Shown in pieces: positions 1-64,000 of a stretch of DNA of 64,000 nt; within the stretch, counting starts at the first letter, position 1, and each line of letters starts with the position of its first letter. This stretch comes from a bacterium. GTDB taxonomy: Bacteria > Hinthialibacterota > Hinthialibacteria > Hinthialibacterales > Hinthialibacteraceae. The DNA lies in contig CAXXSM010000100.1 of NCBI GenBank assembly GCA_963663405.2, positions 1-64,000 of the forward strand. Direction: 5' to 3'. The notes under the pieces were generated by a model that saw only the letters and a list, made by a program, of their open reading frames with translations, did not search any database and was not told the DNA's origin. Position numbers and translations under genes: made by a program.

Positions 1-274
1 CCACAAAGTTTTATGAGCTTCGTAAAGTTGTTGACTATCAGTATCGGGATCTCCGCACGTACTGTCTTGTCGGAAATCAAAGGATGTATCAATTTTGTGC
101 ATTCAAAGTATTCCTCGAATATAGAATCATTATTCCTTTATTTCCACATAACGAATAAAGAATTGATGTTTTGCGTAACCAAAACATAATTCTCGTTGAA
201 CTGAGCCCTATTTTCTATTTGGATTTTAAAATGCATTCCCCTATAGGGGGGATATCCCAAACCTTCTTCCACAC

Positions 275-1117
275 CTACCCCACACCAAGATGCCCCTCCA
301 CCCAACCCGCAACATCGTTCAATACCTGCTCGTGTCCCGGCTCATTGAAAACCTCATGATAAAATCCATCATAGATTTTAATCGTCTTATCCTCTGAACT
401 TACCGAATCATAGAGCAGTTGAGCACCACTTGGATCAACTAATTTATCCCCGCCGCCCTGCACAATCATTAACGGCAATTTTATCTCTGCTGCGGATTCT
501 GTCACATGCTGCATTGCCTTGAGCATTTCTGCACCAAGCCTCGCGGTGATTTTACCGGTATAAACCAGAGGATCATTAACGTAAGCATCTACCACTACCG
601 GATCTCTACAGATGTCTTTCGCATCTAATTGAATGATTCCTGCCTTGGGCATTGCAACCGATAATATTTTTCCTGCCAAAATAACAGCTTTCGAGATATT
701 ATCAGACACCTTTATCCCTGGCCCGGAAAGAACAGCTCCTGCTAATTCATTCTGGTGCTCCAGCAGGTATGCTGCACTAATCAATCCCCCCATACTATGC
801 CCAACCAGAAATATCGGGTTTTTCGGCTGCCAGCCTCGGACCATGTCAAAATATATCTTGAGTGTTGCTGTGTAATCCTGGAATCGTTCCACGTAAACAC
901 GTTTACCATCTGACTTCCCATGTCCGATGTGATCGATCCCATACACAGCATAGCCTGCGGGAACAAAATGGTTGACCACATTCATATATCTCCCGCTGTG
1001 CTCTGCTATACCATGGGCAACCAATAGGACAGCTTTAGGTTCACCTTCAGGCAACCAGTATTGATAGTAAATATTGTTATCGCGGATGCTTTTGAAATGG
1101 CCTTCGTGATGGTTCAT
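275..1117 (-). CDS. Alpha/beta hydrolase (lysophospholipase/monoacylglycerol lipase family)
   Basis: HGIAEHSGRY, GHGKS, nucleophile GHSMG and C-terminal HE motif. Start placed at MNHHEGHF rather than the ORF-track start at 1204. Confidence 0.9.
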   Translation of the reverse strand: MNHHEGHFKSIRDNNIYYQYWLPEGEPKAVLLVAHGIAEHSGRYMNVVNHFVPAGYAVYGIDHIGHGKSDGKRVYVERFQDYTATLKIYFDMVRGWQPKNPIFLVGHSMGGLISAAYLLEHQNELAGAVLSGPGIKVSDNISKAVILAGKILSVAMPKAGIIQLDAKDICRDPVVVDAYVNDPLVYTGKITARLGAEMLKAMQHVTESAAEIKLPLMIVQGGGDKLVDPSGAQLLYDSVSSEDKTIKIYDGFYHEVFNEPGHEQVLNDVAGWVEGHLGVG

Positions 1118-1506
1118 GTTTGGCTCCTCATGGCTTGGGGTGACGGTTTGACGTATATGGTTTTGGGGCGTCCCCGTACTGTTGAGCTTTATAGCAGTAA
1201 GCACCAGGTTTGAAATCCGTGTGATATTATTTGGATATCATCTTATTACCTTGCTATCAAAAACAGCGAGGATTGTATCTGTTAATCTCGCCCCTTCAAC
1301 TATCCTTACGGCCAACATGAATATTATTTAGCACCGCAGACTATCTTACAGATTATGCTTTGAATACGTGAGTTCTGTGATAGTTAATATATTCCCTCTG
1401 GTTATCGTTATGGATATCGATAATATAGTGTTTGTCTGGGTTAATACCCATGGACTCCAAATCAACCCTATCTATCCTCGGTGAGAAAACGGCACTCCCG
1501 TCATTA

Positions 1507-1908
1507 TCAAAACCGGCACTGCATGACGATTCCGAAATTGGTGCTCTCGGAATGATCCCGCTTCATTACCGGCATCAAAATGAATTCGTCCGTTATGGCA
1601 GCGCCGATCGCTGCGCCGATTGTATGAAAAGCCACGTCTATTAGCATGGATGATAACTTTTCCCCATATTGAGCCCTATCCACCCCCTCGCCGATTATGC
1701 CGCAGGCAGTGCTGAAACCGAAACCGATCAAGGCCCGATGTTCCGGCCAATATTTGCCAGCAATGGCAGTGGCCATCCCGGACACAACCATCCCCCCGGC
1801 GGCGTGCGCCGATTCACCGGGTACATTTATGGTTCCGGCAAAGGCATCTTCCGCAAACATCACTACCATAAAAAAGCATAATATCGTTTTCATGGCTTTC
1901 CCTTTCAC
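1507..1908 (-). CDS. Hypothetical exported/membrane protein
   Basis: 133-aa ORF with signal-peptide-like N-terminus and hydrophobic segments. Confidence 0.55.
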   Translation of the reverse strand: MKGKAMKTILCFFMVVMFAEDAFAGTINVPGESAHAAGGMVVSGMATAIAGKYWPEHRALIGFGFSTACGIIGEGVDRAQYGEKLSSMLIDVAFHTIGAAIGAAITDEFILMPVMKRDHSESTNFGIVMQCRF

Positions 1909-2199
1909 TACCTTTTGCTTAGAAACCTGTTTTTAGCCCCAAAATCATCAGTTTAAGACTCGAAAAATACCCTGTATCTATCGTATTACCCATATTAACG
2001 GCATATTGTCTCGGTACAGGTCAATGCACCCGCTCGCCCTGAAAAAGATGCGTTTCTTGAAGACGGATCTCCTGCCCCTTATTCAAAAAAATATTGTTTA
2101 TATTCAGTCAACTCGGCCACTACCGGGCTTGTTCAACCACCGGAAAAGATCGTGGTTCGTTAGACGTCGTAGACAATTCAAGAAAGCGGCGACAGTGGA

Positions 2200-3165
2200 T
2201 CAAAATTTATAAGTTGCTCCCGCCATAAGCACCTCGGTCTGTGCCTTGAGTTCTTTATTCATCCGATCAAGGGCATAGTCGCAGGTGTCGTGTCCTGAAA
2301 GAAACACTTTTTCTGGACTAGCATTATTGATAGCATTGATAGTTCGACTCAAGTCTCCATCGGTAATCCTTTGCCAAGGAGACTTTCCTGTGCCCATAAT
2401 GGTCTGAAACCTGATGCCAGCCCGGTTGCCTCTCCCTTCAGTGACAGGGAAGTGGAGCCCACCACCAATAGCATAGAGGGGCTCATCAGAAAGACGTTTT
2501 ACCATTTCTAAAATAACTTCAATAGTTGGGTGTCCACAACCGGTGAAGACCACCAGGCCCTTGCCCTTAATTCGGGCCAACAGCGCCTGTTCCTCTGTGT
2601 AACCAAGTATGAAAAGACTCCTGGCTAAAGGCCCGATGGAAGCAATACCGGCACTAATTAACTGGGGCTTTTCGACCACCTTGGTTTTAAATCCTTTGGC
2701 TTCAGCCTTGTCAGGCAGAAAACAGGGCTTCGGCATTGAGGACATGAGTTCATCGGGAACAGTTACTTGCAGGGATCGTTGAGCAGACATTCCGCCCATG
2801 TGGTCGCAGTGAAGATGCGAGATCGTTAAAGCATCGATCTGATCCAGGCTAAAATTCAACTTGGCGGCATTGTGACTTAAAGCTGGACGAGTCGGACCAA
2901 AACCAATGTCATACAACATAGACCCTAATTCAGTTTTGAATAGACAGGATACGCCGGCATCGCCTATGAATCCTTCTTTGGCTTTCCACTCCACCAGAAC
3001 AGTCAACTCTAAGAAATCAAGTTCAGGCATTTCAAGGTGGTTAGCTTGGCTTATGCGTTCCTGGTTAATTTTAGCTGCCCGAGCCTGGTTATCTTGAAGC
3101 GACGGTTTCTGATTAGTAACCAGGGGCCAATGACCGGAGAAGCCACAGCCAGAACCGGCCACCAT
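2200..3165 (-). CDS. MBL-fold metallo-hydrolase
   Basis: SHLHCDHMGG metal motif, TGCGHP and GGLH motifs. True start uncertain. Confidence 0.85.
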   Translation of the reverse strand: MVAGSGCGFSGHWPLVTNQKPSLQDNQARAAKINQERISQANHLEMPELDFLELTVLVEWKAKEGFIGDAGVSCLFKTELGSMLYDIGFGPTRPALSHNAAKLNFSLDQIDALTISHLHCDHMGGMSAQRSLQVTVPDELMSSMPKPCFLPDKAEAKGFKTKVVEKPQLISAGIASIGPLARSLFILGYTEEQALLARIKGKGLVVFTGCGHPTIEVILEMVKRLSDEPLYAIGGGLHFPVTEGRGNRAGIRFQTIMGTGKSPWQRITDGDLSRTINAINNASPEKVFLSGHDTCDYALDRMNKELKAQTEVLMAGATYKF

Positions 3166-3495
3166 AAGGGTGATATACGAAAGTGCATTGTAAAATCTCC
3201 TTTAGACTGTTTGGCTCTTTACTATCAGTCTTGGAATAGTTGGCGACTAACCAACAAACCCCGCGGTTAGGGCAACTTGCCTGTTTTAAATAAATACTTA
3301 ATGATGTAGCATGATCACAATATGCCGATAGATAGCAGGTATCTGCAACCGGAGTGTTTATGTGATTATGGGTGGCTATTTGCATAGTACTATTGTGGTT
3401 ACTCACGGTAGTTCAGCGTCACCACCAGCAACGGACCATATCACACATATTTTTTGGGTTCCTTCCAATAGGTCATCGTATCGAATAAACTAATT

Positions 3496-4308
3496 TCAGG
3501 GTGTATTCGGCTCGTAACGTTCAATTAGAAGGTAATTTATTATGGTTCCGAATTTAACATCCCAATTTGTATCGGTAACTTTTATTTTATTGAGCGACAA
3601 TGAAATTGTTTTATGGAATATTTTTTTGTTCCTACCGGTACGTGAACAGTAAGAGTTGTCCGTATCGTGGAATACTATAATAGGCACCTTTATGTCATAA
3701 TTATAAAATTTTAATGTAATATTAACAGCATAGCTATTGGCATTATTAATTTTTGATTGTTCCAGGGGATAAAGCCATTTAATGATAGACGCATCTTGTG
3801 AATATAAAGAGTCAATGATGCATTTCATTTCCTTAACCAATTTACTTTCATCAATTACCATGCCTGCTTCTGGTTTCAAATCTATTAATGATAGTTCAGT
3901 TTTGTTTGATTTTTGAAAATTAAATTTTGCAAACTCAATTTTCTCAAGATTACTTTGCCTCAGCAATTCGCTTTCAACGACTATATTTTTTAACGTGTTT
4001 AGCTCTTCTGGAACTTCATTTAGATTTTTTTCAACATTTTGCCTTACAACTGAAACGGTAAACTCTTGTGTATTAAGGCCTTTAGAGAATTGTATTAAAT
4101 ACATTGACTCTGTCCTGTTTTGAGGATAGGCATTTAAAAAAGGGATGTTTTGAAAAGGCTTTTCGTCTATATGCACATAGCAAGTTCTTTTGATGTTGAA
4201 CCAATAGCTGAAAGAAGTTTCCTTCTTTGTTTGAATGAAGGAGCAAGATGTGAGAAGAGTGGTTAAAAGACTAATTATAATTATTGAATATAATGAAAGT
4301 TTGTACAT
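3496..4308 (-). CDS. Putative lipoprotein (cassette-type hypothetical)
   Basis: Lipobox-like LLTSC after a hydrophobic leader. AT-rich, and starts just after the attC at 4325-4388. Confidence 0.6.
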   Translation of the reverse strand: MYKLSLYSIIIISLLTTLLTSCSFIQTKKETSFSYWFNIKRTCYVHIDEKPFQNIPFLNAYPQNRTESMYLIQFSKGLNTQEFTVSVVRQNVEKNLNEVPEELNTLKNIVVESELLRQSNLEKIEFAKFNFQKSNKTELSLIDLKPEAGMVIDESKLVKEMKCIIDSLYSQDASIIKWLYPLEQSKINNANSYAVNITLKFYNYDIKVPIIVFHDTDNSYCSRTGRNKKIFHKTISLSLNKIKVTDTNWDVKFGTIINYLLIERYEPNTP

Positions 4309-4324
4309 TTCTGATCACTTTTGG

Positions 4325-4388
4325 ATATAACACCGCGGTTCACAGGTAGCGTGGTACAAGCCGTCCTTTGCTAAGCCGCATGTTATCA
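4325..4388 (-). repeat. attC site (integron cassette recombination site)
   Basis: Minus strand TGATAAC-atgcgg...ccgcggt-GTTATAT, a 64-bp imperfect palindrome directly upstream of a gene start. Confidence 0.65.
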
Positions 4389-4688
4389 AAAACAGTTATT
4401 TTGACTTCTTATTAATAAACATTCTCATGCAAAATATCTTGAATCTTCAATTTTTAAATCGGGCAAACCTTCAGTCTCGTTAACTGCTCTCAATTGCTTT
4501 TTAAAACCATTCTGGATGATATTTTTTCGCTCTTTTACAGATTTCCACAGGAGCGCAATGAATATTATTTGGCCCTAATGCCATATTCGTCTTTGGCGTA
4601 CCCTAAAACGATTAAAAGCAGATAGCTTCCGCAAACTCAAAAAATAGGTTAAGCGCCCCGGCCCCTGCGATCTGATGCAGCCGCCTTG

Positions 4689-5069
4689 TTATGTGGCCAT
4701 TGCTTCTTTTTTATTATTCACAAGTAACTTTTCACCGATGTAGCTGGCTACCAAGGCTTGAATACTAAAACAAAATAATTCAAACAATCCTATGTCAAAC
4801 AGATCGATAATTTGTTCATTGGGTTTAAAATCCAAAAATTTTGCAATGGCTTGGTTATTTACGGTGTAGGTTATATCCAACGCCAAAAACATTGGAAGAA
4901 TGTAAACATCCATGAAAAGAAAGATTAAGATGAGGATGCATAGATTGGCCCGATTAGAAAAATTCCATTTGAATCTCATTTTCAGCGCCTGGAATGAGAT
5001 ACCGATCAATATGGTGTCTACGGTGTAGCTTAGCACTATGCTGAAAATCGTCAAAATGATAGCATTCAA
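4689..5069 (-). CDS. Hypothetical membrane protein (cassette)
   Basis: Three hydrophobic segments. The stop TAA lies inside an ACATAAC R''-like box followed by an attC-like left arm (aaggcggctgcatcagatcgc). Confidence 0.6.
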   Translation of the reverse strand: MNAIILTIFSIVLSYTVDTILIGISFQALKMRFKWNFSNRANLCILILIFLFMDVYILPMFLALDITYTVNNQAIAKFLDFKPNEQIIDLFDIGLFELFCFSIQALVASYIGEKLLVNNKKEAMAT

Positions 5070-5211
5070 TTCATTAACCTCACATAATAAGTGATTGTGC
5101 AGACTTGGATGACATCAACTTTGTAATGTTATCCGACCAAATGTGCGTCTTCATGTCTCAGTGCTTAATAGCAGTAAGCACCGGTCTCGGAAACCGTTTG
5201 ATATGTCTTGG

Positions 5212-5697
5212 CTATTTGTAACGCCGCGCTTCAGCCGTGCGGTCCTTCGCGTCGCTGCAAGCGCCTTGTTCGCCGAACGCATTCTTGAATGTTTTGTTAT
5301 TCCAGGGGTTGCCCCAAGGTCCATTGAGCGATATGGCCTTAGATATGCCTTTCTTTTGTCCAACAACGATCATTGCGAAGGGCTCCTCATCAATAAACGC
5401 AACAACTGATCGTCCATCTTCTGACCACCTGACATCAATACGATCATTTGAGATATCTGCAATTACAGCGCGGTTGGTGGAATGCTCCTTAACAAAGGGT
5501 GGGGTATCGCCTCTCTGGTATTTCTGTTTGAACTCTGCAAGAGAAATTAGTGGTACGAGACTGCACACGGGTGCGTCACCGATAACGCAACTTTCAGATA
5601 AATCATGGAGGTACATCCAGACCACACCTGCATCGGATTCTAACACGCACTGGCATAGTCCCGATTGATTTACTATTTTTCTGTAGATATCAGTCAT
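5212..5697 (-). CDS. Hypothetical cassette protein
   Basis: 161-aa ORF whose 3' end reads through the attC at 5216-5274. Confidence 0.6.
   Translation of the reverse strand: MTDIYRKIVNQSGLCQCVLESDAGVVWMYLHDLSESCVIGDAPVCSLVPLISLAEFKQKYQRGDTPPFVKEHSTNRAVIADISNDRIDVRWSEDGRSVVAFIDEEPFAMIVVGQKKGISKAISLNGPWGNPWNNKTFKNAFGEQGACSDAKDRTAEARRYK
5216..5274 (-). repeat. attC site (59 bp)
   Basis: Minus strand GGCGAAC-aaggcgcttgcagcg...cggctgaagcgcggc-GTTACAA. Confidence 0.8.
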
Positions 5698-5758
5698 ATT
5701 CTGTCGGTGAACAAAAAATTAACAGGCGTGTGATGCCTGCCAGTAAAGGTTATTAAAA

Positions 5759-7385
5759 CCTAATTTGAGCGATTTTAAGCAAAAAAAAAGTCCTCTATCC
5801 GAAGATAATGTGCTATAATACTTGTTAAAACTGACGAAAGCGTTAACAAGAATAGCCATACCAATCAGATGGAGGACTTGATGAAGGAACATAGCAAATC
5901 TTACCGAAAAAAGGAACTGAAAATTAGCAAAATTGAAATGACCGGTGAACGTTTGACCGGTAGAGCCGGTTTGACGCTGTTCGTCGCATACTTGCATCAA
6001 ATCCAGATATTTTCTCTGATTGACAGATTTTTCGGTTCTATACGGAAAAGCAAAAAAGGCATTGCTGCCTTCGAGCTTTTCAAACAGATACTTTGCTTCA
6101 TGGCAGACGGTACCAGTCGGCATTTGACATACTTTGATCAGCTTGCCCAAGACCCAGGCTATGCCGGAAGTATTGAAACAGATGTGAAAGAGATGGCTTC
6201 GTCCCACAGAATTAAACGATTCTTCAACGCCTTTGCCTGGACACGAATCTTTTTGTTCCGCCACTTGTTGCAGAGACTTTTTATCTGGCGGTTGAAGATC
6301 AAGCAACCGGAACTGATCGAACTGGGTATTGATACCATGGTGATGGACAACGATGATGCTAAATGCCGCCACGGAGTTAAACCGACCTACAAAAAGAAAA
6401 AGGGTTTTCAACCGCTGCAAATGAACTGGGGGCGATTGATTGTTGATGCGGTCTTTCGCGGTGGAAACAAACACTCCAACCATGGTAACACAGTACAACA
6501 GATGATTCGCCACATGGTCACCAAAATCCGCAAACAATATCGACAGGATGTTCCCATCATTATCCGTATGGACAGCGGGTTTTTCGATCAGAAGATTTTC
6601 AATTTCTGTGAAGAATTGAAAATTGGCTATGTCTGCGGTGGGAAGCTGTATAAAGATATCAAGTCCTTTGCCGTGGCTTCTACAGACGAAACATGGACCC
6701 GTTATTGTTCCGGCAAAAAAGACTATTGGGAGTATATTGAGTTTGGAAGTAAACGGGGCAAAACCTGGGACCGGTTCAGAAGAGCTATCTATTGCAGACT
6801 GATCAATGATGGCGATCAGATCTATCTGCCTGGATGCCGGCCCGATACGATTATCATCACCAATATTGGCCAAGGTCAGCAAATCGATACATTGCTCAAA
6901 AAAATTGGAGCTGAAGACTATTTGAAAGCAGACGGCATTGTTGCCTGCTACCATGAACGTGGCAGTGACGAGCTGGCAAACCGGGCCTTGAAAGACTTCG
7001 GCCATGAGCAGTTGCCATTCAAGAAGTTCAACCCCAATGCAGCTTGGTATTATTCGATGTTGCTGGGTCATTTTTTGATGGAAACCTTTAAAGAAGATGT
7101 TGGTACCCCGGTCTTATCGGTTGGTGCTTATGCAACCACGGTTCGCAGAAAATTGATAGACATTGCCGGCAAGATCGTCTCTCATAGTGAGAAAATCATA
7201 CTCAAGGTTTCTGCCGTTTGTTTTGAAGGTCTTCGCCTGCCGGAGCTTTTTAAACGCTGCCAATATGCGCCGGCTATAACTTAACGCTGGCTGTAACATA
7301 AAATTAATCACATAAATCGTATGGTGAGGTGCGCAAAATATCTGAGACATTTGACCCAATCGCGTTAAAAATCGTTTGCATTGCT
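5759..7385 (+). mobile_element. IS1380-family insertion sequence (ends approximate)
   Basis: Contains the transposase. Left end CCTAATTTGAGCGATTTTAAGC; only a weak degenerate match near 7363-7383 for the right IR. Confidence 0.7.
5869..7284 (+). CDS. IS1380-family DDE transposase
   Basis: LTGRAGL, IDTMVMDNDDA, KGFQPL, RMDSGF and YHERG..E motifs; 471 aa. Confidence 0.9.
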   Translation: MEDLMKEHSKSYRKKELKISKIEMTGERLTGRAGLTLFVAYLHQIQIFSLIDRFFGSIRKSKKGIAAFELFKQILCFMADGTSRHLTYFDQLAQDPGYAGSIETDVKEMASSHRIKRFFNAFAWTRIFLFRHLLQRLFIWRLKIKQPELIELGIDTMVMDNDDAKCRHGVKPTYKKKKGFQPLQMNWGRLIVDAVFRGGNKHSNHGNTVQQMIRHMVTKIRKQYRQDVPIIIRMDSGFFDQKIFNFCEELKIGYVCGGKLYKDIKSFAVASTDETWTRYCSGKKDYWEYIEFGSKRGKTWDRFRRAIYCRLINDGDQIYLPGCRPDTIIITNIGQGQQIDTLLKKIGAEDYLKADGIVACYHERGSDELANRALKDFGHEQLPFKKFNPNAAWYYSMLLGHFLMETFKEDVGTPVLSVGAYATTVRRKLIDIAGKIVSHSEKIILKVSAVCFEGLRLPELFKRCQYAPAIT

Positions 7386-7643
7386 GATTAGAGAGAAATG
7401 TCTCGCTCGATAGCAAGGTCTCTTCACTTTTTGCCTCTCGCCGACAGGACTTTTTGTTGTTCAAACACAAAACCGCTCAGTTTAGGTAAAATCAATTTCT
7501 TTCCAGCGGGGAAAAGGAAAATTGCAACTATTGCAGAGACAAAGGCAGATGCACAGACAACGGGATCTCCAAAATTCTTAAAAAATTCCATTAACCAATC
7601 CATCATCATAACCTCTGTTTTATTTATTGTTTTTCCTTAAACA

Positions 7644-7771
7644 ACATAACGTTCTGCGTGACCGGACGGGAAAACGATCTCGACCTATTAGAAAGACACG
7701 TTCAATGATAACTGTGCAAAAGTTAAAAATGGCATCGTTTTCCCGGTCCGCTGTCTACGCAGTTGTTGTGT
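7644..7771 (-). repeat. attC site (128 bp)
   Basis: Minus strand ACACAAC...GTTATGT with long inverted arms (ctgcgtgaccggacgggaaaacgat / atcgttttcccggtccgctgtctacgcag), just after the stop of the SEL1 gene. Confidence 0.85.
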
Positions 7772-7778
7772 GCAATTT

Positions 7779-8483
7779 TCATTTTTTAGCCGATCTATTT
7801 TTGTCCCAATCCAGAGTTCGAGCTTTTGCAATTTTTAATTGATTTAGATTTAAAAATCTCTTTGTCTTTGTAATCATTTCTATGGACCGATGTAAACCGT
7901 TCTGAAATGCTAATTCGAACCATACATAGCTTTCCAGAAAATCCTGTTTTACACCAGCCCCTTGGTAATACATCATACCTAAGTTATGTTGAGCACCTGG
8001 TTCATTTTGTTCGGCAGCTTTTTGATACCATTCAATGGCTTTCTGGTAATCCTGATCTAAACCAATCCCATCCTTATACATACAACCCAGATTTAATTGG
8101 GCTGGAGCAAAGCCCTGATTGGCTGCTTTCAAATAAAACGCTACAGCTTTTCTTGTGTTTTTTGTTGTGCCTTGCCCTATCAAGTACATCTCACCAACTA
8201 TATTTTGCGCCATAGAAAGGCCCTGCAAGGCTGATTTATAATACCAACCGAAGGCATTTTCATAACTCTGCTCAATGCCGTCACCATTTGCGTGCATAAC
8301 TCCCAGTGTATACTGGGCATATGCATCTCCGCTTTCTGCTAATGGAATAATTTCTTGAAGTGCATTTTGAAACTGCCCCTGTTGTATCTTTATCTCATAG
8401 CTTTTTAAATCATTTCCCGAAGTTTTCACGGAAAAAAATACTATGATCAGCAGTACCATTACCTTGTTTGCTAATTTAACCAT
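7779..8483 (-). CDS. SEL1-like repeat protein (cassette)
   Basis: Repeated AQxxLGxMYxxGxG...WYxKAA units and a signal-like leader; flanked by attC sites. Confidence 0.9.
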   Translation of the reverse strand: MVKLANKVMVLLIIVFFSVKTSGNDLKSYEIKIQQGQFQNALQEIIPLAESGDAYAQYTLGVMHANGDGIEQSYENAFGWYYKSALQGLSMAQNIVGEMYLIGQGTTKNTRKAVAFYLKAANQGFAPAQLNLGCMYKDGIGLDQDYQKAIEWYQKAAEQNEPGAQHNLGMMYYQGAGVKQDFLESYVWFELAFQNGLHRSIEMITKTKRFLNLNQLKIAKARTLDWDKNRSAKK

Positions 8484-8501
8484 TTGGCTACCTTTTGTGG
8501 C

Positions 8502-8588
8502 ACACAACGTTTCGCATCACCGGCAACAAAAAGCAGAGCGAGGAACGAGCGGCGCTTTTTGGTGTCCGAGTGTATGAGCTTGTTGGCT
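8502..8588 (-). repeat. attC site (87 bp)
   Basis: Minus strand AGCCAAC-aagctcatacactcggacaccaaaaagc...gctttttgttgccggtgatgcgaaac-GTTGTGT. Confidence 0.85.
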
Positions 8589-8602
8589 TTCTTTGGTTAT
8601 AT

Positions 8603-9550
8603 TTATTGTCTTACTCCAGGCCAATTGTTGAGTATTATCTCTGGAGTGATCCATCTTGTATCCGCAGAGCAGGCTGCTGCGAGCCAATTTGCCTGTGGCA
8701 AATATGGCCGGATTTTCGAGCCAGAATTTTTTCGAGCCTCAACATCGTCAACACTCCAACCGTCTCTATATTGAGTCAAAATCCATTTGACTCTTTCCCA
8801 AAGAGCCAATAGTGCCTCTTTTTGAATGATTCTTATATTACCTGCCCCGGCCTCTGCTTCTGGAGCAATTGTAGCTAGATGAGATACAATTGTACCCAAC
8901 ACGGTATATCCCAGGGAATGATACTCACTGTAAGCTCTATTGTATTGGTTATGTGCCTGGCCTACATCTTTTGGAAATATTGATGTTTCTGGTGAGTGCT
9001 CAATTTTTGCTTCCCAAGTGACAACATATTTAATATTCCCACATGCCAACCTCCACCGGCAGTCAGTGGCAGCTGAATGTCTTGGACGACTTGAGGAAAA
9101 AGCTAAAATACCTGCTAATTCTGTTAAGCCTTGGGAAAATTGATCATGAGTTTCGGATTGGAGTTTTTCGGTAATTTTATTGCAGTGTTTTTGAAATCGA
9201 GTTCCTCTGACGCCAAGTTTCTCGAGAAGATCATCAAATGAGCGGATAACTAAGTCAGAATAATTTTCCGTAAAATGTTCCGTTGAGGCAGCCTGATGCC
9301 TTTCTCGATTTAATGAAGCTTTCATTCGGTTGAACCAGGATGAAATTCCTCCTCGCTGAATAGCTTCTTCTAAAATTGATAGAGCCTCGTTTTCACTCCC
9401 TTCGGATAATTTCTTGGCTGCTAGAAATTTGGACTTTGCTAAACACCAACCGAAATACGCGCCTAATTCAATAAGGTTTTGTTCTTTAGCCCTATCGTAA
9501 CAAAGTTGAAATTTGTCCGATGCAATCGAATAATTTTTTGAATGAAACAT
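8603..9550 (-). CDS. Hypothetical; probable C-terminal part of a larger protein with a PD-(D/E)xK-like motif
   Basis: TDCRW...WEAK...DVGQA resembles restriction-endonuclease-fold catalytic motifs. The 5' end looks truncated. Confidence 0.45.
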   Translation of the reverse strand: MFHSKNYSIASDKFQLCYDRAKEQNLIELGAYFGWCLAKSKFLAAKKLSEGSENEALSILEEAIQRGGISSWFNRMKASLNRERHQAASTEHFTENYSDLVIRSFDDLLEKLGVRGTRFQKHCNKITEKLQSETHDQFSQGLTELAGILAFSSSRPRHSAATDCRWRLACGNIKYVVTWEAKIEHSPETSIFPKDVGQAHNQYNRAYSEYHSLGYTVLGTIVSHLATIAPEAEAGAGNIRIIQKEALLALWERVKWILTQYRDGWSVDDVEARKNSGSKIRPYLPQANWLAAACSADTRWITPEIILNNWPGVRQ

Positions 9551-9576
9551 TGCAGACCAGCCAATAATTTCATTTT

Positions 9577-10221
9577 TTGCTAATTCTGTATCATCTTCCT
9601 GTATCTCATCAGCAGGAGTTTCTACTTGTAAATCATTTAACTCAGAATCAAATACAATTTATGAATAAAATTGATTTTTATTCGATCGAACGATTTAAAC
9701 ATGTACAATTGCGAGACGAAACTTATCACATGTTAACGAATCCAGAGCATTATATGATTTCTCATAAATGCTATATTGTGAGGCTGAATAGGTTTTTGTT
9801 TGAAGACGCATACAGCGGTAAAATTATTTCTTACAAATTAAAATATATGAGAGAAATAACCAACGCTCGAGAAGAATCATATGTAACTTCAGCTCTGTAT
9901 GATCATACAGAATCTCAATCTTCAGAAATGTTAGTAAAGGACTTATTAAAAAGACTATTAATTTCTATTAATTCTATCCCTGATCCAAAAGAAAAATTTT
10001 TATTTTTTATGCATAAATATGTTTGTATGAGTAAAAAGGAATGTATGGACCTGTTGCATATATCGGAAGAGAAAGAATTTAGAGAAATGATTGCTCATGC
10101 AAATACGATCCTTCGTCTCAAACTTGAATCGATCAATAATGATCTTCAAACAAAAGAGTACCTTCTAAAATCTGATATTTTTGTGGATTCTCATCCGGAT
10201 TCGCCGGCTGAAAAGGATTAG
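9577..10221 (+). CDS. Possible sigma-70 region-4-like (ECF-type) protein
   Basis: C-terminal SIPDPKEKFLFFMHKYVCMSKKECMDLLHISE...HANTILRLKL resembles a sigma region-4 HTH. Weak similarity only. Confidence 0.4.
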   Translation: MLILYHLPVSHQQEFLLVNHLTQNQIQFMNKIDFYSIERFKHVQLRDETYHMLTNPEHYMISHKCYIVRLNRFLFEDAYSGKIISYKLKYMREITNAREESYVTSALYDHTESQSSEMLVKDLLKRLLISINSIPDPKEKFLFFMHKYVCMSKKECMDLLHISEEKEFREMIAHANTILRLKLESINNDLQTKEYLLKSDIFVDSHPDSPAEKD

Positions 10222-10229
10222 GTGAGATT

Positions 10230-10861
10230 ATGAGAGATATTTATGAAGAAATTCTTGCTGATATTGAGAACCAAAACCTAGACAAAGTGTTAGATTTTTT
10301 TCATGATGAAATCTACACTTGCTTGGAGATTCATTCCCTGACAGATCGGTGCCAAGAAAGGATCGACGAAACTCAGATAAAGGAATGGATCAACAAAAAA
10401 CAAACGAAAACAGAATTTCTGGATTTTCTTAGTTTACTTGCAAAGTCTCCCAAAAATATGAAAATCCTCGTTGACTATTTGAATTCCGATGACTTTTTAT
10501 TTGATTTCTACTCCCGTCCACAGGAATACATTCAATTCATTCTTTATATCCGTGGCCACAAATTTCGCGAATTTGAACTTAAAAAGGGATCTTCTATATC
10601 TTTTCTCCAATTCGTCCCGGTGATCTTTGTGAATTAAAAGATAATGAAGGAGAAGTGATTTGGAGTGGCCAAGCGCCCGGAAACCAAACAACTCATACAG
10701 ATGAAAACATCCGTATGTCCGCTAAAACATCTTACGATAAAGATATCGATAATGATTTTATCTCTATGTATAAAGAAAAGATATCCGATATTCCTTTAGT
10801 TTTAGAATTTAGAAAATCGAATATTGATTCTTCCCCTTATCTTTTCCTATCTCACCAGTAA
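10230..10861 (+). CDS. Hypothetical (split ORFs; anti-sigma position)
   Basis: ORFs 10230-10637 and 10655-10861 directly follow the sigma-like gene; probably frameshifted. Confidence 0.35.
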
Positions 10862-10887
10862 TCGTCGTTCTTTTATGGAGATTAACC

Positions 10888-11516
10888 ATGGAGATAGATC
10901 ATCTTTCGCATATTGCCCATGTTTATGCGCCAGTTATTTTACTGGATGGAAATGATCATGTAGTGGGTTCATTCCTCGCTCATTCATTGTTGTTTGTAAA
11001 TGGTCATCATCGAAAGTGTCGATTAATTGGCTCGATCTTGATTCAAGCCCTTCATCTATCCGTTCTGACACAGTTAGTAATACAAATGAAAAAATCCTAC
11101 CTTATGTGCTCACCTTTCTAGAACCCTTGATAAACAAAAAGAAAGAATACCCTTGTTTTACGATCGAACAAAAACTGACCGACTCGGAAACAGCGATTAG
11201 AAAGGAGAAATTTTCATTAGAGGATCTATCCGCTGGGATAGCGATTACCATCGGTTTGCTTTCTTCGGCGCTCAAAATTCCTCTTTCTCAAAATTTTTTT
11301 TCGACAGGTTGCATAATAGACAATCAAGGACACATCGGGATCGTGTCTCACATCTCCCAGAAGTGCAAATGCGCTTTACACGATCATGCCAAAAGCTGGA
11401 AAACCATTTTAATCCCAAACGAGCGAGCAACACCATCATCTGCAAACTCGAGTTATCCTTCTGACTATATTGATATCCTAGAAGAATATCAAAATGTAGA
11501 AGAAATGTTTTCATAA
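10888..11516 (+). CDS. Lon C-terminal (S16-like) protease domain protein, frameshifted
   Basis: DLSAGIAITIGLLSS...STGCI..QGHIGIVSHISQK...KTILIP parallels Lon_C GPSAG...TGEI...VGGIKEK...KTVILP. RBS and ATG at 10888. Confidence 0.6.
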
Positions 11517-12497
11517 AAAAAAACATATCTGTATAATAAAATATCAGATATAGCGAAACATGGAATTATATCCTCGATAAGGAAGAATTACTGATTTGGC
11601 TTTTTAAGGAAAATGGTTATAACTTGGCACAAAATTAAACTTACTTTTAGATCCCATCCTAGGTAAATCACTAAAACAAAATGCCGAAAAATGCGATTGC
11701 AAGATATGAAGATATTGTATTACAATATACTACAAAAAAGAAGTGAAGAAATTCATTTGGTGGATGGATTTAATCCTTGGTAATCTAGAGATCTCTCCAC
11801 GAATTCCAAATTCGTTAATCAATTTGATACTCCATGTTTTTTATGATACTGAGTTGAAGGAACATGAAGATATTGTATTATTATGGTGGGAACATCGGAT
11901 CGAGATATAAAAATCCAAATACCATATATGATCTTTTCAAAATTTTACGCGCAATACCTGTTAACCCTTTTTAAACAAATCTATGAGCGATATGAACCGA
12001 AATCTTTTACCATACGAAATATGCTTGTCTCCTTGAGTGAGAATAACCAATATAGAGAATTAAGCAACGCTCTACTTATTCTTGGCCGAAAAATATCATG
12101 TGAACACGCAATCAATTATTTTAAGGACGATTTAATTCCAATATTAGAGGCTTATGTAGGAACCTTTGCAGAAATGTATAGAGCGGCCGAATTGGAATGG
12201 GAGAATTTTACCAAAAGATCTCCCCATATCAATTCAACGTCCATACCTGAGTCAGAAGAACAGGTTCAAAACTGGAATAAGAAAGTATTGTTGGGATAAA
12301 CACAGAATATATCACGATTTCATCGAGACCTTCTCTTCGTATTTATCTTTCACAAATCAAATATTTTCCTTAAGTCCCTTTTTTTTTCAAAGCAAACATG
12401 TTATCCAAAACTACATTGGTTTTATCACGAAAGAGAAAAGGCAAAGAAAAAACAAATATCTATACTCACTTGGATTTGCGATGACCAGCGACGTCCA

Positions 12498-13666
12498 TTG
12501 GTGGATTATATTGATGAATTGGTATTCAGTGAATTGCATCAAGGAATACGCTCACTGACATATCTCTTTGAGCAACTTGATGATTCAGGTACGGAAGAAT
12601 TATTTAAACCGATGACACCTAAAATGCGAATACGCATTGATAGTGATTTATCGAAGATGAGATATTATATCCCTTATAATTCTAATGAAGATAACGGAAA
12701 TGTTGTTAATAATCCACTACTACTGTGGCAAGGATCAACCGATTTGTGTGAAATGTGGAGATCAAATGATTGGAATGAAAATAAATGTGAATTGTCATTT
12801 TTACCAAACTACAAAACATCAAATCCCCCCCCGAAACTTGGTATAAGTGAAATATTCTCTTGGCATAATTTTGTTGTTGAAATCGATGGCATTGAGATAT
12901 TCTTCAATCAGATATTTGAATGGCCTCCCTCCATAGATTCGTTATTTTTTGTAGAGACCTTAGACAACCATTTTGCGGATAACTTATGCAATGTTAAAAA
13001 TGTCTGGGATGTTGGTTGCGGTACGGGAATAATTGGAGTCTCAATTGCCAAGAAATACCAAAATGTCGAGTTATTATTGTTAAGCGATTTAGATCGTAAA
13101 AAAGGATTGTTATCTAAGTGGAATGCAAATTACAATTTAAGACAAAGATTAACACAACAAACTATAAGATACAAATTTATGACGGGAGAAGGATTGTCTT
13201 GTAACGAACAGAATCGAAGGTATGATTTATTAGTTTGTGCTCCACCTTATTTACCGGAGAGAGATATTTCATCATACAATTGGAATAGATCGAGCGACGA
13301 GTGGCACAATTCTATTAGAAGATGTAGTGCTGAATGGTTTTCGACATAGTCAGGAAGTCGTTCTACAATTTTCAAAAATTGCTTGGCCCGAATTCATTGC
13401 GTCTCTTGAAAAATCTGGATGTGATTACAAAATGCCTAGCAGAAAAATCAGTCCCTGTTAGAATCCCTTCGATCCAACCTTATACACCAGAAGAACATGG
13501 GATCAATAGTTCTCATCCGCAATATGAAATCTTTCTTGATAATTATAGAAAATTAAGAGACTACACTATCTGGCTTGAAGATCAGAACCGAATATATCAA
13601 CGAAATGAAAGAAATTTCAGATATTGGCATGATATCATAGTAGTCCAGTTACTTAAGGGGAGATAA
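12498..13666 (+). CDS. Class I SAM-dependent methyltransferase (HemK/PrmC-like motifs), frameshifted; probably continues upstream ORFs
   Basis: VWDVGCGTGIIG motif I, LSDLD acidic motif II and CAPPYLP (NPPY-like). Continues in ORFs 13237-13461 and 13334-13666. Confidence 0.7.
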
Positions 13667-13827
13667 AAAAATTTTTAGAATTATAACATCTCAATATTTG
13701 AAATGACCAAGCCACTATTACTAACAAAGATTACATTTATGATGGAATTTAGCTATGAATTACTTCGTTTTATCGAACTGGACTATTGCTGAGAATCCGT
13801 TACACAACATGAGATGGAATACATTTT

Positions 13828-14866
13828 TCACAATTTATCAATATCTTCCCTCAATCGTTGGTCATTAAGGTGCGCATATCTCTGTGTTACTTGCAGTGTT
13901 TTATGACCCATCAATTCGCGAAGAGAATGAATTCCAACGCCCTTCTGAGCAAGGTGAGCGCCAAAGGAGTGCCGTAATCCATGAAGCCCTAGATCTTGTC
14001 GAATACCGAATCTTTCACCTGCGATCCGCCGAACTTTCTCCCACGGTTTACGGATATCTGCACGCGCTGAGCCATCAGGATTTTTTACAACTACTCCAAT
14101 ACGGACGTTCTTCGGGGAACCGACGAGAGGATATCAAGCAATTTGGGATGGATTGGAACCCCTAGGAATTGTTTATTCTTCCTTGTATCGATTATGATTC
14201 TACCTGAATCAATTTTGATCTCATCCCACTTTAATCTAATGATTTCTCCTTTTCTGAATCCGCCATATCTAGCTAACGCAACAGTCAAGTATATAGGCTC
14301 ACCACATTCCTTTGCTATTTCGAGCAATTTATCGCACTCGCTTTCAGTAAAAAAACGTGGCGGTTTAATCTCTAATTTTAGATGTTCGATTTTGGGAGGA
14401 GTCCAATCATTTAGGTCTTCCCAAAAATCGGAGGCTTTTTTTAGCATGGACAGTAGAACACCGATATACATATTAATACTCCGCTTTGATAATCCACGAT
14501 TAATTAAGTATGTTTGATATCCTTGTAATTGTTCCTTCCCCAATTTATTTATTCGAATATCGCAATCGAAGTATTTTTAATATTTTCATTCGATATAATT
14601 CTTTTGATTTCGTAGGTCCATTTTTTTGATCTTCTTTCCTTTGACCATTCTAAGTATTTTTCCGCAATTTCCTCTAATATTCTTTTCGTACCAATGGTCT
14701 TTACGACTGATCCATGACTCATTTTTTTATCAAAGTCACGCTTTTTGACAAGCGCGATACGTCGATCAGATGTTTTTGTGCTTTTGTATGAACTTTTTCT
14801 AGTGAGAGGATGTGTGAATCGGATTTGCCAGTAAGGAGATCCATTACGTTTGATAAGCGTGGACAT
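13828..14866 (-). CDS. Tyrosine integrase of island 1 (frameshifted)
   Basis: N-terminal arm-binding YWQIRF segment and GFRKGEII. The C-terminus, read manually, has HGLRHSF...LMGH...TQRYAHL. Adjacent to att copy 15105. Confidence 0.85.
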
Positions 14867-15104
14867 GTTACAAACCTCCTAATAGGATTTTACTATATGA
14901 TATTTCTCAAACACTTTTTAGAAGAAAAATTGTCTGATATTTGTCTGATTCTATACGTAAAAAATGGTTGAATAGACGTTAAGTGATGTCACTAAACGGT
15001 AATTCTATTATAATAAATAAGTGCAAATAATTGAGATACTTATACTTTAAATACTATAGGATAAGTGGGTTAAATATTCAAGAGGTAATAATAGGAACAA
15101 CCGA

Positions 15105-15152
15105 CTTCTAAGCAGTGGGCCGCAGGTTCGAGTCCTGCCGGGCGTATACTGA
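15105..15152 (+). repeat. att site: 3' half of tRNA-Arg(TCT), copy 1
   Basis: CTTCTAAGCAGTGGGCCGCAGGTTCGAGTCCTGCCGGGCGTATACTGA, identical to 29991-30038. Has anticodon loop CTTCTAA and T-arm GGTTCGAGTCC; no 5' tRNA half upstream. Confidence 0.9.
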
Positions 15153-15530
15153 TTTTTCTGGACTTACGAATCCTCCTCCAAGTGACAAAAAATTCCAAGC
15201 TAACTCAGAGCTAACAAGTTTCTTCACTCCGTGGGCATTGCGCCTGCTTGGCGAGGATGTCGCGGGCGCGAGGAGCGCGTTCACTCTCTAAACCTTGGGG
15301 AACTGGTTCCCCAGGGTTTTTCCTCTTTCCCCTACCACCAGCCTGGCCGTCCTCATTCTTACCAGAGAGTTGTTTCCCCCCGCCTCGGCTTCGAGGAGGG
15401 TGACGCGCTGAATCGTTGTGTGGTATAAGTTATGGTGAGTTGGTGTTGATGGTATCTGGTTCAAAGGCGGATTACAGCCGAATAAGAAATCCAATTTTTA
15501 AATCGCGATTCAAATCACTAAGGTTAAAGC

Positions 15531-16342
15531 ATGACATCTTCTTTTTGCGCTTATATTGATGAATCAGGAGATGAAGGTTTTCGGTTTTAGAACGAACTTA
15601 TCCACACAAAAAAGCAGCGATTGGTTTGTTTTAAGTGCTTTCATCACTCGAAAACAGAATGATTTGGAAACTGTCAAATGTATCGACCAGATTCGTAAAG
15701 ATTTTGACATTAACCCTAAAAAGCATGTCCATTGGAAAAAAACTGAAACACCCTCAAAAAGTACGTTATTCTCAAATTCTTGCTAGTCTTCATGCTCGAA
15801 CAATTGGAATTTGCGTTCACAAACCTTCTCTTTTAGAACCGGAGAAATTTAAAGAACCTTATCGCCTTTATTTTTATGCCGTTCGGTATTTGATGGAACG
15901 TTTATCTTGGCTTGCTCGTGATAATCATAATCCAAGAAAATGGGGTGGAGATGGAACAATTAGTATTCTATTTTCTAATCGGCAAGGAATGCCATACGAT
16001 GAAATGAAAAATTATCTGAGACTTTTAGAAATTAAAAAAAACAACAATCAAGATATTCGAATAGAGTTTCAGCATACGCCTTTAAATAAAATTAGCACTC
16101 AAACGCCTGGTCGTTCGATGGGATTACAGTTAGCAGACGCTTGTGCTGGAGCATTTTTCAATGCCTTAGAACGTGACTTATTTGGGAATACAGAACCGCG
16201 CTATATCGAATTATTGAAGCAAATTTTATATAAACACGATGGAACATCTTGGGGTTATGGAACAAAAATAGTACCAAGAGAAGCCATTAACAATTTGAAG
16301 GAAGAATCCAGTCTTGAATGGTTGTGGAGGATGAAGGAATAA
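15531..16342 (+). CDS. DUF3800-family protein (RNase H-like), frameshifted
   Basis: N-terminal AYIDESGDEG read from ATG 15531 and C-terminal GLQLADACAG. Confidence 0.8.
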
Positions 16343-16348
16343 AAAAAA

Positions 16349-16433
16349 AGACAGATCCCAGGTCGTAGGAGCCCACGCACTAAGCGCTGCCGTCCTGAGG
16401 ACGACCTACGATAAATCCTGCGCATATCTGTCT
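16349..16433. ncRNA. Structured RNA candidate downstream of the DUF3800 gene
   Basis: Nested stems AGACAGAT/ATCTGTCT, CAGG/CCTG, TCGTAGG/CCTACGA and inner CGTCC-TGA-GGACG. Confidence 0.65.
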
Positions 16434-16509
16434 ATTAAAATTATACCCTCTTTTGAATAAGTTCGTCAACAGAAATTTCAAAAAAAATTGGGGATTGTAT
16501 TTCGCCTGC

Positions 16510-16764
16510 TCACTCCCCCCACACCTCCGGCGGAACCGGGCCGTACTCTTTTTCGAGGATATTCAAAACCATACGCCAATGTTTCGGCGTATATCGCCTA
16601 ATCCAACTCTCAAGCGTCTGTTTTGGAACGTCCAAAACCTTTTCGAGCGTTAGAATGCTCTGCCTGCGTGACGGCTCACCAATGTTATCCAGATACCAGC
16701 GGAATTTACACTGAAATTCATTTTTCCCGTCCTCCGGGCGTAGTGTTGGTTCATTCGGTGTCAT
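16510..16764 (-). CDS. Small HTH repressor candidate
   Basis: LEKVLDVPKQTLESWIR HTH-like segment; divergent from the rightward operon across operator palindromes. Confidence 0.55.
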   Translation of the reverse strand: MTPNEPTLRPEDGKNEFQCKFRWYLDNIGEPSRRQSILTLEKVLDVPKQTLESWIRRYTPKHWRMVLNILEKEYGPVPPEVWGE

Positions 16765-16786
16765 TCTTATACCTCACAACGTTGTA

Positions 16787-16872
16787 TCTCATATAGTATA
16801 TGAGAAACTCATAAAAAAAATAGGGGAATTTACAAAAAATGGGTTGACAGATACATGAGATACTCATATACT
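16787..16872 (+). promoter_or_regulatory. Sigma70 promoter with operator palindromes
   Basis: TTGACA(16844)-N17-TATACT(16867). ATGAG-N3-CTCAT occurs at 16800-16812 and at 16855-16867, the latter in the promoter spacer. Confidence 0.8.
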
Positions 16873-16920
16873 ATTAATGGAAATGAGCATTATAACCAAC
16901 CGAAGAAGGAGAATGAGACA

Positions 16921-17142
16921 ATGACACGGGGAACGATGAGCGAAAAAACCGAAATAGACACCAATCAAGCATTATTTTTCCGCGATGGCGATATGTCATT
17001 TGTTACGCGGCCACCGGAGCCAGAGGAAATCGAGCGAGCCAGGGGGCTGGTTGTTGAAGTCGATGGATACTGCTACGTCATTGGCCGGACTGCGCGGGTT
17101 GTGGGATTTGTTGAGTCCGCGTGTCAGAAAATTGACTACTGA
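16921..17142 (+). CDS. Small hypothetical phage protein
   Basis: First ORF after the promoter; AAGGAG RBS upstream. Start uncertain. Confidence 0.5.
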   Translation: MTRGTMSEKTEIDTNQALFFRDGDMSFVTRPPEPEEIERARGLVVEVDGYCYVIGRTARVVGFVESACQKIDY

Positions 17143-17317
17143 GCAGGCGTGGTGAACAAATGCAATCCACAGTTAATTCATTTTCGTTCACCATTTCTCA
17201 ACAGTAATTTATCCGCTAACTAACGCGCTATCAATGAGTTATCGATGGAATTCACGCGGTGTATTGAAAAATGTTAATAAATGGGGTATTGCGTTTCCCG
17301 CAAATGGTAGTAGAGTT

Positions 17318-17450
17318 CTACGGCTGAGAGCCAAAAACCGAAGTAGCAGGTAAGAGTAAATGCGTGGACCAACGCATAGCACAATATCGAATTTTCGAAG
17401 TCCCTCACGGTGAGTGTTGGTCCGCGCAGCCGTGAGGGACTTTTCTGTTT
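17318..17450 (+). promoter_or_regulatory. Structured leader or attenuator (c4/P4-CI-like organisation)
   Basis: Hairpin ATGCGT-GGACCA-ACGCAT and terminator-like AAGTCCCTCACGG...CCGTGAGGGACTT-TTCTGTTT, whose loop is complementary to the first hairpin. Confidence 0.6.
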
Positions 17451-17468
17451 ATGGGAAAGGAGCGGGCA

Positions 17469-17786
17469 ATGTCAAAAAAAGTTTTGCAGTTAAAGCCAAT
17501 TGATTGGAGCGATCCGGAAGCCGTCAAAGCATACAACCGGGCATATTATCGGGCAAACTGGAAAACGATTCGCGAGCGGCAAAGAAAGTACAAAAAAGAA
17601 CAGAGTAAGGATTTGACTGATAATTATCTTTTTTGGCTCTTGAAAGATAAGCATGGTATTGACCGCGAATATGTTACCCCAGAAATGCTTGAAATGTACC
17701 GGGATATTATACGTGTCAAGCGCAGTATGCGGGACGGGAATCCTGTTGACACGGTAATATTAAAAAGTTTGGTGCGCAGTCTCTAA
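17469..17786 (+). CDS. Hypothetical basic phage protein
   Basis: AGGAG RBS; YNRAYYRANWKTIRERQRKY helix. Confidence 0.6.
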   Translation: MSKKVLQLKPIDWSDPEAVKAYNRAYYRANWKTIRERQRKYKKEQSKDLTDNYLFWLLKDKHGIDREYVTPEMLEMYRDIIRVKRSMRDGNPVDTVILKSLVRSL

Positions 17787-17876
17787 ACATATGAAATCCA
17801 ATGAAAGGAGGTGTAAACAAAAACTGAGAGAACCAAGAGTATAGAATTTCAAATCTAAACTATGAGGTAAAAAACA

Positions 17877-18335
17877 ATGCAAGAAATAACAGTAACACCG
17901 ACAGACAAGCGAAGTCAACACATTGCACGACTACGAGAAGAGCACCGCGCTAGATTGGAAGCCGAAGCAAGCGCAAAGGAAAAGGAAGAAATGCAAATCA
18001 AAGAAGATGAACAGAAATTGAAAGCAAAAGGCTTAAAAGCAGCTGAGGATATGAATAAAGCAGATTTTGAAGAGATTCTCAAAATAGGAGAATTAGAACC
18101 AAGGTCTAGCACCAGATACATAGTCGAGAATGGTAATCCAAAAAAGGATACATATCAAGAAATGAAAGAGGAGGTTCGGAAAATTCTTAAGGAATATGAC
18201 GGACCAAAGCCAAAGAATGTAAACGGTCATTTACTTTACAAATATCATGAAGTTTGTGCCTGGTTTGGTGGCGTCATAGAATATTGGAATTCTATCAAAG
18301 ATGAGGTCGAAGCCGTAATCCCTAATTCAGAATAA
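17877..18335 (+). CDS. Hypothetical coiled-coil protein (paralog 1)
   Basis: GAGG RBS; C-terminal WFGGVIEYWNSIKDEVE. Confidence 0.65.
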   Translation: MQEITVTPTDKRSQHIARLREEHRARLEAEASAKEKEEMQIKEDEQKLKAKGLKAAEDMNKADFEEILKIGELEPRSSTRYIVENGNPKKDTYQEMKEEVRKILKEYDGPKPKNVNGHLLYKYHEVCAWFGGVIEYWNSIKDEVEAVIPNSE

Positions 18336-18440
18336 TTAATTTAGTTTTTGGTTTGGTAGGGTATGGTATGGTTTGGTTTGGGTATTACAACAGCAAAGAA
18401 CAGTGTTTTTATATATAAAATGAAAGTTGAGGTAAATATC

Positions 18441-18848
18441 ATGCAAGAACAAACTAACAAAGAAATCATCGAACGGTTGAGAGAAGAACGTCGCGCTGTA
18501 ATAAAAGAAGAAAAGCGAATTGCAGAAGAAAAACGACAAAAGCAATTAGCAGCGGAACAGGCCGAGAAAAACAGACAAGAGAAATTGGAGGACGAACAAA
18601 AGAAATTATACACACGCGGCTATGAAGCCGGTAAAAAAATACATTATTACAATATGCGGATAATTGTGAATTATCACATTAATGGTAACACATTCAAAGA
18701 TGAGAGGGAAGAAAAAGCATTTTTAACGGTTTTAAAAGAACACGGTTTTGGGCCGGGAACCCAGCTTCCCAAGATTAATATTTGGGTTGAAGGCGTAAAT
18801 GCCTACTGGGAAACAATCCGGGATGATGTCGAATTCGATAAACCATAA
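18441..18848 (+). CDS. Hypothetical coiled-coil protein (paralog 2)
   Basis: GAGG RBS, MQEQT start; C-terminal WVEGVNAYWETIRDDVE. Confidence 0.65.
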   Translation: MQEQTNKEIIERLREERRAVIKEEKRIAEEKRQKQLAAEQAEKNRQEKLEDEQKKLYTRGYEAGKKIHYYNMRIIVNYHINGNTFKDEREEKAFLTVLKEHGFGPGTQLPKINIWVEGVNAYWETIRDDVEFDKP

Positions 18849-19001
18849 CTAAAATAATCATAAATTCCGGCGCCGGAATGAATTTTTTTAGACCAATTTA
18901 CTATATATAGTAAAAAATGTGGAGAAATTAGAAAAAAAGTTTGCGCGGCTTGCATTTTTGGTATATCATATAGTGTATACACTCCAAGAAGGAGCCGTGC
19001 A

Positions 19002-19652
19002 ATGGCTAAAGTGAAGTTAGAAACATTGTGTTTCCGATGCAACGAAGAAACCGCCAACAAGATTCGCAAACGCGCTGATGAGATGGGACTTTCGCTTTAC
19101 TCATATCTCAAGCAACAGGCGTTGAGCCGCGAGCCATTGACTCAAGCGGCGGAGGATTATATCCGCGATATCGCCCGTGGCGTTGCGGAACAATTCGGAG
19201 GAGAGCCGGATATTAATTTCGCAAAAACGATGATACTGAATGACGCTACTGCTGGTTATCTGGCTCATTTCCATGAAGAGGGAATCGACTCACTCGGAGC
19301 GCGTCCGTTTCTATTTTTTAAACAGGGCAAACCACTTAGCCCAGAGGAACAGCAAGATGCGATGATAAACCGGCGTGTTGAAGAAATCCGGCGGCGGAAA
19401 AAAGAATTGGAAGAATGGAAAACGTATGCGAACGCATGCCGGAAACAATCGGAAGACTGGCAGGCGCTAACGATGGAGGTCGTGCGTGAATCAACTAAAG
19501 ACAATCCAAATATGGAGGCTATCGCCAACCGATTCAATTTGAAAGCAATTCCGGAACCAGCGGAAGAGGAGCCAACTTCACCGGCTGAGCCGGAACCGGA
19601 CGCGATTAAAAACCGGTACAATCCACCGAAAATGGCAAAAGTGAAATCATGA
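19002..19652 (+). CDS. Hypothetical with RHH-like N-terminus
   Basis: LCFRCNEETANKIRKRADEMGLSLYSYLKQQAL ribbon-helix-helix pattern. Confidence 0.55.
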   Translation: MAKVKLETLCFRCNEETANKIRKRADEMGLSLYSYLKQQALSREPLTQAAEDYIRDIARGVAEQFGGEPDINFAKTMILNDATAGYLAHFHEEGIDSLGARPFLFFKQGKPLSPEEQQDAMINRRVEEIRRRKKELEEWKTYANACRKQSEDWQALTMEVVRESTKDNPNMEAIANRFNLKAIPEPAEEEPTSPAEPEPDAIKNRYNPPKMAKVKS

Positions 19653-20029
19653 ATTATCTGGACTGGGAGAACCAAAAATACGAATCCGGCGAATCGGGCG
19701 GTGAGTCAGGCGAGAGTTTTATTCCTGCGCCGGTTGTCGCGTTTATTCGATGTATTTTAAAGAACGTTAATGATAAATATCCATCGTTGGAACTCGATTT
19801 TGGAACCGTCATGGCCAATCTGTTGATTGACTGTGTGGCCAGATATCGCGCGGAAATGGACCAATTTGGAAAGGCTGTAACTGGTGGACGTGGAGCATTT
19901 CTGCTAACAACAGAAGGAGAAATGAGGCGGGGGCAGGATTTATACGACGTGTTGAAAGCACATTACGCGGCGGAAATTCAGAGGCACACGGATAATGAAA
20001 GCAAACGGGAAATCGTCCCGTTGAATTGA
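19649..20029 (+). CDS. Hypothetical protein
   Basis: 126-aa ORF with ATGA overlap to the upstream gene. Confidence 0.6.
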   Translation: MNYLDWENQKYESGESGGESGESFIPAPVVAFIRCILKNVNDKYPSLELDFGTVMANLLIDCVARYRAEMDQFGKAVTGGRGAFLLTTEGEMRRGQDLYDVLKAHYAAEIQRHTDNESKREIVPLN

Positions 20030-20125
20030 TTTATAAAAAATAAAGCCGAGCGGCGTCAGTTTGGCGACGGAGGCCACTCGGCGAGAAAAGTAGCACAATA
20101 GGCTAGGAGCCTACGGGCTATTCTT

Positions 20126-21469
20126 ATGGTACTATCAATGTCGGTTGATGGCAATGGAAAAAATGAGAAATCCGGAGGAAAGTTAAGCCGGATCAATCCG
20201 CCTAAGCGCACGATTTTCCTGCCTGCCTCCACTTTTGAGACAATATGCTCTTATCCAATCACAAAGGGCGCGATCCTCTTTTATATAGCGATTAGATCAT
20301 ACGCGAATAGTGAGGGCTGGTGCAATCCATCCATAAAAACTTTCGCCGAAATGCTCAGCTGTGACCCGCGATCAATTAAGCGCCATATCCAAGAATTGTG
20401 TGAATATGGATTGCTCTCTGTCGAGGTGAATAAAGGGCATTCATCGAATGATTATTATTTGAATCTCGAACCAAAGAGAGGGGACAATTTTGTCACCTCT
20501 GTCACGGCAAAGAGAGGGGACATTTTTGGTCAAAAAACCGGAAGAGAGGGGACAAAACGTGTAAAGAGAGGGGACATTCCTGGTAAGGCTAACAATATAA
20601 ACAGTAATAGAACATCATCAGTAAGAACAATTGATGATGATGAACTAAATCCCGCGGGAAAAACACGCAACAGCAACAGCATTCCAAACCTGGATTTTCT
20701 TTCAAAAAACAAAAAAGAACTGGCTCTCAAATGCTGGAAAATACATCGCTCGAAATGGGGATCGGCGGAAGAATTTTCAGATACGCTCCGGCGTATTTCA
20801 GAAACGGAATCAGACGAAACGCTCCACGGCGCATTGGAAGATAATTCTGCTCACAGAAATCCACAGGATAGTGAACGTCTTATGGCGGCGGTATACCGTC
20901 TCCGGAAAATCTATCCATTAAATCCAAGCAAGAAGAGATTCGGCGAATGTGAGAAAGCGAAAGAAGAAGATATCCGCCGGGCTGAAGAGGAAGAGCGAAA
21001 ACGCTTCCAAAAGGCGCGTGAAAAGGTCCAACGTCACCGGCGCGAGGGCTGGACGGATGACGAAATAATCCGCAACGATTTTAGCCGATGGGAGAAAGAC
21101 GAAGTCCTGGAATGCGCTATATCGAAAGAAGCGATTGAAAAGCATTATGCAGAATTGGAAGCATGGGAAGAGGAAAAGCGAAAAGCCAGAGCCGCGGCAA
21201 AAAGAAAAGACCAAGAAGAAAAGCGGATTCTCCGGCTCGAAAAGCAAAAACAAGAATACGCCGTATTCATCGAAAAATTGGAAGGCATAACTGAAGCTAA
21301 GGCCGCTTTCCAATTGCGTTATCGATTCAACCTCGACGGTAAGTCAATTACTCCACAAACCACCGAAGATAAAAAACGGCTTATCGAAATTCTTGAGCGC
21401 ATAGGTATGCGCTTCGACGTGAATAAGAGTGGCTGTCCGGTTAATTGGGTTGTTCCGCAGAAAGGATAG
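20126..21469 (+). CDS. Replication initiator candidate (N-terminal winged HTH) with internal iterons
   Basis: LFYIAIRSYAN..GWCNPSIKTFAEMLSCDPRSIKRHIQEL..GLL...SSNDY, typical of phage Rep HTH domains. Confidence 0.75.
   Translation: MVLSMSVDGNGKNEKSGGKLSRINPPKRTIFLPASTFETICSYPITKGAILFYIAIRSYANSEGWCNPSIKTFAEMLSCDPRSIKRHIQELCEYGLLSVEVNKGHSSNDYYLNLEPKRGDNFVTSVTAKRGDIFGQKTGREGTKRVKRGDIPGKANNINSNRTSSVRTIDDDELNPAGKTRNSNSIPNLDFLSKNKKELALKCWKIHRSKWGSAEEFSDTLRRISETESDETLHGALEDNSAHRNPQDSERLMAAVYRLRKIYPLNPSKKRFGECEKAKEEDIRRAEEEERKRFQKAREKVQRHRREGWTDDEIIRNDFSRWEKDEVLECAISKEAIEKHYAELEAWEEEKRKARAAAKRKDQEEKRILRLEKQKQEYAVFIEKLEGITEAKAAFQLRYRFNLDGKSITPQTTEDKKRLIEILERIGMRFDVNKSGCPVNWVVPQKG
20474..20576 (+). 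repeat. Iterons (putative origin)
   Basis: Four exact AAGAGAGGGGACA copies at 20474, 20510, 20542 and 20564. Confidence 0.85.
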
Positions 21470-21473
21470 AAAA

Positions 21474-21662
21474 ATGAAAAACGTTGAAATGGAAGTGAAA
21501 GAAAACAAATTACTCATCGAAGTCGATCTCACGCAGGATCACGGGCCGAGTAAGAGCGGTAAAACCAACATCGTTGCGACAACCGCCGGAAATGTAGCGG
21601 TACCGGGAAATAATTCCGTCCGGCTTGGATTGAATGTCTATAAATACTCGGAGGAAGAATAG
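21474..21662 (+). CDS. Small conserved-looking hypothetical protein
   Basis: MKNVEMEV...GPSKSGKTNIVATTAGN...LGLNVYK; AAGGA RBS. Confidence 0.7.
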   Translation: MKNVEMEVKENKLLIEVDLTQDHGPSKSGKTNIVATTAGNVAVPGNNSVRLGLNVYKYSEEE

Positions 21663-21667
21663 AAGCG

Positions 21668-22198
21668 ATGGACTTAATCCGTACCACATTTGAAACAAGC
21701 CGCCTGATGGAATTCTTTGATGAAAAAGAATTAACAAAACAAATCGGCCACAATCGAGGAATGTGGCCGGTTGCGCTCCTAAAAGAATTAATTGACAACG
21801 CGCTGGACGCTTGTGAGAGCGCCGGAGTCAATCCGGTTATCGAAGTCTATTTGGAGAAGAATAGTCTCTCTGTCCAGGATAACGGGCCGGGTATTCCACC
21901 GGAGACAATCGAGAAATCACTTGATTATAAAATTCGCGTATCGGATAAGAATAAATATGTCTCACCAAGTCGAGGTCAACAAGGAAACGCCTTGAAATGT
22001 GTGTGGGCTGCTCCGTTCGTTGCTACAGGATCTGGAATTATCGAGATAGGCACTAGGGGCCAATTACATGAAATCGATGTTTCACTGGATCGATTGACGG
22101 AAGAGCCGGAGATTGGCCACACAATCACCGATGATTTTGTAAAAAATGGCACTTTTGTAAAAATCCATTGGCCAGAGATAGCATTGCTCTCAGGATGA
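21668..22198 (+). CDS. GHKL ATPase domain resembling the topoisomerase VI subunit B N-terminus
   Basis: KELIDNALDACE (N box), QDNGPGI (G1), SRGQQGNALK (G2) and GT (G3); only 176 aa. Confidence 0.8.
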   Translation: MDLIRTTFETSRLMEFFDEKELTKQIGHNRGMWPVALLKELIDNALDACESAGVNPVIEVYLEKNSLSVQDNGPGIPPETIEKSLDYKIRVSDKNKYVSPSRGQQGNALKCVWAAPFVATGSGIIEIGTRGQLHEIDVSLDRLTEEPEIGHTITDDFVKNGTFVKIHWPEIALLSG

Positions 22199-22663
22199 AA
22201 GTAAAACGGTCGATCGGAAAGGAGCACAACAACATCATGACTAAGATAACGGAACAAACAATAGTGCAGGTCTATTGCCAGCGGTGTGGTCATGCGTTGG
22301 CAGGCGCGCCGATAGGATCGAGAGTCTACTGTCCTCCATGCCGTGTATGGACATTGGCCAAAGAAACAGCGGACCAACCATTGCTCAAGGAGACGAGGTC
22401 ATGCAAGGAGAAATAGTTTTGAGCGCTAACCAACTGCGCAGCATCATCCACGCTGGACTATGCAATGATCGCATGTGGACCGAGGGCTGCTGTCATGAGA
22501 TCGCTAAGCAGTCGCACTCCAACGGCGAGATATCGCGCGTATCGTTCGCGGATCGTGACGCAAGACATTCATTTAAAAATGGAATGAAATTTATGCGTTC
22601 TGTTTTGCGCAATGATATTAAGTGATATATAATATATTTAACAACAATATAGGAGTATACATT

Positions 22664-22951
22664 ATGAGCGTAGCATTCGAGCATTCAGGAACTTCATTAC
22701 ATTTGATCGTTGATTTGAGCGCTGTTGAGAGTCTCAGCAACCAGGACGGCGGGACGGTCCACGTGGGCAGCATGCACGGCGAGATTAACGAGACGTTAAC
22801 GAAAGAGGGCTATACGATAGATTTATCTGTCCGCCGGGCACTCACTCCGAGCGAGCGCGAGCAGTACGGCGCTGACCTCCAACTTGATGCGGCTCCAACG
22901 GCCAAGCGCGGAGGGGGAGGGCGGTCCAAATCTCCACAGCCTCAAAAATAG
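22664..22951 (+). CDS. Hypothetical protein upstream of terS
   Basis: AGGAG RBS; no HNH motif seen. Confidence 0.5.
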   Translation: MSVAFEHSGTSLHLIVDLSAVESLSNQDGGTVHVGSMHGEINETLTKEGYTIDLSVRRALTPSEREQYGADLQLDAAPTAKRGGGGRSKSPQPQK

Positions 22952-22995
22952 GAACCGTATAGCCTCGCATCGCGCACACAACCGCAATTCCGGTT
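22910..22995 (+). other. Putative cos packaging region
   Basis: GGGGGAGGGCGGTCCAAATCTC...GAACCG...CGCGCACACAACCGCAATT directly upstream of terS, resembling HK97-type cos regions. Confidence 0.5.
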
Positions 22996-23024
22996 AGTTT
23001 AGCAATTTGTAAAGGAATATAGCA

Positions 23025-23480
23025 ATGCCAAGACAACCAGTACCTACCAACCTAAAGATCCTGCGCGGCAATCCAGGCAAGCGCGCAATCAACAAAAATG
23101 AACCGCAGCCGAGCGCGGACGGCGTCAAGTGTCCGTCCTGGTTATCACGCGACGCCAAGGCCGAGTGGCGGCGTGTGGCGCCGGAGTTAAAGCGGCTCGG
23201 CCTATTGACAGTCGTTGACGTGTCCGCGCTGGCAATGTATTGCGAGTCATATTCTCAATGGCGCGAGGCCGTCCGGATTATCGAGCGCGAGGGCCAAACG
23301 TATTCACATGACGGACTCATCCGCACTCATCCGGCGTGTCACGTGGCTAACAATGCGGCGCGGACGGCTAACCTATTCGCCGGGCAGTTCGGAATGACGC
23401 CATCGGCGCGAACGAAATTATCTATCGAGCCGCCACAGCAACCGAGTTTGGTTGACAAATTTTTGAACCGGAGTGGGTGA
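23025..23480 (+). CDS. terS: Terminase small subunit, P27 family
   Basis: PTNLKILRGNPGKRAIN..EP, PSWLSRDAKAEWRRV..EL and FGMTPSARTKL. Confidence 0.92.
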   Translation: MPRQPVPTNLKILRGNPGKRAINKNEPQPSADGVKCPSWLSRDAKAEWRRVAPELKRLGLLTVVDVSALAMYCESYSQWREAVRIIEREGQTYSHDGLIRTHPACHVANNAARTANLFAGQFGMTPSARTKLSIEPPQQPSLVDKFLNRSG

Positions 23481-23481
23481 T

Positions 23482-23748
23482 ATGGACGGCCTAATTTCAC
23501 AGAGCCAAGTCGAGGACCAACTCGGTATTAATAAGCTCGCGCTGGACACGCTCCGGAACTTAGGCGTCCTCATTCCGGTTGACACCGGCGACGGTGAGCC
23601 GATGTACAGGCAAAGTGACGTCAGTCCATTTCTATTTTATCGATGCGTGTACGTTGACGTAACGCTTGAGCGGGTCCGCGCAATTACAGCGGCGCAAACC
23701 GAGACGCCGGAAACTTACAATCCAATGCGGGGTGTAAATAATGGGTAG
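23482..23748 (+). CDS. Small MerR/excisionase-like HTH protein
   Basis: ISQSQVEDQLGINKLALDTLRNLGVLIP...MYRQSDV. Confidence 0.5.
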   Translation: MDGLISQSQVEDQLGINKLALDTLRNLGVLIPVDTGDGEPMYRQSDVSPFLFYRCVYVDVTLERVRAITAAQTETPETYNPMRGVNNG

Positions 23749-25430
23749 ACAGACTATCGGCCAATTGGTTATTGACTTACAGGCGCAGACGTCCAAATTT
23801 CATAGCGATATGAATAAGACGTCACGTATGTGGAATAACAAATTGGATTCCATGCAGCGGACAGCCAAAAATTTTGGCACTGCCATCAAGGCGTATTTCT
23901 CATTTCAGGCGCTAAAAGGTCTATCCAATTTTGTGCAGGATAACATCGCCTGGGCGTCCTCCATGGCCAAGGTAGCCGATACCGTTGGTCTCTCGCTGGA
24001 TAAATTCCAAGGCCTCTCGATGATCGTAAAGGAGCTATCCATCGAGCAAAGCACCTTCGAGCGCGCCATACAGCGAATGACGCGCCGGATCGGCGAAGCA
24101 GCCGAGGGAACCGGGACGGCAAAAGACGCATACTCCAAGTTAGGCATCCAGATTACAGATAGCGCGGGCAAGGTCCGGGATACGTTTTCCATTTTTCTCG
24201 ACGTGGCGCGCCATTACAAAAAATTAAAAACAGAGGCGGATGAACTAAACGTATCCAATCAACTATTTGGCCGTGGGTTTGAGGAGATAAATCTGCTGCT
24301 CAGGCAGGGCGCGCCTGCCATCGAAACGCAGATCAAAAAATTCGCGCGCATGGGATTGATAATCAAAGATCCGCTCATACGCCAAGCGGAATTAGCGGAC
24401 GATTCGCTCACAGAAATGAAAGACAGTGTTAGCGCGCTCGGCAAAGAATTCTCGCTTGTATTGGCTCCGGCGATTAAGACAGCGGCGGACGCCATGAGAA
24501 CCAATGTAGGCGCAATGCGGCTGCTGTTCTCAAAGGCAACCTGGAATGACTGGCTCACGGGCAATCCGCTAAAAACGGCGATCATGTACAACGTTATGTC
24601 ACCGGCTGAAATGTGGGAAAAATATTACTATGGCGGCAAAGGGAAAAAACTACTCGCCTACTCCGGGCTTCGGCTCGTCTAAAGGCGATGACGATTACAT
24701 GGACGTATTTCCACCGGCGCAGGTAACGAAAACACGCGCCGATTGGATGAATGACACTGTTCGCCGGATGAAAGACAATATGGAGTCTCTCACCAATGAA
24801 ATGCAAATGCAGGTTGACGTCATTCGGGATGAGATGCGCTCGGAGCGGGACATATACAATCAGCGATTAGAATTACTCAATCAGGCGCGCTCTATTAACA
24901 TACTCAACGCCGATGAATTTAATACTATGTCCGAGCATGTAAATAACGTATTCAACGGCATGGTAGAGGCCAGCCAGCGTTCTGCTAGATTAATAGAGAG
25001 CGGTATATCCGGCGCATTGGAATCAATTGCCAATAACGATCTTAATAATTTCGTAAATAGTTGGATACGCTCATTTGACAAAATCTTTTTTGATTTGGCC
25101 GGGCGGAATATTATCAATTTATTAGAACCAACTATGTTAGGCGCAGGGCGGGTTCCTAAACTTCGCATTCGGCGGCGTGAGAGCCGCAGGCGGGCCGGTT
25201 ATGGGCGGCGCGTCCTATCTAGTCGGTGAGCGCGGGGCCGGAGTTGTTCACACCGAATATCAGCGGACGGATAACACCGCATGAGCAGATAAAAGGCGCG
25301 GGCGATATCAACATTGACACCGGCGGCGCTCCACTATTCACCGTTACAAGCGGCCATGTAGGGCCACAGAGCGCGGCGCAGTTTAGGACAGGACTTCCTC
25401 GAATTCATCGAAGACGCGAGGCGTAAACGC
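23741..25430 (+). CDS. Short tail tape-measure-like protein (about 560 aa, frameshifted)
   Basis: N-terminal IGQLVIDLQAQTSKF, helical core (ADTVGLS...AYSKLGI...LFGRG) and C-terminal GGPV..YLVGERGPELFTP..SGRI motif, spread over ORFs 23741, 24630 and 25226. Confidence 0.8.
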
Positions 25431-26659
25431 ATGACTATTATACAACGCATAAGACAATACATATGGCCGGAGCGGCGCAGCGAATATGAGAGCGCATGGT
25501 ACAGCGGCGATCCATTGCCGGAGCGGTTCGGCGCGGCTGGAATTCGTGTCAACGCTGACAACGCCGTCCAACTAACGGCGGTTTTTCGCGTGTGTGAAAA
25601 ATATTGAGTGAGACGGTCGCGTCACTTGCCATTGATCCTATACAAGCGCCTACCGGACGGCGGCAAAGCGCGCGCGGTGGAACATCCGCTATACAAACAC
25701 GCTCCATGATAGTCCAAATCGTTGGCAGGACGTCGTTAGAATTCCGCAAGTTACTGCAGAGTCACTTATGTTTGCGCGGGAATGGCTACGCCGAGAAAAT
25801 ACGGCCAGGCGGACGGCTGGAATTGATACCGATCCATCCGGATACCTGCACTCCTAAAATGAGTGACAGCGGCGTCATAACGTATGAGGTACAGACGCAG
25901 GAACAGCGGCGGACGTTACCGCAGAATAAAATACTGCACTTGCGCGGCATTGGCAGTAACGGCCTTGTAGGTTTATCACCAATCGAGATATGCAGGGACG
26001 CAATCGGCGCTGGTATGGCAGTACAGCAGTATGGCAGCCGGTTTTTCATGAACAACGCTAGGCCATCGGGAATTATCGAGTATCCGGGCGTCATGCAGGA
26101 TAAAGAGGAAATTGCAGCGTTTAAAAAGTCGTGGCAAGAGGCGCAGACGGGCGCGAATCAACATAAGACGGCCGTCCTTGAGCGCGGCATGACTTACAAG
26201 CCGATAGGTATATCCAATGAGGATAGCCAATTCCTTGAGACGCGGAAATTCAGCGTTGAGGAGATAGCGCGGATATACCGCATACCAATGCATCTTTTAC
26301 AGTCATTGGACAAGTCGAGTTTTAATAATATCAGTCATCAGTCGATGGAATTTCTAACATATACAATGATTCCTTGGTTCCGGCGGTGGGAATCAGTGTT
26401 AGCGCGCGATTTACTAACAGCCGAGGAGCGCACAGAGTATTTTTTTGAATTCCTTGTCGATGGTTTCCTGCGCGGGGATATCCAGACACGCTATAACGCA
26501 TACACCAAGGGCCGTCAATGGGGCTGGCTCTCACCTAACGACGTTCGCCGAATGGAAAACATGAATCCGATCGACGGCGGTGACGAGTATCTTACACCGC
26601 TCAATATGCAGGCAATAGGACAGCAAGATAACGGCGCTGACAATGCCGATAAAAACTAA
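25431..26659 (+). CDS. HK97-family portal protein (frameshifted 5' end)
   Basis: LRGNGYA, ILHLRG...GLSPI, FFMNNARPSG, DSQFLETRKF..EEIARIYRIP and PNDVRRMENMNPIDGGDEY. Confidence 0.93.
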
Positions 26660-26681
26660 CATTTTACCGAGGTAAAAAAAA

Positions 26682-28017
26682 ATGAATGAATTACAGAAAT
26701 TGCAAGCAAGACAGCGTGAAATTGCGCAGCGTATCATTGACATTAATGAGGCGGCTGTTTTGGAATCACGGGATTTATCCGAGGATGAAAAAAAGGAATG
26801 GCGGGATCTCCGGGCCGAGGAAAAAAAAGAACGCTGAGCGTATCAAGAAACTCGAAACCGAGCAGCCAGCCGATGAGCGCAGCGTAGGTATCGAGGCGCT
26901 GAGCGCGCAGACGAATGGTGAGAGCCGCCAACGGGCGGCTAACCTGGATCGCCGGAGTTATCGCGGGATGTTTTGCCGAAATGGTGAACAACTCTCCAAC
27001 GATGGCTTTTCCTCATTCGAAGAATGGATGGCATGTGTCCACAGTGGCCGTCCAGACGAGCGTCTGCAGTATCGATCGATGGGCAGCGATATTCCATCTG
27101 CAGGCGGTTTTCTCGTACCGGATCAATTCGTAGCCGAAATGTTGGATACCGGCATTGAGAATGAAATTGTCCGTCCTCGCTGCACTATCTGGCCGATGGT
27201 AAGTGACACCGCGCGCGCGCCGGGCTGGGATGGCGCGGATCACTCCAGTTCGTTATATGGCGGGTTTGCCGGGACGTGGCTCGGCGAGGGCGAGACGGCC
27301 ACCGAGGTTGACGCGCAGTTTCGTTCCATTGCGCTTACGGCGCACAAATTGGCAGTCTTTACATCCGCGTCAAGCGAGTTGGTACAAGACAGTTTTCTCT
27401 CGTTTGATAGCATCATGAATGACGGTCTGCGCAATGCGCTGTCATGGTTCCTCGATTATGCGGCCATCAATGGGACCGGCGCGGGCCAGCCGCTCGGATT
27501 GGTCAATAACAATTCTGTTGTGTCAGTGGCCAAAGAGTCAGGACAGGCCGCGTCAACTATCGTGTGGAACAACATCTGCAAGATGTATGCGCGTATGTGG
27601 CCAAGTGGCCATCAAAATGCCATCTGGATTGCCAACAATACTATCATTCCACAATTGTTGGCGCTTACCATTCCGGTTGGTACCGGCGGAAGTGCAGTCG
27701 GTCCTAACATCGGCCATCCAGTAATGAAAGAGGATAGTGGTAGTTTTTCACTACTCGGCAAGCCGATTTATTTCACAGAAAAAGCTCAATCTCTGGGCAC
27801 AGCGGGCGATATTATGTATGTCGATCTCTCACAATACGTCATGGGATTGCGAAAAGAGATCATTATCGAAAAGTCCAACGCCGTCCATTGGACAAGTGAC
27901 AAGCAAGCCTACCGCGCCATCATGAGGGCCGATGGTATGGGCAAGTGGAATAGCGCCATCACACCGAAAAACGGCGATACGCTTAGTTGGTGCGTAACGC
28001 TGGCGGCAAGGTCGTAA
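26682..28017 (+). CDS. HK97-fold major capsid protein with N-terminal delta domain (one frameshift)
   Basis: Coiled-coil leader, then AGGFLVPDQF, WLGEG, SSELVQDS, GTGAGQPLG and LLGKPI. Confidence 0.92.
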
Positions 28018-28023
28018 GCTAAC

Positions 28024-28449
28024 ATGAGGACTTACATTCCGCTCATAGCGTTGTTAGTCATTCTCGCGGGCGCGGCCTATGGCGCTCATTGGTCATGCAC
28101 AACAACCGAGGATATATCCTGGTCCGTGCGAAAAATTACATGGTCCTGGATATCCAACGCAACCGGCGAGGTGGACGCGCAGACAACCGCGTATTTCTCC
28201 GGCGCGCCACTCGGTTTCATTGCCGAGCCAGCGGGCGGGGTATCCGCGCCATCGGCTGACTATGATATCTCGATCACCGATGAGAATGAATACGACTTAC
28301 TGCAGTCGAGCGGGGTGGATATGTCAGCGGCGACTAGCGTCTATATTTTCGATGCGACGTTGACGCCGATATCGAACGATAGGCTTACATTGCATATCAG
28401 AGCTGCCGGGAATGCGAACAGCGGCACGGTGGTTTTGTATCTGCGATAG
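28024..28449 (+). CDS. Small beta-rich protein with hydrophobic/signal N-terminus
   Basis: 141 aa, 6 bp after the capsid stop; MRTYIPLIALLVILAGAAYG leader. Confidence 0.65.
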   Translation: MRTYIPLIALLVILAGAAYGAHWSCTTTEDISWSVRKITWSWISNATGEVDAQTTAYFSGAPLGFIAEPAGGVSAPSADYDISITDENEYDLLQSSGVDMSAATSVYIFDATLTPISNDRLTLHIRAAGNANSGTVVLYLR

Positions 28450-28667
28450 GGTTTCATCCAACCTGCTCGGCTTGTCCATTCCGTGCGGGTAGGTTTTGGT
28501 CTCGCCGTTCTCAGGCGGGCTTCGTCGAACAGCCGGGCGCACTACATATGATGTAGCCGCGTCCGGCTCTCCTTTTAAAAATGCGCTCTAACGGGCGCTC
28601 TCTCTCGCTCGTGGTTTCTATCGGAAAATTCGAGAAGTCCTCACCTGCGCAGCGAGGCTTGGCCGTT

Positions 28668-29824
28668 CTAGCCGTTTTCCGCTTTCGCCTGTACGTCCGC
28701 AAACGATATGATTTTCGATCCATGTTTCCCCAACGCCTCACGCAGCGGGTCCTGTGCTAGATGCGCGTAGACTTCGGTTGTGCTGAGCGTGGATTGATTC
28801 AACGCCTTGCCAACGAGTATCAGCGACTCCCCGGAGGACGCCAGCCAGGAGCCTACCGTCCTGCGCAGATCATGGATTCGCAGCGTTGGCATTCCGGCGC
28901 GGTTGCGGATGCGATGCCATTGGCGCTTTGGAAATATCGCCCAGTGTTTCGATGGATCGGGGCCGGGGAATATCCATTTACAATTATCGATTCGGGGAAT
29001 CATTTCGAACATGCCGAGAGCGGCAGTGCTGAGCGGCAAATAAAACGGGCGGCCTGCCTTTGTATCGTCCAACTTGAGAATCCTTTGCTCACGATCTAAG
29101 TCTTTCCATTCTCGCCGCATTAATTCACGATTCCGTAGGCCGGTTAAGAGGTACAGCCACAGTCCGGCGCGTACGACGGGATTCCACTCCTCATTAATCG
29201 CGGCGGCCAATTTAGGTAATTCGTCCGGCGTTACCCACACGTCCCGTTTTTCCTCTCGATTTTTCTTTATCCGTCTCGCCGGGCTGACGTTATCCTCTTT
29301 CAGGAAACCTTCGTTGATTGCGTATGAGTGTATGCGCGAGACGAGAGAGACAATTCTATTGGCTTCGATGGGCGCGGTTTTCGATATACGATCATGTATT
29401 TTTTCTGATATCCGGGCGGGTGATCGAATCGGCTTTTTTCTTTCCAAGTTCGGGGCGCAGGTGTTTTTTCAATCCGGCGGCGGTCCTGAACGCCGGTTTT
29501 CAATTTCGATGCGTGGCGGGTTAAATAATCGTCAAGAATATCATTGAATGTTACCGATGGCTTGCCGCGCTTATCTGGATTGTTTACCGGCGGCAATGGT
29601 GAGATTCTTTATTCCAGCAATCTGACGCGCCTTCTCCGGCGTGATATTCGGATATTTTGCGATTGTGATCCATTTCAATTTTCCTTCCCACCGATAGCAG
29701 TAGACGAAAGACTTTTGACCGGATTTAAAAAACACGCAGACCGAAATGTGCGGTTTTCCGTATCCCAGATTATGCCAGGTGTTTTTACTGACTCGCAGAG
29801 GTGAGTTGTTATTTTTTTTTTCAT
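28668..29824 (-). CDS. Tyrosine integrase (P4-like, arm-binding domain) of island 2, frameshifted
   Basis: KSFVYCYRWEGK..WITIAKYP arm domain; LTGLRNREL, IHDLRRT and TEVYAHL. Confidence 0.9.
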
Positions 29825-29990
29825 AACAGTGGGCCTCCAAAAAAATAACAGTGGTTCTAACAGTGGGCCGTTTGAGCTAACACCAAGCTAACACATATGT
29901 CTATTTCTGTCCATATCGGAAAATGTAAAAGTAAAAATTTCCTAGGAAAAACGGGGATTTGTATATGTCTGTCCATGTAGGGGCGATTGC

Positions 29991-30038
29991 CTTCTAAGCA
30001 GTGGGCCGCAGGTTCGAGTCCTGCCGGGCGTATACTGA
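29991..30038 (+). repeat. att site: 3' half of tRNA-Arg(TCT), copy 2
   Basis: Identical 48 bp to 15105-15152. Confidence 0.9.
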
Positions 30039-30111
30039 AAATTCTAGACTTACGAACATAGATTTGGGTAGCGGTAATCTCCAAAGTAGCGTCACGGTAG
30101 CGTTTGAAATC

Positions 30112-30142
30112 AAAAAAAAGGGCCTAATTTGCCCTCTTTTTT
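30112..30142. terminator. Bidirectional intrinsic terminator
   Basis: AAAAAAAAGGGC-CTAATTT-GCCCTCTTTTTT downstream of DGR target 1. Confidence 0.6.
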
Positions 30143-30320
30143 ACTCTTAGATCTTTTCCCAGTTTGAATATAATAAATCAATTCATCTCGGCAGGATCAG
30201 AAATTACCATTCAAACAAAATTCAAAAATCCCCGCCAGCTGCGCTAGCGCAGCAAAAAGACAAAAGCAAAGAGTATAAAGTGTCAAAGTGCAAAGGGTAA
30301 AAGCGATACAGCAAAAAGCG

Positions 30321-33300
30321 CTAATAAGTCCGGGAATACACAACTCGCAAACCTATGACGTCGTCCCTGAGATCTGGGGCCCTGTCGAACCGGTACGCCG
30401 ATCGGCAGTTCTCTGGATTGTAGAACCAGGAACCGCCCCGAAACACACGAGCTGCCCCACGGGGTGAATCAATCCAAGCGGAACCATCTTGAGGCGCCTC
30501 TTTGTAATTCTCATGCCAATCATCTTCACACCATTCCCGCACATTTCCGCTCATATCACAAAGCCCCCATAGATTTGGGGATTTTTCTACCTACTTGCTT
30601 CGTTTCCTCTTATCACATTATTGTCCGGATACCACGCATAATTCCATATTTCTCGATAATCATCATCCTCTCCCCAATAAAAGCGTGTCTTCGTTCCCGC
30701 CCGGCATGCGTATTCCCATTCCGCTTCGCTTGGAAGGCGAAATGTTCCTTGACCGAGTTGATTCAATTCAGTAATGAATCTTTGACAATCATCCCAGGAG
30801 ACAGATTCAACTGGATGATCGGGTTTCCCTTTAAATTCAGAAGGATTCTCACCCATCACAGCTTTCCATTGCGCCTGGGTGACGGGATATTTACCAAGAT
30901 AACAATCATAATCTATTTTGACTATATGCTGTGGACTTTCATCATCATATCGACCTTTCTCATTCTTTGGACTTCCCATCTTGAATCTACCCTTGGGTAT
31001 ATGAACAAATTCGATAGGAATCGATTCATTTGGCAAATTCGGTAATTGAATGATGATGGTGTCCACGTTCATGTATTTCGAATGCGTCTCGTTTCTTAAT
31101 TTGGATTTGAGGAACTTTCGTTTGCTCATTCCACGGTTCAATCAAGAGTGTTTCTTCCAGCCATCTTCGTTTCTCATCTGCAACTGAACATTCCGTAAGC
31201 AGACAATCCATTAACAATTCCGATGATTGCATGTATTGGATAATATTCGACAAATCTTCTGGAACTTGCAATGGATTCGAGAAATCAATATCAACGTGTG
31301 GATCAAACGATCGTTTTTCATTTTTTCTAAATAGGCTCTGGACAAATTCACGTATTTCATCACTTCCCGAAGTTGCGAATAAAGCAAGCATTTTATTGAC
31401 GGAATGAGGATTTGAATTGCTGGAACAAATACAACCTTCAAGATTCTGAAGAAGCCCAATCACTTCATCATTGGCAAGTTTTGAAATTCCCCGGCGCATA
31501 GAAATCAAAAATGAGTATGGATCGCTTAGTTTCTTCCGTTATCAATAAAAAAAACTTCACGCCATCGCTGTTCCCGCATATGCCGTTCAATAATGGAATC
31601 AAGATTCTGGGGATGTTCAACAATCCACAACGCGGTTAAATACTCATGGAAAGTGAGATGAGAGAAGGAATAGATATGCCTAGCGCGTTCAACCAACAAA
31701 CCATGATGGCTTTCAATGGAACAAAGCAAAGTTCGACTATCAGTCAGTGCAATTCCTTTTTCAAATTGAAAAGTTTGTTGAAGGTAATGGGAAATATTAT
31801 TTTCCAGAGATCTCCGTTTCATAAAAATAGTGTTCTTCATTAAAAACTTTGATACGCCAATTCTGTCAATAATGAAATTTTAATCTCTTCTGTGAACGAC
31901 TCTACAACATCAGGCCGTACGATCCCTCTTGTTAAATCCCATTCACGTATTAACAAATCGAATGTTTCTCGATATAAATCAGCGCGGCTGGATGGAAACC
32001 GTTCTTTTTCAGAATTAGAAAAGACCCAACATAATAATGTTAGAAGCAATGGATTTGTAGCTAACTCTAGAAGAGATCGATTCCTATTAATTTCATCATA
32101 ACACTTTTGTGCTTTTTGGGGATTCTTTTTAAACCAGTTTTGTATAAATGTTCTGATCTGATCTTCATTAAAGTCCGCCACTTCAACTAAAGTAAATTTT
32201 TCAAAGGTTCTGTTATAAGCGGCAAGACGACAGCTAATGATAAAACGGTTTTTGTTATATCGTTTTGTAAACAAACGAATGGTCTGCACGGCTTCAGCTA
32301 TTGTACTAAATGAAACCTCATCCAAACCATCCATAATAACTACACAATTCCCTTTTCTTAGATGCTGGCTGGTAAACTGCATTGCATCTTTAACATCTGC
32401 ATCTTCAAATTGTTTGGAAATAAATTCAAGTATTGTGTTTTTGCTATCAGACCATTCTTTTAAACTTATGAATATGGGTATCTTTTGTTTGTGAAGTTTT
32501 CCTTTAAGTATCTCAATGGTTATATATTTAAAAAAAGTAGTTTTCCCCGCTCCCGGTTTTCCTAATACCATCAAATGGTCATCGTTATCTTTTAATATTT
32601 CTATCCCTTCTACGGATTTATTTGAAGACGGATATTGACGCTGCTCGTTTGATCGAAACTGTTTCTCTAGTTCACTTAACTCAACGGATTGCTCTTTTGT
32701 GATCTTCTCAAGAATATGAACTTTAACATATATCGAATCCAAGGATATATCTTTATCCATTCCTAAAATCTGAATCGAACTATTGTTCTCATAAATCTTA
32801 TTTTTATAGGTTTTTAAGTCATGCTCAAAAACTTGCGTTTCTAAAACTGGTTCGTGAGTAAAAAAAATCTTTGAATCGATATTCGATGTATATAGTTTTA
32901 TCTCTCCAAGAGGTGGTATTTCTATTTGATGAGTCATAAAACGATATAAAGTAATGTACTCTCTTTGAATAGATACATTAAAATATCCATAAATCTGCAT
33001 GAATTCTGGAATATATAAATCCCATTCCGCATGAAAGACAATCGGAATGTATTTTTCATTTAATGATTTCTGTTTATATAATTTATAATTAATATTTTGT
33101 AATTCTCTAAAACTTCCACGTTTATCAGATTTAGAATATTGTTCTGAACATACTATTAATACAAAATCCGCTTTTTCGATTTGTTCAGACATCCAATCGA
33201 GCCATCCTTTAGGTGGGAACGGCTCATATTGGTCTATCCAACAATCTAAACCATCATATCGAAGTTGATTCGCAAATGACAAAACAAGTTCACTATGCTC

Positions 33301-33399
33301 ATTTGTTTCATGGCAATAGCTGATAAATACTCTTATTTTTTTGGGATAATTTTCCATTTTTTTGTTCCAAGACATTTTCCTAGAAATTCTCTTATTCAA
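30321..33399 (-). CDS. DGR target 1: SEFIR/TIR - NACHT NTPase - FGE-sulfatase (CLec fold), split by about 4 frameshifts
   Basis: VFISYCHE..HSELVLSFANQLR..G.DCWIDQY; Walker A GKPGAGKTT, Walker B MDGLDEV, NPLLLTL, FSHLTFHEYLTA; FGE motifs YPVTQAQW, RLPSEAEWEYACRAG, MSGNVREW, RGGSW. Joining the pieces is inference. Confidence 0.8.
30331..30455 (-). repeat. DGR variable repeat VR1
   Basis: Aligns ungapped to TR 33619-33743 with 16 mismatches, all at TR adenines (coding strand). Confidence 0.97.
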
Positions 33400-33618
33400 G
33401 TTTCATCACAAAATAGAGGGCCGCCTAAGCAGGACGTTCGGCCAACACCTACCAGCCCCGCCCAGGCCTTTCAATCTTTGTCCGGCAGCCTCGAACGGCC
33501 CTCATTGTTCGAACGGCTGCGCGATGCGGGAATATACCTATGGACTCCTCTTAGTACGCTCAAGGCATCCGTAAATGACTTGACTCTGACCGTGAGAATA
33601 CCATTCTCACAAGGAGCG

Positions 33619-33743
33619 CGGGAATACACAACTCGCAAACCTATGTTGTTGTTCCTGTTATCTGGGGTCCTGTTGTTCCGGTTCGCCGATCGGCAGTTTT
33701 CTGGATTGTTGTTCCAGGAACCGCCCCGAATCACACGAGCTGC
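33619..33743 (-). ncRNA. DGR template repeat (TR)
   Basis: AAC-rich; conceptual translation [34 protein letters not shown]; matches both VRs except at adenines. Confidence 0.97.
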
Positions 33744-34813
33744 TCTTTCCTGATATATCCCCTTTCTTTACAATTTTTGCGTTTTCGAATAAAGACGTAC
33801 GTAATCCCCATGAATCGGCATGTGAGACATGACCGATCCAACTGACAACCGATTGCGTCACATCAAACAATGCGATTTGCTTCTCACGATATTGAACGCG
33901 CAATTTCTTGAATCTTTTCAAAAACCGGTGGCCATTGCCATTCCGCACTAATACATGACTGGGAAAAACACGATAACCCAGAAAATCAATCCCATCTCTA
34001 ACCGGAACAACATGCGCGCAGTTTTCATGAATGGATAAATGGTTCTGATTCAACAAATAGTCAGAGATTTCGTTTTTGATTTCATACAATCGTTGTTTTG
34101 AATGATGCAGGACAAGCATATCATCCACATAGCGCAGGTAGGCTTTCACTCCCAAGGTCTCTTTCACAAAATGATCGAATGGATTCAGATAGACGTTAGC
34201 AAAAAATTGGCTGGTTAAATTACCGATTGGAATCCCCAAAGGCCCGTCAAAATTCAATAGATAATTCCCACGATCGTCAATCGGGTGAGGCTCACGGTAG
34301 CTGCGCAGTATATGACGTATTAACCATAAGATGGATTGATCGCCGATTTTCCGGGAGAGAATTGAGAATAATAAATCCTGTCGAATACTCTGGAAATACT
34401 TTCGTATATCTATTTTGATGGAGTACGGATAGTGTTGGATCAACGTTTTCAATCGATTCACCGCCGCATGAGTCCCTTTACCTTTACGGCATGCGTAGGA
34501 ATCAGAGATAAACGATCGCTCGAAAATCGGTTCGATGATATTGCAAAAGGGCATGATGAACGATACGATCACGATAGGGAGCGGCGCTGATGGTTCTTTT
34601 CTTCCCTTCATTAATGACAAATTCCCGATACCCTCCATGTTGATACGTCTTTGTCTCTAATTCACGCTGTAACCGTAAGATCTCTCGCTCAAAATTGAGG
34701 TTAAATAGACTCACTTCAAAGCGGAATCGCTTCCCCTTTTGCGCTTTTTTGGACGCCAGCAATAAATTTTGAAAATCCCTTAGTTGGGGATAAAGGTTTT
34801 TATAACGTTTCAT
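33658..34813 (-). CDS. DGR reverse transcriptase (one frameshift near 34550)
   Basis: [44 protein letters not shown] (DGR-type SQ), YLRYVDD and GIDFLGY. Confidence 0.95.
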
Positions 34814-35154
34814 GCTTTCGCCTGCTGCTTGATCCAGCCTCCCAACATAGATCCCACTTCATCTAAAATTTCAGAGATATACTTGTATCGGCGGAGATCA
34901 ACAAATTTAAGATCTTTAGCCAATCTCGCCAAGAAACGGAATTTCTCCAAATCTAAATTCGCGCGTTTCAGTAGAGCAATTTTCGAGCGTGAATACGAAG
35001 CTTCCACCAAAAGATCCAAGATCTCCAACAATACATTTTCCATACGGGAGCCAATCGTATATCGCTTATTTTTGGGGAATTTTTCAATCAAAGGCATCAT
35101 CCAAAGAATGATGTCATACATTTTCTGCACGATAGCGGGGTGATTGCTTTTCAC
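34810..35154 (-). CDS. avd: DGR accessory variability determinant (four-helix bundle)
   Basis: GGAGG RBS plus GTG; [14 protein letters not shown]...[13 protein letters not shown]; ATGA overlap with the RT start. Confidence 0.92.
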
Positions 35155-35270
35155 GTGAATCCTCCAATTTAAAAAATATTCGCGAGCTGCGCTAACGCGC
35201 AGCAAAAAGACAAAAGCAAAAAGTATAAAGAGTCAAAGTGCAAAGGGTAAAAGCGATACAGCAAAAAGCG

Positions 35271-36507
35271 CTAATAAGTCCGGGAATACACAACTCGCAA
35301 ACCTAAGTAGTTGACCCAGCTAACTGGGGACCTGAAGAACCGGAACGCCGATCGGCAGCAGTCTGGATTGTAGTACCAGGAACCGCCCCGAATCACACGA
35401 GCGCCTCTACGGGGTGAATCAATCCAAGCGGAACCATCTTGAGGCGCCCCTTCAAAATTCTCATGCCAATCATCCTCACACCATTCCAGCACATTCCCGC
35501 TCATATCATAAAGCCCCCATGAATTCGGTTTCTTTTTCCCCACAGGATGTGTTTTTTGAGAAGAATTTCCAGTAAACCATGCAAACTGATTTATTTCTTT
35601 GATACTCAGGATCATCTCCCCAATAGAACCGCGTGCTTGTACCTGCCCGGCAAGCGTATTCCCATTCCGCTTCGCTTGGAAGACGGAACGTTCCTTGACC
35701 GAGATCATTCAATTTTTTGATGAAATTTTGACAGTCATCCCATGATACGCATTCGACTGGGCGATTTGTGTTTCCCTTAAAATTAGCAGGATTCTTACCT
35801 AAAACCGCTCTCCATTGTTTTTGAGTTATTGGATATTTCCCTAAATAGATATCATGAGGAATAGTCACTTGATGCTGCGGACTTTCATATTCAGATCTAT
35901 CTTTTTCTTTTTCCGGACTTCCCATCATGAAGGAACCTGCAGGAATTTTGCACAATAATAGAGGAACAGATTTACCTGTTGAACTGGGGATTTTAAATTC
36001 GATCTCGGAAGATTCATCTATAACTGGTTCGATTGATTTTAAAGGCGGTTCTACTATTGATGTAGTTGTATCCCTTTCAGGAGGTCCTTCTTCATCCGGC
36101 TTGTTTGGTTTGGAAGGTGTTCCGATTAATGATTGAATGGACTTGATAAGGTTATCAAAGTCTGTATTAGGTGTCCCCTTTTTCCAGCCGGTAAGATCAA
36201 CCGTTTTAAGATCTCTGAATCCAAAAGGAGGACGTACTTTTTCAATGAATATTGGCCTTAAAATATTTTTATTTAGACCTTCTCTTGCCTCTTCTTTTAC
36301 CCACTTGGATTTAATAGACGATTCTGACCAAAGCACGATAACACAATGGGTATTGTCAAGTTCAGCGTCGATAAAATCATAGATATTTTCTGCTATCGGG
36401 ACTTCTCGATCCCAAAAAACAGACCACCCCCGCGATTGCAATTCTTCAGCGATAACCTTCGCAATTGCAATATCGTCACTTTTATAGCTAATAAAAATAT
36501 CACTCAT
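35271..36507 (-). CDS. DGR target 2: TIR - linker - FGE-sulfatase (CLec fold), one frameshift near 35600
   Basis: MSDIFISYKSDD...VFWD...VIVLWSESSIKSKWVKEEA TIR; Pro-rich linker; FGE motifs through RGGSW...GLRVV. Confidence 0.9.
35281..35402 (-). repeat. DGR variable repeat VR2
   Basis: Aligns ungapped to TR with 19 mismatches, all at TR adenines. Confidence 0.97.
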
Positions 36508-36978
36508 CCGCTAGCCCTATATATTTGATATAATCATTTCACAATTATCAAACAATATAGACCAACTATGCAAGGTCCATCAAAATCAAAAAAACCAAAA
36601 AATGAGGATGGGCTCTTATTTTCTCATCCACAGCAATTGACAAATTTCTCTAAATACCTAGGGAACATTTATGATAGAACAATGGCATAATTTGCCATTG
36701 TTTTTTTTGTTCGTCTTTCCCAATTTCAAAAGTGATGAATCATTTCATCGCGGCATGATTGATCGCTTCCGTTCTATCCGCTTCGTCTCCTCCGCTTGAC
36801 GCCAGATCTTCCATTCCCTTACTAAGTTCATAAAACGAAACCATTTTCTTCTGAAAAAAATACCATGGAATCCGGATTCCACTATCGTAACTTTTTTTAA
36901 TTCATCCTAAAAAACTATGTTATCATGGAAATTATTTTATAGGATGGATTCCTGGATCATGAAAGGACTATAAAACAA

Positions 36979-39425
36979 TGGTTCTTTCTCGATCTTTTTT
37001 ATATATTCTTTTTACTTGAAATAAAATAATACCATTTTCCGGAGGTTTATTATGATCGTATCCAGGCGATATGCGCTTTGGGGCAATCTCTTTCGAATAA
37101 CCTGTTGTCTTCTTGTCTGGTGTTCCAATGCTGTGGCTTTGTTTGAAACCGATATGCCGTATGCGGAGCGTGTAACGGATGGACGATTTCCGTTCGTAGG
37201 TACGTTTATGGTTTCCAAATGTCGCCAATCTTGGCACCGGCGTTGTAATCTCTCCCCGGCACATTTTGACATGCGCTCATCTGGCGCCATTCGACGAGGG
37301 AATCATTAAAGATTCCTTGTGGTATGAAGAACACGGGGGATCTGCCGACAATGCGCGTGATGGGCGTATTAATTTCTATGGAACCGCTTCGACAGGAGAC
37401 CATCCCAACTATACGACAACGCAGTTCTGGGTGCATCCGGATTACAATCCGGATTTAGGAAATTTGGCAGGATGGGATTTAATGATCATGGTGACAGCGG
37501 AACCGATCGACGATGTCGAGCCGGTTCCAATCATGCCGCGCTTAAACAGCGATCATTTACGCCGTGGATCGTGGGTTCGTCATGTTGGATTCGGTCCGAC
37601 GGAAGGAGGCGCCGCGCATCAGTACAAAAGCACGTTACTCACACGCACACTCAGCGTAGGTTTGAGTTCGCCGACTCTATATACATGGGGAGATGCGGGA
37701 GGCGGCGACTCAGGCAGCCCGGTTTTTCAACGCCGTATGGACGATCATGGACAAATGAGAGAAGTATTAGTCGGTGTATTAACCAATGAGGGAATTCGTT
37801 CGATTTGGATCGATCCAAACGTATACAGTTGGATACGAAGTATTGTTGATCGAATGGATCCAACGCTTCTGCCTGAGGATTACGACGGAGATGGAATTGA
37901 GAATATTTTTGATTCCTGTTTGTTGAAAGCGAGCAGCGAATCTGATTCCGACAGGGATGAAGATGGGGTCGGCGCTTCGTGCGACACGTGCAGTGATTAC
38001 AACGGTGGACAGTTCGACTCGGATGATGATGGAAGGGCAAATGGGTGCGATCCTTGTCCGATTCCGAGTAGTTTCTTCCGGTTTGATCGATTGAATATTC
38101 CCAGTCTTCGCGGGTATTGGACGCAAAGTCCTTTCATGTTGGAATTTTTGGGTGTTGAAAGTGACGGACGCTGGTTGGATGAAGAATTTACTGTGGCTAT
38201 CGATCCTGGAAGTGGTGGGGGATTTTATTCTGGACTCAGTCCTACTTTAACGTTAGATGATGGCCGATACTCTCTTCGAGCGTCGGCTTTTGATGGATGC
38301 GGGAATCTAAGTGAGACACACACGATCGATTTCGGTGTGGATAGCGAACCTCCTACATTATCGTTTAATCATCCCGAAGAGGGCGCCATGATTCCTCGCG
38401 AATCAAATATGACTGTAGAGATCTTCGTTGGAGATATGAGCAGCGGTATCGGTTCCGTTGAATTATGGTTAGACGCGCCCGGAATGGGAGATGAGTTCAA
38501 TCCAGGTATCAAGTTATGCGATTTTCCCGGCCCTTGGTTGATCGGATATGGGAATGTCGATCGTTGCACAGTAAATATGGATTTTCCCTTTGGGACGCAT
38601 ACTCTTTACGCGATCGCAAAAGATGTGGCTGGGAATGAGACGATCGCCCAAAGAGAAATAATGGTATGGTTATCACAACCGGGAGTTATACTTCCAACTC
38701 TTCCACCACTCAATACACCGGAACCGCTTGAATCAGAGCCGACGCCTACTCCGACCGCAACAAATACATCCATACCCAAAACAAATACTCCGGCGCCTGT
38801 GCAGAAAGCAACATTGACTCCAACACCCAAAATATCAGAAGAGTCGATCGTCTATTCGTTTGATCAAGCGACATTGGAGAAAAATGGCTGGAGTGAAATC
38901 CCCGGTGGCTTTATGAAATACGATTCCGGAGATGTGATTGTATCAAAATTACCGGCGAATTCGATCCCTTCTTCCGAGGATAATTTGGGATTGGCGATGA
39001 CTGTTATGGGGGATGAAGTTGCGCTTGTTTATTCAGTCAAGCCATTCGATTCGGATGGAAAACCGGTTTTATTACGCTTAAGCGTGCGCGCGACCGGGCC
39101 TGACGCGACATTAACCTTGGCTTGTTTGAAAGGAGGAATTCAAACGCAAACCGATGGATCGGTCGCCACTCATTCGCCTGCAACCGCGCAGAGTTTCGTT
39201 AAAAATGAACGTACGATCGTCCTCATTTATCAACCCGATGACGAGGAACCAATCAATCCCATAATTCAAGTGGCGGGAATCGGCGCTAAAACGAAAACAA
39301 CAGTATATATTGATCGATTGGAAGCGTATGTCATTGAAAAAAGTGGTTCGTATTTGGGTGAATTATTCTATTCCGATCCATTATTCCACAAGCAAATCCC
39401 CGGAATTCCTAGCATCAGAGAATAA
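36979..39425 (+). CDS. Secreted trypsin-like (S1) protease with TSP3-like Asp repeats, Ig-like domains and Pro/Thr linker (5' end frameshifted, start approximate)
   Basis: LTCAH, WDLMI and GGDSGSP catalytic motifs; DGDGIENIFDSC/DEDGVGASCDTC repeats; AKDVAGN Ig-like strand. Confidence 0.75.
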
Positions 39426-39539
39426 TTTCTCAATCGTTACAGAGACAAAAATCTATCGTAGCAGGAGACTTTGGCTGATCTGATGATGGTCATGCAAAAT
39501 TATATACGAAATAGCGGGATCAAATTTTCTCCCATAATA

Positions 39540-41048
39540 CTAGGGCAACCGGTGGGAAATCTCTTTCATGCGTGGGTAGAGTTCTTTGTATAATTCAAAA
39601 CGTTCGTTGTAGATGTTGTGATTCTCGTTGTTGGGTTCGTATGTTTTTTTGATCTTCGCCAGCTGCGAACCGGTTTCGCCAATAGAAGAATAGACACCTG
39701 TGGCCGCTCCCGCTAGAATGGCGCAACCCAGACACCCCGATTCCGATACGGCGGGCACGGCGATGGGAATTCCCATGATATCCGCTTTGATTTGCAGCCA
39801 GTATTCTGATTTTGCGCCGCCGCCTGTGGCGAGCAGCAAATGAATGGCCCCGCCCGCTTCCCGCAGCAGTTCGGCGCACATCCGCATCTCATAAGTCAAT
39901 CCCTCCAACAGCGCCCGTGTGATTTCTCCCTTGGTTGTGCCCAGCCGCAGTCCGGCGATAACGCCTTTCGTCTGCGTGTCGAAATGAGGCACACCGGATG
40001 TGGTGAAGTGGGGGAGAACTAACAGATTTGTGGGATTGCTCGCTGCTTCTTCGGTGAGAATATCGTATACATCCCGGCCACTTTCTTCAGCCCGCCGTTG
40101 TTCGTCCTGTCCGAATGTATCCCGGTACCAACGAAATAAACTGCCGCCGGTGAAATTGTAAACCAGGGAGATGAATTGGTCTGGGCAGGTATGGTGGTAA
40201 CAACAGATGTTGTTCGACAACATCTGATCGTTCAACAGCAATTCTGTGAACACCGGCGCGATACATTCCACCGTGCCGATCCCATAAGCGGCCACATTCG
40301 GTTTTGTGGCGCCCGCGCCCAGTGTTTGACAGGGTTGATCGTGTCCGCCGGTAACAACTTTCACTCCTCGCGGGAGACCAATCTCATCCGCGATGGAATC
40401 AGGGACAACGCCGATTACGGTTCCGGATGGTTTTGGATCCGGCATCATTGAACGGTCAACGCCGGCGAATTCTAAAAACTCATCACACCAATCATTCTTT
40501 CGTACGTCGAAGAGCATCGTCCGGCCCGCGAGGCTGTAATCAGTTGTGGGCGCCATTCCTAGACGATAAAGGACCAGATCTTCAAAACAGAGAATTGACT
40601 TCGCTTTATGCAGAACCTCTGGTTCATGTTCTTTTAACCACTGCAGCTTCAGCGCAGTAAAACAAGCCGCCAAAGGCTGGCCTGTGGTTTGAAAGATCTT
40701 TTCCCGTCCATATTTTTCTTCCCATTGAGGAACATACGGTTCGGTGCGGGTATCGAAACTGACGATCGCGTTGTAAAGGATCGTTCCTTCCGCGTCCACG
40801 ATCGATACCGCTTCTCCCTGACAGGAAGGGGCCATGGCTGTGATGGGATCATTTTTCGTCTGACTCGCCACGAAACCAATGCAAGTCTTGATATCCTCCC
40901 AAACCCGGTTTCCATCCAATTCCGCCCAACCAGACTGGGGAGAATGCAGCGGATATTCCCGGTAGGCTGAGGTGAGAATCTTTCCCTCTTCATCAAAAGC
41001 GACGGCTTTACAACCAGTCGTGCCAACATCGACGCCTAATAAACTCAC
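39540..41048 (-). CDS. FGGY-family carbohydrate kinase (xylulokinase-like)
   Basis: LGVDVGTTGCKA, GGHDQ and GGGAKS..WLQIKAD. Confidence 0.9.
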   Translation of the reverse strand: MSLLGVDVGTTGCKAVAFDEEGKILTSAYREYPLHSPQSGWAELDGNRVWEDIKTCIGFVASQTKNDPITAMAPSCQGEAVSIVDAEGTILYNAIVSFDTRTEPYVPQWEEKYGREKIFQTTGQPLAACFTALKLQWLKEHEPEVLHKAKSILCFEDLVLYRLGMAPTTDYSLAGRTMLFDVRKNDWCDEFLEFAGVDRSMMPDPKPSGTVIGVVPDSIADEIGLPRGVKVVTGGHDQPCQTLGAGATKPNVAAYGIGTVECIAPVFTELLLNDQMLSNNICCYHHTCPDQFISLVYNFTGGSLFRWYRDTFGQDEQRRAEESGRDVYDILTEEAASNPTNLLVLPHFTTSGVPHFDTQTKGVIAGLRLGTTKGEITRALLEGLTYEMRMCAELLREAGGAIHLLLATGGGAKSEYWLQIKADIMGIPIAVPAVSESGCLGCAILAGAATGVYSSIGETGSQLAKIKKTYEPNNENHNIYNERFELYKELYPRMKEISHRLP

Positions 41049-41696
41049 AGTTGATTTCCTCCCCCATATTTATATGGTTTTCGAGATGTATATAATTTTA
41101 AAGGCGATCTGGTAATCCAAGCAAGTCTTTCCAGTAGAATAAATTCATTATATCGGATTAACAGTGTGTTTTTTTTCATTAAAGATGCGGCGGAAAAAAA
41201 GCCTTATAAGACGAAACGAACATAATACACTGCGTATGGCAAGCCTATCAACGCTACGATAGATGAGTATCAATTTTATGGTTCATCCGGTAAGTGAGTG
41301 CGTAAAGTTAAAATAATTTCTTTCATGCTATACTCCTCTTACATTTGTGGCCTCTCACCACGACGGCCCTATAAGCAAAACTATCGAGTCAAGATTCCGA
41401 TTAATGAGCGGCGGGAGGTTCATCCAGTGCGGGAAACGCTCCAGTCTGAGTTACGAAGACAGGCTAGTCTGGTTATCCCGAACTGGGAGTGAGATTCTAT
41501 TTTTTTCCTGACTTATCCACAGGGATTCGCCGCGAAAAATGCGTTTTTTTCATTCTTTTTTTTTCATTTCTTTTTTTCTCTTTGGAATTATAGGACTATT
41601 GTTTATTGTCTCACGGGGACAAAAAGATACTACACAGCCTTTAAAAGCTGGGTATTTTCTGAATAATTCTGAATATATAAACAAACGGTTACTATT

Positions 41697-42598
41697 TCAT
41701 TCCAATTCGATTGTATACGCGATCATCTGCTCGCCTTGATCCGGGGCTTTCACGGCCCAATTTCCATCGGGACGCAAGACACCGGTCGGCGCGGAGCAAG
41801 GTATATCCGTTGGATGGCAATTATCCGCAGTCACGATCCAGACGTTTCCCGCCTGGGCGCGGATACGCAGATTCGTTTCGTGGAACGGCCAAAAAACAGT
41901 CTTGGACCATTCTCCTCCATTCCGCCCTCCGTTGATCGCGTGAAAAATGATCTTCGCGCCCATATCGGATAATTGCTGGCTGAGATGAGGATCAGGCATC
42001 GGTGTGCAACCGGGATTACCCCATAGGTCATTACAGATCAAACCACCAATGGTAAGCCCATCAAGATTGAACACTCGCAAAGGCCGCGCCGCATAATGGT
42101 TAATTTCCCCGCGAGACGGTTCGGTCATTGAACCACAGCGGAGGATTTTATTATGAAATCCAAGAAAATTCCCTTTGACCATCATAAAATCGAATCTGGT
42201 TGTAACAGCGTTGATCGTCCGGTTCCACGAAACACGTGCCCAGCGCCAAAGCCAATCCCGCTTTAGAAGAGCGTTTTAGAAGTTGCTTTAAACCTTCCTC
42301 AACTTGCGATTGATCAAATTCATGTGTATACCCGCTCAACGATCCTTCGGGTCGTCAACAGAATATCAGCGTTCTCAGCGATCGCCCAATCGATCGAGCG
42401 GGTGATGGTCTTCACATTTTCGGCGATATCCCGCGTAACGGGAATTTGCGCCGCCGCTACCCGGATTGTTTTTCCCGCGCTTTTCTCTTGTTCTTCCATC
42501 GTTTGTTTATTCAATTCTTCCTCTGCATGGATGATTGTACTTTGAAAAAATACTATAACGGCTCCAATGATTATGATAGACAATGTATATTTCATCAT
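41697..42598 (-). CDS. Carbon-nitrogen hydrolase family protein, frameshifted
   Basis: IRVAAAQIPV, FLGFHNK and GGLICNDLW across three ORFs. Confidence 0.8.
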
Positions 42599-42644
42599 TG
42601 TTTTTCTCCTAATAAATACCTAAATGCAGTTTGGAAAATACATT

Positions 42645-44546
42645 TTATAATTCATCATTGTAAGTGACAATCGCAATCTCGTATGTCTCGACCTTAGGAA
42701 TCGTAAATGAAACAATACCGTCTTCAACATGGTAATGCAGCGAACGATCCGTTTCCCTCAATGGATTGGCCAACAGGATGCTCTGTACAGTTTTATTTTT
42801 CGGTAGGCGGATCCGGGCCTGGACATCTGCAACCGGATCAATCGGATGATAATTAACAAGATGGAGAAATCTCCGGCGCCCGCTCTCCGTCAATTCCGCG
42901 CAGAGACCGAACGGCGCTTGAACATCCATCGAAAGCCCCTTGTGACTGGCTTTCTGAATTGCGCTGGTTAAATCACTCGCGCTGTTGATCCACGTCAATT
43001 GACGCAAAGGAACGTCATTAAAAATCTGTTCTTTCCGGGTAGTCATCCATTCATCATAGATTCCAACTGAACCTAACAGGCACAAATGGCCTCCCTCTTG
43101 GACAAATTTCGTGATCTGATGGATATGCGAATCAGAGAGAGCCACGCATCCAGCCAATACAAGAACTCGATAAGGATTGAGATCTTTAAGATGTTGATCA
43201 TATACGATCTGAAATGGGATACGATTTTCAATCAGCGTCTGTTCCGCTTCATTTGTGAGCTGGGAATATTTGTGATCCGCGAATGATTGAGAGGGAAAAC
43301 TGCGCAAGACCGCTACATCCGCGATCACGCGGGTGTCACGAAAAATCTCCCGCCGCGTATGGAAGAATTGGATATAGGGCGCGAGCGCTTCGGAGACGGG
43401 TTGGTCCGACCCCGGTTTCTCCACCATCTTCCCGTATTCAAACCAAACCACACAACCCAGACAATTCAGATTGAAGGCCATCGACTCGGCCATTTCTAAA
43501 GGCGTTGTGCAGTAAGCGAAAGCCATATTGTCCATCCGCCGAGCTGTTTTGTAGGTTCGAATCCGGTTATGTAAAACACCCTCTCGTACACCAGGAGGTC
43601 TTCCTTCATCCCAAAACGCCTCGCCCCCGCCGAGAAGCCTTCCATGATCGATTGGAGAGCGGATGTAGCCGCCTACTCCGCCTGGATTGCATTCCAGAAG
43701 GACATCTTTTCGCAAACTGCGGGCATACGAACCCATTTCATAATACGAATCAGCAAGGGATTGGCAGGAAAAATCATTCCATGCGTAACGTAGAAAGCCA
43801 ATCGGCGCCTCATCTCCTGGTGGTAAAACGGTATTTACATCGTCAATCCCATTGCGTTTTAATGTATCGGTATTGAATCGAGTTCGAAGATAGTTCCGGA
43901 AACGCTGGATCGAATTAGCGTCATGTCCCGGACCCACGGAATAATTATCAAAATGAATCAGATCTGTTTGAATCCTCTCCACTGCGAATTGGACGATATT
44001 ATTCTTATAAAACGCCTGCGCGGCTGGATGATTTCGATTCCAATAATACCGATATGTGGCGCTGCCGTATTGAGCCGGATCGCCATTGGGTTTCAAGACA
44101 ACCCAGTCCTTCGCTTCCGGCGTTTCGGGAAAGAGCAACTCCCACCCAAACGCGCCGCTGTACACATACACACCAACGCGAAGTCCGTTCTCATGGCAGA
44201 GTTTCGAGAATTGGACGGCGTCAGCCATGCTGTCTCGTTCATTTCCTAACCCAAATCCTTTATAGCAGTGCATCATGACGAAATTGACGCCGAGAGATTT
44301 TAATTGTTCCACCATCTCCTGACTGTGTTCGCGCTTGTACGCGGCCCGTTGTTCGGGAGTGGGTTCGTAACCGTCACTTCCATCCCGGCGCACGCGGAAC
44401 AGCAACGGTTCCCAACTGCCCGCCATGACGATTCCGTCTTCATTAAACCAGCCCGGCCGCTGATCGTGGGGAAGAGTCAACGTTTCTCCCACAGCGGACG
44501 AGATGAATCCAAAACAGAATAAAAGAATTACATGAATGAACATAAT
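42645..44546 (-). CDS. Putative glycoside hydrolase-like protein with beta-galactosidase trimerisation-type domain
   Basis: Signal peptide, TIM-barrel-like core (IHFDNY), YRVLVLAGCVALSD and LHLVNY C-terminus. Confidence 0.6.
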   Translation of the reverse strand: MMFIHVILLFCFGFISSAVGETLTLPHDQRPGWFNEDGIVMAGSWEPLLFRVRRDGSDGYEPTPEQRAAYKREHSQEMVEQLKSLGVNFVMMHCYKGFGLGNERDSMADAVQFSKLCHENGLRVGVYVYSGAFGWELLFPETPEAKDWVVLKPNGDPAQYGSATYRYYWNRNHPAAQAFYKNNIVQFAVERIQTDLIHFDNYSVGPGHDANSIQRFRNYLRTRFNTDTLKRNGIDDVNTVLPPGDEAPIGFLRYAWNDFSCQSLADSYYEMGSYARSLRKDVLLECNPGGVGGYIRSPIDHGRLLGGGEAFWDEGRPPGVREGVLHNRIRTYKTARRMDNMAFAYCTTPLEMAESMAFNLNCLGCVVWFEYGKMVEKPGSDQPVSEALAPYIQFFHTRREIFRDTRVIADVAVLRSFPSQSFADHKYSQLTNEAEQTLIENRIPFQIVYDQHLKDLNPYRVLVLAGCVALSDSHIHQITKFVQEGGHLCLLGSVGIYDEWMTTRKEQIFNDVPLRQLTWINSASDLTSAIQKASHKGLSMDVQAPFGLCAELTESGRRRFLHLVNYHPIDPVADVQARIRLPKNKTVQSILLANPLRETDRSLHYHVEDGIVSFTIPKVETYEIAIVTYNDEL

Positions 44547-44706
44547 CAGATCCTTCCTAATGGGGCATTCCATCTAAGAAATGCCATGTTTTTACTAACG
44601 TTCGATTGTGCGATCGCCGGATATCGAAAGGAGCGCTTTATACATCTGTTTTTCTTCCTATGAGAATGCAATCACTGGAATCCAATCCAGCCGCGTGGAC
44701 TCTCGT

Positions 44707-45999
44707 TCAACGTTTTCGTACACGGGAAAGAATTTTTTCGTAGCGTTGACGGTAGACAGGATTATTCGGATCAAGGTCAATGGCCTTGCGTATCGACCGC
44801 AGGCAGAGATCGGCGTCGCCATGGGAATAATAGGCCCAGCTCAAAATGTCGTACGCTTCCGCCGTAGGTTCGCTGCTCACTACGCTTTCGAGAAGTTCAA
44901 TCGCTTTTTGGGGACCCTCTTTGCTACTGCTGTAGAGGAAGGTTTTCGCAAGTCCACGTTTGACCGCGTTGTCGTCTGGATTGAGTTCATGCGCTTTCGC
45001 GAGCGCCTGATGAGCGTTTTTCCAGTCTTTCTGCGATGCGAGAATGAGTCCCAGCCCCAAGTAGTAACGATGATCCTCTCCATTCATCGTCAGCAATTCC
45101 CGGAACAGGGTCTCGGCTTTCTTCGGTTGTTCCAGGTCTTGGTAGACCTGAGCCAACCTGAAACGGGCTTCTTCACTTTTTGGATCGAACGAGAGTGTTT
45201 TTAAAAAATGGAACCGGGATTCATTCAACCGGTTGCGCTGGTAATAGATCGAAGCCACATCAAAATGGACAGCGGCGGCGGAAGCGTTTGCGTTCTCTTG
45301 ATCGGTCTTTTCGACCACCGTTTCGTCCATATATTTTTCTTCTTCTTTTTTCTTTTCGCGGAACGTCTCTAACATTTTTTTCGCCGCGTCTTGATCGCCT
45401 TGCTGCCGGTAAATCTTGGAGAGTAGATAGTACGGTTCGGGCAAGAGGGAATTATACTTGCTCGCAGCTTCCGCTTCGCGCCGGGCTTCATCCAAACGGC
45501 CTTCGTCGAAATAACGCTGCCCCAAATAGAAATGACAAGACGCGTCAGTCGGATTGTATTTCAGTTCCGCTTCAAACGCGTCACGGGCTTCTTCCATACG
45601 ATTCAACTTTTCGAGCGCCTGCCCGAGCCGCTTGTTCGCCTGCGGAGCGCCGGGATCGAGCCGCAGCGTTTTTTGATACCAGTCCACCGCGTTTTCATAA
45701 TCTGGAAGACGGGCGTAGAGAAACGCGACCATCTGCACAATCGACGCTTTTCCCGGCTCATACTCCAATCCCTTTTTAAAAGCCTCAATCGCTTCCTCAT
45801 ATTTCCTCGCGCGGTAATACACATATCCCATTGCAAAATGACTCGGCGCGAACTCTGGAAACGCATTCTGAACCTGATCCGCGACACCAACAGTATATTC
45901 CAAAACCTTCTTTGGATTCATTTTCTCCGCGGCAAAGACTGAGCAACCGGCGTGAGAAACAACAGCGAAAAGAAAAAAAACAATGAGTAATCGTTTCAT
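44707..45999 (-). CDS. Tetratricopeptide repeat protein
   Basis: Many TPR units after a signal peptide (MKRLLIVFF). Confidence 0.88.
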   Translation of the reverse strand: MKRLLIVFFLFAVVSHAGCSVFAAEKMNPKKVLEYTVGVADQVQNAFPEFAPSHFAMGYVYYRARKYEEAIEAFKKGLEYEPGKASIVQMVAFLYARLPDYENAVDWYQKTLRLDPGAPQANKRLGQALEKLNRMEEARDAFEAELKYNPTDASCHFYLGQRYFDEGRLDEARREAEAASKYNSLLPEPYYLLSKIYRQQGDQDAAKKMLETFREKKKEEEKYMDETVVEKTDQENANASAAAVHFDVASIYYQRNRLNESRFHFLKTLSFDPKSEEARFRLAQVYQDLEQPKKAETLFRELLTMNGEDHRYYLGLGLILASQKDWKNAHQALAKAHELNPDDNAVKRGLAKTFLYSSSKEGPQKAIELLESVVSSEPTAEAYDILSWAYYSHGDADLCLRSIRKAIDLDPNNPVYRQRYEKILSRVRKR

Positions 46000-46204
46000 G
46001 ATAGTAATACCTCTGCGGAATAACGGCGAATTTCCTGTATTATAGTAAATGAGCAATATCAAGCCGTCAATATATTCTAAAATTCGCTTGACAATCTGGA
46101 TGAGGGAAGCATAATGCGAAGCTACATAGTAACCTGTTCCGATTGAATGAAGATTATGTGATGATAGGTTCATTAGACGAAAATGTCATAAAGGATAATG
46201 GCTG

Positions 46205-46432
46205 GTGATTATAAAGTTCTCACGACACGCAAAACGAAGATCAAAGTTATATGATATATCCCAACAAACAATTGAGAAAATCATTGAAAATTCGAATATA
46301 GATGAAGGTAAACATGAATTAATAGAAGATGTTTCTGGTTTTAAATATCCGATAAAGATAGTTGTTTCAGTGGAAGGTAATATCGTGACTGTGATTACAA
46401 ATTATCCTTTAAAGAAAGGAAGAAAGCAATGA
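46205..46432 (+). CDS. DUF4258-like putative toxin
   Basis: IKFSRHAKRR...IVTVITNYP; coupled to the next gene. Confidence 0.75.
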   Translation: MIIKFSRHAKRRSKLYDISQQTIEKIIENSNIDEGKHELIEDVSGFKYPIKIVVSVEGNIVTVITNYPLKKGRKQ

Positions 46433-46671
46433 AAGTCCATTACGATGAAGAAATAGACGCCTTATACATCACTCTTGGCGATCAAAAACCCGATGGAGTG
46501 ATTGAAATCGATGAGGGGGTAAATATTGATACCACAACGAATGGGAATCTTACTGGAATTGAAATTCTCAATGCGTCTCAGAAAATAAATATTGAAACGA
46601 TCTTGTCTTACGTTTTAGAATTTGATCGGGATATACTAAAAAAAACTAGCCGAAGAAGCCGCCCTATTTAA
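46429..46671 (+). CDS. DUF2283-family putative antitoxin
   Basis: MKVHYDEEIDALYI...GIEILNAS. Confidence 0.85.
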   Translation: MKVHYDEEIDALYITLGDQKPDGVIEIDEGVNIDTTTNGNLTGIEILNASQKINIETILSYVLEFDRDILKKTSRRSRPI

Positions 46672-46994
46672 TTGTCCGATCACACATTGGTATTCCCAGA
46701 ATTCAACATGGAAGAAAATCAAATCTTTTTTTAAATACAATTGCTATAATTATGGATATAATTATAGATAATTATTGGGATTTAATTGAAGGTTCTCGCC
46801 CGCAGAATGTTTTGACAAACAACTGAATTGACTCTTACTGGAATTTTATGATCTATGGTTCGATGATGACAATTCACTGCGTATAGCTATTTTGCTTGAC
46901 AATCGGAACAATGGCTCCATACATATGGACTGAATTTGCCGAATGGCGTTTTATTATTAATGTTAACCAAAGGGGATAAAGAAATTGAATCAAA

Positions 46995-47434
46995 TGAACG
47001 CAGTAAAAAGACTCTATTTCTCTAAACGGGTAATTTTATTCGAATCGATTGGTTTTATTGTCATGATCCTCTTCTTTTGGATCATTGAATTGGTCGATAT
47101 TCCCAATTTCATTATGAGGGGGGAACCGACGCCGATTAACTGGGTTGAAGCGTTAATTGAAAGCTCTGGTATCGCTTTTCTCGGCGCCGTATGTGTGATT
47201 TACACAAAATTAATGCTTCTGCGATTGAAATATCTCGAGGGAATTATCCCCATCTGTTCTTCGTGCAAGAAAATAAGAGATGATTCTGGGCAATGGCGTC
47301 AAATTGAGTCTTACATTCGTGAAAAATCCGAAGCTGAATTCAGTCATGGCCTTTGTCCTGAATGTATGAAAAAATTGTACCCGGATATTTATGCGAAGAT
47401 GCATGAATCAAACAAAGATAATAACACTTTTTAG
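46995..47434 (+). CDS. Membrane protein with LEGIIPICSSCKKIRD signalling-associated domain
   Basis: Two TM segments, then CxxC...SHGLCPEC. Confidence 0.75.
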
Positions 47435-47739
47435 TGATTTGGCGTTGACTCAATTTCTTTTGATGACCACATTTTGCGATCTCATACCATAAAATCATTA
47501 TCCCATCTATTGGAAAAACTCAATTCTCTCAATTGTCTTTTTTTTAAACTAGAAGACCCTCCACTTCGATTTTCTCTTTTTTCAGATTGAACCACTAAAG
47601 TCTAACCGGATTTTGGACGATAGTAGAATTAGACATTTGCTATGTATTGTAAAGGGTGGATGAGGCGGATTGCAATCCCCACTCCCGATTGAATAACACC
47701 GGTCAAACCATTTTATCCATCAGAGCCAAGGACGGCTGA

Positions 47740-49131
47740 ATGGATCCACGGACGGGTCGAGCTGTACTGATGGCAAAGGCGAAAACTATGAATACCACGC
47801 CTAGCCTGAGCGCTCAAACAGTTGGCGTATCCGCATCCATTATCAATGGATACACGGCGCCGGAACTCGGTCAACAGTCTTCGAACACCGGTTCATCGGT
47901 GAGAATTGCCAGTCATATGATGATTTCGCGGCGCGATAATGCGGTGATCTCCACCCAGGCGCGGGAGATGGCGCAGATTCGCGAGTCTGGAGAAGATTCT
48001 CAAATTCGCCGGATTCAAGAAGCCGCAATGGACGATAAGAGCGATAAGGGAGGAGTTCCTTTACCGGATGAGTTCACGCTGGAGGCCCAGACCGGATCAT
48101 TGGCTCGATCGTTAAGCCGTGAACAAGTGGGCGATATCGCCGCGCAGATGCACAAACTTTTTGGCTTGAATGAAACAGCCAGCCGGCAATTGCTGTCAGA
48201 AACCAATTCAACAAATACGAACACATTACAAACCGAAGCCCTTAATCCAACCAGCGATACCCCCTCCAATCCATTAGCGGACGTTCAAACCAATCCTGAA
48301 TTTCAATCGTATATCGCTTTGATCCGTATGCTCTCCAAAGATGATGAAGCGTTGGGGAAAGCGCTGAATCAGTTGGAAGAATACCTCGCTGGTGAATCGC
48401 CGGAATCGGAAGGAATGTCCCTGGACGATATGATGGCAAAGATCGGCGAGGAATATCAGGCGGAACAAGCCGCGCAGTCCTCCGCGTCATCCTACGTTGA
48501 AATCAGAATCAGCAGCCGTCAGGAACTGGAAATCCGGATGGAACAAAACCAACCGGTACAAACCAGTGAACGGATCGTCTTCAATACAGTGATCGCGGCG
48601 GATGGAACTGTTTCTGTCCAGCAAGTCGCGCAAGGTGATCCGTTGGTTCTCGATTTAGATGGCGATGGAATCGAACTCACTTCCGTCGAGGAAGGAGTCT
48701 CGTTCTCTCTCGATGGAACAGGCAGAACTCATCAAACGGCGTTTGTAACCGGCGGAGACGCCTTTCTCGCATTGGACCGAAACGGAAACGGTGTCATTGA
48801 CAGCGGAAAAGAACTGTTTGGCGAACAACATGGGGCCAAGGATGGATTTGAAGAACTCCGTAAATTAGATGACAACCATGATGGTCAAATCGACGCGCAA
48901 GACGCAGTCTACTCTCAACTCAGACTCTACAGCGAAAAGAACATGGATGGAATCTCTCAGCAAGATGAACTGAGAACGCTGGTGGAGGAAGGCGTTTCCG
49001 CCATTTCACTTCACGCCGAAAAAGAGAATCAAATCATCGCTGGAAACACACTCGATCGCGTGGCCTCCTTCGAGCGGGTGGATGGTTCGCAAGGAATCAT
49101 CGGTGACGCGCTGCTCAACTTCTACGTTTGA
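47740..49131 (+). CDS. Hypothetical with C-terminal DPLVLDLDGDG / EF-hand-like Ca-binding region
   Basis: DPLVLDLDGDGIEL, LALDRNGNGVIDSGKELFG and DDNHDGQID. Confidence 0.75.
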   Translation: MDPRTGRAVLMAKAKTMNTTPSLSAQTVGVSASIINGYTAPELGQQSSNTGSSVRIASHMMISRRDNAVISTQAREMAQIRESGEDSQIRRIQEAAMDDKSDKGGVPLPDEFTLEAQTGSLARSLSREQVGDIAAQMHKLFGLNETASRQLLSETNSTNTNTLQTEALNPTSDTPSNPLADVQTNPEFQSYIALIRMLSKDDEALGKALNQLEEYLAGESPESEGMSLDDMMAKIGEEYQAEQAAQSSASSYVEIRISSRQELEIRMEQNQPVQTSERIVFNTVIAADGTVSVQQVAQGDPLVLDLDGDGIELTSVEEGVSFSLDGTGRTHQTAFVTGGDAFLALDRNGNGVIDSGKELFGEQHGAKDGFEELRKLDDNHDGQIDAQDAVYSQLRLYSEKNMDGISQQDELRTLVEEGVSAISLHAEKENQIIAGNTLDRVASFERVDGSQGIIGDALLNFYV

Positions 49132-49141
49132 TCCCATACGG

Positions 49142-50146
49142 TTAGATAAACCGCGCGCCCCCTCGAAACGGAGGTGGTTCATCCGCGTCTCTCCGTTTGA
49201 GTGGTTGTAGAACCGCCTTGCGGAAATTGAGCATTTCCGTCCGGCCCATACCATCGAACATTAGCACGCAATGCGATAATCCGTTATCGAGCATCCGAGC
49301 CGCGTTCCATAGGGACACTTCACATTGCCGAAACACCCAGCGCAGTTTTTGCGCGTAGAATTCCGCGCGTTGAATCGACGCATAGGCGGTAACCGGCTGC
49401 TCGCGATACGTCGAACGCCGCTGTTCACCTACGATCCCTCGATGAAGAGCAATCCAGACATAAGGAACAACCTCCGCTCCCCAACGGTAGAGCGCGTCTC
49501 GTTCTTCCTCATCCTTTTCAAACGCATCCACGGCCAGTTCCGCCGCTTTACGGTTGTATAGTTTGTATCCGGATTGAAGATCCGGCCACGGCCCATATTG
49601 GCGGTAGTAAATCTGATTGGGCGCGTAGTTCTTCTTCGCCAGAGCGAACTGTAGAGCGGCGTCGATTACCCCGTTGAGGATTTTCTCATACACCGCCCGG
49701 TAGAGCGTTAAGGGAGGTTCCAGCTGATTCCGCCCGCCAACCACAAGAATCGGCGCGTCTTCGCATTCCTCCTGCATTTGGCGCCCCAGTTCGAGCATAG
49801 CGGAAAAATCATCCACCCGGTGATCTCCATCCGCGTCCCGCACGGCGAACCATTCCATGGACGAATCTACAAGCCCACACTGCAGTCCTGCAACCACTCC
49901 CTTCCCTTTCCCTTTGTTCTCAGTGGCGTTAACAATCTGGAAATGAGATGTGGTCTGTTCCCGGATTCGTTCCGCGATTGGAAGAACACGTTCAACACCG
50001 TCTATATACACGTATTGATTATCCGGTTCTGCGATCCTCTCAGCCCCCGTTAAGGTCATGGAAAGCAGCCGCTCGATTTCATCTTCTTCCACACGGTCCG
50101 AAAACCAGGCCGGGATAATCATAAACACATTTGAATTACACGACAT
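49142..50146 (-). CDS. Glycosyltransferase family 2-like
   Basis: NKGKG, DADGDH and DLQSGYK motifs. Confidence 0.75.
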   Translation of the reverse strand: MSCNSNVFMIIPAWFSDRVEEDEIERLLSMTLTGAERIAEPDNQYVYIDGVERVLPIAERIREQTTSHFQIVNATENKGKGKGVVAGLQCGLVDSSMEWFAVRDADGDHRVDDFSAMLELGRQMQEECEDAPILVVGGRNQLEPPLTLYRAVYEKILNGVIDAALQFALAKKNYAPNQIYYRQYGPWPDLQSGYKLYNRKAAELAVDAFEKDEEERDALYRWGAEVVPYVWIALHRGIVGEQRRSTYREQPVTAYASIQRAEFYAQKLRWVFRQCEVSLWNAARMLDNGLSHCVLMFDGMGRTEMLNFRKAVLQPLKRRDADEPPPFRGGARFI

Positions 50147-50158
50147 TCCACGCTCCCC

Positions 50159-52741
50159 TTAATATAAAATTCCATTAAACAAGAGCCGGAACGTCCCGTG
50201 CGGCTGCGCCCGGTGTTGAACGCGGAATCCGTAAAGAACAATCTTCCCAGAGCCGTAGGGGATGGCCAAAGCGGCGATTTTTTTCTGCAGATGTTGTTCC
50301 CCAAAAATCCAACCGCTAAGTAGAGTAACAGTCTTATCGTATACCGCGACGATCTCCGGTTTCCCAATCGCAGGGCCGTCGAAATCTTCTCGCGTCGCGT
50401 TTTTAATTATGTCAAATGCGTACGAGCGAGAGAAATAAGCGGCCGCTTTCTTGGGCATCCCAAAAGCGACGGGCGAGTCTGTGTTCAGATTGATGCGCAA
50501 CAATGAACCAGCGCAGAAGAATTCAGTTTGTTTCAAACCACTGAGCACATTCTTAATGGGTAGATCGAAATGTTTAATTGCAAAGAAACAAGAACTATCC
50601 AAACAAAGCAACCGTCCTCCTTGATCAACGAAATCCTGCATGGCCGCCACACCGATATCGCCAATGCCTCCTACATACTGGGGCGCCGTAGTGGATTCTT
50701 TACTGCCATTGATTAACGTATCGACACCCATATCTGGAATGATGATCGCGTCATACCGGTCTCGCAGGTTCCCCGCCCGGATTTCCGCATTGTGCAGTGA
50801 AGTGTAATCAAATTCGAATTGTTCGATGACAAAGCGGGTCCATCCCTCATCCATGTTGGCGGTCCAGGGTTGATAAAGGCCCAGCCGAGGTTTAGGGATT
50901 TCCGCCAGTGTCTCTTTCGGTGGGGATGAAGAAATACGGGCAACTTCTAATCCCAATTCCTCGATCCATTCCCGTAGTTGGTTCTCTTGCGAAGAGCCGT
51001 TGGGCGCATACAAGAGACAACCGGTGGGATAGTCTTCCTTGCGCGTTCCCCATTTTTCCGTCATAACGAAGACGGGAATTTCCTCACGAAACGCGCGGTT
51101 GGCGAGGATAAAATCGTTAGTGGTTTGATTTTTTGTAATATAGGTCGAACCGCTTCCCCGGATTTCAACCGGTGGAATGGAAAAGATTTCTGCGCGGCGA
51201 GACTCCGCATCGAAAGTGGTCTGCACGGTGATTACGTTCACGCCCATCTGATACGGCAGTGTCCATCCGGCTACATCATAGGGCGCTTCGGCGGGACCAC
51301 CGGGATATAGAAAGCGGTCAGGGTACTCCTGCGGTTCCATTAAATCTTTCAGGTGATTGCGGTATGGCTGCGCGCAGTAGGCGATATATGTCCCTGCCCC
51401 GTATTCAACGCCATCCGCAATAAAAGAATCTTCCGCGACATCGATCTCAATGCCGCCCATCCGCAAAATCCGCAGCATCTTCACTGCCGTCGGAAAATCC
51501 CGTTGTTCTTTGGGGATGAGATAAGCGAACGGTGGTTCTTCCGCTCCAAGACGGATCGCTTTTTCGCCTAATTCCAGATAATTGCGGTTGAACCGGTCTC
51601 GATAACGGGCCGCTACATTGAAAAGAGCGTAACAGGCGATTTCTTCGTAATCGATCACATCCCGCAGCCGCCACCAGCCCCCATCCCACGGATCGGCGAA
51701 ATTGACCTGAGGCCGGTATTCTTGCAAACCCCGTGTATGGCCGCTTAATTCTGATTTCCGCTGGAAGATGGGAGACGCGACAAGCGGTGAGGCCGCTTCG
51801 GTCAGGATCCCAACAATGTTATGACGATAGGGTGTAGTACGATTGCCGCCATGCCACCAATTATCGTAAATCGCATTCGTCAATACTCCCTTCTTCCCAT
51901 TCTCGGCCAATTCAGTGGCCATATGTCCGCCAATTATTTTTAGGGATTCATGAATAATCGGATCCACATTGGGATTGATGGGATCGAAAAAGGGAGGGAG
52001 GAAGAACCGGCAACCGCTATTTCCCATCTGGTGAATATCATAAATAATGCAGGGGTACCATTCCTCGTAGAGAACCCGTGTCAAAATCCGCGTTTCTTGC
52101 TGTGTAAGCATAAACCAATCACGGTTATTATCGTGTCCTACATATTTTTGATACAACCAGGGCATCCCCTGCCCCTCCCACGGTTTCCCCAGGCTGCTCT
52201 CATACCAATCAATAACTTTATTTATCCCATCCGGATTGGCCGAGGGAACTAACAAAATAATCGTATTATCAAGGATCTCCCGCGTCCGTTCGTCCTGATC
52301 CACCGCCAGTTGATACAACAGTTCCATCGACAGCTGAGAGGAACCGATCTCACTGGAATGAATAGCGCAGGAGATGAGAACGACGGTTTTGGCTTTCTCC
52401 AAAACCTGTTCCCGCTCCCCTGATTGAATTTCATTGGGATGGGAGAGCAGCCGCTGATACCGCTTGTAGCGGCCGATTTCCTCTATCGTTTCCGGTGAGG
52501 AAATCGTGGCCAACAAGAACGGCGCGTTTTCCGTCGTACGGCCGATTTCTTCAACAATCGCTCGATCCGTTTCTTCCGCCACATGATAAAAATAGTCTAC
52601 AATGGTCTCCCATCGCGCCAGTTTAAAATCCGCCCCGACCGGATGCCCGATAAACTCCTCCGGCGATTGGATCGACGCCACGCTGGATGACAGTGGGATG
52701 GACATTAACAATAAATAGAGAACGAATACGCGTGTTTTCAT
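50159..52741 (-). CDS. M14 zinc carboxypeptidase-like protein
   Basis: IHSSE, NPDG, DNNRDW and DIHQMG; C-terminal GATase-like domain. Confidence 0.88.
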   Translation of the reverse strand: MKTRVFVLYLLLMSIPLSSSVASIQSPEEFIGHPVGADFKLARWETIVDYFYHVAEETDRAIVEEIGRTTENAPFLLATISSPETIEEIGRYKRYQRLLSHPNEIQSGEREQVLEKAKTVVLISCAIHSSEIGSSQLSMELLYQLAVDQDERTREILDNTIILLVPSANPDGINKVIDWYESSLGKPWEGQGMPWLYQKYVGHDNNRDWFMLTQQETRILTRVLYEEWYPCIIYDIHQMGNSGCRFFLPPFFDPINPNVDPIIHESLKIIGGHMATELAENGKKGVLTNAIYDNWWHGGNRTTPYRHNIVGILTEAASPLVASPIFQRKSELSGHTRGLQEYRPQVNFADPWDGGWWRLRDVIDYEEIACYALFNVAARYRDRFNRNYLELGEKAIRLGAEEPPFAYLIPKEQRDFPTAVKMLRILRMGGIEIDVAEDSFIADGVEYGAGTYIAYCAQPYRNHLKDLMEPQEYPDRFLYPGGPAEAPYDVAGWTLPYQMGVNVITVQTTFDAESRRAEIFSIPPVEIRGSGSTYITKNQTTNDFILANRAFREEIPVFVMTEKWGTRKEDYPTGCLLYAPNGSSQENQLREWIEELGLEVARISSSPPKETLAEIPKPRLGLYQPWTANMDEGWTRFVIEQFEFDYTSLHNAEIRAGNLRDRYDAIIIPDMGVDTLINGSKESTTAPQYVGGIGDIGVAAMQDFVDQGGRLLCLDSSCFFAIKHFDLPIKNVLSGLKQTEFFCAGSLLRINLNTDSPVAFGMPKKAAAYFSRSYAFDIIKNATREDFDGPAIGKPEIVAVYDKTVTLLSGWIFGEQHLQKKIAALAIPYGSGKIVLYGFRVQHRAQPHGTFRLLFNGILY

Positions 52742-53218
52742 TGATTGCCTCCTATATGAAACGCGTGATTGTATCTTCAAAGGATGAATGTACGTATCTT
52801 GCGGGATGTTTTTCTCCAGGTCAATGCGTAACGGGAGATTTCTATAATTCGTTGATTTTATCGATCCTGGTATAGCCTTGAGCGCGGCATTATGGTAGAT
52901 TACTTCTAAAGAAACACCTAGGTATCAACCTCGATGTTGAAATGATACTAAATCTGGGTTCAATTTTAAATTAATCCAAAAAACGGACAGGTTCGTCTGC
53001 TTATAAAAGAAAGCGGTAAAAGCCGAAAAGAGAATCTGCGCAAATCGATAAACATCATAATAGAGTCTTTATTTTTTTATGAATAGATACGAGTACCGTC
53101 TTACAGAAATCGTGTAACTGCAATGTGAGGAAAATGAAGATTGGGAGTAAAAACCTCTCAATCCACGTTTGTTCATTTTCACCAAACATTTTGATTTCTA
53201 TTGCATGAGGTAAAGATC

Positions 53219-53554
53219 ATGCGCATCGAGAAAAGTTCGATGGGAGACGTGGTTCTGCTCAAAATATCGGGAAAGATTTCGTTTACTGATATTCAGACAC
53301 TAAAGACCATGTTGCGAAAATTGGCGATTTCAGGAAAAGAAAAGATCCTAGTGGACTGCGCCAATATGGACAGTCTTAACAGCCAAGCGCTAGCGACATT
53401 CATGTCAGCGTACAGGATGTTGAAAGAGGGTTTCATTTCATTCGCCAATGCGAATCCGCATGTCAGGGCGGTGTTTGAAACGACTCATCTCGATCAACGA
53501 TTCCATCTCTATGATACTATTGAAGACGCGATCACCGAGATGAAATTCGCTTAA
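53219..53554 (+). CDS. STAS domain anti-sigma-factor antagonist
   Basis: LKISGKI, VDCANMDSLNSQAL and VFETTHLD. Confidence 0.85.
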   Translation: MRIEKSSMGDVVLLKISGKISFTDIQTLKTMLRKLAISGKEKILVDCANMDSLNSQALATFMSAYRMLKEGFISFANANPHVRAVFETTHLDQRFHLYDTIEDAITEMKFA

Positions 53555-53582
53555 AAACGATCCACGCCGCTGGCTATTCGTT

Positions 53583-54314
53583 ATGCCCTATTTACACACC
53601 GAAGCCATCACATTGCGGCGGCGGCGTACCCGTGACGCGGACGCGCTTGTCACACTTTACACGTGCGAAAGCGGAAAAATCACCGTTTCCACTCGTGGTG
53701 TTCTGAAACCCACCAGCCGCCGAGCCGGAGTCACGCAGCCCTTCAACCATCTCCACACAATCCTCTACGCCAAAAACGAAAACCAGGAAATCTGGACACT
53801 TACACAAGTATCTCTTATCCGCCAATATCCCACCATCCAAAACGATCTCACCCGGCTCTCCTATACGTCCTGCGTTGCTGAGTGGATCGATCTATTGAGC
53901 GGAGAATTCGCTCCGGGCCCCACCATCTGGGAACTTCTGTTAGATCTTCTCGAACGCTGGGAAAAGAAGGTCCCTGCGGATGAAGAACTGTTTTTCTATC
54001 AATGGCGCCTGTTGTCCTGCGCGGGGATTCAACCAGCGGTTCACCCGTGTTGGAAATGCGGTCGGTTTGAATCGAAGGATTGGCGCTATCAACCGGACGC
54101 GGGAGCGGTTTTTTGTGAAACATGTTCTTCAGGAGGCGTTCCACTCAGCGGCGGCGCGGTCCAAGCGCTGCGAAAGATGGCGAATTCAACAGCGCCTCCT
54201 CCCATGAGGCTCTCCACAACACAAAAAAAAGAGATTGGCCTTGTTTTAAACAAACATCTCGAATACCACGGTGGAGCGCAAGCGAAAACACAACTCCTGC
54301 GGCCATCCCGCTAG
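53583..54314 (+). CDS. recO: DNA repair protein RecO
   Basis: TEAITLRR...DADALVTLYT..GKI...RGVLKP.SR; CxxC/CxxC Zn finger. Confidence 0.9.
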   Translation: MPYLHTEAITLRRRRTRDADALVTLYTCESGKITVSTRGVLKPTSRRAGVTQPFNHLHTILYAKNENQEIWTLTQVSLIRQYPTIQNDLTRLSYTSCVAEWIDLLSGEFAPGPTIWELLLDLLERWEKKVPADEELFFYQWRLLSCAGIQPAVHPCWKCGRFESKDWRYQPDAGAVFCETCSSGGVPLSGGAVQALRKMANSTAPPPMRLSTTQKKEIGLVLNKHLEYHGGAQAKTQLLRPSR

Positions 54315-54422
54315 CGCTCGTTTTAGGATGGGGATTATAATAAAAATACTGTGCGTGATTCGCAACTGATCCTTTCATGATTCCTTGCGAACGATTGTTT
54401 AATTTGAGGAGCGTCGATCTAT

Positions 54423-55742
54423 ATGAAACCCATTCTCGTTCTTGGCATTGGTCCACTGAGTATCGACGATTCTCAAAAATTCCACAGTGGAGGGAACCGC
54501 GCCTGGCATTTGACCAAACCGCTGTTGGATGAAGGTCTAGACGTTGTCTTAATCTGCATGCGTATCACAGACAAGAAAGCGCAAGAGCGCCCTAAAGAAG
54601 AACGCCGCCAGCAAGGAACCTTGACTTATTATAGTGTGGATGAATTGACCTGTTTCGCCGATGACGCCTACCTGCGCGCTAAAATTGAAGAACACAATCC
54701 CTGCGCGATCGTAGGCGCTTGTAGCTATCCAGCAGCGCGGGCTGCGTTGGTGGCGGGCACCCTTCCCGTTTGGGCGGATATCCACGGTTACCCAATGGGC
54801 GAAGCCCAAGCGAAAGCGTACCATTACCTGGAACCGGGCTTTATCCATCATTTCTGGAACATCCACCGGCCGGCGCTGTTTCGCGCCGATCGCTTTTCCA
54901 TCACATCGGAACGTCAACGCTTCGCCCTGATCGGTGAATTGGGAACTATGGGACGTTTAAACGGCAATATATTCGGGGAAAACCTGGTCGAAACCATCCC
55001 AATCGCATGGGATCCCCAGACGCCCTTTCATCCCCGGACACGGAGCAAAGACGATCCGTTTTACGTCTTCTTCAGTGGGGGATACAATCTCTGGTGTGAC
55101 GTTGACACATTGTTCAAAGCGTTGGAAACGGCGATGGAGCGCGATTCCCGCATCCATTTTCTCTCGACGGGAGGAGCGATCGACGGTCATGATGAGAAAA
55201 CTTACCCACGTTTCCAGGCACAGATCGAACGATCCCGATTCCGCGATCGATTCGATTTGCGTGGTTGGGTTTCACGGGATGAACTGGAGCAATGCCAAAA
55301 ACAAGCGCATCTCGGTATCAATGTAGATTTAGATTGCTATGAAACCGTCATCGGCGCGCGCAACCGGATCACGGAATTCATGGCGCGGGGGATTCCGGCA
55401 CTCACCACTCTCGGCACGGAAATCAGCCAGATTCTTTTCTATAAAGGTGGCGTTTTGACGGCCCCCATCAACGATCCAACCATTTTGGCCAACGAAATGA
55501 TCCTCGCCGCCAACCATCCAGACAAAATGGAAAGCATGGCGCGACAGGCGCGGCAGTTGTTTGAACAGCATTACACCTACCAGACCACGACCATCGAATA
55601 TTTAAAATGGTGCCAATCCCCCGTCCACAGCCGGGATTTTGGAAAAGAACCAATCCGCCTCGATTACCGGCGCCCCGGTGAACTTACCACCCACAGCAAA
55701 AATCCTATTAAACGAATGCTCCAGAGATTGCTAAAAAAATAA
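54423..55742 (+). CDS. GT-B glycosyltransferase (family 4-like)
   Basis: RNRITEFMARGIP and C-terminal ARQ..EQHYT pattern. Confidence 0.8.
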   Translation: MKPILVLGIGPLSIDDSQKFHSGGNRAWHLTKPLLDEGLDVVLICMRITDKKAQERPKEERRQQGTLTYYSVDELTCFADDAYLRAKIEEHNPCAIVGACSYPAARAALVAGTLPVWADIHGYPMGEAQAKAYHYLEPGFIHHFWNIHRPALFRADRFSITSERQRFALIGELGTMGRLNGNIFGENLVETIPIAWDPQTPFHPRTRSKDDPFYVFFSGGYNLWCDVDTLFKALETAMERDSRIHFLSTGGAIDGHDEKTYPRFQAQIERSRFRDRFDLRGWVSRDELEQCQKQAHLGINVDLDCYETVIGARNRITEFMARGIPALTTLGTEISQILFYKGGVLTAPINDPTILANEMILAANHPDKMESMARQARQLFEQHYTYQTTTIEYLKWCQSPVHSRDFGKEPIRLDYRRPGELTTHSKNPIKRMLQRLLKK

Positions 55743-55750
55743 AACGTCTA

Positions 55751-56008
55751 TCAAGACTCAACATCTGCAGAAGCTTCCTGCTTGATCTGCGCAAATGTCT
55801 TGCGGGATAACTCTCCACGTTCCGCGGCTTCTATACGGGGTTGTAACAAAGTTTCCAATTGCTCTAACGCCTCTCTCTCATTTTGATCCATTTGAGAAGG
55901 CAGAGAACGTTCCAAAACATAGTCTTTGATACTTTGTCCACATAAAGCAGCGGACGCTTTCAAACGTTTATGTTGTTCCGGTGTAATATCAATGGAAAGC
56001 CTTGGCAT
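55751..56008 (-). CDS. RHH antitoxin-like protein (DUF1778/ParD-like)
   Basis: MPRLSIDITPEQHKRLKASAALCGQSIKDYVLER. Confidence 0.75.
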   Translation of the reverse strand: MPRLSIDITPEQHKRLKASAALCGQSIKDYVLERSLPSQMDQNEREALEQLETLLQPRIEAAERGELSRKTFAQIKQEASADVES

Positions 56009-56206
56009 CGCTTCATCCCCTTTATATGAAAATGAGTTTCCGAGACTTGCTCGTTTCCGATTACTCCCGCAACTCATTTTCATTTGCAGGTTGTGATCTT
56101 AATCATGATGGTTAACATTAATTATTAATTTTAGAGATATTATTTTAGCCCACAAAACAACATTTGTACAACTTTTGTTGGATAAAATAATGGTCCACGA
56201 CGGAAA

Positions 56207-56533
56207 TCAATCCTCTTCCAGTTCTTCATAGACAAAAGTCTTCACTTCTTCCCCTGCGCTCTTCACAGTGACGATTTTTCGCTTATACAATTCTCCTTCA
56301 TCTTCGTAGTCATCTAGAATCATAAAAGTTTTATCATCTAAACCAAATATAATTTCACCTTCAATTTCTCCAGAATCATCTGGATGAATTACAGGATGCC
56401 CAAATTTTGGGCTTGTGAACGCGTATCCCTTCAAGATCGCCTTCTTTCTCCGCTGGAGGCGAAGTCCGGTGATTTCCTCGAATGTTTTTTCATCCAGGAG
56501 CGATCCATAGACAAAGAGATTCTTCACATTCAT
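56207..56533 (-). CDS. Gamma-glutamylcyclotransferase family protein
   Basis: LFVYGSL and LDDYE...YKR motifs. Confidence 0.88.
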   Translation of the reverse strand: MNVKNLFVYGSLLDEKTFEEITGLRLQRRKKAILKGYAFTSPKFGHPVIHPDDSGEIEGEIIFGLDDKTFMILDDYEDEGELYKRKIVTVKSAGEEVKTFVYEELEED

Positions 56534-56538
56534 GGTTC

Positions 56539-58155
56539 CTAACCTTTCTCCTGGGCGTTTTTATCCGATGTCAACCGCAGTACAACGGAATAGAAAATCT
56601 GAGGACGGAAACGAAACATCATACATGGCGGATTGCTGGTCAAAAACGAGCAGACTGGATCATCCAGGTCCGCCATGATATCCGGCAAAAGAGGGATTGT
56701 GATAAATTGCCCTGGATGTGTCACCGGTCCCCATCTCGCCAGTACAGCATATTCAAAATTCTCTTCCAGCCATTCGTATTCACTGGATATTTTTGAATAG
56801 GTATTATGTAGAACCAGAATATCCCCTTCCTTTGGTTTGGTTTCATGCAGTGGAAGGATATCTTCCCGGCCCGACCAGAAGCGCATTTTGACATTATTGG
56901 CGTGCCGCCCATAGGTTTCATCGGACAATACCCGTGCGCCCTTGCCCACTTCGCGCAAAAATCGCGCCGATTCGGCCAAATCCCCAAATGTAGCTCGTTG
57001 ATAGTACAACACCGCGCCTGTCATCCCACTTAGATTGATGAGAACCAAACCGGTCAATCCAACACGAAGGGCTTGATTTTTGATGTTGTCCTTAAGATTG
57101 ATGAATCCCCGGCCCGCTAAGATACACCACAATGGAACCAATGGAAGCAGATACCGGTATTGAAACGATTGAAATACGCTTTGAACAATTAAAAACGTGA
57201 GCGCCGCCAAAAGACTGAAATAGAAAAACTGTTTTTCATCCCTACGTCCCTGAACAAATCGAAATCCACCGATTATCCCTAAAATAAACAAACAATACGT
57301 CACCGCCCAAGGCCAATATAAAACGAATCCTTCAAACATTAAAAAATAGGAGACTATTGTATTCCAAAGACCATAAGACGCGCGTTCAGTAAATTGTCCA
57401 ACATGCCCAAATCCCCGGCTCAGAATCCAGGCTCCTAAAAGCAGCCACGGCAGGAGAGCGAATCCCGTTTTGATTATGGTCATGAGAATCGTGGATTGTT
57501 TCTCGGATCGTTCGATTGAATCCACTGTGTCTGGTGAATCGGATGAGATACGGGAGTTAAATAAAAAATGTCTTATAATCAAATACCCGGCGCAAAGCAG
57601 GAAAAAGAAGGCTTGATATCGGACCAGCGAGGCGAATCCTGTTAATCCGATTAATTCCAGCCACGAGCGCCGGGAATCGGAAAGCGCCTTAAAAAAGACC
57701 CAGCAACAGCCAATAAAGAAAAGACAGAAAAGCGAATCCGTCATGACACGAAGCGACCAGCGGTTGAAAATTGGAGAAAGCGCCAGGAACAGCGTTGCCC
57801 AAAACGCCTCCCGTTCGTTCTTTAGAAGAAATTTTGCAAATGGATAGAACACAATCAACGCGGCCGTGGATGCGAGAATAGAGACCAACCGGCCAGCGAG
57901 CAGGGGGGAGCCCATCAAAGGTTCAAAAATCCATGTCAGCGCGGAATAACCCGGGGGGAAAAAAACTATGGGACTTTCCCACAGCCGCAGCTGAATAATC
58001 CCATCCGTGTATTCTCCCATGTTGAGATTAATGAGACCGAGTTTCACAAGAAGCGAAAGAAGAACGATCCCTAAAACCGGAAGGGGGAATTCACCTTTCC
58101 GGTCAGGTATGTTCTCCGTTGAAATCCTGGATGTAAAAGAATGTATGCTTGACAT
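56539..58155 (-). CDS. ArnT/GT39-like membrane glycosyltransferase
   Basis: Multiple TM helices; FFPPGYS and RYLLPLVP. Confidence 0.8.
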   Translation of the reverse strand: MSSIHSFTSRISTENIPDRKGEFPLPVLGIVLLSLLVKLGLINLNMGEYTDGIIQLRLWESPIVFFPPGYSALTWIFEPLMGSPLLAGRLVSILASTAALIVFYPFAKFLLKNEREAFWATLFLALSPIFNRWSLRVMTDSLFCLFFIGCCWVFFKALSDSRRSWLELIGLTGFASLVRYQAFFFLLCAGYLIIRHFLFNSRISSDSPDTVDSIERSEKQSTILMTIIKTGFALLPWLLLGAWILSRGFGHVGQFTERASYGLWNTIVSYFLMFEGFVLYWPWAVTYCLFILGIIGGFRFVQGRRDEKQFFYFSLLAALTFLIVQSVFQSFQYRYLLPLVPLWCILAGRGFINLKDNIKNQALRVGLTGLVLINLSGMTGAVLYYQRATFGDLAESARFLREVGKGARVLSDETYGRHANNVKMRFWSGREDILPLHETKPKEGDILVLHNTYSKISSEYEWLEENFEYAVLARWGPVTHPGQFITIPLLPDIMADLDDPVCSFLTSNPPCMMFRFRPQIFYSVVLRLTSDKNAQEKG

Positions 58156-58371
58156 AACTCGTTTAATTGGTTAAGTTTATTATTCGAACAATCAAATCCG
58201 CCTTGATTCCGCGGCGTGTTTGTGGTTCAAGGTTATATTGAGGGCTAGTATAGACGAAACGGCAAAAAACAAAACTGAAATATTCGCTTATAAAATTAGT
58301 ATTATTAACTATCTATTATATTAAATTTACCTGAGTTTCGTGTCGAACAGCGCGAAGCAAGATATGGATGA

Positions 58372-58643
58372 GCAGCCGTGAAGGCTGTTTTACTGGTTGC
58401 AGGTCCGTTTTTCCTCCGCGCCTGGAATGAACTTCAAGTTGTTCGTATCTTTCGACGCGATGGCGAATATCCCATAAATATTGCATCTGAATACATTTTT
58501 AAATGTAAGCGCAGGGTAACATATCCGTAAACACAGAGTAAAATACTCAATAAGAATTAAGAATTTTATGGAAATTTAGATTTAATTGATTTGTAATTAT
58601 GGCGATTACAAATACTTTCTTGTAAAGCAGCCTTCATGGCTGC
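58372..58643. repeat. Inverted pair of REP-like palindromes
   Basis: GCAGCCGTGAAGGCTGTTTTAC (58372-58393) and GTAAAGCAGCCTTCATGGCTGC (58622-58643) are reverse complements with 2 mismatches. Confidence 0.65.
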
Positions 58644-58734
58644 CCGATCTTGCGTGAAAACAATCTGAAAGATAAATTCGTAGATTCACTTTGATTGAAT
58701 CTCAATAAAACCACTTTGAGTCGAGAACAAAAGT

Positions 58735-60528
58735 ATGAGTTTTGAAGCGATTTCATCCACGTGTACAACTTTATTCTATTTTTTAGTCGTACTCGGATTG
58801 GCGGTCTTTGTACACGAATGGGGGCATTTTATTGTCGCAAAGTTGGCGGGCGCCAAAGTCGACCGGTTCGCGATCGGATTCGGAAGAGTCGTCTATTCGC
58901 GGGTTTGGCATGAAACCGAGTACTGCGTTTGCGTGTTGCCTTTGGGGGGATACGTTAAAATCCGTGGAATGGATCCGGAAGAAGAACTCACCGGCGCGGA
59001 ATTCGAATATTTACAGATTCCACCCTGGAAACGGATTCTTTTCGTGTTCGCGGGACCATTCATGAATTTCGTTCTCGCCTACCTGATCTACGTATTTCTC
59101 CTGGCGTCGTATGGTGAAGCGTATACCGCTACGAAAACTATCGGCCGTGTCGTGGATGGCTCATGGGGCTGGGAGATGGGCCTGCATGAAGATGACGTGA
59201 TTCTCGAGGTCAATGGAAATCCAGTTTCTTCCTGGGACGAGATTCTTCAATATCAATCCGATCTCAACCGTCCAATCCTCTCCCTCACCATCGAACGAAA
59301 CGGAGAAACATTTACGCGAGAGAAGCCGATTCCTGAGGGATTCGCGAATCCCACGGAAGAGATTGAAATACCGGGGGTTTTTGAAGGCATCCTCGTGACC
59401 GGTGTGTTGCCAGATGGGGCCGCCGCCCGTGGGGGGCTTGGTGTTGGGTATAATATTCTCCGCGTGGATGGCAAATCTCTGGGAACAGACGAAGAATGGT
59501 CTAAATACTTTAAATCCCGGTATGAAGAACTCCCAGACGGCAATCATCGAGCGATCCCCATGGAATTGCTCTGCCTCGATCCACAGGGCGCGACAAAAAC
59601 CTTAACCGTCAATCCTGACTTGGTTCTCCCGGCGAAAGACGCGGAACCCTATCACCCAAAAACCTACTTGGCGATGTCCTATCAGGGAGAAACATCGGTC
59701 CGGGAATATTTAACGCCAACGATCCCCCTTTTAGGCGTCTCACCAAAATTAGCGCCATCCGTCGGCAGTGTTTTGGAAGGCGGACCCGGTGAGACAGCTG
59801 GGATCACAGTGGGATCCCGGATCGTCGAGATCGATGGAAAGCCGGTAGACGATTGGGTTGACGTGCAATTGGCCATCTATGAAACACTGGAGACACAAGA
59901 AGACGGAACCGCAAAAGCCAATCCTATCGAGATCACATGGCACACCCCTGGTTCAGAAATGAAATCCGCATCCATCACACCGGATGTTATCTACCGGCCC
60001 ATCATGACCTCCTCCAGCATTAAAACAGGAAAGGAATACGCGCTGGCGCAGATTGGCCTCGAACGTGAATCGGATCGCCGCAAAATGGGTGTGATCGGAG
60101 CCCTCGTTGGGGGATGGAACCGGCTCACTTTTATGGTGAAATTCATGGTTTCAACGATTTGGAATCTTTTCACTGGAGAAGTTTCCGTTAAAACGCTGGG
60201 AGGACCGATCGCCATTTACAATCTGTCGGGTGAAACAGGCCGATGGGGATTGGAGCGTTTCTTCAGCTTTATCGCTCTGCTTTCGGCCAATTTGGGGATA
60301 CTGAATCTCTTCCCGCTTCCTCCTTTTGATGGTGGGCATATTGTATTTTATCTTCTTGAAATGATCCGCCGTAAGCCACTGACAATGCGGCAGATGGAAA
60401 ATTTCGGCCGTATCGGCTTGATTTTAATTCTTCCATTAATCGCGTTTCTATTTTGGAACGACCTCAATCGAGTTAATTTTTTCTCTAACGTAGGTGAATT
60501 TTTTATGAAAGTGTTTGGTAAGTCATGA
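58735..60528 (+). CDS. rseP: RIP metalloprotease RseP
   Basis: HEWGH, LPLGGYVK, PDZ domains and NLFPLPPFDGG. Confidence 0.95.
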   Translation: MSFEAISSTCTTLFYFLVVLGLAVFVHEWGHFIVAKLAGAKVDRFAIGFGRVVYSRVWHETEYCVCVLPLGGYVKIRGMDPEEELTGAEFEYLQIPPWKRILFVFAGPFMNFVLAYLIYVFLLASYGEAYTATKTIGRVVDGSWGWEMGLHEDDVILEVNGNPVSSWDEILQYQSDLNRPILSLTIERNGETFTREKPIPEGFANPTEEIEIPGVFEGILVTGVLPDGAAARGGLGVGYNILRVDGKSLGTDEEWSKYFKSRYEELPDGNHRAIPMELLCLDPQGATKTLTVNPDLVLPAKDAEPYHPKTYLAMSYQGETSVREYLTPTIPLLGVSPKLAPSVGSVLEGGPGETAGITVGSRIVEIDGKPVDDWVDVQLAIYETLETQEDGTAKANPIEITWHTPGSEMKSASITPDVIYRPIMTSSSIKTGKEYALAQIGLERESDRRKMGVIGALVGGWNRLTFMVKFMVSTIWNLFTGEVSVKTLGGPIAIYNLSGETGRWGLERFFSFIALLSANLGILNLFPLPPFDGGHIVFYLLEMIRRKPLTMRQMENFGRIGLILILPLIAFLFWNDLNRVNFFSNVGEFFMKVFGKS

Positions 60529-62258
60529 GGCAATCCATAGGTTTTTTTCCGACCTTACGCGAAGTCCCTAAAGAAGCGGAAGCAAAAAGTCACATTTTAA
60601 TGTTACGAGCCGGTCTGATCCGGCAATTGGCGGCGGGATTGTATCTCTACCTCCCGCTTGGTTGGCGCGCGTTACGGAAAGTCGAACAGATTGTGCGGGA
60701 AGAGATGGACGCGGCCGGCGCCATTGAAGTGCTGATGCCGGCTCTTCAACCCGATGAACTCTGGGATAAGACGGGACGATTGCAAGCGATCGGACCTGAA
60801 ATGATGCGGCTCAACGACCGCAACGACCGTTCTTTCGTTCTCGGCCCCACACACGAAGAGGTAATTACGCATATTATTGCAGGGGAACTGCGCTCTTACC
60901 GCGATCTCCCTAAAAATATGTATCAAATTCAGACGAAATTCCGTGACGAGCTTCGTCCGCGTTTCGGTGTGGTCCGCGCGCGTGAGTTTATCATGAAGGA
61001 TGGTTATTCGTTCGATGTGGACGAGGAATCCGCCAAACATTCCTATCAAAGTATGTATGAGGCGTACAAAAAAGCTTTCAAGCGATGTGGCTTGACAGCC
61101 ATTCCCGTTGAAGCGGATACCGGCGTCATGGGAGGCGCTCTTTCACATGAATTCATGGTTCCAGCGGAAATCGGGGAAGCGGAAGTCGTCACCTGTTCCG
61201 CCTGCGGTTACCAAGCGAACCGGGAATTGACGGAATCCGCAATCCCGCAGGAAAACGCCCCGGATAGCGCTTCCATCCCTCCGGTCGAGGAAGTCCATAC
61301 TCCCGATCTTCGCACGGTGGAAGAGGTCGCGGAGTTTATGAAAACCACGCCCAGCCAGATGATCAAAACCATGATCTTCAAATCCGGCGATCAGCCGTAT
61401 GTCATTCTGCTGCGTGGCGACCATACCATCAATGAAGCTAAAGTGGCGAAAGCCGTGGGTGGACCGGTCGAGATGGCCGATCCGGAATTAATCTACAAGG
61501 TCACAAACGCCCCCGTCGGATTTGCGGGTCCAGTAGGTCTTAATGGTATAGAGATTTGGGCCGATCATCATATTAAAACAATCCCAAGCGGTGTGACAGG
61601 AGCAAATAAAAAAGACTATCACATTCGAAACGCCGCGCTCGGACGTGACTATAAAGTCAACCGTTGGGAAGATTTCCGCGCCGTGGACGCGGATGATCCT
61701 TGCCCAAAATGTGTGAGTGGAAAACTTGCAATCAGCTGGGGCATCGAAATTGGTCATGTCTTTGTACTTGGCACAAAATATAGTGTCGCCCTCGACGCGT
61801 ACTTCACCGACGAGAAGGGAAACCGGAAACCGATGGTCATGGGATGCTATGGAATCGGGATCAGCCGTACCCTCGCGGCGGCGATCGAAGAGCACGCCGA
61901 CGAAAATGGAATTGTATGGCCGGTATCGATTGCTCCATATCACGTTCATATTCTTAACCTTACGCCAAAGAATGACGAAGTCAACCAAGTTTCGAACCAA
62001 CTTTACGAAACCTTCCAGCAACATGGTTTGGAAGTTTTAATGGACGACCGTGACGAACGACCCGGCAGTAAGTTTAAAGACTCGGATCTTCTCGGATTGC
62101 CATATAGAGTTGTCATCGGTGAAAAGGGATTGCGTGACGGGAAGGTCGAATTTGTCGAACGCAAAACCTTGGCGATGGAAAAATTGACGCCGGATGAATG
62201 TGTCAAAACCGTCCTGCAGAAATACGAACAAGAATCTACAGCATTGAAGAGTGTTTAA
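60525..62258 (+). CDS. proS: Proline--tRNA ligase
   Basis: LGPTHEE, FRDELRPRFGVVRAREF, GIEIGHVF and MGCYGIG. Confidence 0.98.
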   Translation: MRQSIGFFPTLREVPKEAEAKSHILMLRAGLIRQLAAGLYLYLPLGWRALRKVEQIVREEMDAAGAIEVLMPALQPDELWDKTGRLQAIGPEMMRLNDRNDRSFVLGPTHEEVITHIIAGELRSYRDLPKNMYQIQTKFRDELRPRFGVVRAREFIMKDGYSFDVDEESAKHSYQSMYEAYKKAFKRCGLTAIPVEADTGVMGGALSHEFMVPAEIGEAEVVTCSACGYQANRELTESAIPQENAPDSASIPPVEEVHTPDLRTVEEVAEFMKTTPSQMIKTMIFKSGDQPYVILLRGDHTINEAKVAKAVGGPVEMADPELIYKVTNAPVGFAGPVGLNGIEIWADHHIKTIPSGVTGANKKDYHIRNAALGRDYKVNRWEDFRAVDADDPCPKCVSGKLAISWGIEIGHVFVLGTKYSVALDAYFTDEKGNRKPMVMGCYGIGISRTLAAAIEEHADENGIVWPVSIAPYHVHILNLTPKNDEVNQVSNQLYETFQQHGLEVLMDDRDERPGSKFKDSDLLGLPYRVVIGEKGLRDGKVEFVERKTLAMEKLTPDECVKTVLQKYEQESTALKSV

Positions 62259-62300
62259 TACTAGGGGATTAGGTAGAAGGCTGAAGACTGAAGGAAGACG

Positions 62301-62337
62301 AAAAGCCCAGGGCTTGCCCTGGGCGTTGTGTTTTTTT
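62301..62337 (+). terminator. Hairpin/terminator after proS
   Basis: GCCCAGGG-CTTG-CCCTGGGC followed by a T-rich tract. Confidence 0.6.
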
Positions 62338-62362
62338 GATTGAAGCCGGTGGTTGGTTAAAA

Positions 62363-63316
62363 ATGCTAAAAGTCATATCCGCAATCGATGATTGTTCATT
62401 CGATAAGAGTGACAATGTTGTAACCGCCTTGGGATTCTTTGATGGGCTCCATTTGGCGCACCGCCGCATCGTGGAAGAATGTAAACGACGCGCGCGGGCC
62501 CGTAATGGCTTATGCGTTGTATTTACGTTTCAGAACCATCCCTCCTCTATCTTAACTCCTGATTTTTCAACCCATTTACTCACTCCTTATCCACTCAAAC
62601 TGAAACTATTGGAAGCGATGGAAGTCGACGTGGTAATCGGCGTTCCATTTGACATGACGTTCAGCCATACAGAAGCGGAGAATTTCATCGATCGGATTTT
62701 ATGCGAGAAATTGAAAACGCATGAGATTGTGGTTGGATACGATTTCCATTTTGGCCGGGAGCGGAAAGGAACCGCCGCTCTTCTGCAGTCATACGTTCCC
62801 AGCGAGTTTGATGAAGTCACCGTCATCGAACAAATGCGCCTGGAAAATGACACCATCAGCAGCACGAACATCCGCCGTTCCATCCAACTCGGTGAACTGG
62901 ATCGAGCCGCTAATTTACTTGGGCGGCCCTACCAACTTTATGGCCAAGTTACCGAAGGCGACGGACGTGGGCGTGAGATCGGATTTCCCACCGCCAATCT
63001 CAATACATCCGGCCAAATTCTACCCCCAAAAGGCGTCTATGGCGTCCGTTTCCGGAAAGAATCCATCAACGCGCAAGGCGAATGGGGAGTCATGAACGTA
63101 GGAACAATTCCAACATTCAAAGAAGGAGAACAACTCTCCGTCGAAATCCACCTTCTCGACAGCAACGAAAACCTCTACGGAATCACCGCGATTGTAGATA
63201 TCCTCCAATTCATCCGCCCCGAACAGAAATTCCCCAATCCCAACGCGCTGATTGCGCAAATTCACTCCGATATACAGACCTTCCGGGATTGGATTGAGAT
63301 TCATGACGGCAAATGA
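62363..63316 (+). CDS. ribF: Bifunctional riboflavin kinase/FAD synthetase
   Basis: GFFDGLHLAH, VGYDFHFG, ISSTNIR and GREIGFPTAN. Confidence 0.97.
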   Translation: MLKVISAIDDCSFDKSDNVVTALGFFDGLHLAHRRIVEECKRRARARNGLCVVFTFQNHPSSILTPDFSTHLLTPYPLKLKLLEAMEVDVVIGVPFDMTFSHTEAENFIDRILCEKLKTHEIVVGYDFHFGRERKGTAALLQSYVPSEFDEVTVIEQMRLENDTISSTNIRRSIQLGELDRAANLLGRPYQLYGQVTEGDGRGREIGFPTANLNTSGQILPPKGVYGVRFRKESINAQGEWGVMNVGTIPTFKEGEQLSVEIHLLDSNENLYGITAIVDILQFIRPEQKFPNPNALIAQIHSDIQTFRDWIEIHDGK

Positions 63317-63585
63317 GTTTGATGATGTCATGCTTAATTCTAAGACGCTTTTTTTGTTAATCTTTGGTGAAATCTGATAATCGGCGCTAAAATAGGAATC
63401 AATCACCTTTTACTCGATTCTCCATGTCTAAACACTATTTGATGAGAGCAATGCAACAAGAATAGTTGGCAATACGAAATCCATAGCCTCGTCTCTTCGC
63501 GCCGCTTTAACGAGTGGAACCTTTTGTTAATGTAAAACTAACAATTAAGTCTTAAAAGGTATGATGGATAATGATTGCAAATTGG

Positions 63586-64000
63586 ATGAAGAATAAGTAT
63601 GAGCGCGCTTTCACACTTATCGAACTTCTTATTGTCGTCGCGATTATAGGGATTCTGGCCGCGATCGCTGTTCCCAATTTTTTACAAGCGCAGATTCGCG
63701 CAAAAATTTCCAGAGCCGCCAGCGATCAACGGACTATATCAGTCGCGTTGGATAATTATTTTCTCGACCATAACTCGTATCCACCAGAACGCGCCACCAG
63801 CGCCAATTACATGAGAGGGTATACGTATCTAAGCACACCCGTGGCCTATTTAAACAATATTTTGCTCGATCCTTTTGGACTTAGTAACCTCAGCGATTCA
63901 CAACGCGGCGACGATTTCGACGCGCAATACGAGTTCTATGTAACCCGCCTAAGCGGTAACGCCAATAACATGTTCAACATTGAAAGCGTCGGCCCTGATG
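63586..64000 (+). CDS. Prepilin-type N-terminal cleavage/methylation protein (partial; not in ORF track)
   Basis: Manual translation MKNKYERAFTLIELLIVVAIIGILAAIAVPNFLQAQIRAK; runs off the window. Confidence 0.9.
   Translation, partial: MKNKYERAFTLIELLIVVAIIGILAAIAVPNFLQAQIRAKISRAASDQRTISVALDNYFLDHNSYPPERATSANYMRGYTYLSTPVAYLNNILLDPFGLSNLSDSQRGDDFDAQYEFYVTRLSGNANNMFNIESVGPD

Follow-up and report, generated by a model that had tools for sequence, protein, structure and literature searches.

Results

Gene content of the integrated element

A repeat search of the window, i.e. the entire 64-kb stretch of DNA that was analysed, revealed an att-bounded integrated element of approximately 15 kb. The two bounding repeats of 79 nt, which correspond to a tRNA 3′ half and contain a core of 48 bp that is identical in both copies, are spaced 14,886 bp apart and occur nowhere else in the 64 kb, and ARAGORN returned no tRNA genes in this window. 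The features assigned to the element are as follows:

15092..15170 (+): att repeat on the left, tRNA-derived (3′ half); core of 48 identical bp at 15105-15152
15533..16342, start approximate (+): DUF3800 cargo gene (PF12686, E 5.8e-5), in three frame pieces
16345..16432 (-): DUF3800-VII RNA motif (Rfam RF02967, 82 bits)
16510..16764 (-): ORF of 84 aa, transcribed divergently from the rightward genes, no family match
19002..19652 (+): protein with N-terminal NikA/MobA-like ribbon-helix-helix (PF21983, E 1.2e-6)
20126..21469 (+): replication initiator (HTH_36, O-like; phrog_270, E 8.6e-13)
21668..22198 (+): topoisomerase VI subunit B-like GHKL ATPase domain, 176 aa only
22913..22983 (+): cos-like packaging-site motif 5′ of terS (profile match)
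23025..23480 (+): small terminase gene terS, P27 family (PF05119, E 1.9e-29; TIGR01558)
23482..23748 (+): 88-aa MerR/Xis-like HTH protein (weak profile match)
23741..25434, exact stop uncertain (+): tape measure protein (TMP), approximately 560 aa, five frame pieces
25431..26659 (+): HK97-family portal (PF04860, E 3.9e-92), five breaks in its N-terminal part
26682..28017 (+): HK97-fold major capsid protein (PF05065, E 7.9e-41), N-terminal delta-like segment, break near 26830
28024..28449 (+): 141-aa jelly-roll protein of a conserved viral family, N-terminal helix hydrophobic
28668..29840 (-): tyrosine integrase (PF00589) plus arm-binding domain, three ORF pieces
29978..30056 (+): att repeat on the right, tRNA-derived (3′ half), 5′ part degenerate

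In the left arm, the divergent 84-aa ORF, for which Pfam and PHROG profile searches gave no family match, is a possible repressor as judged from its position and by eye only, and an ORF at 17451 has a marginal match to a PHROG endonuclease (E 0.064). The replication initiator gene holds three internal 21-nt repeats (20472-20582); with regard to the primase-replicase feature of PICIs, the element possesses an O-like initiator and no primase. The Topo VI-B-like gene looks truncated. PADLOC analysis of 14 element ORFs produced no credible defence match.

Packaging and morphogenesis genes

The module is ordered cos-like site, terS, MerR/Xis-like HTH gene, TMP gene, portal, HK97 capsid and jelly-roll protein gene, and family matches bear out an earlier, sequence-only reading of this DNA, according to which terS, tape measure, portal and capsid genes lie together in an att-bounded element of 14.9 kb. 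That reading had also proposed a cos-like site. A profile derived from 11 related loci, the window excluded, ranks 22913-22983 first in the 64 kb (E 0.013) and also picks out, in a Klebsiella phage, the gap between HNH and terS, although in a pairwise scan with the latter gap the site does no better than the best background tile (60 vs 60); we regard it, with moderate confidence, as a cos-like site.

The ORF at 23482-23748, previously described as a small HTH, has no match in Pfam, PHROG or NCBIfam, yet, of the 297 segments obtained by six-frame translation of the element, it scores best against an Xis-like profile from related loci (E 0.008), and its Atlas neighbours include HTH_17 and MerR_1 clusters (0.91). 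An HTH protein is weakly suggested by these data and may represent, at this weak E value, the regulator feature of PICIs (an alpA, merR or stl homologue), while a role as tail assembly chaperone is not supported since both the profile and the Atlas neighbours point to an HTH.

The N-terminal 313 aa of the TMP match PF10145 (E 1.4e-11), TIGR01760 and PHROG TMP families (to E 9e-27), and a conserved C-terminal motif at 25168-25324 matches the TMP homologs P0165 and P0174. Since both conserved ends are kept, the five frame pieces are taken to constitute one full-length gene of approximately 560 aa, and the concern that the TMP-like ORF might resolve as something else was looked at and gave way to a real, full-length TMP. 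The earlier description of the TMP as short stands insofar as it lies at the short end of its homologs, whose median is 743 aa in a search confined to lengths of at least 549 aa, although the protein is complete at both termini. The 3′ end of the gene abuts or overlaps the portal start; a TMP-portal fusion was set aside as a probable read error.

On the basis of amino acid identity, terS and portal resemble the copies of full phages more than those of satellites. For TerS, identity is 37-45% with three phage copies as opposed to 22-34% with the three of seven satellite copies that aligned. For the portal, it is 44-45% with two of three phage copies as opposed to 37-42% with 13 copies from satellites; the remaining phage portal (Dagobah) reached only 26%. 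Top relatives of the portal were found on contigs of 25-50 kb in 27 of 119 cases, whereas for the capsid the figure was 5 of 119 (counted by hand; Fisher p 3.6e-5), and when the module was compared at the DNA level with GenBank phages, all six short matches fell within the portal. Such phage-like character and contig sizes would suit a recently captured or defective head module, in which case the element would carry a defective or transitional cf-PICI-like or phage-derived module that has an HTH-TMP cassette in place of its terL and has lost its protease, the portal being a non-functional leftover and the element moving, if at all, as an ordinary PICI. We consider this explanation unlikely, although it is the strongest of the alternatives, and further evidence on it is presented below.

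The 141-aa protein yielded a poor model from its single sequence (pLDDT 47) and a good one from an alignment (94.7). The PDB matches of this model are generic jelly rolls (top Z 8.1), with the phage GP4 capsid chain at Z 7.2 (rmsd 3.1, 112 aligned) and KHP40 cement at Z 6.7; no head-tail protein occurs among the matches listed and the gene has no match in GenBank phages. As the matches are to generic jelly rolls, a decoration- or cement-like function is just a lead.

Gene junctions, absent functions and frame breaks

The separation of terS and the HTH gene is 1 nt, the HTH and TMP genes overlap by 8 nt, and the gaps between portal and capsid and between capsid and last gene are 22 and 6 nt, respectively. 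The observation that genes abut or overlap within approximately 25 bp consequently holds, at 22 nt or less, and these junctions carry purine-rich start signals, which argues against a defective module. The canonical phage gene order (terS-[gap]-portal-capsid, with HTH and TMP in the terL slot) is in turn what a defective module would show.

The reported lack of terL, prohead protease and HNH was confirmed by profile searches of the element, in which the best E values were 0.61 for terL (15 sequences, 297 six-frame segments), 0.77 for the protease domain (14 sequences) and 0.31 for HNH (13-locus cluster), and by tblastn with 24 reference proteins (including six terL queries, protease, HNH, connector-region and other proteins), which found nothing significant in the element; none of the three was found in the window. 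The absence of a terL or protease remnant is a further argument against a defective module, as is the retention of both att sites, integrase and Rep. A head-tail adaptor or connector was detected neither by PHROG matches among 28 ORFs nor by tblastn, no tail chaperone was identified in the element, Pfam and PHROG profile searches gave no match to TAC or BhuB in it, and no helper phage is present within the window.

Four of the genes are frameshifted in the assembly, including the TMP gene in its five pieces. All 17 breaks examined (8 called by the aligner and 9 by eye) are in the same direction (+1 class) and the aligned stretches contain no in-frame stops, a pattern that looks like insertion-biased sequencing error and does not favour a defective module. 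The breaks are unevenly spread in that proS, rseP, ribF, recO and xylB read full length while island genes are broken; this concentration could also be compatible with decay and, like the truncation of the Topo VI-B-like gene, lends some weight to a defective module, although a host-type nitrilase gene at 41.7-42.6 kb displays breaks of the same kind.

Given that the assembly is error-rich and that relatives of terS, of the portal and of the TMP all occur in full phages, the element might alternatively be the remnant of a full siphoviral prophage or an assembly chimera. This is very improbable, as no tail, lysis or connector remnants were found among the 28 ORFs scanned, GC3 is even over the module genes (0.57-0.64) with the exception of one TMP piece (0.49), and a TMP gene 5′ of the portal requires rearrangement, its position between terS and portal being unreachable by deletion alone.

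Relatives of the capsid gene

A genome scan with the capsid as query retrieved 75 related loci, which are small PICI-like elements. In a capsid tree of 35 of these 75 loci (fragments below 300 aa left out; bootstrap not settled), the capsid belongs to a clade of 40 rows with support of 99/99, with six full phages or prophages placed outside; branching within the clade is not firm and the TMP loci there are not countable as independent gains. Its members derive from Bacillota, Thermodesulfobacteriota, Planctomycetota, Acidobacteriota, Chloroflexota and Pseudomonadota. The exclusion of full phages argues against a prophage remnant, and the possibility that the closest relatives would be trimmed full prophages did not materialise for the capsid: no closest capsid relatives with tail modules were found, the nearest capsids (P0002, P0019 and P0030) being sequences without genomic context.

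In 20 of the 50 loci of at least 9 kb the capsid is surrounded by a direct repeat of 19-60 bp, spaced 8.6-11.4 kb, and 19 of these 20 sit on a tRNA, the present element exceeding all 20 in size. The placement of the capsid among tRNA-integrated elements of 9-11 kb agrees with the proposal of a satellite-type element rather than a trimmed prophage. No tail module was seen in the related loci; among 379 of their proteins compared with PHROGs (cluster representatives, mostly on the capsid strand and approximately 6 kb either side), tail-class matches were TMPs only and the sole connector match was one gp10-like gene.

Packaging genes of the relatives are modular and comprise terL with portal, terS only, tape measure, or capsid alone, with profile-based assignments of capsid only in 7 and of terS and capsid only in 5 of the 20 bounded relatives. 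A cf-PICI-like sub-lineage of the same clade encodes HNH, terL, a protease-capsid fusion and portal (terL and portal in 13 of 75 loci). The TMP gene adjoins that of the capsid in L038, L048, L051, L061 and probably L031, indicating that TMP capture is recurrent in this capsid family; a TMP-like match in L022 (E 5.7e-10), located 7 kb away from the capsid, was excluded from this tally. Portal genes occur in 15 of 75 loci, 13 of which have terL alongside while the remaining two are cut off upstream. As none of the 75 loci combines portal with TMP and none of the 13 assessable relatives has a portal without terL, the arrangement is a singleton; the latter count favours a defective module, and the notion of a satellite 'type' is not borne out, the terS-TMP-portal-capsid set being repeated in 0 of 75 loci.

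Satellites reportedly interfere with tail assembly, and the element might be an ordinary capsid-modifying PICI with portal and TMP as interference proteins that divert or poison helper head and tail assembly. This reading, which we deem improbable, is in line with published accounts of satellite tail-assembly interference (PMC12987554) and with the observation that capsid alone suffices in seven of the 20 bounded relatives, resembling the reported Ccm (PMC8569155). Against it, portal and TMP are each of full length, their termini are conserved and they form one operon with terS and capsid, and in PLEs the interfering protein, Rta, is described as separate and the TMP as structural (PMC12987554).

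Comparison with known satellites

PICIs, including SaPIbov5 with its Ccm, are reported to share with the element an integrase, a replication gene, a capsid homolog, terS, a cos-like site, a size of 9-15 kb and the lack of an own terL and protease (PMC10085698, PMC8569155), and the integrase in an att-bounded chromosomal island, the capsid homolog and terS are all present here; unlike PICIs as described, the element has portal and TMP, and a Rep initiator instead of a primase (PMC10085698). Own capsid, portal and terS, likewise present, are shared with cf-PICIs (10.1101/2022.09.08.507074, PMC10085698), and putative TMPs are reported for some of these (PMC12987554, legend of Extended Data Fig. 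10), whereas terL, HNH, protease and recognisable head-tail proteins are not found in the element, which possesses no more than six of the 11 core components.

The EPIPs of Mycolicibacterium aichiense have terS, an HTH, a major capsid protein and TMP, a combination also present here (the HTH weakly so), and the EPIP text names no terL; it describes a serine integrase, a head-tail adaptor and a stopper, names no portal, and reports tails longer than those of the helper (PMC12822802). The element by contrast encodes a tyrosine integrase and a portal, and no adaptor or stopper was recognised in it. With the PLEs of Vibrio cholerae, which offer the sole mechanism for a satellite TMP that has been put to the test, the element shares a TMP. 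In PLEs this protein is used with helper tail parts and becomes part of chimeric tails, and transfer falls by 96-99.9% when it is lost; PLE virions use the helper capsid protein, whereas the element has its own capsid gene, and PLEs encode TAC and BhuB and have the lytic myophage ICP1 as helper (PMC12987554). MulchRoom and MiniFlayer phagelets share own portal, capsid and terS, and differ in additionally possessing terL, scaffold and adaptor, with no primase and with the word 'tape' absent from the text of the report (PMC10690885). Satellite-encoded tape measures are thus already published for PLE, EPIP and some cf-PICIs (PMC12987554, PMC12822802). No description of portal, TMP, capsid and terS without terL was found in the text of the papers searched.

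Discussion

The element possesses its att repeats together with genes for integrase and Rep and, in the module, those for terS, TMP, portal and capsid, and the ancestry of its capsid lies among small integrated elements. On balance, we favour its interpretation as a PICI-type satellite that was integrated by a tyrosine integrase at an att site derived from a tRNA, encodes a replication initiator of its own and carries a morphogenesis operon of chimeric make-up that includes portal and TMP. Points that speak against this interpretation are the singleton status, the size in excess of all bounded relatives, the ordinary phage gene order, the truncated Topo VI-B-like gene, the uneven spread of the frame breaks, the low identity to the Dagobah portal and the failure to identify a helper in the window or a tail chaperone, which PLEs supply themselves.

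In the life cycle that we envisage for such a satellite, a cos-type HK97-like helper siphophage would induce its excision and replication, and the element portal would nucleate a small procapsid of the element's own capsid protein, either alone or mixed with that of the helper, the mixed shell being modelled on SaPIbov5 Ccm. A helper or host protease would cut off the capsid delta segment, as Ccm is reported to be cleaved though SaPIbov5 is without its own protease (PMC8569155). The element TerS may bind its own cos-like site and recruit helper TerL (and HNH), whereupon TerL would dock onto the element portal; the phage-like terS and portal would be expected if both must fit helper TerL. Helper neck proteins would then seal the head, while helper tail tube, chaperones and tip would build around the element TMP, as in PLEs. 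Tape measure proteins scale at 1.5 Å per residue, and a TMP of approximately 560 aa may specify a chimeric tail of approximately 80-85 nm.

Since portal and TMP decide which head and tail a genome receives, owning both would steer helper parts to satellite particles. We tentatively advance, as a possible though somewhat doubtful joint claim, that the element provides the parts at either end of the DNA conduit, portal and TMP, along with shell and TerS, that only the packaging ATPase, the protease, the neck and the tail tube are borrowed, and that the element is one of the states through which a capsid lineage spanning several phyla passes as terL, portal and TMP modules are acquired and lost.

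The definition of a satellite class rests on the virion parts that it steals, and a portal and TMP set without terL falls between those known. The PICI model of SatelliteFinder treats portal and tail genes as forbidden components, while its cf-PICI model has 11 core components, of which the least complete class reported has nine (PMC10085698). As the former bars such genes and the latter wants most of the core, the present gene set would probably escape detection; it could be rejected by both models and such elements could be systematically uncounted. One capsid clade joins capsid-only, terS, TMP and cf-PICI-like elements across phyla. If the proposed strategy is true, the portal-motor interface would be hijackable separately from the head, and the element would represent a clean system in which to ask what role a satellite TMP plays outside the Vibrio PLEs.

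Gene content and integrity of the structural module

The structural module comprises a P27-type terS, an 88-aa ORF (a weakly supported MerR/Xis-like HTH), a tape measure protein (TMP) gene, portal and capsid genes of HK97 type and a gene of 141 aa; no junction exceeds 22 nt. This is the gene set the sequence-only reading had listed. Profile searches and tblastn of the element found no terL, protease or HNH, bearing out these three of the absences claimed there. The identification of the TMP was likewise upheld, as its N-terminal part matches TMP families and a C-terminal motif matches TMP homologs; at approximately 560 aa, split over five frame pieces, it is, judging from its sequence, no fragment. 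The frame best fitting its C-terminal helix runs stop-free into the portal start codon (25380-25434); a TMP-portal fusion is formally possible, although one further read error is likelier, as the portal is equipped with a start signal of its own and, one frame over, a 4-bp overlap of stop and start is available.

For the 141-aa protein, 699 relatives were found at E up to 0.001; it is similar to viral hypothetical clusters and is predicted to fold as a hydrophobic helix followed by a jelly roll. One of 137 aligned members of its family matched a 'virion structural protein' family, its PDB matches included some capsid-associated proteins at a level not above background, and at L016, one of 75 loci with a related capsid, a homolog lies two genes downstream of the capsid.

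The TMP, portal, capsid and integrase genes are broken. All 17 breaks examined (8 called by aligner, 9 by eye) shift the frame in one direction, a run of at least four identical bases lies close to 5 of the 8 aligner-called breaks, no in-frame stop occurs within the aligned stretches of the broken genes and, outside the element, a nitrilase gene of host type is broken in a like pattern; the breaks therefore fit insertion-biased read error. Island decay or low coverage may instead lie behind them, in favour of which five housekeeping genes to the right of the element read through at full length.

A cos-like site had been proposed before terS. With a motif profile from 11 related loci, 22913-22983 is the best-ranked site of the window (E 0.013). 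The same profile matches the gap between HNH and terS in a Klebsiella phage, whereas a pairwise scan tied with background and did no better. This gap is where cos lies in HK97-like phages, and the assignment is moderately supported.

Element boundaries and neighbouring features

A 79-nt att repeat with an identical 48-bp core marks both ends of the element; it corresponds to a tRNA 3' half and is present in the window in these two copies only, spaced 14,886 bp apart. The element holds the following features:

15092-15170 and 29978-30056, att repeats
15533-16432, DUF3800 gene then DUF3800-VII RNA motif, cargo at the left end
20126-21469, O-like replication initiator
21668-22198, isolated topoisomerase VI-B-like ATPase domain, without a homolog in any of the 75 related loci
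within the right end, tyrosine integrase

Another broken tyrosine integrase (13816-14866), oriented like the first, directly adjoins the left att on its left side and has next to it a methyltransferase region that is also broken (11.0-13.7 kb). Both att copies fall short of an intact tRNA, and none is present elsewhere in the window, which suggests a tandem island array. An intact IS1380 transposase occupies 5869-7284, and a diversity-generating retroelement (30247-36507) lies right of the element:

30331-30455 and 35281-35405, variable repeats
33619-33743, template repeat
33658-34813, RT
34810-35205, Avd

Mismatches fall at template adenines in 16 of 16 and 20 of 21 cases in the two variable repeats; the apparent targets are a TIR + FGE-sulfatase-like protein and a SEFIR-NACHT protein region.

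Capsid relatives and origin of the module

A genome scan using a 45-capsid alignment yielded the 75 loci, from many phyla. Among the 50 loci of at least 9 kb, 20 carry a direct repeat of 19-60 bp around the capsid (spacing 8.6-11.4 kb), which in 19 cases lies on a tRNA gene. By profile, these 20 bounded elements hold terL and portal (6), terS only (5), TMP (2, one weak) or capsid alone (7). A PHROG scan of 379 proteins from the related loci (cluster representatives, mostly from the capsid strand and within approximately 6 kb on either side) detected primases, initiators, Xis-like proteins and integrases; its tail class consisted of TMPs only and its connector class of one gp10-like gene.

In a capsid tree with 48 members, the window protein belongs to a 99/99 clade, 40 rows in size, that leaves out all six full phages or prophages. 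This speaks against full prophages as its closest relatives; the nearest capsids (P0002, P0019, P0030) all lack genomic context, a real weakness of the comparison. The capsid of L046, a small element, groups outside this clade with phage Dagobah.

Six loci of Thermodesulfobacteriota and relatives (L023, L025, L029, L039, L043, L047) are 10-11 kb, tRNA-integrated and cf-PICI-like, with HNH, terL, a protease-capsid fusion, portal and a conserved gene of approximately 210 aa; no separate terS was detected in them, and their terL starts with a short basic segment resembling, by eye, a terS N-terminus. Acetivibrio mesophilus N2K1 carries several primase-capsid elements in one genome (L003, L005, L006, L009, L012); in these a cos-like motif precedes the capsid and an IS often follows it.

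Identity of the terS is 37-45% with three phage copies and 22-34% with satellite copies (3 of 7 aligned); for the portal it is 44-45% with two phage copies, 26% with another phage copy and 37-42% with 13 satellite copies. Phage-sized contigs (25-50 kb) account for 27/119 top portal relatives versus 5/119 capsid relatives (hand count; p 3.6e-5), a circumstantial sign of a phage-type portal. TMP relatives are distant (20-31%), and HTH and TMP occupy the slot of the phage terL. On this evidence, a capsid of the satellite lineage has been combined with terS, portal and TMP of phage type.

Comparison with known satellites and proposed assembly

The element would operate as a PICI that has traits of cf-PICIs and of PLEs/EPIPs, but it belongs to none of these classes as they are defined. 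In the accessible text of the sources, it shares the PICI core yet has two components forbidden there (PMC10085698), and is missing terL, HNH and protease, which cf-PICIs possess (PMC10085698, 10.1101/2022.09.08.507074); some cf-PICIs carry putative tmp genes according to a figure legend (PMC12987554). EPIPs combine terS, capsid and TMP as the element does, but PMC12822802 lists for them a serine integrase together with an adaptor and a stopper, and in its text names no portal, whereas the element has a portal and a tyrosine integrase. The literature searched held no description of the exact portal, TMP, capsid and terS set without terL, although maps of tmp-bearing cf-PICIs could hold similar variants; the available portions of PMC10690885, PMC13669383, 10.1101/2025.02.15.638363 and 10.64898/2026.08.12.739948 had no bearing on this gene set.

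For the genes observed to be present and absent, we infer an assembly that we consider slightly better than an even prospect. A cos-type HK97-like siphophage would induce the element, whose own portal would nucleate a small head; its TerS and cos-like site would direct DNA loading with helper TerL as the motor, and a tail of helper parts would be templated on its own TMP. Precedents are offered by the PLE TMP, which goes into chimeric tails (PMC12987554), and by Ccm capsids, formed without their own protease (PMC8569155).

The main rival, in which the cf-PICI-like or phage-derived head module has become defective, is less likely, at perhaps one chance among a few. In its favour are the canonical gene order, the singleton gene set and the portal, which occurs in 15 of the 75 loci (13 with terL, 2 cut off upstream) and in none of the 13 assessable relatives without terL. 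The feature is real and its satellite context well supported; the proposal of a satellite type with terS, TMP, portal and capsid stands in that context and falls short as a type, as the exact set occurs once, in an error-rich assembly, and portal and TMP are together in none of the 75 loci.

A TMP is found in L038, L048 (att-bounded, 9,091 bp), L051, L061 and probably L031, following the capsid, with neither portal nor terL detected at these loci. With these five loci, satellites carrying a TMP are also recorded from Burkholderiales, Acidobacteriota and probably Planctomycetota.
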